This document shows positions 1 through 39,866 of a DNA stretch of 39,866 bases, piece after piece. The stretch is from assembly GCA_029856125.1 (NCBI GenBank), contig JAHQWJ010000051.1, positions 1 through 39,866 of the forward strand, read 5' to 3'. The position numbers and the translations under genes are program-made. This DNA is from Promethearchaeia archaeon. GTDB taxonomy: Archaea > Asgardarchaeota > Lokiarchaeia > Sigyniarchaeales > SOKP01. Under the pieces are notes generated by a model. It was given only the letters and a program-made list of their open reading frames with translations, was not told the DNA's origin and made no database searches. How positions within the stretch are numbered: the stretch's first letter is position 1; the number at the start of each line of letters is the position of its first letter.

Positions 1-2
1 AA

Positions 3-83
3 TTTAATCGCAAAAAATAACTGACCAAATCCTAACACAATAAAAAATATCGTAATAGGTAAAGTGATTAAATTGAAAACCAT
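3..83 (-). CDS. 5' part of a membrane or secreted protein running off the window edge (MVFNLITLPITIFFIVLGFGQLFFAIK...)
   Basis: ATG at 83-81, frame open to the window start, N-terminal hydrophobic segment. Confidence 0.6.
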   Translation of the reverse strand, partial: MVFNLITLPITIFFIVLGFGQLFFAIK

Positions 84-163
84 AGTCTAATTAAATTTCA
101 ATATAAAAAATAATTTGTGAAATTGTAAAAAGCTTGATTTTTTTATTCACCACATCTCCATCT

Positions 164-430
164 CTAACAACGAGATTTATCTCGTATCTCAGCAAACATC
201 AATGCCATATTCTTAGGAAACAACCCTACTCTATCACCCTCTCTAACTTCCTTCCCGATTCCACAATATTTGCCGTTTACAAATATGTGACTAAGCTCAT
301 CTTCTCTGATTGCAAATTTATCAACAATATCATTGACAATGTGAACATTACTCTCTTCAATTTTTAATGTAACTGGGAGTCTCTTCTCTAAATCAACATC
401 TTTAACATTTTCTCTCAATTTTCCATACAA
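164..430 (-). CDS. MoaD/ThiS-like (ubiquitin-fold) protein without C-terminal GG
   Basis: (VKL)YGKLRE N-terminus and IFVNG...VREGDRVGLFP pattern are typical of MoaD/ThiS/SAMP. The frame extends upstream (LTILVKL; possible CTG start at 448). Confidence 0.65.
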   Translation of the reverse strand: MYGKLRENVKDVDLEKRLPVTLKIEESNVHIVNDIVDKFAIREDELSHIFVNGKYCGIGKEVREGDRVGLFPKNMALMFAEIRDKSRC

Positions 431-560
431 CTTTACTAATATAGTCAGCTCTAAAACGCACCCGTTACATCAATAAGTAAAATAGAATTAATATATTTGT
501 TTTATAAAAAATTAAAGGAAAATAATAAAATAAGATTAAAAAAATCATTAAAAAAAAGAT

Positions 561-848
561 TTAGAGGCCAAATAATAAGAATTCATCTAAGAAATCGTGG
601 ACTTTTTTCATATTTTCTTCGCCAAGAGATTTTTCTAGTTGGATTTTTAAATCCAAAACTGTGCTCAGAGTCGAAACTACCGTATTTTGAATTGTGCTAT
701 TAAATATGGATTTTTTTTCGTTTTGCTTTTTGAAGTAATCCACTCGATCCAACATCGCAACTTGATATTCATCAGCCGTAGATGTTTTGAGTTCTACAAG
801 CTTTCGCAACTTCAAACCGTCTTTGGTTTCGATTACTTTATCAACCAT
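561..848 (-). CDS. hypothetical helical protein, translationally coupled to tes
   Basis: 95-aa ORF; its ATG directly follows the tes stop (TAA-ATG). Confidence 0.8.
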   Translation of the reverse strand: MVDKVIETKDGLKLRKLVELKTSTADEYQVAMLDRVDYFKKQNEKKSIFNSTIQNTVVSTLSTVLDLKIQLEKSLGEENMKKVHDFLDEFLLFGL

Positions 849-2591
849 TTAATCTTCACCTAACTCCGTCTTTCTCATTCCTCCGTTCTGTGCGACTTGT
901 TGATGAATCTCTTCTTTTGTTTGTCCGGTAGTAGTATCGAATTCCTCTTTTACTTTCGCTGTAACCTTTTTTGCTACTTGTTTCTCGATTCCTTCACGAT
1001 GCAGTGTGTTCATTGTGCAAAAACTGATTTCTTTAACTGAACCGTCAGGCATTGCTACGCCGAAATGAACGATGCACCTTTTAACGCGCTCAATATCCAT
1101 GTTATATGCGTCTTGGAAGTGCATGCTAGAGAGAAGGAGTGTTCCGTGAGTAAATGAACTAATACTTTCCCAATCGCCATTCATTAACAATCTAGTGAAC
1201 ATATCCATGAGCTTACCTGGTTTCTTGGTATATTGAAGCATCCCTAATAGAAATCTGGCTCTGAGTTGCGTTTTATCTAACAAATTGAGACCGCTATCTA
1301 AAGTTTTACCCATATCGCCTAATATTTCTTCGAAAAATTTAAGCGGTTGTTTTTCTTTATGCTTTATTTTTTCCCAGAATCGGTTAGCGAAATCGATAAT
1401 TTTTAGAGGATCGAAGTAATCCATTATAGGAACCATTTCTTTCGTGTCGGGATCTACAACAAGGTAAGTTGCAAAACCACAATCGGGCGAACAAGTAAAT
1501 TCAATTGGATCTACATCAGCGAGGTAAGCTATTATTCTCCCGAATTCGACTATAGTTGTTAATGGATACCACGCTTCATCCATTCTTATTTTGCCACCGG
1601 TTTGATTTTCGATTTCCTGTATTACATCAGCGTTCGTAATTCTTAATTCGTCCATCTCTTCAGCTGTAATACGACCGCATAAGGAAACAGGTTGGAAAGT
1701 TATCCCTCTTACAACATCAATATTATCAAGAGCAAACTGAATTATATTCCCAACTTCAATATCTGTAATCCCTTTGACAATCGTTGCTACTAAATTAATA
1801 GATGATAATCCTACTTTTCTACAGTTTTCTACAACTCGCATCTTATATGGCATTAATTTCTTAATACCCCGTGTCTTCTCGTAAGTTGCGTTATTTATCC
1901 CATCAAATTGTAAATATAGCGTATCTAAACCCATTTCATAAACTTTCTTCGTCCACTCAAGTCCACCGTTCTTTTTCTGGAATCCATACCCATTTGTGGC
2001 AACTATTACTTCTTTAAATCCATGATCTTTTGCCATTTTACAAATTTCAGGAAAATCCTTTCTGACTGTTGGTTCGCCGCCCGTGAACATAATCGCAACC
2101 GCAGGTATTGGTTTGCTTCTGAAGTGTGTCATTATTCTATCGATTTCTTCTAATGTTGGTTCAATTAAATATCCCGATTTTTCGATATTCGCATAACAGA
2201 AGTTGCAATTGAAATTACAACGATTTGTCAAGTCTATTAATGCCAAAGCACAAGTTGATATGTGTTCGCTGCAAAGACCACAATTATAGGGGCACCCTCT
2301 GTCGTCATCTAAAGCACAATCAGCGGGATTCGATTCACCATCTTTCTCAAATTGCCAAGCGATTGTTCCATCTTTATTTTTCATCTGGAAGTGAGTCCAT
2401 TTGTAATATTTTGCGCTAGAGCTAATGATATCCTTAAAGTCACCGTGTTCTGGGCAGTTTTTAACCATGAAAATCTTTCCATCTTCTTCTTGGACTACAG
2501 CCGCTATTTTTTCCAAACACTCAGGACAGACCGATGAGGTCTTTCTATAGTATTTCTCGTTTAAAACATCTGTTCCGTCTAAATGATACAT
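849..2591 (-). CDS. tes: tetraether lipid synthase Tes / GDGT-MAS (MJ0619-family radical SAM)
   Basis: N-terminal CPEC...CPEHG metal site, CPYNCGLCxxH, radical SAM CNFNCNFC, GGEPT, HFQDAYNMDIERVKRC and FCTMN C-terminal cluster motifs. Confidence 0.9.
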   Translation of the reverse strand: MYHLDGTDVLNEKYYRKTSSVCPECLEKIAAVVQEEDGKIFMVKNCPEHGDFKDIISSSAKYYKWTHFQMKNKDGTIAWQFEKDGESNPADCALDDDRGCPYNCGLCSEHISTCALALIDLTNRCNFNCNFCYANIEKSGYLIEPTLEEIDRIMTHFRSKPIPAVAIMFTGGEPTVRKDFPEICKMAKDHGFKEVIVATNGYGFQKKNGGLEWTKKVYEMGLDTLYLQFDGINNATYEKTRGIKKLMPYKMRVVENCRKVGLSSINLVATIVKGITDIEVGNIIQFALDNIDVVRGITFQPVSLCGRITAEEMDELRITNADVIQEIENQTGGKIRMDEAWYPLTTIVEFGRIIAYLADVDPIEFTCSPDCGFATYLVVDPDTKEMVPIMDYFDPLKIIDFANRFWEKIKHKEKQPLKFFEEILGDMGKTLDSGLNLLDKTQLRARFLLGMLQYTKKPGKLMDMFTRLLMNGDWESISSFTHGTLLLSSMHFQDAYNMDIERVKRCIVHFGVAMPDGSVKEISFCTMNTLHREGIEKQVAKKVTAKVKEEFDTTTGQTKEEIHQQVAQNGGMRKTELGED

Positions 2592-2818
2592 AATATTTCA
2601 TTTTTTTTTTATATTGATAGCTATACGAATTAATAGGGTTTTAATATAAAAAGAAAATCCAATGATTAATATTATTACAAATAATATTATTAAAAGTGGT
2701 AAAGCTTCCCAAATATACTGAAAATTAAAATCAAAAAAAAAGCTGAAGTAAAATCGGTTAATGAGTTTTTTACAACAGACATTCCCCCAATATACTACCT
2801 ATTCTTTAAAAATAAAGG

Positions 2819-4207
2819 TTATGTAAATTCCTCTGATAATGAGTTTGTTAGTTCACTCAATTTTTTTGAAATTCTAAGTTTAAATATTTGATTTTCTTCC
2901 AATTCTTTAAATTTATTCGGCAATTTTTCGATATTTTCATTATAATACTGCTGGATATTATTTAGATTAGGCAGTTCCGTTATTAAACTTCCTTCTTTCA
3001 TCACAAGAATAAGGAGAGCTTCTGAATTAGGAGGTGCTGGTTCACTGTCTAATGTTAAAAAATCTTCTATAAACTCTCCTTGCTTATTATAAATTCTGTA
3101 GATTTGTTTTTTACCAGGATAGGTTAATTTATCTTCGCTTATTTTTATTTTTGGTTTATTGTTATATTCTATGAGCTTATAAACACCCGCTATGGTTGGA
3201 TCGTCTCGAGAAGTAGCTAATTCTGTTCCAACTCCAAAAGCATCTATGGGGGCGTTGCTCTCTAAGATTTTTTTTATTTTATATTCGTTCAGATCTGAAC
3301 TCGCAACGATTTGCACTTTTTCACATCCGTTATCGTCTAATATTTTTCTCACTTTTTTGGCATGTTCAACGAGATCACCAGAGTCAATCCTAACAGCTTT
3401 AATGGTGTTTTTAAACTTAGAAATCTTTTTAGCTGCTTGTTCTGTATTGTAAGTATCAATTAGGAGGATAGAATTATCTTCATAAATGTTAGTATAAACG
3501 TCGAAACTCTCCATTTCATTATCAAATCTTTGTACAAAACTATGTGCCATCGTTCCACTTGAATTAATTCCAAGTTCAATATCAGCGATAACATTACTCG
3601 TGCCGTTAAAACCCGCAATATAACTAGCTCTAGCTGCGTAAACGCCTGCAAGAGGGCTGTGTGACCTTCTTGTACCAAATTCTAATAAAGTCTTTTGTTT
3701 GGCTATGTTTTTTATTCTAGACGCTTTAGACGCTACTATAGTCTGATAATTTATAACATTTAAGATATAAGTTTCTGCCAATTGAGCGTGGAACATCGGA
3801 CCCTGAATCTTCATAATAGGCTCGTTAGGAAAGAAGAAATTCCCTTCCCTCATTGCCCATACATCTAACTTGAATTTGAATTTGGGTAAGTATTCGTCAA
3901 AAAAACTCGAATCGATTTCTTTAAAAACATCTTTTTTCCTCAGAAATTCTATCGTTTTTTCGGAAAATCTAGCATTCTGTAAATAATGAATTACCTGTTC
4001 TAAACCAGCAAATATTAGGTAATTACGATTTTTTGGATATTTTCTGATAAAATAACTAAAAACAGCAATATCGTCCTTTTCTTTAATGTGATTATCGAGA
4101 TTGTACTGATAATAAGCTGCGCCCATTGTTAGTTGGTAAAAATCAGTACTCAAGATTAAATTTTGGTCGTTAATGAATCCCGATTTTGGATTTTTCATTG
4201 TTATCAT
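2819..4207 (-). CDS. pncB: nicotinate phosphoribosyltransferase
   Basis: TDFYQLTM, EFGTRR, GTMAHS, LLIDTY, VRIDSGD, FGVGT, KISED...PGKKQ motifs. Confidence 0.95.
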   Translation of the reverse strand: MITMKNPKSGFINDQNLILSTDFYQLTMGAAYYQYNLDNHIKEKDDIAVFSYFIRKYPKNRNYLIFAGLEQVIHYLQNARFSEKTIEFLRKKDVFKEIDSSFFDEYLPKFKFKLDVWAMREGNFFFPNEPIMKIQGPMFHAQLAETYILNVINYQTIVASKASRIKNIAKQKTLLEFGTRRSHSPLAGVYAARASYIAGFNGTSNVIADIELGINSSGTMAHSFVQRFDNEMESFDVYTNIYEDNSILLIDTYNTEQAAKKISKFKNTIKAVRIDSGDLVEHAKKVRKILDDNGCEKVQIVASSDLNEYKIKKILESNAPIDAFGVGTELATSRDDPTIAGVYKLIEYNNKPKIKISEDKLTYPGKKQIYRIYNKQGEFIEDFLTLDSEPAPPNSEALLILVMKEGSLITELPNLNNIQQYYNENIEKLPNKFKELEENQIFKLRISKKLSELTNSLSEEFT

Positions 4208-4212
4208 CTAAA

Positions 4213-5115
4213 TTATAATTTCTTTAACCCCGTAACCCTCTTTAACATAAATCCCAAGAACCTATCCTTATTTACTCCGCCGTTGCATGTAATCTTATCT
4301 CCTAATTTAAACTTGTCGCTGGAATAAAGCTTTTCGCTTACTCTTATTTTTAATTCGTCTAAATTTTCTATCTCTTCTTTTCGATAATCGCTTTTTTTTT
4401 TCAATTGAGGTCCGAATTCAATATCCTTTAGTGTAATTAGATAATAGGTCGTTATATTTCCTTGGAAATCGTCTTCTTTCTCTTCTATATCGGTTATTTC
4501 GGCTTTATAGACTGTTATTCTTTTGTGTCTAGCCAAAAGGGAACTAGCTGCTCCTTCATTAACTAACTTTCCTTCTTTAATGACTATATTTTCCACATTT
4601 TTTTCGAAATCTTTTGGTAGTGTAGTAAGTGTCCAATCTGATAATTTGAAATACTTATTCTTTAATGAATAAATAAAACCAACCCAAAAATGATTACACA
4701 AGCCCATATTTGAGCCTACTCTACAATCGCAATCTCGCTCAGGATCACTAATATTATTTGGAGTTATTGATAAATAGGAACCAACCTCCCAATTAAATCC
4801 TTTGAATTTGAGTTCTATTTCATGGTTTTTATCATTAATTATCTTAATATTAGTAATAGATTCTCGATCTTCACCATTAATTTTCTTGAGAGCGGTCTGA
4901 ATTTCGCCTTTTATTATCTCTATTTCCTTTTGTTTGATAAGATCTTTTAATTCTTCCTCTGCCAATGAATCGAGAATAAAATCAATTATTTCTAATTTCT
5001 TTAATTTAGAATAGCCTTTAATTCCAAAGTCTCTGCAAATTTGTTTTAAACCATCCGTATTCAAAGATTGGAGGAGATATTTCATGTAAGTTCTATCATC
5101 AATTTCTCTATACAT
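4213..5115 (-). CDS. protein with Rho-N/HeH-like domain, SWIM-type Zn finger and a probable OB-fold C-terminus
   Basis: LKQICRDFGIKGYSKLKKLEII (Rho_N/SAP-like), CDC-x8-CNH (SWIM CxC...CxH), beta-rich C-terminus ending FKLGDKITCNG. Confidence 0.6.
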   Translation of the reverse strand: MYREIDDRTYMKYLLQSLNTDGLKQICRDFGIKGYSKLKKLEIIDFILDSLAEEELKDLIKQKEIEIIKGEIQTALKKINGEDRESITNIKIINDKNHEIELKFKGFNWEVGSYLSITPNNISDPERDCDCRVGSNMGLCNHFWVGFIYSLKNKYFKLSDWTLTTLPKDFEKNVENIVIKEGKLVNEGAASSLLARHKRITVYKAEITDIEEKEDDFQGNITTYYLITLKDIEFGPQLKKKSDYRKEEIENLDELKIRVSEKLYSSDKFKLGDKITCNGGVNKDRFLGFMLKRVTGLKKL

Positions 5116-5211
5116 TTAATGTCAAGCCCTATAATTTTAAAATGTGAATTCTCCAAGTATAGTTTAAATTGATTGCTTATATTTATGACTGTTGTAATAA
5201 ATTGTTTATTC

Positions 5212-5826
5212 TTAATTTAACATTGTCCCTTTAACAAGAACATCTGTTAAATTTTCAATAAGTTCTTCCTCTTCAAGTTCAAAATCACTCCGAATCCACC
5301 AAATAAAGACTCCAAGTACCGTAGATGTCCAAACTCTAGCTGTTATTTTAGGATTTTGATCACGAGCTCCGAACTCTATTAGTTTTGAGATGATTTTTTC
5401 TACTTCATTCGAAAAATTGTCAAGAATCTCATTTCTTTTGGTTCGGTATTTTTGATCCATTCCCCCCATTTGCTCAAAAAAAATTAGAAATGTTTCTTTT
5501 TTTTCCTTAAACATCTTAGCGTATCCTCGAAAAAGATTCTTAACTGCAGAGATTGGTGGAAGTCTGTTTTGTTTGAAATAGATAAATAATTCTCTAAATT
5601 TGCTTATCATAAGTTCAGCTAATCCACTAATTAATACTTCAATTACGTCCTCTTTTGAATTAAAGTAATTATAGAAGTTCCCTACACTCGTATTAGCCCG
5701 TTCTGTGATATCTTTTATACGAGTATTATTAAATCCTTTTTCTTCAAAAACAGAGAGAGCTGATATTATAAATAAATTTCTCTTTTCCTTCTTTATTATT
5801 TCAGACTTTTTCTCTCTTAAAGACAC
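5212..5826 (-). CDS. TetR/AcrR family transcriptional regulator
   Basis: ALSVFEEKGFNNTRIKDITERANTSVGNFYNYFNSKED HTH signature. Confidence 0.95.
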   Translation of the reverse strand: MSLREKKSEIIKKEKRNLFIISALSVFEEKGFNNTRIKDITERANTSVGNFYNYFNSKEDVIEVLISGLAELMISKFRELFIYFKQNRLPPISAVKNLFRGYAKMFKEKKETFLIFFEQMGGMDQKYRTKRNEILDNFSNEVEKIISKLIEFGARDQNPKITARVWTSTVLGVFIWWIRSDFELEEEELIENLTDVLVKGTMLN

Positions 5827-6131
5827 TTATGGTCAACTCAAAAAATCATGAACAATTTATATTATGTCAAAATTCAAAAAAATTATTATTACATTTTAAG
5901 AAAATATGTTATAATTTATTACTTATTAATTTTCAATTTTCTATTGATTTGATATGTTTTTGGGGTTTTTTGTATCTAATTTATCTATAAGAAGTAAGAA
6001 GGTAACTACAATTTATGGAGTAGGTAAAAAAAACTAATATGGATAGTGGGAAAATGATAGGAATTTTTGAAAAAGTGTTTTTTTTATATCTTCCCTATAT
6101 TTTTCGTTGAATAATAAAGATCAACACAAAA

Positions 6132-6149
6132 TAAATGAACGCTCATTCA
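6132..6149. promoter_or_regulatory. candidate TetR (FadR-like) operator palindrome TAAATGA-ACGC-TCATTCA
   Basis: 7-bp arms with one mismatch; resembles the TGAATGA-N4-TCATTCA box of TetR-type FadR; lies in the intergenic region upstream of the TetR gene. Confidence 0.45.
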
Positions 6150-6185
6150 GTGAATAAGGATTCGGTAAAATCTAAGAAATTTTAA
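6134..6185 (+). repeat. dispersed intergenic element, copy 1
   Basis: AATGAA-N5-ATT-N11-GATTCGGTAAAATC-TAAGAAATTTTAA; same spacing as the copy at 11482. Confidence 0.55.
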
Positions 6186-6197
6186 GCATTGCAAGTG

Positions 6198-6215
6198 TAG
6201 GAAAACATTTATAAA
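6198..6215 (+). promoter_or_regulatory. putative BRE+TATA promoter (TAGGAAAACATTTATAAA)
   Basis: purine-rich BRE followed by TTTATAAA; the first 14 bp are identical to 7939-7952. Confidence 0.5.
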
Positions 6216-6275
6216 CTAACCTATCTTTTTTCATTAAAGAAGTATTTGAGTAAAAAGTTACCAAATAGGAAATAA

Positions 6276-6500
6276 GTGAACATAAAAATGAGTGATAGTA
6301 CACCAGAATATTTGAAATTCTTTGGCGAGATTAAGTTCGCGGAAGAAAAAAGTTTAAGTGCACGTGATTTTGAAAGCTCCCTTACAAAACATTTTTCGAA
6401 AGAGGAAAAGATACCAAAAGGGCGCTATAAATTTGCTGAACTGAACAATTCAAGCATAAAGGATTTTGAAGATTCCTTTAATAGCTATTTTGAACAATAG
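6276..6500 (+). CDS. small hypothetical protein (start may be ATG 6288)
   Basis: protein-like composition, promoter-like motif upstream, T-rich tract downstream. Confidence 0.6.
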   Translation: MNIKMSDSTPEYLKFFGEIKFAEEKSLSARDFESSLTKHFSKEEKIPKGRYKFAELNNSSIKDFEDSFNSYFEQ

Positions 6501-6564
6501 ATTAAGATTTTTTTTAAAAATTTCTTCATACTTTAATTTTTCTTATTTGATTTCTTTATTGTAT

Positions 6565-6801
6565 TTACGAATACTCGCTATCAAAAATTTTATTTATTAA
6601 TTGACATCCTCTATTATCTTTCGCCTCAGAATCGAAAAAACAGCGAGCTTTGACGTCATTTTTTTTAGTAGAATATTTCATACACCCCCAGCACTGTCCT
6701 TTAGCGAGACTTAACTTTTTTTTACTATTTCTTTGTCTAACCAATTCACAAATTTCTAGTGCAACCTGATCTGGAATAGGATTTTTCATTAAAAATATCA
6801 C
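6565..6801 (-). CDS. small Cys-rich hypothetical protein (possible metal binding)
   Basis: five Cys: EIC, CWGC, RCFF, RGC. Confidence 0.7.
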   Translation of the reverse strand: MIFLMKNPIPDQVALEICELVRQRNSKKKLSLAKGQCWGCMKYSTKKNDVKARCFFDSEAKDNRGCQLINKIFDSEYS

Positions 6802-6952
6802 GTTTTTTAACTACTACAATGCAAAATATTATCATAATTAATTTAAAAGTTTACGAGTCCATTTATTGAGATATTCTATACAATCTAAAGGGTTGATTTA
6901 TATTTTAAGAAAGTCAATAGAAATTAGTTATCTCAAAAAAGAAGGATGTATT

Positions 6953-7795
6953 ATGGAACTACTTAATGAAATAGAAGAAAAATTCGTTGAAACCAACAAT
7001 GTTAAGCTCCATACTATGATTATTGGGAATGGAAAACCATTAATCTTATTACATGGGTTTCCAGATTTTTGGTATGGTTGGAAAAGCGTGATTCCTGGCC
7101 TTAAAAGCGATTACAAATTGATTATTCCTGATATGCGCGGATATAATTTGTCTGAAAAGCCAAAAGGTGTAGAAAATTATAAAATTGATATTTTAGTGGA
7201 AGATATTAAAGGTTTGATAGAATCCTTAGGTTTAGGTAAGGTTTTTCTTGCGGGGCACGATTGGGGTGGTATTGTTGCGTGGGCGTTTGCTGAAAAATAT
7301 CCTGAATTACTACAAAAGTTAGCGATATTGAACGCTCCTCACATGAAGATATTCCAACAAAAACTGAGGACAGACAAAAAACAACAAAAAGCCAGCTATT
7401 ATGTTTTTGAATTTCTTAAACCCGACGGAGAAAAATTTCTGTTTAAAAACGACAAAAAATGGTTAAAATTCGCCGTTTTTGAAGGAATGATAAATAAGAA
7501 AGATTTTACCAATTTCGATAAAGAGCAATATTTAAGTGCATGGACACAACCGGCAATTTTGGGCGGAGTAAACTATTACAGAGCAAATACTAACTTTAAA
7601 GACTGGACGGGCAAAATTACAGTGCCTACTTTAGTTATCCACGGGATGAAAGATATAGCAGTACTACCATCTGTTTTGGACGGGTTATCTAATTATGTGA
7701 GCGATTTAAAAGTCATTCGCGCTGAAAATGCGTCTCATTGGGTTATGCACGATGTTCCTGAATTAATTGTTTCATCTTTTAAGGAATTCTTCTAA
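6953..7795 (+). CDS. alpha/beta hydrolase, epoxide hydrolase-like
   Basis: LLHGFP, DMRGYNLS, GHDWGG (Asp nucleophile), NYYRA, SHWV. ATG 6953 is preferred over TTG 6866. Confidence 0.92.
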   Translation: MELLNEIEEKFVETNNVKLHTMIIGNGKPLILLHGFPDFWYGWKSVIPGLKSDYKLIIPDMRGYNLSEKPKGVENYKIDILVEDIKGLIESLGLGKVFLAGHDWGGIVAWAFAEKYPELLQKLAILNAPHMKIFQQKLRTDKKQQKASYYVFEFLKPDGEKFLFKNDKKWLKFAVFEGMINKKDFTNFDKEQYLSAWTQPAILGGVNYYRANTNFKDWTGKITVPTLVIHGMKDIAVLPSVLDGLSNYVSDLKVIRAENASHWVMHDVPELIVSSFKEFF

Positions 7796-7938
7796 CTTTT
7801 TGTCTAAATTTTCCCTCTCTTTAGCCCATTTGGGGTTATCAATTGATTTTTTTGTTTTAGTTGCCAGTATATTTCCCTTTTTCGATTCAATATAACATAA
7901 AGCATAGATTTATATGGTTACATTTTCATGGAAAGTCA

Positions 7939-7958
7939 TAGGAAAACATTTAACTATA
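7939..7958 (+). promoter_or_regulatory. putative BRE+TATA promoter (TAGGAAAACATTTAACTATA)
   Basis: shares an exact 14-mer with 6198-6211; about 45 bp upstream of ATG 8000. Confidence 0.45.
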
Positions 7959-7999
7959 ATCCGAAATTACACTAATGGAAAAATTACTTCCTAAAAACT

Positions 8000-8443
8000 A
8001 TGCCAGAAAAAGAAGCCTGGGTTTACCAACTTGATTGGTCAAATATTATAACAATCTTGGGATTAGATAAAATGGAACAGATACCCGAAGATAAAAGAAT
8101 TAGAGTAACCAAAAAACTTTCTAAACTTTATGGTTCAGAATCTATGCTATCGTTCAAACCTCAAGAATTGGATGAATTGGTCGCAAGTGAATTAAAAAAC
8201 CTTATGGAAAAAGAATTAAGGAGCCATGCAAAACAAAAAGAAAAAATGCAAAAACAGATGAAAGCTAGAATGCCTTCGTTAAAGCAACCAGGAGTAATAC
8301 CCATTGACATGAATGATATAAAAGATTTACCTGACGAAATAAAAAAAATGTTTTCTAAGATGTTTATGCGGAATGAAGGGGATGACGATAACGACGACGA
8401 TAGCGACAAATATAGCGAAGATAAGAACTCTTATTATATTTAA
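8000..8443 (+). CDS. hypothetical helical protein with acidic tail and C-terminal YYI (HbYX-like)
   Basis: 147-aa ORF ending EGDDDNDDDSDKYSEDKNSYYI-stop. Confidence 0.8.
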   Translation: MPEKEAWVYQLDWSNIITILGLDKMEQIPEDKRIRVTKKLSKLYGSESMLSFKPQELDELVASELKNLMEKELRSHAKQKEKMQKQMKARMPSLKQPGVIPIDMNDIKDLPDEIKKMFSKMFMRNEGDDDNDDDSDKYSEDKNSYYI

Positions 8444-8471
8444 ACTAAGTTAATAAAATAAAAAAAAGATT

Positions 8472-10094
8472 TTAAGAGATTTTATTTATCAAACGATTTA
8501 TATCGGCTTTTTTAACTTTTTTGTAGAATAAATAAAATACTAAATATAAACTTGATGACCACATAATCCAAGAAATCGCTTGGTATATATCTATGTTTAA
8601 AAAATAGTTAATAAAATCTTCTAAAACATAGAATCCTAAATCTGTTAACTCTCCTGGAAAATCGACAATTTTAGGATAAAATTGAATAGCGATAGTTTCG
8701 TGTGTATTGTTTTTCAAGTTCTTAAAAATGTTATCTAAGGTTTTATTGCTTGAATCGTCGAGTTTTAGCTTGGTAAATGTGTTTAAATCTTCATTTGTAT
8801 GAATATCGGACCCGGCTATGCAAATTAAACTGTTATTTATGCAAAATTCACGAATTTCTATGTATTTATTATAGCTTCCCCCATTGATAATTTCAAAACC
8901 ATCAACACCCCAATCTCTCAATTGTTCAAGAGTATACGGGGTGCCAAATCCTCCTTCGGGATTAAGTTCATAATGATAATGGTTTACTGTTATAAAACCG
9001 CCATTAGCTTTTACATAACTGATTAACTCTGAAGCATTCATAACTTCTGGACCACCAGGGGTGTAAGATTCGGGAGGAACAATTTCTTCCTCTAATCCAA
9101 AATAATTCATATGAATCTCTGGGTCAGTTTCATGATTTGTCCATTCTTCTGCAATCCAAACTGTAAAATCCAGTCCATTTTTTTCAACAAATTCTCGAGC
9201 AACTAGAGCTCCTCTAATATTATCGTGATCGGAAAAAGCAGCTCCTGATATTCCATGTTCAATATACCACAAAACTCTCTCCTCAGGAGTAAGCCAACCA
9301 TCAGAAAAAGTCGTGTGAACGTGAAAATCAAATAAAAATTCATCGTCCTCTAAAGGTGTAGTGGGCACGATTCTGTGAGGAGGAAATTGTATTGACAATA
9401 AAATAACATTAGAACCAAGCAGTAAAAATAAAATCCCCGCAAAATACACCAACTCTTTTTTCAAATTATAGGTAATTCTTGTATTTTTTGATTTTGCCCG
9501 GCTATTATTCCTCTCAATTTTTCCAGAAAGGTTAAGTTTAAGCCTAGGATGGACTAGTTTTAATAAAGTGTATCCAACCTTGATCCCAAGCAAAATAAAA
9601 CACAGGTGTATTCCAACTTGAACAGGAACCATGAAATACCGACTGACAAAAAAAAACCCTTGAAATAAGTACCCTATTAAGACTATTAATAAGATTACTA
9701 CAAGCGTTATTGAAAAGATTTTAAATGCAAAATAAATGATGTCATTTAAGACATGCTTAAGTTGGTTGTATTTTTTTGATTGTAATTTACCCCTCTTTCT
9801 TGAGAACACGTATATAACTCGTAGAATTGGATAAATTATTAAAAATAGCAAGAGCCAAGTAAATTCATATTCTAAGATAAAGGCAATAATTGCAAAAGGT
9901 TCGATGATGTATCTAAGCCATGGTAAAACGCTAGAATATTCGACAGAAACATCAATTTGTCCAAGAGCATCGTAAAAAACTATCGTTCTCGTCCCTATTA
10001 CAGCTAAAACAAGCAAAATAACAATCCAAATAGAAAAGAGTAATGTTAGTAACGAAAATATTTTATTTTTTGATAAAAAAGACTTTAGACGCAT
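8472..10094 (-). CDS. multi-pass membrane protein with PHP-family metallo-phosphoesterase domain
   Basis: several N-terminal TM helices; DFHVHTTFSDG, SDHD, EEWT, NHY, EIING, GSDIH motifs; C-terminal TM helix. Confidence 0.85.
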   Translation of the reverse strand: MRLKSFLSKNKIFSLLTLLFSIWIVILLVLAVIGTRTIVFYDALGQIDVSVEYSSVLPWLRYIIEPFAIIAFILEYEFTWLLLFLIIYPILRVIYVFSRKRGKLQSKKYNQLKHVLNDIIYFAFKIFSITLVVILLIVLIGYLFQGFFFVSRYFMVPVQVGIHLCFILLGIKVGYTLLKLVHPRLKLNLSGKIERNNSRAKSKNTRITYNLKKELVYFAGILFLLLGSNVILLSIQFPPHRIVPTTPLEDDEFLFDFHVHTTFSDGWLTPEERVLWYIEHGISGAAFSDHDNIRGALVAREFVEKNGLDFTVWIAEEWTNHETDPEIHMNYFGLEEEIVPPESYTPGGPEVMNASELISYVKANGGFITVNHYHYELNPEGGFGTPYTLEQLRDWGVDGFEIINGGSYNKYIEIREFCINNSLICIAGSDIHTNEDLNTFTKLKLDDSSNKTLDNIFKNLKNNTHETIAIQFYPKIVDFPGELTDLGFYVLEDFINYFLNIDIYQAISWIMWSSSLYLVFYLFYKKVKKADINRLINKIS

Positions 10095-10152
10095 AAATAT
10101 TACTTTGTTCTTATCCTTTAAAATATAAACTATACCAAGTTCTTTTTAAAAT

Positions 10153-11337
10153 TTAAATAAAAGTATCTAGTGTTTTAAGAAAATCGGAAAACTTTTGATA
10201 TATTCTTACGTCCACCACGGGCAGGTTTTCACATATTATTTGAGTTAATTCTTTCTTATCTATTTTACATCTATAAAAAGGCTTTTTTCCTTTCAACACA
10301 AGAAAAAGTACAGGAGTTTGGATATTAGATGATTTTTTATTTAAATTTTTGTCTAAATCAAAAGACTTTTTTAACTTTTGAATAATGTATTCATACATTT
10401 TTTCTTTTTTTCTAAATTCTGTTTTGAAATAGATGTGTTCCCATCGGGAGGTTCTATTTGTTAATCGAATTTTGTTAACACATTTGGTATAGGAATCGTT
10501 TTTGGTTATTGTAACTAAAAACACTCCTCGTTTGAATGAAAAGTCCGAGGAACACGAAGCTTCAGAGGATCCCGGATTAAAAATCCAGTCGTCCAAGATA
10601 AATTGTAAGTGAAAATGACCGAGCGCTAAATAATTTACTCGGTTCTTTAGAATTTGGATTCTTCGGTAATTAACGCCCGGAACTTGTTCCATTTGGCCTT
10701 TAATCCCAAAATGCTGAAGAAGAATGTGAAAGAGATCGTCGTCTTTTTCGATTCCGTCTTTTAGTTTTAAGAGATATTCCACTGGATTTTGTCCTAAGTA
10801 TCTTGTACCATAAATAATTACATCTTTTATTCTGATCTTGCCGCCTTTCCTTGTTTTGAAGTCGTATTCTTTAAACATTTCATCGGGCGGTAATTCTACA
10901 TCCGCATCCAACAAAATGATTAATCCTAAACTCGCTAATAACTTTAACCAAGACTGACCCCGCTGTTTAAACCTTTGTCCTCTCGAAAATTTGCGAATAT
11001 CGTGGTTTCCTTCAATTGCTACAATTAAAATTCTATTCTCGGTCTCATTTTTAAAATTATTCAATAAATTAACTACTCTAGTTAACTTACCAGGTAGCAT
11101 TTCTAAAGAAGTAAAAACATCACCTCCTAACAAGATAAAATCTACTTGGTGGAGAACGGAAGTAGCCAGAATTTCTTCGAACGCACTTATAAAATCGTTC
11201 GCGCGATCTTCGTTTCGATATTGATGGCTACCTAAATGAATATCACTCGCATGTATAAATTTTGTTAAGCTTGTCCCTCCTTTTTGAACTTTTACTATGT
11301 TGTCCAACTGAATGTTAGTTCTATTAGCACTCGTCAT
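10153..11337 (-). CDS. Mre11/SbcD-like metallophosphoesterase (DNA repair nuclease)
   Basis: SDIHLG, GGDVF, IEGNHD, LQHFG, LALGHFH, NPGS motifs. Confidence 0.85.
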   Translation of the reverse strand: MTSANRTNIQLDNIVKVQKGGTSLTKFIHASDIHLGSHQYRNEDRANDFISAFEEILATSVLHQVDFILLGGDVFTSLEMLPGKLTRVVNLLNNFKNETENRILIVAIEGNHDIRKFSRGQRFKQRGQSWLKLLASLGLIILLDADVELPPDEMFKEYDFKTRKGGKIRIKDVIIYGTRYLGQNPVEYLLKLKDGIEKDDDLFHILLQHFGIKGQMEQVPGVNYRRIQILKNRVNYLALGHFHLQFILDDWIFNPGSSEASCSSDFSFKRGVFLVTITKNDSYTKCVNKIRLTNRTSRWEHIYFKTEFRKKEKMYEYIIQKLKKSFDLDKNLNKKSSNIQTPVLFLVLKGKKPFYRCKIDKKELTQIICENLPVVDVRIYQKFSDFLKTLDTFI

Positions 11338-11481
11338 AATTATCTATCTTTAGTTATCGTTTCGCAAAAGTAATAAATAAGATGTATTAACAATTTATAA
11401 ATTAAAAAAGTCTAAAGAAGTAGTGAAACTAGAGAAAAGACAAATTTATTAACTTTATACAATATATTCGAATAATCTTCT

Positions 11482-11536
11482 AATGAAAAATAATTATTTA
11501 TCAATCGAATCCGTAAAATCCATCTAAGAATTTTAA
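11482..11536 (+). repeat. dispersed intergenic element, copy 2
   Basis: AATGAA-N5-ATT-N11-GAATCCGTAAAATC-CATCTAAGAATTTTAA. Confidence 0.55.
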
Positions 11537-11541
11537 TAACT

Positions 11542-12123
11542 ATGACAAGCAACCAATTTAAATATGATTTGGGCACGATCCATGGAAGATTTCAAATTCT
11601 CCATAACGACCATATAAAATTTTTAATGGCTGGAAAAAAATTATGCAAACACTTAATAGTGGGAATTACTAACCCGGATCCATCTCTAACGAAAGATCAT
11701 GACTCAAATCCGCATCGCAGTACGCCTATTGCTAACCCCTTAACATATTATGAGCGATATGTAATGATCAAAGAAGCTTTGTTAGAAGAGGGGCTCAAGT
11801 TCTCACAATTCTCAATAGTACCATTTCCTATTAATGTTCCTGAGTTGCTAAAATATTATGTCCCCATGGATGCGGTGTTCTTCCTCTCGATTTACGATGG
11901 TTGGGGAAGACAAAAAAAAGAGTATTTAGAATCGTTAGGGTTGAAAGTTCACGTTCTATGGGAAGTACCGTTAGAAGAAAAGGGATTGAGTGGAAGCGAT
12001 ATTCGCAATTCAATGCTAAAAGGAGAACCTTGGGAACATTTCTTGCCCACCACTGTAGTCAAACTCGTAAAAAAATGGGACATCCTAACACGTATTAGTG
12101 AATTAAGTAAAAAAGAAATTTAA
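11542..12123 (+). CDS. HIGH-superfamily nucleotidyltransferase, NMN/NaMN adenylyltransferase-like
   Basis: GRFQILHNDH, LIVGITN, NPLTYYER, SGSDIR motifs. Confidence 0.85.
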   Translation: MTSNQFKYDLGTIHGRFQILHNDHIKFLMAGKKLCKHLIVGITNPDPSLTKDHDSNPHRSTPIANPLTYYERYVMIKEALLEEGLKFSQFSIVPFPINVPELLKYYVPMDAVFFLSIYDGWGRQKKEYLESLGLKVHVLWEVPLEEKGLSGSDIRNSMLKGEPWEHFLPTTVVKLVKKWDILTRISELSKKEI

Positions 12124-12204
12124 TCGATAGCAATTTCAGAATTTCTTTTTAAATTCTTCAAAAAAATAAATAGATAAATATTTAGTTTATTTCTCTATTA
12201 TCGA

Positions 12205-12669
12205 ATGAAATTAATACAAAAATTAATAAAAAAGAAGGAATCTATCAAGGAAAGTTTCTTTAAAAGCGTGATATATAGGATAATAACAATCTTTCTTGGA
12301 ATGCTCGTTATATTAGCAGTTACAGGGGATGCGCTTGCTGCTTTTTCTATTGGATTTGCCACAGAAACAGTTCAATTTATTTATTATTTTTTCTACGAAG
12401 CAATATGGACTCATTATCACGACAAACGATTAAGAATCAAAATTGAAAGGACAAGGAAAGTTGATATTAAATTAGATTTTGATCTACTTAAAGAAATTTC
12501 TTTTGAATTCTCTCAAACAGATACTTATATCAAAGAACCCTATGAGTCTATAATATCTTTCTTTGAGAATTTATTACAAAACGAGAATTTAGCAGAAATA
12601 CAAGAAGAAATTCAAAGAGACAAGAAATATTTTGAATTAAAACATAAAGATAGGCGTTTTATGCAATAA
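12205..12669 (+). CDS. DUF2061-domain membrane protein with soluble C-terminal extension
   Basis: ES..KSVIYRI...TG...A..IG......YYFFYEAIW pattern. Confidence 0.75.
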   Translation: MKLIQKLIKKKESIKESFFKSVIYRIITIFLGMLVILAVTGDALAAFSIGFATETVQFIYYFFYEAIWTHYHDKRLRIKIERTRKVDIKLDFDLLKEISFEFSQTDTYIKEPYESIISFFENLLQNENLAEIQEEIQRDKKYFELKHKDRRFMQ

Positions 12670-12735
12670 TTACCTAATTTAAGCTTAAAAAGCAAAATTT
12701 TCAAAAAATAGAAAAATAAAATAATAAAAGATTAG

Positions 12736-14172
12736 TTATTTCTTTCGTTTGGCTCTAGGATCAATCTTCTTGATTATGATTGATTCTGCGTGAATCTTAC
12801 AATTCTTTAAAATGATTTTGAATCCACCCGCGCCACCTACTCCGGGAATAGTAAATGCTTGTGTTCCCATTGGAACCATTGCTCCTTCAGCTTCCCATTC
12901 ACCTTCATCTTCGTCCTCTTCTTCACCCAAGGCTTCTGCCCATGTCTTCACTATTGGATGATCCACTTCCTCTAACCACTTCTTTAAGTTGTTAATGTCG
13001 GGAACATCTTCTTCAGTCGCGATTTTTGATAAAAGGTCTTTTGGAAGGAATTCTGAGATTCTATCCTTTACTCCCTTGTTCATCCACACGACGGTTTCAA
13101 TTCCCTTATCTAATCCTTGTGTTATACCGTCGTACTGTTGATATTTAGGGGATACGATATATTGTATGCTAATACCATTAAATCCAGGCATCTGTTTACC
13201 GCCTCCGGTCTGATTGGCCATTGCACTGAACGGAAGCCCGTTAATTGCTACATCGTTATAGTTTCGATCAACAATTCCGTGTCCATTTACTTCAGGAATA
13301 TAGAAGTCAATAGCTTCGAAACAACCGCAGGATGTGTGAGGGAATTCCATTCCTGAAAATAGAAAAATTCTCTCAATTTCACCTAACGAGCGCTTTTTTA
13401 TCATTTCGTTTACTCCAGCATATTCTCCAGCTTCTAGGTTTAAGCATTCACCAGGGGGGATTTCGAATAAAGGTCCTTTTGGATCGACCTTCGCAGCAGC
13501 TCTGGCATCAAACCAATTAATTGAACCACATAGACTTGTCCGGTCAGGAGTGATACAACACGCGTGAGTAGGAGCGAAGGATTGGCACAAAACACATCCA
13601 TAGAACATATCTACATCTTCGTCGTGAATCGTTCGAGCTCTTTCGTCTCTTTTGTCGTAAACGCCCAACGCAAATTCGTATGGTTTCTCAATTTCTTTCG
13701 TTTCAGTATAAAAAGTTATTTGTGCCTTCTTGATTATAGGAAGTTCTGCTTTGTAAAGTCTAATCATAATCGTACCTAACATTTGGAAAGAATTTAAACC
13801 TTTTTCGAAAGCAGCAGTAGAAATGCGCATCCAATTTGTATATCTTTGATTTAAATGCATGATCCCATTAACAAAATTGCAGAATTCGTGGACCCGTCGT
13901 TCAAAGACTGCTTCTAAATCTTCTTCAAGTTCTGGTCCAGAAACTTCAACTAAAATTCCAATTGGATGAGTTGAACCCTTTTCCATGTCTTTGAGATCAA
14001 TTCCATGTATTGTTACCTCTCCATCCTTGATTTCTTTAGCAGGTTTTACTCGAACAAGCTCGAAGTGCTTTTCCATTTTGGGCCCGCCTAATTCTACATA
14101 CATTTGCTTAGCCCTGATGCGTTCCCCTTCGTAAACGGGACCAACATCTACAGGCATGTCTGAAAAACTCAT
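12736..14172 (-). CDS. cdhC: acetyl-CoA decarbonylase/synthase (CODH/ACS) beta subunit
   Basis: PVDVGPVYEGERIR, FYGCVLCQSFAPTH, SLCG, PHTSCGCFE A-cluster ligands; acidic linker; GGAG RBS upstream. Confidence 0.97.
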   Translation of the reverse strand: MSFSDMPVDVGPVYEGERIRAKQMYVELGGPKMEKHFELVRVKPAKEIKDGEVTIHGIDLKDMEKGSTHPIGILVEVSGPELEEDLEAVFERRVHEFCNFVNGIMHLNQRYTNWMRISTAAFEKGLNSFQMLGTIMIRLYKAELPIIKKAQITFYTETKEIEKPYEFALGVYDKRDERARTIHDEDVDMFYGCVLCQSFAPTHACCITPDRTSLCGSINWFDARAAAKVDPKGPLFEIPPGECLNLEAGEYAGVNEMIKKRSLGEIERIFLFSGMEFPHTSCGCFEAIDFYIPEVNGHGIVDRNYNDVAINGLPFSAMANQTGGGKQMPGFNGISIQYIVSPKYQQYDGITQGLDKGIETVVWMNKGVKDRISEFLPKDLLSKIATEEDVPDINNLKKWLEEVDHPIVKTWAEALGEEEDEDEGEWEAEGAMVPMGTQAFTIPGVGGAGGFKIILKNCKIHAESIIIKKIDPRAKRKK

Positions 14173-14211
14173 TTATTTATTCTCCTCTTAGTTCTTATTT
14201 ATAATTTTATT

Positions 14212-14742
14212 TTATAAATTTTCAATTAACTTTTCTAAAAAATCTTTCCAATCGTCGTCACTCAAATTTGGAAGGCTAAATCTGGCATTTGGATGTGAAA
14301 ATTTATCCAGCTCAACGAGCCGTAAGTGATTTTGAAAGTTCTTTAATCGACTTAAGGTTTGACTTACATAATATACGAGATGTCCACCAAAAATAGCCAT
14401 ACGATATTGTCCTTCGCCATCAAAACCTTTCCAATCTTTATCAACTAATCTACCGGTTATATTTATAAGCGACATATCCCATAATTTATCGTTAGGGATT
14501 TTATCCTTAAGATACTTGTAAGTATGACCTGTAGATACGATGTGACAATCTAATTTCTTAGCAACTTCGATGAAATAGTCAACTACTTTTTTTCCACTAA
14601 GCTCCCAAGTTAAAGACTCAGAACCTATGACAAAAACCTTCTTTTTATCATCCTTTAAGAGGTTTGCCATTATTTTAGGATCGTAAACGCTGGTTCCTTG
14701 TTCAGGTCCTGGGATATTTGCTTTTTGATACGGTCTTGCCAT
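14212..14742 (-). CDS. cdhB: CODH/ACS epsilon subunit
   Basis: PYQKANIPGP, WKGFDGEGQY, YYVSQTLSRLKNF, DKFSHPNARFSLPNL; directly upstream of cdhC. Confidence 0.9.
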   Translation of the reverse strand: MARPYQKANIPGPEQGTSVYDPKIMANLLKDDKKKVFVIGSESLTWELSGKKVVDYFIEVAKKLDCHIVSTGHTYKYLKDKIPNDKLWDMSLINITGRLVDKDWKGFDGEGQYRMAIFGGHLVYYVSQTLSRLKNFQNHLRLVELDKFSHPNARFSLPNLSDDDWKDFLEKLIENL

Positions 14743-14896
14743 ATTTTCATCAATTTCCTCTGTTAAAGATTTTACATGTAAGTTTTTAAATAATTGCGTT
14801 ATTTTATTTTATTAACCGTATTTTAAAAAATTTGGTTTTATTTGATTTAACCAATTTAAATGGTGCTAATTATAAATTTAAGGTGAAATTTCTTAC

Positions 14897-15199
14897 ATGT
14901 GTGAATTTAAGGTAATCAAGAAAAACGACGGCTCGCAGATATTAGAGGATATTGTAATTTTATCGTATACTGAAGATAATGAATTATTATTCAAAGATAT
15001 TATTGGTATGGGTGAGATTTTAAAGTCTGCTCTTATAGTTGATGTTAATACTTTAAATCAAACTTGCGTTGTTTTGGAGCATCCCCTTATACAAGATTTC
15101 GTTGGGATGATAGAAAAAATTAATTCCAAAACCATTTTAAAAGCCGACATTGAAAATTTCGAGAAGCAGCTTATTAGTCTCAAAGAAAATATTATTTAA
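14897..15199 (+). CDS. cooT: CooT-family nickel-binding CODH maturation protein with C-terminal extension
   Basis: N-terminal MC motif, ILEDIV...LFKDIIG...IVDVN pattern; divergent from cdhB; GGTGA RBS. Confidence 0.75.
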   Translation: MCEFKVIKKNDGSQILEDIVILSYTEDNELLFKDIIGMGEILKSALIVDVNTLNQTCVVLEHPLIQDFVGMIEKINSKTILKADIENFEKQLISLKENII

Positions 15200-15417
15200 G
15201 TATTGAAGAGACATTTGATTGAGTGCCATCAGTATTGTTAAATGTTTCCGTGCTAATAAAAATCTCTCCATATTCACTTCCTAAGAAAAATCTGTTTCTA
15301 AGAATTTCCGCGACAAGGCTTGTTTGAGGAATACGATGTGATTCGGTAGAAGCATTAAATCTTATATCTCCTTTTAATAAAAAATTATAATAATCCAAAA
15401 ATTCATAGAAAATTATA

Positions 15418-17466
15418 GTGAATTCGTTGAAAAAGAAGGACTTAAAGAAGTCACCGAATCTTAAGAAAACTTTTGTTGCAATTAACCAGCATCTATATGG
15501 AAAATTAAAATATGCTGATACTGACACTCGAGCACGCTCAAAAGAAATAATCAATCTTTTATTGTGTAAATTAGTTGATGAAATAAATAAGTCTCCAGAA
15601 GATGAAATGGACATCTATATAAGAGAAGAAGAGACAGAAAAAGAGCTACTTGAGCGGATTCAAACCTTTTTTCAACTGAATGTTAAAAAGAAATATCCTG
15701 ATTTAATGGAAGAAAACGAGCAAATAACTTTAAATAAGGATTTATTATTCATAATCATTAAAGAATTGGAGCACATTTCACTTCTTGAATCGTCTAAAGA
15801 TATTTTAAGCGATGCATTTGAAATATTTGTAAGTAAAATGTTAAAAGATGAAGGTGGACAATTCTTTACTCCCCCAAATATCGCAAAATTTATGGTAAAT
15901 TATTTAGATCCAGAAGAAGATTCAAAAATATTAGATCCCGCGTGTGGACATGGTGGATTTCTTCTTGAAGCAAAGGATTTGCTATGGTCCAAGATAGATA
16001 ATGAGCAGAAAAAAGTAGAAATAATTTCTAACTTACATGGCATAGATAAAGACTTGTTCTTAGCAAGGATTTGTAAATTATATTTAGAAATCTTAAGTAG
16101 TGGCAAATCTAATGTATTCTGTGAGGATTCGCTAGATCCCATTAGTTATCGGGATCAAGCAAAAAAAATAATAAAAAACAATAATTTTGATTTTATACTT
16201 ACCAATCCTCCATTTGGGGCAAAAATTCCAATAAATAATAAACAACTGCTAAATGAATACGAGTTCGGGCATGTTTGGAAGAATATTGATGGAAATTGGT
16301 GGAAACAAAAGAAAATAGTAAAACAACAACCCCCTCAGATATTATTTATTGAAAGATGTGTTCAGCTCCTTAAGGATGGTGGAAAATTAGGAATTGTTTT
16401 GCCTGAAGGTATTTTTGGAAACCCCTCAGATAGATATATCTGGGATTTTCTCAAATCAAATGGTAAAATTTTAGGAATAATATCATTAGATCAAAATACT
16501 TTTCAACCCTATACTTGTAATAAAACTTCAATCTTATTCTTTCAAAAGTTAAAGGATATTCCAGATGATTACAAGATTGACTTTGCTATAATCAATAATG
16601 TGGGGCACGATAAGGACGGGAAAACTAAATATATTTTGAATAAAGATGGAACTAAGAAATTAGATAAGGAAAAAAATCCTATTATAAATGATGATTTAAT
16701 CGAACTCCGCATGAAATTAAGGAATACAGACGATTTTAACTACCAAAAGGAGCAAAAACTCTTTAAAATTAATTTTAGTAAGATTAAAAATAGTATTTTT
16801 ATCCCTTCTTATTATATTGGTGTAGAAAAACCTCTAAAGGTTCTCGAAAATAGTGTTGATTTTCAATTAATTTCTATCGGCGATCTAATTAATAGGAAAA
16901 TAATATACACAAAAAATAGAGATTTTATTCCAAGAGGTGTCGAAATTGGTTCTAGTGTTTATGGTTTAGGTTCTATTCCTTTCATACGAACCAGTGATAT
17001 AAACAATTGGGAAATTAACTTAGATTCTCATAAGAAAACCTCTGAAGAAGTTTATAACCAGTTTAAAGTCAAGCAGAATATTGAAGTTGGGGACATCCTC
17101 TTAGTTAAAGATGGTGGACCAAATCTTATTGGGAGAACTGCGTATATTACCGAATTAGACACAAGAATCATTATTCAGAGTCACATTTTCCAAATTAAAA
17201 TCCTTGAAAACAGGGAAAACATCGATTCATATCTTATTTTGCATCTTTTAAACCTAGATATTGTTCAAAAACAGATTAGAGCAATAACATTTGTGCAAGG
17301 AACAATTTCTACCATCGGTAACAGAATTTTGGATGTTAAATTGCCATTACCAACTGATCTAAGCAAAAGAATAATCATTTCAAATTACATTAATGAAATT
17401 ATAAAAAATAAAACTGAGACAAGAAAAAAAATACATAATCTTTCTTTAAATTCTTTCGATGATTAA
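15418..17466 (+). CDS. N6-adenine DNA methyltransferase (HsdM-like) fused to a single HsdS-type target recognition domain
   Basis: GQFFTP, ILDPACGHGGFL (motif I), TNPPFG (motif IV), LFIERC...LGIVLPEG; C-terminal IPFIRTSDI...GDILLVKDG...IGRTA...LPLP TRD pattern. Confidence 0.9.
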   Translation: MNSLKKKDLKKSPNLKKTFVAINQHLYGKLKYADTDTRARSKEIINLLLCKLVDEINKSPEDEMDIYIREEETEKELLERIQTFFQLNVKKKYPDLMEENEQITLNKDLLFIIIKELEHISLLESSKDILSDAFEIFVSKMLKDEGGQFFTPPNIAKFMVNYLDPEEDSKILDPACGHGGFLLEAKDLLWSKIDNEQKKVEIISNLHGIDKDLFLARICKLYLEILSSGKSNVFCEDSLDPISYRDQAKKIIKNNNFDFILTNPPFGAKIPINNKQLLNEYEFGHVWKNIDGNWWKQKKIVKQQPPQILFIERCVQLLKDGGKLGIVLPEGIFGNPSDRYIWDFLKSNGKILGIISLDQNTFQPYTCNKTSILFFQKLKDIPDDYKIDFAIINNVGHDKDGKTKYILNKDGTKKLDKEKNPIINDDLIELRMKLRNTDDFNYQKEQKLFKINFSKIKNSIFIPSYYIGVEKPLKVLENSVDFQLISIGDLINRKIIYTKNRDFIPRGVEIGSSVYGLGSIPFIRTSDINNWEINLDSHKKTSEEVYNQFKVKQNIEVGDILLVKDGGPNLIGRTAYITELDTRIIIQSHIFQIKILENRENIDSYLILHLLNLDIVQKQIRAITFVQGTISTIGNRILDVKLPLPTDLSKRIIISNYINEIIKNKTETRKKIHNLSLNSFDD

Positions 17467-17905
17467 AATGAAGATAGAAAAGTTTAAAATTGAATCTTAC
17501 GACGAGGTTGTGGGACTCTGGAGAAAAGCAGGAATTGAAATTGTATCCTCAGACACGATTGATGAAGTAACAAGAGTTCTTAATAGGAATCCCGATCTTT
17601 TTTTGATAGGGAGGGTACAAGAAAAAATAATTGCTGTTGTGATGGGTACGTTTGATGGAAGGAGGGGGTATGTTCATCACCTTGCAGTAGATCCAGACTA
17701 CCAGAAGATGGGTTTTGGAAAATCTATTATGGAAGCGTTAATCGAGCAATTTCGAACAAAGAATATCCAGAAGGTTCATTTGTTCATCGAAAAAACTAAT
17801 AAAACTGTTGTAGAATTCTATAACAATTTAGGTTGGGATGTGAGGGAAGAACTTATCATGATGAGCTTTGTGCCGGATGAAAAGTTATATAAAAGGCACA
17901 TGTAA
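17459..17905 (+). CDS. GNAT acetyltransferase (YpeA-like)
   Basis: DGRRGYVHHLAVDPDYQKMGFG, N..VVEFYNNLGW; overlaps the MTase stop. Confidence 0.92.
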   Translation: MIKMKIEKFKIESYDEVVGLWRKAGIEIVSSDTIDEVTRVLNRNPDLFLIGRVQEKIIAVVMGTFDGRRGYVHHLAVDPDYQKMGFGKSIMEALIEQFRTKNIQKVHLFIEKTNKTVVEFYNNLGWDVREELIMMSFVPDEKLYKRHM

Positions 17906-17964
17906 TATATTTAAGATGGAAGAAAAGCGTAATAAATAGGTATCAAAGTATAAGTAATAAGAAA

Positions 17965-18216
17965 TTATTTTTTAAGACTGATTAGTTTTATAGCGTTATT
18001 TGGACACCTATGATAACACACAGAACAACCCCCACAAATATAATCAGAAGTAATTGTGATGGCTTTTCCTTGATCGTTTAATTTCCTAATATTTAATGGA
18101 CAAAATCTTATACAAGTACCACACGATTTACAATTTGGTAATATAGTTATGGCTTTGTAAGTTACTTTAGATAACTCCTTGATTTTTTTTTGTAATTTAG
18201 GCGAGGTCGATTTCAT
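17965..18216 (-). CDS. 2x[4Fe-4S] ferredoxin-like protein
   Basis: CKSCGTCIRFCP and CGGCSVCYHRCP; start ATG 18216 or 18243. Confidence 0.88.
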   Translation of the reverse strand: MKSTSPKLQKKIKELSKVTYKAITILPNCKSCGTCIRFCPLNIRKLNDQGKAITITSDYICGGCSVCYHRCPNNAIKLISLKK

Positions 18217-18284
18217 TAACAAAAAAAAGGAATTATTGTTCATAAAAAGTTTGAAAAAAAAAAATTAAGTTGTTGCCTAATCTT

Positions 18285-19307
18285 TTAGGAGATATTTACA
18301 GATAAATTTTTTAATATTTCTTCCGCTTTTTTTGAGAAACCCGTTATAATATCGCCAACATCCATTATGGAATCTATCATTCCACAAGTTTGCCCCACAG
18401 GTATAGCTCCATTTTCAACATCTCCTTGAGTATATACGATTTCGTAGCGATGAAGATCTTCTAGAAATGCGTCCATATCTAATGCTAATTCTTGAGCCAT
18501 TTTCTCTTCTTTTGTGATGATTTTTCCATGTTCAAGGCAATATTTATTTTTCAATAACCTAATCGGGCCAAATCCGCCAGTGGTGAGCATAGTATCTCGA
18601 GCTGTTGCTGGTGGAATTAATGCTTTGTAATTTGGGTGAAACTCGCTTTCAGTAGAGGCGATAAACCGCGTCCCCATAGCTACTGCATCTGCTCCCATAG
18701 CTAATCCTGCTGCTACACTTTCCGGAGTTGCGATACCTCCACAGGCAACTAACAGTTTTTCAGGATATTTTTGAGCCACTTGTGAAACGAGAACCATTGT
18801 AGTAATTCCTTCATAGCTCTGATGACCGCCCCCTTCAGTTCCCGTCGCACATACGCCATCACAGCCCGCTGCAAATGATTTATCTACTAACCATAAAGCA
18901 GGAGAGACGTGAAAATGTTTTACATCTGGAGTTTTTTCTTTCAACAACTTACTCGCAAATTTTGAACCTCCTGCGCTCGTAATAATGTAAACTAATTGTT
19001 CGCGAAGTTTTGGATTCTGCTTAATATTTTGAATAATTTTCCTTAACATTATTTTATGATCGGTTTGTACTCGAGCTGTTCTAACATTTACACCAAACGG
19101 TTTATCAGTGTGTTCAAGCACATATTCTAATTGTGCAATCATGTCTTTAACAGAATTTTTCCCCCGTAAAGTCGCATGACTTAACACACCAAGTCCTCCT
19201 ACTTCAGAAACGGCAACCGTTAACTTAGTGGTGTAAAAAGGTCCCATCGGAGCGCTTATAATTGGATATTTAATCCCAAATAATTCAGTTAATCTTGTTT
19301 TTATCAT
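18285..19307 (-). CDS. nitronate monooxygenase / FabK-like FMN enoyl-thioester reductase
   Basis: TRLTELFGIKYPIISAPM, TDKPFGVN, GTEGGGH, ACGGIA, MGADAVAMGTRF, GQTCGMI motifs. Confidence 0.9.
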   Translation of the reverse strand: MIKTRLTELFGIKYPIISAPMGPFYTTKLTVAVSEVGGLGVLSHATLRGKNSVKDMIAQLEYVLEHTDKPFGVNVRTARVQTDHKIMLRKIIQNIKQNPKLREQLVYIITSAGGSKFASKLLKEKTPDVKHFHVSPALWLVDKSFAAGCDGVCATGTEGGGHQSYEGITTMVLVSQVAQKYPEKLLVACGGIATPESVAAGLAMGADAVAMGTRFIASTESEFHPNYKALIPPATARDTMLTTGGFGPIRLLKNKYCLEHGKIITKEEKMAQELALDMDAFLEDLHRYEIVYTQGDVENGAIPVGQTCGMIDSIMDVGDIITGFSKKAEEILKNLSVNIS

Positions 19308-19421
19308 CTTCTTCCCTAAATAGATTTCATTATATGATAGTTAATACTACCCTTTTGGGATTAAAAAATCTTTTTTATATCTCTATAAAATTGTATAAAA
19401 TTAGTAAAAAATATTTTGAGG

Positions 19422-19460
19422 AATAAAACGAATGTTCTTTATTATAGAATCCGTAAAATC
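19422..19460 (+). repeat. dispersed intergenic element, copy 3 (partial)
   Basis: GAATCCGTAAAATC at 19447-19460 is identical to 11507-11520; AACG-N4-TTC upstream as in copy 1. Confidence 0.5.
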
Positions 19461-19583
19461 AAACAATTTAATTTTTAAAGGCGTTTTAATCAATTTTTAT
19501 TTAAAATTAAATTTAGAATTGTTTATGTCTTCCTCTCTAACAATAAAGATGCTTGAATCTGAATGTTAACAAGTTTATTAAAA

Positions 19584-20099
19584 CTATTTTTTTATGTAAT
19601 CGGTTTGAGAAACAGTGATGTTTGTAACGCTTCCATTGGGAGTTAAATTAGAGTATTGCGCCACTGCTTCCTTCTTTGTATACTTTTCAATCATAGCTGT
19701 CATAACCATGGCCATTGGACACACCCCTATGTTACCTGCAACTGTATGAGCAGATTTCGCCATGAAACAATTATTCAAGGAAAAAACATACGAGCCATCT
19801 GCTCTTTTCTTAAGAGAAGCGTTTTCAACCAATAAGGAAGTTTTTAATAACTTTATGAATCTTTTCCCAAAATCCTCAATATTTTCTCCTACTATTGGTT
19901 CAATACCCAATTTTTCAGTTGTGTCCATAGACTCTTTAATTGCGGGAAATATGTAATCAGTGTATCCAATTTTTCCTAAAGTCTCGTCAATACAAGATTG
20001 AAGAGTAAAAACCCCCACGTGAAATAAACCTGAGACAAATCCAAACTCCTTTGGCATCATTTTATCCATTAATTTGCGCTTTAATCCTATTTTTTTCAC
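19584..20099 (-). CDS. V4R / MetOD1-like (HNOX/Bet3-superfamily-type fold) protein
   Basis: helical N-terminal half, then YVFSLNNCFMA...GVCPMAMVMTAMIEK...NGSVTNITV, the beta-C...C-helix-beta-beta pattern of V4R/MetOD1; start may be ATG 20069. Confidence 0.55.
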   Translation of the reverse strand: MKKIGLKRKLMDKMMPKEFGFVSGLFHVGVFTLQSCIDETLGKIGYTDYIFPAIKESMDTTEKLGIEPIVGENIEDFGKRFIKLLKTSLLVENASLKKRADGSYVFSLNNCFMAKSAHTVAGNIGVCPMAMVMTAMIEKYTKKEAVAQYSNLTPNGSVTNITVSQTDYIKK

Positions 20100-20117
20100 C
20101 TTTTTGAATTTCTTAAT

Positions 20118-20435
20118 TTATACATTATTCCAAACACTATTAAAGATTTCTTGAGTTTTTTCAATAATTGTATTATGTTCTATTACTTTTGTCATAGGAA
20201 ATAAGATCATTATATACTTGTGTTCCCTTTTTGAGATTGAAATCAATTTATTTTCTGAACTAATAACAATGCTATTTACTTCCCCTGCTTCAAATTCATT
20301 TGAAAATTTTTTAACTAAATTTATTAACATTCCTCCAAGTGAGATCTGACGAGGCGAAGAGAATTTAGGAGGAACTTCGGAAAAAACAATTTTTCCTAGT
20401 AATTCATCAAATACAATAACTCCGTCTGCTTGCAC
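20118..20435 (-). CDS. stand-alone roadblock/longin-like domain; paralogue of the C-terminal domain of 21123-21938
   Basis: 54 of 97 residues identical in an ungapped hand alignment with the domain starting at 21458; GTG start with GGAGG upstream. Confidence 0.75.
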   Translation of the reverse strand: MQADGVIVFDELLGKIVFSEVPPKFSSPRQISLGGMLINLVKKFSNEFEAGEVNSIVISSENKLISISKREHKYIMILFPMTKVIEHNTIIEKTQEIFNSVWNNV

Positions 20436-20539
20436 TTTAGTTTTAGTTCCTCCAGTTAATTTTAAATTAATTTAATAAATTTTTATTGTGGAAGGATAAT
20501 TCTTTGTGTCTGCATAGTTAAAATTTTGTTAAAAAAATC

Positions 20540-21097
20540 TTATAAATTACTTTTATATTTTTCATATAAATCTCTAATTATTTTTTGGAACGCTTCGGTC
20601 ACCCCTTGATTAGTCTTCGCAGAAGTTCGATAGACTCCAATAATATTTTTCTCTTTAGTGAAGTTTTGAATAAATGCGTCATCTAACTCAGCTTCATTAA
20701 TTAAATCTACTTTATTTGCGAAAATAATAACTGGAATATCACCACAACTCTGTTTAAGGTCCTTATACCAATAATCAATGTGATCGAGACTTTCTTTGCC
20801 ACGATCCTTATCTTCGAGGGAATAAACAATAATTGCAGCTTTACTTTCTTCATAAAAATCAGAGCGTAAAAATTCAAACTCCTTTTGACCAGCAATATCC
20901 CAAAAGTACAATTTACATTCATCTCCATTTATTTTCTCATCATAAAAAGAAAACTGGGCACCTATTGTAGATATATAATCCTCCTCAAAAGTACCCTCAG
21001 TATATTTTTTAATTAGAGATGTTTTTCCAACCCCTCCATCTCCAATTACTGTTATTTTAAATACAAATTTTAAAGGTTTATCATTCATTAGTTTCAA
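20540..21097 (-). CDS. Rab-like small GTPase (Ras superfamily)
   Basis: G1 GDGGVGKTS, G2 YISTIG, G3 WDIAGQ, G4 NKVD, G5 TSAK; no C-terminal Cys prenylation motif; start may be ATG 21088. Confidence 0.95.
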   Translation of the reverse strand: MKLMNDKPLKFVFKITVIGDGGVGKTSLIKKYTEGTFEEDYISTIGAQFSFYDEKINGDECKLYFWDIAGQKEFEFLRSDFYEESKAAIIVYSLEDKDRGKESLDHIDYWYKDLKQSCGDIPVIIFANKVDLINEAELDDAFIQNFTKEKNIIGVYRTSAKTNQGVTEAFQKIIRDLYEKYKSNL

Positions 21098-21122
21098 TCA
21101 AATCCATTCGAATTTACAATTT

Positions 21123-21938
21123 TTATTTTATTAATTTAATCTTTAACATCTTCAAAATGCCATCTAAAATTTCTTCAGTTTTTTCTACAATTATATTAAG
21201 TTCAATATTTTTGGTTTTGGAAAATAAAACAATTATGTAAATATAATCTCTTTTTGAGACGCAAATCCACCGACTCTCTGAAGAGATTAATATACAATTT
21301 ACATCTCCTCCTTGATATTCATATGATAATTTTTTAGCGAAATTTATTAACATTCCACTCATCGAAATTTGTTTTCTAGATGAATATTCTTCTGGAACTT
21401 TAGCAAAAAGAATTTTTTCTTTATCTTCATCAAATAGAATTACTCCTTCAGATTGCATCTTGTAACCAAATTCTTCTAATAAACCTTCAATAAGCGGTTG
21501 TTCCATGAACTGCAGTAAATAGTTGTTAAAGTCTGAGAAGACGGTTATATTTCCATTACGAATAGGGAGGTGATCTTGATATACTTCTAAAAATTTATTT
21601 GATACATTGTTTAGAATATAATCTATTACTTGATTTGGTAAATCGTCATAGCATTGTATGCAAAAAGTAATTTTCTCGAAGCTATTATAAAATAATTTAT
21701 GACCACTCATTATTAAGGATTTAACTACCGTACCTGGAATTAATTTCTCACCAAACTTCTTAATAGCTGTGAAAAATCCAGATACTATATTTTCATTCAT
21801 TTTTTCAGGTTTTATACCACAGCTTGTCAAACAAACACCTGAGTTATCATAAATATAAAGTGATTCAACGTAATTTTCTATTGCTTGTTTTTCCCCTAAC
21901 ACCTCACCCTTATCCACCCTTATATTTCTATCACCCAT
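21123..21938 (-). CDS. longin-like domain fused to a roadblock-like domain
   Basis: LYIYDNSGVCL...IVSGFFTAIKKFG...VKSLIM...LFY...ILNNVSNKFLEVY (longin pattern), then helix-GVILFD...ILF...helix-GDVNCILISS...IIVLF (roadblock pattern). Confidence 0.75.
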   Translation of the reverse strand: MGDRNIRVDKGEVLGEKQAIENYVESLYIYDNSGVCLTSCGIKPEKMNENIVSGFFTAIKKFGEKLIPGTVVKSLIMSGHKLFYNSFEKITFCIQCYDDLPNQVIDYILNNVSNKFLEVYQDHLPIRNGNITVFSDFNNYLLQFMEQPLIEGLLEEFGYKMQSEGVILFDEDKEKILFAKVPEEYSSRKQISMSGMLINFAKKLSYEYQGGDVNCILISSESRWICVSKRDYIYIIVLFSKTKNIELNIIVEKTEEILDGILKMLKIKLIK

Positions 21939-21997
21939 TTTTCTTTAATTTTTAAGAGTAGTCAAATTTTCTACTGTGATTTTGGGAGTTATCTATT

Positions 21998-22207
21998 TTA
22001 TTTTTTATTTAAATCAATATGAGATTTTAATTTAGAATTTTCAGCTTGACATTGGTTTAAATCTTCTTGTAATTTTTGGTTCTGTATAACTGTTTTATTC
22101 GCGTTTAGCAAGGTTTGGTATAATTGACTCTTAGCCTTCTTTAAATCCTTTTCCAAAGTCTTTACATATTGATCTTTATCAGATACATATGGCCATTCCT
22201 CTGTCAT
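21998..22207 (-). CDS. small coiled-coil protein
   Basis: heptad-like LEKDLKKAKSQL...NQKLQEDLNQCQAENSKLK; co-oriented with downstream genes. Confidence 0.7.
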   Translation of the reverse strand: MTEEWPYVSDKDQYVKTLEKDLKKAKSQLYQTLLNANKTVIQNQKLQEDLNQCQAENSKLKSHIDLNKK

Positions 22208-22298
22208 TGAATTTCCCTTCTGAAATTTTATAACCTCTTTTTTTTTACTTTTCTGTATAATCTTACAATTAATACATAATTTTTTTAATACCTAATAT

Positions 22299-22985
22299 TT
22301 ATTTTGGAGATGCTTTTTCTGCTTCAGCTTGTTGAGTAAAATAACCAATAGTGCCACAATTTGTACACTTTTGAGAATTATCATCTAGAAAGACCATTGT
22401 TTTATTGAAACAGGTAGGACAAATGAAGAGTACTTCTTCTATCTTTTCCTCAGGAATTTCTACAATCATATCTATATTTGGAACTATTGGTGTTGTGATA
22501 CAATACATACAAAAACACCTTTTTTTAGTAGCTTCAAGAACCTCATTTAATTTTTCCATAGGTGCGTCACTCTCAACAAATATTTCAAGTGTATAATTCT
22601 CTACAGCAGGAATTTCATCCTCAATCCCAAATCCCGTAGTTAAATCGATATCAGCAACTATTCTGATATCAAGTTTTTTCAATTCAATTCCCGCCATTGC
22701 AGCCCATTTAGCAAAAGCTGCAGAAAAACATCCACAAAAACCAACCATACAATAATGAACCGGATGTACTGCAGTTCCTCCTCCTCCAAGAATTATTGTT
22801 TCATCCGTTTGTACAGTAATTTCCCCAGCTCTTTCTGTTTTCATTATGGTTTCGAATTGTGGTCCATATCCTACGTCTAATCTCCATCTACCTTTTACTT
22901 CTAAGGTTTTTTTGCATTTGGACCGGTCTTTTCTATATTCTTCTTGTACCTTTTTGAAACCGTCTAGGTCAATTCTATTAAGCAT
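22299..22985 (-). CDS. OsmC/Ohr-family protein with C-terminal Zn ribbon
   Basis: DETIILGGGGTAVHPVHYCMVGFCGC, KRCFCMYC, C-terminal CPTC...CTNCG. Confidence 0.85.
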   Translation of the reverse strand: MLNRIDLDGFKKVQEEYRKDRSKCKKTLEVKGRWRLDVGYGPQFETIMKTERAGEITVQTDETIILGGGGTAVHPVHYCMVGFCGCFSAAFAKWAAMAGIELKKLDIRIVADIDLTTGFGIEDEIPAVENYTLEIFVESDAPMEKLNEVLEATKKRCFCMYCITTPIVPNIDMIVEIPEEKIEEVLFICPTCFNKTMVFLDDNSQKCTNCGTIGYFTQQAEAEKASPK

Positions 22986-23051
22986 TAAAGATAGCCACTA
23001 AACATATTACTAAGTTATTTTTAGTACTAAATTAGTTAAACTCTAATATAA

Positions 23052-23095
23052 ATATATGTACTCTTTTGTCGTTTTTGACAAGAATGTACAAATAT
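23052..23095. promoter_or_regulatory. imperfect 19-bp-arm inverted repeat (operator or terminator hairpin)
   Basis: ATATATGTACTCTTTTGTC-gttttt-GACAAGAATGTACAAATAT; lies between the crotonase stop and the osmC start. Confidence 0.45.
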
Positions 23096-23113
23096 GTTTT
23101 ATGATTTTATTAT

Positions 23114-23905
23114 TTAAGTGAATTTCTTATGTAACCCTTTTATAAAATCATCTATGTCTCTTAAGTCTTTAATGCTGTTATCATAAGCCACCTTCCCGCA
23201 CTCATCCTCTAAGTCAAAACACGACTTAATACGACCTTTTTCCATAATAGTTAGCATTGATTTTAGAAAGATTGAGAATTTTGGTTGATATTTACTAATT
23301 TCTTTTGCAAATGCAACGGTTTCTGTGTCCAATTTATCGAATGGAAAAATTCTTGCAGGGAAATTAATATTCTTTAGTTCCTTTAGTCCTATTTTATCCG
23401 CAGTATACAGGACATTTTTCGCATAGTTGAAACCAAAGGCCATTAAAGGCAATAACGTCGCTCCTGTCTGTGGAAATGCTGAAATTGCAAGTTCTGGTAA
23501 CCTTAAATACAATTCTTCTAGTGGCCTGTCTGCAAACACTTTCAAATCAGAAGCTAAAATCAACATAACTCCAAAACCAACAGCAATACCTTGAATTTGC
23601 GCAATTATCGGCTTTTTCATAAGAACCATTGTTTCATTGACCTTTCTCCCCCACTCTTGAATAATAGCAACATTCTTTGGATCACCCTGAATTTCCTTCA
23701 AATCGTAACCCGCAGAAAAGAATCTTTGACCAGTACTTTTTATCAAAACACATCTAACTTTTTCATCGTCATCTGCTCTAATCAACTTCGCGTGTAGAGA
23801 TTTTAACATGTCGCCGTTGAATGAATGTGCTTTTTCTGGTCTGTTAATTGTGATTATTGCGATGCGTCCTCTCAATTCATACAAAATTAAATCTTGATTG
23901 CTCAT
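23114..23905 (-). CDS. crotonase-superfamily enoyl-CoA hydratase/isomerase
   Basis: ITINRPEK, FSAGYDL, KPIIAQIQGIAVGFG, LPE. Confidence 0.92.
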   Translation of the reverse strand: MSNQDLILYELRGRIAIITINRPEKAHSFNGDMLKSLHAKLIRADDDEKVRCVLIKSTGQRFFSAGYDLKEIQGDPKNVAIIQEWGRKVNETMVLMKKPIIAQIQGIAVGFGVMLILASDLKVFADRPLEELYLRLPELAISAFPQTGATLLPLMAFGFNYAKNVLYTADKIGLKELKNINFPARIFPFDKLDTETVAFAKEISKYQPKFSIFLKSMLTIMEKGRIKSCFDLEDECGKVAYDNSIKDLRDIDDFIKGLHKKFT

Positions 23906-24052
23906 ACGATTATTAAATTGAAATTTTATTTAAAAGATATCATTGAAGAACTTAAATTTTATTAGTTACAAATCAAGTTAATTTTAAAAATGGTCGTGTA
24001 AGTGACATAACTATCAATATAACTTTTTAATGATATTGTATTTACGACAAAA

Positions 24053-24763
24053 ATGCGTAATCTGAGGGAGAATCGTATGTATAAATTCTTTCAAGATAAT
24101 GGTGGGTATTTTGCAATTATTGGAACAATATCATTGACACTATCTGTCCTAATATCATTTTTTTTGAACTCTTCTGTTAATCCTAGTTTCAATATAGTAT
24201 CATATGCAGTAAGTGATTTGGTATCTGGACCGATGATCTCAAGTATTATTTATAGTGTAGGATTATTGATTTCGAGCTTTGCTCAAATACCTACATATAT
24301 CTCTTTAATAAATTACTTTAATAATAAGGAGAGTTATATCACTTTATTCAAAGTTACCGTACTCAGTTCCGTTTTTTCAATTATTAGTCATAATATCTTG
24401 AGTTTAGTTCCCTTAGAGAGGAATATTTTGCCGTTATTCCTAACTCATGGGATTGCTGCAGGAATTCACTACGTAGCAGGTTCATTTTCTTTAATTTTAA
24501 TTGGGATAATTGAACATTATAAAATAAAGGTTTCCAAGATTATGGTGATGACGTCATTTATAATTGGGGCTTTATATAGTATAGTTTGGATAAGATATCT
24601 TCTTTCTTTGATGGTTGGAATACCAGAAGTTTTTATGAACCATTCTATACAATGGGTCGCACTCGCTGGGATTATCTTATGGTCGCTAATTCACGGTATA
24701 TTTTTAATCAAAGCTAAAAAGCGAAACCTTGACAAGGCAAAAAATAATGCTAAATCGTTATAA
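24053..24763 (+). CDS. DUF998/Frag1-like membrane protein
   Basis: NPSFNIVSYAVSDL motif, about six TM helices, H...A motif; start may be ATG 24077. Confidence 0.7.
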   Translation: MRNLRENRMYKFFQDNGGYFAIIGTISLTLSVLISFFLNSSVNPSFNIVSYAVSDLVSGPMISSIIYSVGLLISSFAQIPTYISLINYFNNKESYITLFKVTVLSSVFSIISHNILSLVPLERNILPLFLTHGIAAGIHYVAGSFSLILIGIIEHYKIKVSKIMVMTSFIIGALYSIVWIRYLLSLMVGIPEVFMNHSIQWVALAGIILWSLIHGIFLIKAKKRNLDKAKNNAKSL

Positions 24764-24830
24764 CATTAATTAACAAACGAATCTAATATTAAATATATTT
24801 AAAACCGAAATAAACAAAAAACTATTATTA

Positions 24831-26096
24831 GTGAAAAATATGAGGAAAGTTGCTATAGTTGGAATAGGAATAACTCCTTTTAGAGCAAGATATTTGGATA
24901 AAACATATTTCGAGCTCGCTTACGATGCTACAAAACTCGCCTTGGAAGACGCGAACAAAAATGGGGCGGAAATTACCCATAACAATTTAGAATCTACGGT
25001 ATATGGTATATATAACGAGTTATTTGAGCGACAATTCATGCCAGATATCTTTATAAATTCTTACATCGGTATGAACAATAAACCTGGAACTCGAATAGCA
25101 TCTGGGGGCGCTACCGGAGGTTATACCGTGAGAATGGCTTACGCCGAAGTAGCCTCAGGGCTATCTGATCTATGTCTTTGTCTTGGTGTGGAGAAATGTA
25201 ATGATTGTTACGACGAACAGACAGGAGTAACTACTCCAGAAGTTTTGAACGCGATCGCATATTCAGCTGATATGACGTACGAATATCCAATGGGAATGAT
25301 GGCTGCCAGTTCTTATGTTTCAATGGTTAATGCCCATTACGAAGAATTTGGTAATCCAACTGAAGAACAAATGGCATATGTCAGCGTCAAGAATCACGGT
25401 AATGCTCTTTTAAACCCGAAGGCACAATCTCCAATGAAAGTGAGTGTGGAGGATGTTTTAAACTCACGTATCATATGTTTTCCTTTCAAGATGCTTGATT
25501 GTTGCCTTTATTCCGAGGCTTCAGCTGCATTAATTTTAGCAAATGAAGATAAAGTAAAAGAGTTAGGGGTTGAAAATCCTATTTGGATTACGGGGGTTGG
25601 TGCAGCTAACACTGATTGTTTTATAGGAAATCGGGAAGATATGGGGCGGCTATATTCTAACATCTATGCGGCGAAAGCAGCATACAAAATGGCTGGTTTG
25701 GATTATAACAATATTAAGAGCCAAATAGACTTAGCAGAACTACACGACGCATTTTCTGGTCAAGAAGTCATCTCGTATGAAGAGCTTGGATTCGTACCTT
25801 TCGGAGAGGGTGGTCCGTGGATAAAAAAAACGTTCGAAAAACCAGGAGAGGGTCCTTGGTTAGAAGGAGAGCTTCCATGTTGTCCTTCAGGTGGTTTGAT
25901 AGGATGTGGACACGCGGTCGGTGCAACGGGAATTATGAGCACAGGCGAAGCTGCTTTTCAATTAAGAGAAGAAGCGGGTAAGCATCAAGTGCCAATAACT
26001 GAGGGCAGAGCTATATCTCATTCTATTGGAGGTCCTGGTGCAGCTTATGCTGCAATAATAGTAATGGCAAACGAGGAGGGGTTGAAAAAACCATGA
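24831..26096 (+). CDS. SCP2-type thiolase-fold protein lacking the nucleophilic Cys
   Basis: VAIVGIG, KNHGNALLNPKAQ, ELHDAF, GHAVGATG; IASGGATGG at the usual xxCASG position. Confidence 0.9.
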   Translation: MKNMRKVAIVGIGITPFRARYLDKTYFELAYDATKLALEDANKNGAEITHNNLESTVYGIYNELFERQFMPDIFINSYIGMNNKPGTRIASGGATGGYTVRMAYAEVASGLSDLCLCLGVEKCNDCYDEQTGVTTPEVLNAIAYSADMTYEYPMGMMAASSYVSMVNAHYEEFGNPTEEQMAYVSVKNHGNALLNPKAQSPMKVSVEDVLNSRIICFPFKMLDCCLYSEASAALILANEDKVKELGVENPIWITGVGAANTDCFIGNREDMGRLYSNIYAAKAAYKMAGLDYNNIKSQIDLAELHDAFSGQEVISYEELGFVPFGEGGPWIKKTFEKPGEGPWLEGELPCCPSGGLIGCGHAVGATGIMSTGEAAFQLREEAGKHQVPITEGRAISHSIGGPGAAYAAIIVMANEEGLKKP

Positions 26097-26587
26097 GCGA
26101 AGAGTTTCAAGACCATCAAATTCGAGACGTAATAAAGATTAACTACAAATACACGATGGGTGGACAATCAAAGTTTTTTATAGAGTTGAAGAATAATAAG
26201 CGATTATTAGGTACAATGTGTGCAAAATGCGGAAAAACTTGGATGCCACCTAGAATTAATTGCTCAGATTGTTACGAACCTGCAGATTGGGTGGAACTAA
26301 AACAGACTGGAACTATTGAAGTGAGCACTATAGTATGGTATACTACTTCAGCTTTCATTAAAGCAATACCTTACGGAGTTGGGTTTATAAAATTAGATGG
26401 AGCTGAAACCGCGCTACTCCAAGGTATTTTTTCAGAAAATTTGGTTCCTTCAAAAATTAAAAAAGGCAAACGAGTTAAAGCAGTATTTAACAAGGAGAGG
26501 GTAGGGAAAATGACTGACTTCTTTTTCGTTCCAGAGGATGAGTATGATAATTGGATATCAAAAGCAGAATACGAGGGAGGCGTGTAG
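26093..26587 (+). CDS. DUF35 Zn-ribbon/OB-fold acyl-CoA-binding protein
   Basis: CAKCG...PPRINCSDC, GTIEVSTIV, IKLDG, KGKRVKAVF; ATGA overlap with the thiolase. Confidence 0.92.
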   Translation: MSEEFQDHQIRDVIKINYKYTMGGQSKFFIELKNNKRLLGTMCAKCGKTWMPPRINCSDCYEPADWVELKQTGTIEVSTIVWYTTSAFIKAIPYGVGFIKLDGAETALLQGIFSENLVPSKIKKGKRVKAVFNKERVGKMTDFFFVPEDEYDNWISKAEYEGGV

Positions 26588-26589
26588 AA

Positions 26590-26961
26590 ATGGGACAAGC
26601 GGAAGAAAGCTTAATGAAAATCATTGAGAAAATGAATTCGAATCCTAAAGCCCTGGCTGTTTTTATCACCAATGTTGCTGGTAAAAATGTCGATTGGGAA
26701 ATGACATTTCAGTTCAATTTGGATAAAGATGAGCAATTTTTCCTCGATGTTAAAAACCAAGCTGTCAATCTTTCTGAAGGGATAAAATTCGACGCAATGA
26801 TCGTTATGTCAGGCGAATCGAAAGCCATTGAGAGGATTTGTGAAGGGAAGGGTGATTTTACTCATGCAATCTCTCGAGAGCAAATCACTGTTGAAAAGGG
26901 AAAAGTCATGGATGTCATCCGCCTTACAAGAGCTATCACAATTGTGTTAAAATCTAAATAA
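26590..26961 (+). CDS. SCP2 sterol/lipid-carrier domain protein
   Basis: TFQFNL...FFLDVKN...EG...DAMIVM...ICEGKGD...AISREQITVE pattern; ATG 26590 after GGAGG. Confidence 0.75.
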   Translation: MGQAEESLMKIIEKMNSNPKALAVFITNVAGKNVDWEMTFQFNLDKDEQFFLDVKNQAVNLSEGIKFDAMIVMSGESKAIERICEGKGDFTHAISREQITVEKGKVMDVIRLTRAITIVLKSK

Positions 26962-26972
26962 AAAAATTACAC

Positions 26973-26993
26973 TTTTTTATTTTTTTCATTCTT
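26973..26993 (+). terminator. oligo-U tract, putative archaeal terminator of the thiolase operon
   Basis: TTTTTTATTTTTTTCATTCTT just after the stop codon. Confidence 0.4.
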
Positions 26994-27115
26994 GTATCGA
27001 ATCTAGCTTATTAGTGCAATTACGGTACCTAAAAACCTAATAGTCTTAAATCTAAAATGATTACATTTATATTAGATGAGGAAGAAATAGGATTAATCAG
27101 ATGTGAATTATTCTC

Positions 27116-28330
27116 ATGAACGCAGAATCTAAGAAACCACGGCTTCTCTTCCTTGATAATATAAAGTTCTTATTTACTATTCTTGTGATCTTCCAGCATG
27201 TGAGGGTTACTTATGGTGGATCAGGGGTGTGGTATTATATTGAGGCTCCTCCAGTAGATACTTTCAGTCTTATATTCTTTATAACTTTATCCTCGATTGG
27301 GGGTCTTTTTCAAGCCTCACTCATGGGATTATTCTTTTTAATGGGTGGTTATTTTACTCCTAAAAGTTACGATCGAAAAGGTATCCGTTCCTTTTGGAAA
27401 GAACGACTTCTTCGTCTCGGTATTCCTCTCTTATTGTATATTTTTCTAGTTAATCCTATTTTGATTTATATCATTCATGCTTTAGGAATTCTAAATTATG
27501 GTTCCTTCCTAACACCGCAAGGATCTTTTTTAGAATATTATTTAAGTCAATTTCAATCACTCGAAGCGTTTATAGGCTTTATTACAAGAACTGGTCCTAT
27601 GTGGTTTCTCTACGTTTTATTGATTTTTACTGTTGTTTATACTATTTGGAGGCAGATAACAAAGATTGACTCCGTACAACGACGCATCCCAAAAGAACTT
27701 TCAATCCCAAAATATATCTACTTACTCCTTGTAGCTATTATCTTAGGATTTCTTACTTTTTTAGTTCGCTTAGTCTCTCCTATAGACAAATTTCCGCTGG
27801 GAATGCCATTAGGTTTTTTCATTATTTATCTCATGATGTTCAGCGTTGGTGTCATCGCTGTTCGATATAATTGGATCGAAAAGATGACCAGACGTCAGGT
27901 CAAAATCTGGGCTATTACAATTTTAGCTGCTTTTGTATTACTTTATCTCTATGTCTTTCTATTTCTAGGATTTGATTCAGATCTTAGCGTTTTCTTAGGA
28001 GGACCCACTTTGCACGCTCTTCTATTTGTAGTCGCAGAAAATGTCGTTGGTATGGGAATGATTTTTGTGTTACTTAAGATTTTTTACGCAAAATTCAACG
28101 ATCAAGGAAAAATACTACAGAACTTAACCTCTAGTGCGTTTTATATGTACCTTATTCATCCACTTGTCCTTGTTCCTGTTTCCCTTGGATTTGCATTCAT
28201 ACCACTTCTTCCCGTTATAAAACTAGTCATTGTATTTCCTTTAACAGTCATCCTTTGCTATCTGATAAGTCATTTTGTCCTCGAAAAGATACCTATGAAA
28301 AAACGTACAAGAGACACTCAGAATAGTTAG
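27116..28330 (+). CDS. acyltransferase-3 family (OpgC/MdoC-like) membrane acyltransferase
   Basis: RLLFLDNIK...LVIFQH, MGLFFLMGGYF, KERLLRLGIP, GPMWFLYVL, YLIHP. Confidence 0.92.
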   Translation: MNAESKKPRLLFLDNIKFLFTILVIFQHVRVTYGGSGVWYYIEAPPVDTFSLIFFITLSSIGGLFQASLMGLFFLMGGYFTPKSYDRKGIRSFWKERLLRLGIPLLLYIFLVNPILIYIIHALGILNYGSFLTPQGSFLEYYLSQFQSLEAFIGFITRTGPMWFLYVLLIFTVVYTIWRQITKIDSVQRRIPKELSIPKYIYLLLVAIILGFLTFLVRLVSPIDKFPLGMPLGFFIIYLMMFSVGVIAVRYNWIEKMTRRQVKIWAITILAAFVLLYLYVFLFLGFDSDLSVFLGGPTLHALLFVVAENVVGMGMIFVLLKIFYAKFNDQGKILQNLTSSAFYMYLIHPLVLVPVSLGFAFIPLLPVIKLVIVFPLTVILCYLISHFVLEKIPMKKRTRDTQNS

Positions 28331-28759
28331 AAACTCGCTTCTTAAACACTTTTCATATTACTTCTTCAGTTATGATGTAGAATTTCAATCCTTTTTTTCT
28401 ATAAAAATATCTAAATTTTTAAATTTAGAAAAAAAAAAACGAAATGGATTCTTTTCATTTAGAAATCAATGATCAAAGAATTAACCGGGAAAATCATTTT
28501 TGGATCCCATTAGAGTGGTTGTTTCTTCAATCCATTGAGATAGGTCTTTATCAATTCGACAAAAGGTAACAATTTTGTCTAAATCCTTAAGTTTATTAAA
28601 CGAAGAAGAAACTCCTTTTTTAATTTGGTAAATTCTTTAAGAAGCCAATTGAATAGCAAAAAAACTAATATCACAAAATTTTTAGTTTATTCATCAATTT
28701 GATTAAATCAAAGGAAAAGATTATTACTACTTTCCAATTTATTAAATAATTTATTAATA

Positions 28760-29926
28760 ATGGGTATTATGTCTAGAAGTTTGGAACATTTTCAAGAATC
28801 CGTAATAAGAAAAATGACTAGGAAAGCTATAGAAAATGATGCAATTAACCTTTCTCAAGGAATGCCTGACTTTTCTCCTCCTTTAGAGCTAATAGAGGGT
28901 ATAAAAGAAGGCTTGGATGAAGAGAAGCACCAGTATAGCGTCACATATGGACGTACTGATTTAAGGGAAAAAATATCAGAAAAGCTCCAAGATTATAATA
29001 AACTAGTGGTTGATCCTTACAATGAACTAACTATAACATGTGGGGCAAGTGAGGCTATTGCTTCGAGCATTCTTGCAATAACAAATCCAGGAGATGAAAT
29101 CTTAATTCTTGAACCTTGGTATGAGAATTATGTTCCCATTACATATCTTGCTCAAGGTAAACCTGTGTTTGTTTCTTTATCTAAAGAAAACTATAGCATT
29201 GATGAAGAAGTATTAAAGAATAGCATTAATAAGAAAACTAAGGCTACAATAATAAATTCACCCCATAATCCTACTGGAAAGGTTTTTTCACCAGAAGATT
29301 TCAAAATAATCTCTGATTTATGCATCGATCATGATATTATTGTTATTACTGATGAAATTTATGAGCATATTATATTTGATGGTTTAAAACATCTAAGCAT
29401 TGGTAGTTTTGATTCGATGAAGGAAAGAACTATAACAATTAGTGGATTTAGTAAAACTTTTTCAGTAACCGGGTGGCGAATAGGATATGTAGCAGCTAAC
29501 CAAGAACTAATGAATGGGATAAGAAAAGTGCACGATTATTTAACTGTTTGTGCCCCAAGCTTATTACAATATGCCACATTGAAAGTATTTGATTTAAGTC
29601 CTGTATATTACAATGAACTTATAAATAGATATCAGAAAAATAGAGATTTTCTTCATAGTCAGCTTTTAAGCTTAGGTATGGATGTTTTTAATCCACAAGG
29701 GGCTTACTATATGTTTGCAGATATATCTCAATTTGGCATGAATGATATAGAATTCGCAAATTATTTAGTAAAAGATGAAGGAGTTGCTACAGTTCCTGGT
29801 TCCAGTTTTTACATGAATAATCGCCTTGGAAATAATCCTGGATCGAATTATGTAAGATTTTCTTTTTCTCAAAAGTTAGAAACATTACAAAATGCTGCAG
29901 ATCGCATTAAGAAGAGATTAATTTGA
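28760..29926 (+). CDS. PLP-dependent class I/II aminotransferase (YbdL/aspartate aminotransferase-like)
   Basis: INLSQGMPDF, NSPHNPTG, TDEIY, SKTFSVTGWRIG. Confidence 0.93.
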   Translation: MGIMSRSLEHFQESVIRKMTRKAIENDAINLSQGMPDFSPPLELIEGIKEGLDEEKHQYSVTYGRTDLREKISEKLQDYNKLVVDPYNELTITCGASEAIASSILAITNPGDEILILEPWYENYVPITYLAQGKPVFVSLSKENYSIDEEVLKNSINKKTKATIINSPHNPTGKVFSPEDFKIISDLCIDHDIIVITDEIYEHIIFDGLKHLSIGSFDSMKERTITISGFSKTFSVTGWRIGYVAANQELMNGIRKVHDYLTVCAPSLLQYATLKVFDLSPVYYNELINRYQKNRDFLHSQLLSLGMDVFNPQGAYYMFADISQFGMNDIEFANYLVKDEGVATVPGSSFYMNNRLGNNPGSNYVRFSFSQKLETLQNAADRIKKRLI

Positions 29927-29952
29927 AAATCTGATGAGTACTAATAATTACA

Positions 29953-30930
29953 TTAGTACCTTTTTATAATTTCTGTAAAGAGTGAATTTTCTATATTTCC
30001 TCCACTAATTATTGCTACTACATTCTTTTGGGCAAATATTTCTTTTTCTTCAAGAATACAAGCTACTGTTGTAGCACCTGCACCCTCTACAATTTGACCT
30101 TCCTCTTTCCAAAGAAGACTGATTGCTCTTTTAACAGAATCCTCATCAACTAATATTATCCTATCAACATATTCTTTTATTAGTTCAAAAGTTAAAGCGC
30201 CAAGTTCAAGTCCGCCTAATAACCCTTCTGCGATAGTTTGGAATTCTTCTGTATACACAATTTTACCCGCCTTCCAGGATTCATACATTGTAGAGGCTCC
30301 TTTTGTTTGAACTCCTATTACTTCAATATTGGGATTTAAAGATTTAGCTGCTAATACGATACCAGAAATTAAACCACCTCCACCAATAGGAACAATTATG
30401 GAATTTACCTGAGCGTTTTCTTCAAATACTTCAAGTGCAATAGTTCCTTGACCGGTTATAATGTCAATATCATTATAGGGACTAATGTATGTTAAATTTT
30501 CTTTAAGAGACACTTCTCTTGCTTTTTTTTCGATTGTATCAAATTCTCCTTCTTGAATAATATTAACATCATATTTCTTTATTTTACTTAATTTTGCCAT
30601 GGAAACATTTGTAGGAATCACTATTCTTGCAGAAATTTTCAAGTTTTCTGCCGCCAATGCTACTCCTTGAGCATGATTGCCAGATGATGCTGTAACAACC
30701 CCGTTTCTTCTTTCTTCTGAACTCAACTGTAACAATCGGTTAAAAGCACCACGCACTTTAAATGAGTTAGTGGGTTGTAAATTTTCTAACTTCAAAAATA
30801 CATCACCGTTACAGATTTGACTTAGATGTTCAGAATGGATTAGTGGTGTATTTCTAACAAATTTTTTTATCCTTTCTCTAGCTTTCTTGATTGTTTCTAA
30901 ATTGATATCAATCATGTTTAAGGAAATCAT
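29953..30930 (-). CDS. PLP serine/threonine dehydratase family (EutB/BhcB-like, no ACT domain)
   Basis: LKLENLQPTNSFKVRG, ASSGNHAQG, PIGGGGLISG, IVEGAGA, ISGGN. Confidence 0.92.
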   Translation of the reverse strand: MISLNMIDINLETIKKARERIKKFVRNTPLIHSEHLSQICNGDVFLKLENLQPTNSFKVRGAFNRLLQLSSEERRNGVVTASSGNHAQGVALAAENLKISARIVIPTNVSMAKLSKIKKYDVNIIQEGEFDTIEKKAREVSLKENLTYISPYNDIDIITGQGTIALEVFEENAQVNSIIVPIGGGGLISGIVLAAKSLNPNIEVIGVQTKGASTMYESWKAGKIVYTEEFQTIAEGLLGGLELGALTFELIKEYVDRIILVDEDSVKRAISLLWKEEGQIVEGAGATTVACILEEKEIFAQKNVVAIISGGNIENSLFTEIIKRY

Positions 30931-30935
30931 CTGTT

Positions 30936-31931
30936 TTATATATCTAATAAAGATACTACACGCCCAATCCCTTTTTCTTTTGCTTGTTTATAAACAATAT
31001 TAGCAGCAGCAATATCTTGAGCAGCTAGACCTGTAGCATCAAAGAGTGTGATTTCTTCGTTTGTTTCACGGCCTATCTTTTCTCCAATGAGAATTTTGCC
31101 TATTTCGGCATAAACATCATCTTCAGTTATCAAACCATCTGCTAATGCATGTTGAATTTCTCCAATTATTCTACACTGGTTTAAGCTATCTACTACGACT
31201 TTATCTGCTCTTTTAACAATAAATGGATCTAATTCTTGCTTACCTGGTCCATCTGCTCCGATTGCATTGATATGAACTCCTTCTTGAATCCATTCTTTCA
31301 TTACAAGAGCTTTTCTAGATGGGGTTACTGTTACAATAATATCAGTTTCAGTTACAGCATTCTTAATGTCTTCTGCTGGTTCTATTGGAATCTTTAGTTG
31401 TTCTGACATTTCTTCTACATACCTGTCTCGCTCAGTTGTATTAATGTCCCAAACTTTGATTTTCTTTAAGGAGAAAACCTCTCGTAATGCTAAGACTTGC
31501 ATTCTTGCTTGTGTCCCAGCCCCAACAACTCCAATTATATTAGAGTCTTTTCTTGCGAGTGCTTTGGCTGCAACAGCTCCAGCAGCTCCTGTTCTATATG
31601 CAGTAACATAAGTTCCATCCATTATTGCTACTGGCATACTTGTTTTAAGATCCATCAAGATTATTACCGCAATCCCTGGAGGTAATCCCAATTTATAATT
31701 CTCGTAGAAACCGCTCGCAATTTTGGTACCGATAAGTCCAAGATCCTCGATGTAACCTGATTTAATATCTACTTCCCCATTATACTGTGAAACATCTAAA
31801 TGCATGACTGGTGGCATTTTTACCCGTCCTTTTGCGAACGCAATGTATGCTTCTCGCACTGCTCTAATTGCCTCACTCATAGGTAAACATGACTTGACTT
31901 CATTTTGAGATAGTATTATTATTTTTGACAT
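30936..31931 (-). CDS. ornithine cyclodeaminase/mu-crystallin family imine reductase (EutC/AlaDH-like)
   Basis: TAYRTGAAG, GAGTQA, HINAIGAD, FDATGLAAQD; N-terminal MPPVMHLD...GEVDIKSGY...KIASGFYEN. Confidence 0.92.
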   Translation of the reverse strand: MSKIIILSQNEVKSCLPMSEAIRAVREAYIAFAKGRVKMPPVMHLDVSQYNGEVDIKSGYIEDLGLIGTKIASGFYENYKLGLPPGIAVIILMDLKTSMPVAIMDGTYVTAYRTGAAGAVAAKALARKDSNIIGVVGAGTQARMQVLALREVFSLKKIKVWDINTTERDRYVEEMSEQLKIPIEPAEDIKNAVTETDIIVTVTPSRKALVMKEWIQEGVHINAIGADGPGKQELDPFIVKRADKVVVDSLNQCRIIGEIQHALADGLITEDDVYAEIGKILIGEKIGRETNEEITLFDATGLAAQDIAAANIVYKQAKEKGIGRVVSLLDI

Positions 31932-32433
31932 AACATCACATTATTTTATAGAAGACATTTGTATAATAATATTATTACACGAAAAATCTTCTACATTGTG
32001 GACAAGTATTATTGGTGAGTGAAATTACACTCCCATATTTTGACTAGTTTATTATTTTATTTGAATTACGCTATACATTACTTCTAACTACCGTAGGTTT
32101 AGCTAGTTAATTTATACCACGCAATATACTAGCCATCATGCAAGTATTCGGTAGCATAGACCCAAAATCGTTTAAAAATGGTTATGGAAAATTGTTATGA
32201 GTATTATCAACAAATTAATTCCAGTATAAAAGAAAAGAGCCTTATCAAAGATAATGTATGCAGAGAAAGATGTATATATTTTTAAGAAAAAAGAACTTAG
32301 AGGTTAAAATAATATGCCTTCTCAATAGAAAAATAGAAAGCTTTAAAAAGGCAATTAACAAAATGTACACAGTAGAAATCAAATAAAAAAAATAAAAAAA
32401 ATATATAAAATAATTTAAAGATGTGATTAATAA

Positions 32434-33237
32434 ATGAAAAGAGAAATGGCCGTAATAGGATTTGTAGCCTGTTTAGCCGTAGGACTCGGTATTGGGTGGT
32501 TAATACCAGGATTATTAACACCTGCCTCAACTCCTGGTCAAACATTGGTGGATGAGATTCAGGCTAGAGGTGAGCTGATTGTTGGAACTGATGCTCCCTG
32601 GCCACCTTTCGAACTGTTCAACGTTACTACTTCTACATGGGAAGGATTTGACATTGATCTATCACAAATGATTGCAGATGAACTAGGTGTAACCCTTACA
32701 ATGACAAATATTCTTTTTGACGAACTGATTGGGGCATGCAAAGCAGGTACTATTGACATGATTGCAGCAGCGATGATGGTCAGACATTCTCGCGCACAGG
32801 AACTTGCACACTCTGTAACTTATATTCGGGTAAATGAGGTAATTGTAGTCAAGGGTAATTCAACTCTTAGCATTACCAGTTTAAACGAACTCAACACCAC
32901 TGTAGTCGGCTGTCAAGCAGGTACAACTCAATATGATGCATTGGTTGCCATCCCAGGATTGACTGAAGGAGTGAATTTGAAAGTGTATCCTAAAGCTGAT
33001 ATTATGATGGCAGAGCTAGACAATGGAGTTATAGATGCTGCATTTGTAGATGAACCTGTAGTAACTGTCTGGTCGAAGACGTACAGTCAAAAGATAATCT
33101 TCATTGTTCCTGCCGAGCCTATGGCGATGTGGTCCCGTTGGGAGGAGCCAGAATTGATGATGGTAATCAATAAGGTTATTCTTGAATCTTATAGAGACGG
33201 AGTTATGGATGATCTTTACACAAAGTGGTTTAGTTGA
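32434..33237 (+). CDS. polar amino acid ABC transporter substrate-binding protein (family 3)
   Basis: N-terminal membrane anchor, LIVGTDAPWPPFE, GFDIDL, GCQAGTT. Confidence 0.93.
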   Translation: MKREMAVIGFVACLAVGLGIGWLIPGLLTPASTPGQTLVDEIQARGELIVGTDAPWPPFELFNVTTSTWEGFDIDLSQMIADELGVTLTMTNILFDELIGACKAGTIDMIAAAMMVRHSRAQELAHSVTYIRVNEVIVVKGNSTLSITSLNELNTTVVGCQAGTTQYDALVAIPGLTEGVNLKVYPKADIMMAELDNGVIDAAFVDEPVVTVWSKTYSQKIIFIVPAEPMAMWSRWEEPELMMVINKVILESYRDGVMDDLYTKWFS

Positions 33238-33240
33238 GCA

Positions 33241-33927
33241 ATGAGCAACACTCCAAATATTCAAACTATTTTTTTTTATATTTTAAGTGAAGGTTTGTTT
33301 GCAACCTTAGCCCTTACAGCCCTAGGTTTATTAATTGGATTTGCAATAGGTCTTTTACTAGCGCTTATGCGGGTTTACGGCCCTACAGAAATAGGGTGGT
33401 TCGCAAGCGGTTATGAGAAAATATTTCGTGGCATTCCAGTTCTGGTTCTTATCTTTATCTTCTCTTTTGGAATACCTGGGTTGTTTTCGTATCTAGAACC
33501 TCTTGAGAGACCGATTGCTGGAGTAATATTAGCACTTGGGCTTCGTAGTGGTGCCTATCAGTCTCAAATATTTCGTGGAGCTATTCTATCAGTAAATCCA
33601 GGGCAAATGGAAGCTGCTCGTGCTATAGGAATGAACGGATTTCAATCTTTCCGTCATATTGTATTTCCTCAGGCACTACGACTGGCTGTACCCAGCTGGT
33701 CCAATGAGTATGCAGTGGTTATTAAAGATTCATCTTTCGCATATGGGGTTGGAATTGTTGAGATGACCAGAGTGGCTTTCGATATAGCAGCAAACTTTCC
33801 GGTGCTTATGCCTCTTTCAATGGCTATAGTTGCGATCCTATACCTTATTTTTACTTATCCTGTGACGAAATTATTTGGTGAACGGCAAACTAAGAAACTA
33901 AAGGATTTCGGAATGGGGGGAGGTTAG
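33241..33927 (+). CDS. polar amino acid ABC permease
   Basis: [16 protein letters not shown] (EAA loop), PQALR, IKDSS. Confidence 0.93.
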
Positions 33928-33929
33928 AT

Positions 33930-34712
33930 ATGGAAAAAAATGTATTAAACGTGGTCGATGTTTGGAAGGCGTATGACGAATTGGAGGTTCTAAAAGGGGT
34001 TTCATTTGAATTAGCAAAACGAGAAGTTAAAGTAATCTTTGGACCGAGTGGTTCTGGGAAAAGTACACTACTTCGCTGTATTAATATGCTAACTCCGCCA
34101 GACAAGGGTGAAATATATCTTTCAGGGCAGAATCTTATAGCGCCTGGAGTAGATCTTAATGCAATGCGAGCTAAGATCGGCATGGTATTCCAACATTTTA
34201 ATCTTTTCTCTCATCTCAAAGCAATTGATAATGTTAGTGTTGGTCTTCGTCGAGTAAAAGGATTTACAAAGGAAGATGCTCGTGCAAAAGCACTAGATGC
34301 GTTATATCAAGTTAAAATGGCAGAATGGGCAGAACATTACCCTGCACAACTATCTGGCGGACAACAACAACGTGTGGGCATAGCTCGTGCTTTAGCTATG
34401 AAACCGGATTTAATTTTGTTTGATGAACCAACATCTGCATTAGATCCTGAGCTTATAGGTGAAGTATTACAGGTTATGTTGGAAATTGCTAAAGCGGGCA
34501 CTACTATGGTGGTGGTCACGCATGAAATGGGGTTCGCTCGTGCAGTGGCGTCAGAAATGATTTTCCTCGATCAGGGTGTCGTTATCGAGCGTGGAACTCC
34601 CGAACACTTTTTCGTCTCCCCTGAAACCGAGCGTGTAAAACACTTTCTTAGACAGATTAATATTTTATATGGACATCACGAAGAACTTTTAAAAGAATTT
34701 AATGAGGATTAA
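33930..34712 (+). CDS. polar amino acid ABC ATPase (GlnQ-like)
   Basis: [42 protein letters not shown]. Confidence 0.95.
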
Positions 34713-34717
34713 AAACT

Positions 34718-35497
34718 ATGATTTTCCAAGTTCTTCCTCAAGAATTATTAGATTTACTTCGCGTGCTGGAATTCTGGGATCACATCCTCATAGGTTTGGC
34801 AAAAACTATGTGGTTATATGTTTGGGCACTTCTGTTTGGCTTTTTTCTTGGTCTTTTACTCGCTCTTCTTCGCCATTATGGTGGAAGGATTCTTTCACGG
34901 ATTGCCACTGGATATGTTGAGATTGTACGCGGTACACCTTTACTTATACAGTTGCTCTTTATTTACTTTCTTCCCTTTAGTATAAATTCTTTCCTAGATG
35001 CACAAGGTCTTCCTTTTATCCCCATAGGGAGATGGAGTATTTATGTCACTTCAGAACTCTTTGGAAGAACTATGACTATGGTCTTTTTAGATCACATAAC
35101 ATTAATGGGAATCCTTACGTTAAGCCTTAATAGTGCAGCTTATCAAGCGGAATACTTACGTGGGGCTGTTATGTCCATTAGTAGCGGACAATTAGAGGCT
35201 GCTCAATCGATTGGTATGTCTCGTCGGTCTGGTATTTTGCATATCGTATTGCCCCAGGCCCTACGTCGTGTTATTCCCTCATGGTCTAACGAAGCTGCTT
35301 ATCTTCCTAAGTATACTGTCGTTGTCTTTTATATAGGATTAACAGAACTTTTTGCACAGGCACATTATATAATTTCAGAAACTTTTCTCACACTCTCTGT
35401 ATACATAGTTGTAGCACTCATTTTTTTAGTGATTATCACACTTATCTCCAAATCATTGGACATCCTCTACAAATGGACAGCTATACCTGGTTTGTAA
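34718..35497 (+). CDS. polar amino acid ABC permease (second)
   Basis: YVEIVRGTPLLIQL, AAYQAEYLRG, GQLEAAQSIGM. Confidence 0.93.
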   Translation: MIFQVLPQELLDLLRVLEFWDHILIGLAKTMWLYVWALLFGFFLGLLLALLRHYGGRILSRIATGYVEIVRGTPLLIQLLFIYFLPFSINSFLDAQGLPFIPIGRWSIYVTSELFGRTMTMVFLDHITLMGILTLSLNSAAYQAEYLRGAVMSISSGQLEAAQSIGMSRRSGILHIVLPQALRRVIPSWSNEAAYLPKYTVVVFYIGLTELFAQAHYIISETFLTLSVYIVVALIFLVIITLISKSLDILYKWTAIPGL

Positions 35498-35652
35498 ACC
35501 TTAGTAAGAATAAATTATACTAATTTCCTTTTTTTTTACTCTTTCGCTCAATTAATTAAAAAGTTACTCTAGGGATATTGAGTTAACAATACAAGAATTC
35601 CTTTATTTACATAAAACTATTTTCAATTATGTAAGTTTGAAATATATTAATA

Positions 35653-36780
35653 CTATTTCTTCAATTCCATGATTAATTCGTGTATGCGATTAAGTCCTGA
35701 TGTAAGGTAATCTGGTGGTAATCCAAAACTTATCCGAAAAAATTTATCCATACCAAAATGGTCACCTGGCACAATAAAAACACTCTTCTCCTTACGCAAG
35801 CGTTCTGCAAATTCAGTGGAATTGATGTCTAAATGATAGCGAACAAACGCGATTGCGGCAGCTTGTGAAGGGATAACGCTAAAAATATTTTCATGGCTAT
35901 CCATCCATCGTTGAAGAATAGGATATCCTTGTCGAATGAAATTACGAGTACGCTGAATAATTCGTTGTCTTACCTTTGGAGACAACGCAATTGCAGCAAG
36001 TTTGTTTGATAACATTGTAGCACTAATTGTAGTGTATTCATGCCGTGCCCAAATATCCTTTATAGTTTCAGTAGGTGCAACTGCCCATCCAATACGAAGC
36101 CCAGGTAAGCCATAAGCTTTACTCATGCTACCTATTGCTATCACTTTCTCATAGCGTCCAAAAAAGGAAGGCGTTTCATCATCTCTTAATCGTTCAGCAC
36201 CAATGTATACTTCATCAGCTAAAATCCATGCGTTAACTCGGTCTGCTATAGCAATTATACTATCCATTTCATTCTCATTCAAGATGTAACCTGTGGGATT
36301 GTTAGGATTGCAGATGGCAATGAGTTTAGTTTTCTTGGAGACAATCTTATCTAATTCAATTAAGTCAGGTGCCCAACCATTTTCTTCAAGTAGATGGAAT
36401 TCTTTTATTTTGAAACCGTGGTTCTGAGCAATACCCCAAATTTGCATATAATTTGGTAACATAATTACTATTTCATCATTTGGGTTAAGTAGTGTACAAG
36501 TTGCGTTGTAATTCGCTTCAATCGCTCCTGTTGTAACTAGAATGTTTTTCGTGGTAGCTCCATCATATAGAGCGGCAATATTTTCCCGTAATTCGGGAAT
36601 ACCCTCAACATGTGGGTAATTCAGATCAGTAGCAAGTAAATCGTTAATGTAATCAGGATCATCTGACAATAATTCACTGAGCAAAATTGGGTGAACTCCA
36701 CTTTCGGACAGGTTAAAATCAACTTCCTGCTCAAACTTGGACATCCAACGTTCCATAAGAAAAGGTTGAAATTTAGACAT
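35653..36780 (-). CDS. PLP-dependent class I/II aminotransferase-like enzyme
   Basis: NLSESG, CNPNNPTG, ADEVY, SKAYGLPGLRIGW. Confidence 0.92.
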   Translation of the reverse strand: MSKFQPFLMERWMSKFEQEVDFNLSESGVHPILLSELLSDDPDYINDLLATDLNYPHVEGIPELRENIAALYDGATTKNILVTTGAIEANYNATCTLLNPNDEIVIMLPNYMQIWGIAQNHGFKIKEFHLLEENGWAPDLIELDKIVSKKTKLIAICNPNNPTGYILNENEMDSIIAIADRVNAWILADEVYIGAERLRDDETPSFFGRYEKVIAIGSMSKAYGLPGLRIGWAVAPTETIKDIWARHEYTTISATMLSNKLAAIALSPKVRQRIIQRTRNFIRQGYPILQRWMDSHENIFSVIPSQAAAIAFVRYHLDINSTEFAERLRKEKSVFIVPGDHFGMDKFFRISFGLPPDYLTSGLNRIHELIMELKK

Positions 36781-36978
36781 TTTACTATTTTCCTATTTAA
36801 GATTAAAGAATTATTTATTATCTATAGATCTTAAATTCTTCAAACATTTTTATACTTTGATCATCAAATGAATTAATTTACTTCTTTCTAATTCTAAACA
36901 GATGATTGAAAAAGGTTTTATCATACTATTTTATTTTTATGAAACATTATAGAAATTTAATTAATTATTGATGAAGTC

Positions 36979-38037
36979 ATGATTAAATTGAGAATTGTTG
37001 ATTTAAGGTCTGATACAGTAACAAAACCTTCTCCTGAGATGTGGGACACGATAAAATTAATGGATAATTCTAAGCTAGGAGATGATGTAGAGGGAGAGGA
37101 TCCAACTGTTAATGAATTAGAAGAAAAAGCTGCTAAACTCGTTGGAAAAGAAGCAGCCCTACTAGTAACTTCGGGAACTCAGGGCAATTTAGTGTCAGTG
37201 CTCTCGCAAACAAAACCTGGTGATGAAATATTATTAGAGGAATTTAACCATATATATGCCCATGAAGTAGGGAACGCAGCAAGGATCGGAGGATTAATGA
37301 TTAGAACATATTCTTCTAATAAAGGAGTTCCCTCTTTTGAGTATTTACAATCTTTAATTAGAGATAAGGAGAATATACATAATCCTCCATCATCACTATT
37401 GTGCACCGAGAATACTCATAATTACCATGGTGGTGCTATAATTAGTATTGATACTCTAAGGAGAATGAAAGAATTCGCAAAGAAAAATGAACTAAAATTT
37501 CACTTAGATGGTGCAAGAATTTTTAACGCAGCAGTTGGATTAAACGTACCAGTTACAGAATTTACAAAACATGTTGATAGCGTAATGTTTTGTTTGTCTA
37601 AAGGGCTCTCATGCCCTGTAGGATCGATTGTAGCCGGTTCCAAAGAAACAATTGCTAAAGCAAGGAAGTTTCGAAAAATGCTTGGAGGGGGAATGCGTCA
37701 AGCAGGAATTATTGCTGCTTTTGGACTCATTGCACTAAAACCTAAATGGATAAATAGACTTAACGAGGATCATAAAAATGCGAAACTTCTAGCTGAAGGA
37801 TTAAAAACTATTAGCTTGCCAGTAAAGGTTCATCCTCCAGACACAAATATAGTGATCGTTGAGTTGTTAGAAAAGGTAAAAATACATAAAATAATTAATC
37901 AACTAAACAATGCAGGAATATTAGCATTTAACATTAGTAAACAAAAAATTAGGTTTGTCACTCATTATGGAATTGATGAACATGATGTTGATCATAGTAT
38001 TGAGCAAATCGGATTTATTTTAAAAAAGAATTTGTAA
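36979..38037 (+). CDS. ltaE: low-specificity L-threonine aldolase
   Basis: DLRSDTVT, GDDV..EDPTV, SGTQGN, HLDGARIFNA, CLSKGL, GGGMRQAG, RFVTH. Confidence 0.93.
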   Translation: MIKLRIVDLRSDTVTKPSPEMWDTIKLMDNSKLGDDVEGEDPTVNELEEKAAKLVGKEAALLVTSGTQGNLVSVLSQTKPGDEILLEEFNHIYAHEVGNAARIGGLMIRTYSSNKGVPSFEYLQSLIRDKENIHNPPSSLLCTENTHNYHGGAIISIDTLRRMKEFAKKNELKFHLDGARIFNAAVGLNVPVTEFTKHVDSVMFCLSKGLSCPVGSIVAGSKETIAKARKFRKMLGGGMRQAGIIAAFGLIALKPKWINRLNEDHKNAKLLAEGLKTISLPVKVHPPDTNIVIVELLEKVKIHKIINQLNNAGILAFNISKQKIRFVTHYGIDEHDVDHSIEQIGFILKKNL

Positions 38038-38087
38038 CAGCCTAAAAAATTATTAAATTCAATATTGAAGGAGTAGAAACTTAACTA

Positions 38088-38909
38088 ATGGATATAGACG
38101 ATTTTGAAGACATTTTATATGAGAAAGAGGAAAATGGTATTTGTACGATTACCATAAATAGACCAGAAAGACGAAATGCAGTTACACATTTGTCATTTCT
38201 AGAGATTTTTACAGTTTTAGGGGATATGGAAAAAGATAAGAACGCAAAAGTCCTCATAATCACGGGAAATCCCGAGGGAAATGCATTCTCATCCGGTGGG
38301 TATTTTGAGCCAAACTACTTTGAAAAGATACATAAAGAGATCAGAGCGGAAATAGATCTGATGGATATAGCTCAAAAAAGATTATGTATGGCACTCTGGA
38401 AATTTACTAAACCCGTTATTGCTGCGATAAACGGATTGGCAATTGGTGGTGCCATTACAATGCCATTATCTGGAGCGGATCTTATATATATAGCTGAGGA
38501 TGCTTGGTTGGGATTTTATTTTTCCCAGAGAGCCATCATCCCTGAATTTAGTGCCTCGTTTATGTTGCCTTTTTTAGTTGGATTTCAAAAAGCTAAGGAA
38601 ATTTGTTTTTTTGGTGATAAAATCACAGCCCAAAAAGCTTTTGAGCTTGGTCTCGTGAACAAAGTCTTACCCAGGGAAGAATTAATACCATTTGCTAGAC
38701 AACAAGCGTTGAGATTAATTCCTCCTAAAGGACCATCTCTATCGCTAAAACTAATGAAAAAAACCATGCACGCTTATTTCATTGATATTTTAGATAAAAC
38801 ATTAGATTTAGAAAATAAAAGTTTAAGGAGAACATTTAGATCAAAAGATTTCAACGAATCCATGAGAGCTTTAAAAGAAAAGAGAGACCCCGTTTTTATT
38901 GGGCGATAA
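38088..38909 (+). CDS. crotonase-superfamily protein (enoyl-CoA isomerase-like)
   Basis: ITINRPERRNA, KPVIAAINGLAIGG, IIPEFSA, ELGLVNKV. Confidence 0.9.
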   Translation: MDIDDFEDILYEKEENGICTITINRPERRNAVTHLSFLEIFTVLGDMEKDKNAKVLIITGNPEGNAFSSGGYFEPNYFEKIHKEIRAEIDLMDIAQKRLCMALWKFTKPVIAAINGLAIGGAITMPLSGADLIYIAEDAWLGFYFSQRAIIPEFSASFMLPFLVGFQKAKEICFFGDKITAQKAFELGLVNKVLPREELIPFARQQALRLIPPKGPSLSLKLMKKTMHAYFIDILDKTLDLENKSLRRTFRSKDFNESMRALKEKRDPVFIGR

Positions 38910-38960
38910 TTAAAAAACTTTTTTTTAAAAATTAAGAAAGAGTGGAAAAAATTTTAATAT

Positions 38961-39785
38961 TTATTTAGATCGCCATTTCGGTTTAGTTTTCTGCAATCTT
39001 GCGAGAGCCCCGGACATTGCATCTTTAGTTTGAAGTAATTGAGAACTGACTAAAGTTTCTAATTCAAGCCCAAAAAATACATCTTTACCGTAACAATTGT
39101 CAATTAATTTTTTTGCTAAACCTACGGCGAGTGGAGCGCTATCAATAAGTTCGTCGGAATACATTTTAATAATTGAATCTAATTCCTCGGGAGTTTTTGC
39201 TACTCTATTTACAACTCCAAGCCTGTAAGCTTCGTTTCCGTCGAAATTCCTTCCTGTCAAAATAATGTCTTTAGCGTTAGGGATTCCACATAGTCTTACT
39301 GTTCTTATAGTTCCTCCTACATCTGGATTCATCCCAATCTTTGTTTCTAGCATGCTAAAATTCGCGGAATCTAAACAGAATCTAAAATCACAAGCGAGTG
39401 ATAGCTCAAAAGCCATGCCAAAACAATAACCGTTAATTTTAGCTATTACTGGTTTTTCCATTTTTTCAATTTTAGTAAAAATTGGCTGTATCCAAGTATT
39501 AGCGAAATATCTAAAATTGTGGGGTACTCTTAAATCCGGAATTACTCCTTCTGGATCTTTTTCTTGGCCTGTTAAAAAGTTCAAGTCGATACCTGCACTA
39601 AAAAAATCGTCCCCACCTGTGATAATGACGACCCTAGTTTTAGATCTCTCAACTTTATCTATAGCATTCTGAAGTCCTACTAATAAATCATAATTCATCG
39701 CATTTTTCTTTGCTGGTCGGTTCAATTTTATAGTTGTTGTACTTCCATCTTCGTTTTCTTCTATTAAAACTGCTTTTTCATTCAC
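38961..39785 (-). CDS. crotonase-superfamily enoyl-CoA hydratase/dienoyl-CoA isomerase-like protein
   Basis: LNRPAKKNAM, FSAGIDL, KPVIAKINGYCFGMAFEL, LETKIGMNPDVGG. Confidence 0.92.
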   Translation of the reverse strand: MNEKAVLIEENEDGSTTTIKLNRPAKKNAMNYDLLVGLQNAIDKVERSKTRVVIITGGDDFFSAGIDLNFLTGQEKDPEGVIPDLRVPHNFRYFANTWIQPIFTKIEKMEKPVIAKINGYCFGMAFELSLACDFRFCLDSANFSMLETKIGMNPDVGGTIRTVRLCGIPNAKDIILTGRNFDGNEAYRLGVVNRVAKTPEELDSIIKMYSDELIDSAPLAVGLAKKLIDNCYGKDVFFGLELETLVSSQLLQTKDAMSGALARLQKTKPKWRSK

Positions 39786-39866
39786 AATTTTTCACTTTAA
39801 TAATTTTAATTAATTCTTATAAATATAATAAAGGTAAAAAAAAAATGTATTAAATTTTTATTATAT

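Follow-up and report, generated by a model that had tools for sequence, protein, structure and literature searches.

An accessory island with a recurrent dehydratase, OCD-family reductase and aminotransferase set in a sediment Promethearchaeota archaeon

Nine adjoining amino-acid genes of a sediment Asgard archaeon (Promethearchaeota, Loki; genome 99% complete) are a recently assembled patchwork, with no single conserved pathway. They lie in a stretch of 39,866 nucleotides (contig JAHQWJ010000051.1; hereafter the window), in which an eight-gene accessory island (AT1, DHT, OCD, the four ABC genes and AT2, about 28.6-36.9 kb) was shown to occupy a slot in the backbone, with a thiolase/ChsH2/SCP2 module on one side and an aldolase-hydratase block on the other. 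The recurring part of the island is a set of a dehydratase (DHT), an OCD-family reductase (OCD) and a PRK07324-like aminotransferase (AT2), which is found in Asgards and in bacteria with non-orthologous partners, sometimes accompanied by a polar ABC importer. This is most likely a known type of module, i.e., a dehydratase plus an OCD-family imine reductase as in BhcBD or EutBC, of which the Asgard version is unstudied. The trio probably degrades a scavenged amino acid, possibly a basic one, and does not run a cycle of the beta-hydroxyaspartate type.

Gene content and transcription units

The nine adjoining genes listed in the first-pass annotation are all real and correctly named, since each is an intact ORF and the Pfam assignments agree (Table 1). 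AT1 (K232), AT2 (K221), DHT (K58) and LTA (K208) all have the motif lysine to which PLP is expected to bind. By gene orientation the stretch contains five transcription units, and co-transcription among the nine genes looks limited to the ABC genes, with gaps of 2-5 nt, and to OCD->DHT, with a gap of 5 nt; LTA continues into an enoyl-CoA hydratase gene located 50 nt downstream. A scan for sigma-70 promoters and terminators, a model unsuited to archaea, gave results not above those of shuffles, and a search of the window for integration repeats yielded nothing beyond chance-length matches. An assembly artefact was ruled out, because an independent assembly (L062) keeps the order from AT1 to AT2 and a further contig carries LTA-AT2-ABC-OCD-DHT in the order of the window. 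No study of this cluster or of the enzyme trio was found in the literature.

Table 1. Amino-acid genes of the island and the adjoining aldolase (window coordinates)
Gene	Product	Position	Strand	Basis
AT1	class I/II aminotransferase, glutamine/aromatic/kynurenine-transaminase-like	28760..29926	+	PF00155
DHT	PALP fold-II PLP Ser/Thr-dehydratase-family enzyme	29953..30930	-	PF00291
OCD	OCD/mu-crystallin-family imine reductase	30936..31931	-	PF02423
SBP_bac_3	family-3 polar amino-acid binding protein	32434..33237	+	PF00497
ABC (three genes)	permease, ATPase, permease of polar amino-acid ABC importer	33241..35497	+	Pfam + NCBIfam profiles
AT2	PRK07324/VioD/GntC-like class I/II aminotransferase-family PLP enzyme	35653..36780	-	Pfam + NCBIfam profiles
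LTA	L-threonine aldolase	36979..38037	+	PF01212

Linkage of the genes in related genomes

The island region joins three units that are apart in most relatives: ABC->LTA, OCD->DHT with AT1, and AT2. Most pairs of the nine genes were unlinked in the 134 family genomes surveyed, although "unlinked" often means separate contigs of draft genomes; on single contigs, the binding-protein gene was 226 kb from AT2 (G245) and 158 kb from DHT (G257). These linkage counts ruled out a conserved nine-gene operon, and they largely bear out the fallback proposed at first, a loose functional cluster. Loss of linkage in related genomes, which had been named among the observations that would speak against a common pathway, was thus true of the nine-gene set and not of the OCD-DHT(-AT2) core. 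Nucleotide identity is also mosaic: the L062 backbone is 81% identical to that of the window and its island 94-96%, and in L202 the values are 87-92% for the four enzyme genes but 73-77% for the backbone, the ABC genes and LTA. Comparison of L061, L202 and the window revealed AT2 in two positions and the enzyme block in two orientations. Orthologues of OCD, DHT, AT1 and AT2 were not found in 41 congeners, and the LTA and hydratase genes are 86% identical at the nucleotide level to those of the congener G007. AT1 is an island gene that moves together with DHT: its orthologues occur in 10 of the 134 family genomes and are linked to DHT in all nine having both. In G+C content, the ABC permease and ATPase genes rank among the highest 2-7% of long ORFs in the genome.

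LTA is a backbone gene outside the conserved enzyme module. Its assignment as L-threonine aldolase is supported by PF01212 (316 bits), by the PLP lysine and by the family HMM (NF041359 aldolase subfamily, 381 against a cut-off of 230), and it matched the Thermotoga L-allo-threonine aldolase with an E value of 4e-94. The gene, present in 73 of the 134 family genomes, usually lies downstream of the ABC importer, which it adjoins in 26 of the 33 genomes with both, and upstream of enoyl-CoA hydratase genes. It adjoins DHT in none of 11 and OCD in neither of the two genomes with both, and beyond the close relatives of the window it was never linked to DHT, OCD or AT1. Only one of 155 OCD-anchored loci contained LTA, and LTA was not found in genus g18 (five genomes, of which three have the ABC->DHT unit). 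These counts do not support the initial proposal that a BHAC-like route starts with the aldolase (BHAC, the beta-hydroxyaspartate cycle).

The claimed logic of dehydratase, imine reductase and aminotransferase is real, and it recurs in other genomes. Adjacent co-directional PALP and OCD genes are kept in distant genomes, and phylum searches (4-5 candidates scored per genome) detected adjacent OCD->DHT in Asgard families that include Loki and Thor. The OCD-anchored loci are related, so that their counts are not independent; among them, DHT or AT2 was located within 1.5 kb of the reductase in 16/26 cases with the pocket residues of the window protein (V-H-D-K), in 7/15 with x-E-H-K and in 7/12 with other K57 types, and in 0/26 of those with the alanine-dehydrogenase signature (KYRM); for the V-H-D-K clade the neighbour was DHT in 13/26 and AT2 in 3/26. 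Dehydratase/OCD/aminotransferase trios occur in bacteria too, and of five more distant AT2 homologues examined (73-76% identity), four are followed directly by DHT and/or OCD. AT2 is a mobile component of this module, and AT2->OCD pairs that lack DHT are common. The OCD-DHT pair is not obligate, since in genus g28 just 2 of the 14 genomes with a DHT orthologue have this OCD, and many Thorarchaeota have OCD with no adjoining DHT; in G187, the OCD gene that is clustered with DHT orthologues is of another subfamily.

Comparison of the enzymes with known systems

DHT has no regulatory domain and carries an SSGNH motif with S83. It scored under every NCBIfam cut-off (bits/cut-off: BhcB (NF045641), 250/550; EutB, 299/413; TdcB, 323/453). 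In the trees, all of which are quick trees, it falls in an Asgard clade of its own, separate from BhcB and EutB, so that it is not a BhcB by cut-off or by clade; BhcB groups instead with THA lyase and with C18, another paralogue of this genome (96% SH-aLRT). Serine and threonine are probably its substrates, and a Ser/Thr dehydratase is a conserved catabolic gene in Asgards (PMC7015854).

By HMM and by PDB search, the whole OCD protein best matches archaeal AlaDH, and its best structural relatives are the AlaDH of A. fulgidus (PDB 1omo) and the Pyr2C reductase LhpI of T. litoralis (PDB 6t3e), with which it shares K70, R113, D306 and the NAD-type D162; this last residue points to NAD(H) as the probable cofactor. 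However, OCD scored below the cut-offs for AlaDH (TIGR02371, 356/409), EutC (298/472), BhcD (NF045643, 225/500) and ornithine cyclodeaminase (PRK07589, 193/350). Its pocket comprises V42/H44/D55/K57 plus K70, R113, D227, K231 and D306. V42 replaces the first residue of the ornithine cyclodeaminase tetrad [R/K]-K-R-D, a loss that, together with K57, is common to BhcD and EutC, and the AlaDH residues K41, Y43, R52 and M54 are absent, with H44/D55/K57 in place of the last three. D55-D227-K231 aligns, via T. litoralis numbering, with the cyclodeaminase triad E56-D228-K232. AlaDH activity was abolished in a triple mutant of T. litoralis that had an acid at the equivalent of position 55, and the EDK mutant kept Pyr2C reductase activity (PMC4141209). 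A single clade of OCD with KYRM-type proteins was rejected (p-AU 2e-4), as was one with EutC (p-AU 1.5e-5), and grouping with BhcD was weakly rejected (p-AU 0.03). Residues, cut-off and tree agree in setting OCD apart from an ordinary alanine dehydrogenase, as had been anticipated; OCD belongs to an uncharacterised Asgard clade with its own V-H-D-K pocket. The genome encodes a second OCD, C126, with an LhpI-like R-x-L-M pocket.

AT2 was also under the cut-offs of PRK07324 (333/476), GntC (276/415) and VioD (218/391), with PDB matches 3op7 and 8fft; GntC and VioD act on arginine derivatives. The best PDB matches of AT1 are aromatic and kynurenine aminotransferases. The nearest solved relatives of the binding protein are Arg/Lys/Gln binders, and its subtype has, in the alignment, Met where the alpha-amino motif has a conserved Thr.

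BhcABCD of Paracoccus denitrificans likewise combines a fold-II PLP dehydratase with an OCD-family imine reductase, but BhcB and BhcD are only 33-34% identical to DHT and OCD, far under the cut-offs. The BhcD pocket is V-R-G-K against V-H-D-K here, the roles of the BhcD residues being presumed from the alignment. As the first-pass annotation stated, the aldolase and aminotransferase families differ (D-threonine-aldolase and class V in BHAC, L-threonine-aldolase and class I here, by Pfam), and the co-directional four-gene operon has no counterpart in the window, where the aldolase is not co-inherited. Neither a BhcR homologue nor PF14031 was found in the genome, the best BhcC-like match (23%) lying outside the cluster. 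Cut-offs, trees and these undetected partner genes ruled out BHAC itself. EutB/EutC, for which conversion of hydroxy-DABA to DABA is proposed in hydroxyectoine catabolism (bioRxiv 10.64898/2026.03.05.709796), resemble the window in adjoining dehydratase and OCD-family genes, in a polar amino-acid importer (EhuABCD) and in the GEVD(I/V)K motif with D55/K57. The ectoine pathway was nevertheless ruled out by the cut-offs, by the rejected EutC clade and by its partner genes (no EutA homologue was found in the genome, in which ectoine hydrolase DoeA/EutD and deacetylase DoeB/EutE gave no tblastn match at E 1e-6), and the window binding protein is not EhuB-like. The trans-3-hydroxyproline pathway was ruled out since the search for a gene of the proline-racemase family (T3LHyp dehydratase) gave none. 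A similar arrangement is that of the bacterial trios of PRK06815 dehydratase, PRK06823-like OCD and PRK07324-like aminotransferase, operons headed by close AT2 homologues; they differ in the pocket (V-E-H-K), and the DHT and OCD of the window belong to Asgard subfamilies. Neither for these trios nor for the Asgard subfamilies was a study found that assigns a function. The plant ALD1 and SARD4 pipecolate route, in which a class I aminotransferase feeds an OCD-family ketimine reductase, is an analogy with no dehydratase partner.

Possible role of the module

We tentatively favour, at somewhat short of even confidence, a catabolic scavenging module that works by beta-elimination, NADH-dependent imine reduction and transamination along the lines of BhcBD or EutBC. 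The importer would take up a polar amino acid, DHT would strip its beta-hydroxyl by PLP-dependent beta-elimination to give an enamine/2-imino acid, and the co-transcribed reductase would use NADH to convert the imine to the deoxy L-amino acid ahead of hydrolysis, so that nitrogen would be retained and electrons disposed of; a 2-oxo acid would then receive the amino group through AT2 or AT1. The acid at position 55 and the lack of equivalents of K41/Y43/R52 suggest that the substrate of OCD is larger and probably basic or diamino, and is not beta-hydroxyaspartate, as judged from the sequence alignment and from the mutagenesis of another enzyme in one paper. A bolder version, possible though unlikely, is that OCD-DHT-AT2(-ABC) is a dedicated, undescribed Asgard/anaerobic-bacterial pathway that reductively deoxygenates a non-standard, probably basic, beta-hydroxy amino acid of sediment organic matter, with the His-acid pair (H44/D55; E44/H55 in bacteria) as a new specificity class. 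If the scavenging module works as outlined, Asgards would shed electrons and keep nitrogen by combining a dehydratase with an imine reductase, in addition to releasing H2 or formate; a three-enzyme module that is widespread but unannotated would gain a testable function; and the labels "alanine dehydrogenase" and "ornithine cyclodeaminase" would be corrected on a clade common in Thorarchaeota.

An unlikely rival is a cyclic-ketimine route, which has precedent (PMC9929166): AT2 would alpha-transaminate ornithine or lysine, the oxo acid would cyclise to Pyr2C/Pip2C, and the OCD-like enzyme would yield proline or pipecolate (or act by direct cyclodeamination), following the ALD1/SARD4 logic as an electron sink, with DHT just supplying pyruvate or 2-oxobutyrate from Ser/Thr as amino acceptor. 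The triad match and the retained Pyr2C reductase activity of the EDK mutant are consistent with it, as are the frequent AT2->OCD pairs, the arginine-derivative enzymes related to AT2, the relatives of the binding protein, and an ornithine carbamoyltransferase or amidinotransferase-like gene adjoining the AT2/OCD pair in L160 and L035. However, in the window the gene that apparently shares a transcript with OCD is DHT rather than AT2, DHT is also the commoner neighbour in its clade, and C126 is already available in the genome. It is rather doubtful that the genes form just a loose neighbourhood, in which housekeeping enzymes of broad specificity (a Ser/Thr deaminase, an alanine dehydrogenase, two general aminotransferases and a threonine aldolase beside an importer) would work independently, with no common intermediate. 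The five transcription units, the unlinked pairs, the AlaDH match of OCD, the failure to find a bacterial-type Ald in the genome and the ald-tdcB pair of Bacillus would fit this, but the pocket, cut-off and tree of OCD argue against it, and DHT and AT2 adjoin K57-type reductases and never the KYRM type. A non-orthologous BHAC-like cycle, in which LTA would join glycine to glyoxylate or another aldehyde, DHT and OCD would make the amino acid and an aminotransferase would regenerate glycine, had been suggested by all four reaction types lying inside 9.3 kb and is very improbable, since LTA tracks the backbone and is not co-inherited with DHT or OCD; V42, K57 and the weak tree rejection relate OCD to BhcD, but H44 and D55 take the place of the R and G of that pocket, C18 and not DHT is the paralogue with which BhcB groups, and the genome search found no isocitrate lyase and no GlcD above cut-off. 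An archaeal BHAC is not demonstrated by these findings. LTA would act beside the island as an ordinary enzyme that converts threonine to glycine and acetaldehyde.

Gene cluster and mosaic DNA

The nine genes at 28760-38037 are intact, and Pfam assignments agree with the names given in the first-pass annotation: two class I aminotransferases (AT1, AT2), a Ser/Thr-dehydratase-family enzyme (DHT), a mu-crystallin-family putative imine reductase (OCD), a four-gene polar amino acid importer (ABC) with its binding protein (SBP), and an L-threonine aldolase (LTA). By orientation they form five units, i.e., AT1(+), OCD-DHT(-), ABC(+), AT2(-) and LTA-hydratase(+). The host genome (G000) is 3.69 Mb and 99% complete, with the window as contig C51, and the closest named homologues are from Promethearchaeota/Lokiarchaeota. 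The same AT1-to-AT2 order was observed on an independent contig (L062), so that the cluster is real and not misassembled.

Linkage was counted in 134 family genomes (pairs ≤10 kb apart; denominator, genomes holding both genes). These genomes are related, and the counts are a pattern rather than an independent test: SBP-LTA (26/33), DHT-AT1 (9/9) and DHT-OCD (2/2) were linked, SBP-DHT (3/13), SBP-AT2 (2/9) and LTA-AT2 (2/9) seldom so, and LTA-DHT (0/11), LTA-AT1 (0/8), LTA-OCD (0/2) and DHT-AT2 (0/9) never. Among 41 congeners no orthologues of OCD, DHT, AT1 or AT2 were found, and most retain ABC, LTA and hydratase, in this order, behind the same thiolase/ChsH2/SCP2 module. DNA identity to L062 was 94-96% in the island and 81% in the backbone; to L202, 87-92% in the four enzyme genes and 73-77% in backbone, ABC and LTA; and to a congener (G007), 86% in LTA and hydratases and 69% in ABC. 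From linkage, the lack of matches in congeners and mosaic identity, we infer that the eight genes AT1 through AT2 would be an accessory, laterally moving island, and LTA a backbone gene.

A recurring dehydratase/reductase module

Loci anchored on OCD were sampled at one per 90% identity group, flanks included (155 in all); again, this is a pattern among related genomes. A dehydratase or AT2-like gene lay ≤1.5 kb from the reductase in 16/26, 7/15 and 7/12 loci of three groups with K57, and in 0/26 loci with AlaDH (alanine dehydrogenase)-type reductases; LTA was present in only one of the 155, from a close relative. LTA also had no match in the five genomes of genus g18. The AT-OCD-dehydratase trio recurs in Aminicenantes, a Thermoplasmata archaeon and a Streptomyces plasmid; DHT and/or OCD lay directly downstream of 4/5 remoter AT2 homologues that were inspected (73-76% identity); and genome G187 has a co-directional run OCD'-AT2'-ABC-DHT, with OCD' from a different OCD subfamily. 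The repeats around its ABC+DHT block would fit an integration or a duplication at the end of a gene. The module is a loose association, since 12/14 genomes of genus g28 with DHT do not have the OCD found here, and the two are apart in many Thorarchaeota. The cluster is a variant of a known dehydratase/imine-reductase module within a patchwork island; of the route resembling the beta-hydroxyaspartate cycle that had been suggested, this module is supported, with DHT linked to AT1 and OCD, and the inclusion of LTA is not.

Enzyme families and reductase pocket

Every cluster enzyme scored below the curated cut-offs of the proposed systems (score/cut-off): DHT against BhcB (250/550), EutB (299/413) and TdcB (323/453), and OCD against BhcD (225/500), EutC (298/472) and archaeal AlaDH (356/409). 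DHT was placed in an Asgard clade, and BhcB clustered with threo-hydroxyaspartate lyase and a G000 paralogue on contig C18, where no OCD match was found. OCD lay within a clade of 22 rows, supported at 99% SH-aLRT, in which the named members are Asgard. In quick trees, its grouping with EutC (AU p 1.5e-5) or AlaDH-type proteins (p 2e-4) was rejected, and with BhcD weakly so (p 0.03).

The pocket of the OCD clade is invariant (V42-H44-D55-K57), whereas these positions are K-Y-R-M in AlaDH-type proteins, V-R-G-K in BhcD, I-R-D-K or I-T-C-K in EutC, and V-E-H-K in a bacterial PRK06823-like group. The swapped residues 44/55 suggest an interacting His-acid pair. D55, D227 and K231 align to cyclodeaminase E56, D228 and K232. 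When an acid was placed at the first position of this triad in the DK mutant of T. litoralis LhpI, AlaDH activity was abolished and Pyr2C reduction kept (PMC4141209). Taken together, cut-offs, trees, pocket and LhpI mutant make it unlikely that OCD would be an ordinary AlaDH or an iminosuccinate reductase. This unstudied V-H-D-K clade is the component that deserves assay.

Proposed route and substrate

Gene content, residues and linkage were observed directly; the catabolic route would comprise import of a polar amino acid, PLP-dependent beta-elimination by the dehydratase, reduction of the imino acid with NADH and, last, transamination. Such a route would resemble the action of BhcB/BhcD (bioRxiv 10.1101/2022.08.08.503134), and the step proposed for EutB/EutC is a second parallel. 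Ser/Thr dehydratase is conserved in amino-acid-fermenting Asgards (PMC7015854), a lifestyle that such a route would fit.

Three weak signs suggest that the substrate is basic: OCD has an acid at position 55, SBP is closest to Arg/Lys/Gln binders, and AT2 is closest to PRK07324, GntC and VioD. All three also fit the main rival, an ALD1/SARD4-like route via a cyclic ketimine. There is little to support glyoxylate chemistry, since no isocitrate lyase and no GlcD candidate above cut-off were found. As to ligands, the two SBP subtypes may bind different ones, and the neighbours on the Streptomyces plasmid hint at a hydroxylated amino acid.

Coordinates of features in the window and at other loci
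Sequence	Positions	Feature
Window	15418-17466	N6-adenine DNA methylase
Window	20540-21097	Ras-family small GTPase
Window	24831-26961	Thiolase-like/ChsH2/SCP2-like module
Window	27116-28330	Acyltransferase-3 gene; not seen at same slot in L062
Window	30939-31931	OCD; H/D at 44/55, as in Asgard clade
L225	14587-15555	PRK06823-like clade; E/H at 44/55
Window	32434-33237	SBP; two subtypes share this backbone locus across the family, one retaining Thr of the alpha-amino motif, the window's with Met/Phe
G000 C126 (L207)	17279-18256	Another OCD-family gene, and the one that the genus conserves; pocket R-x-L-M, as in T. litoralis Pyr2C reductase
G000 C18	136971-137888	Second fold-II dehydratase; 41% identity to BhcB; groups with BhcB and threo-hydroxyaspartate lyase
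L225 (G187)	8286-13654	ABC+DHT block with flanking repeats: the 3′ end of the aminotransferase gene (239 nt, 83% identity) and a second one of 76 nt (91%)
L263	4992-13429	AT2 orthologue inside partly duplicated, co-directional ABC-LTA block; extra ATPase/permease copies
L265	5529-18497	As L263; also a broken second aldolase
L160	4846-10900	AT-OCD pair adjoining ornithine carbamoyltransferase, class III aminotransferase, amidinotransferase-like genes
L035	671-6917	As L160
L282 (Streptomyces plasmid)	2038-12445	AT-OCD-dehydratase trio adjoining 2OG-Fe dioxygenase, iron redox enzyme, DapF-like gene
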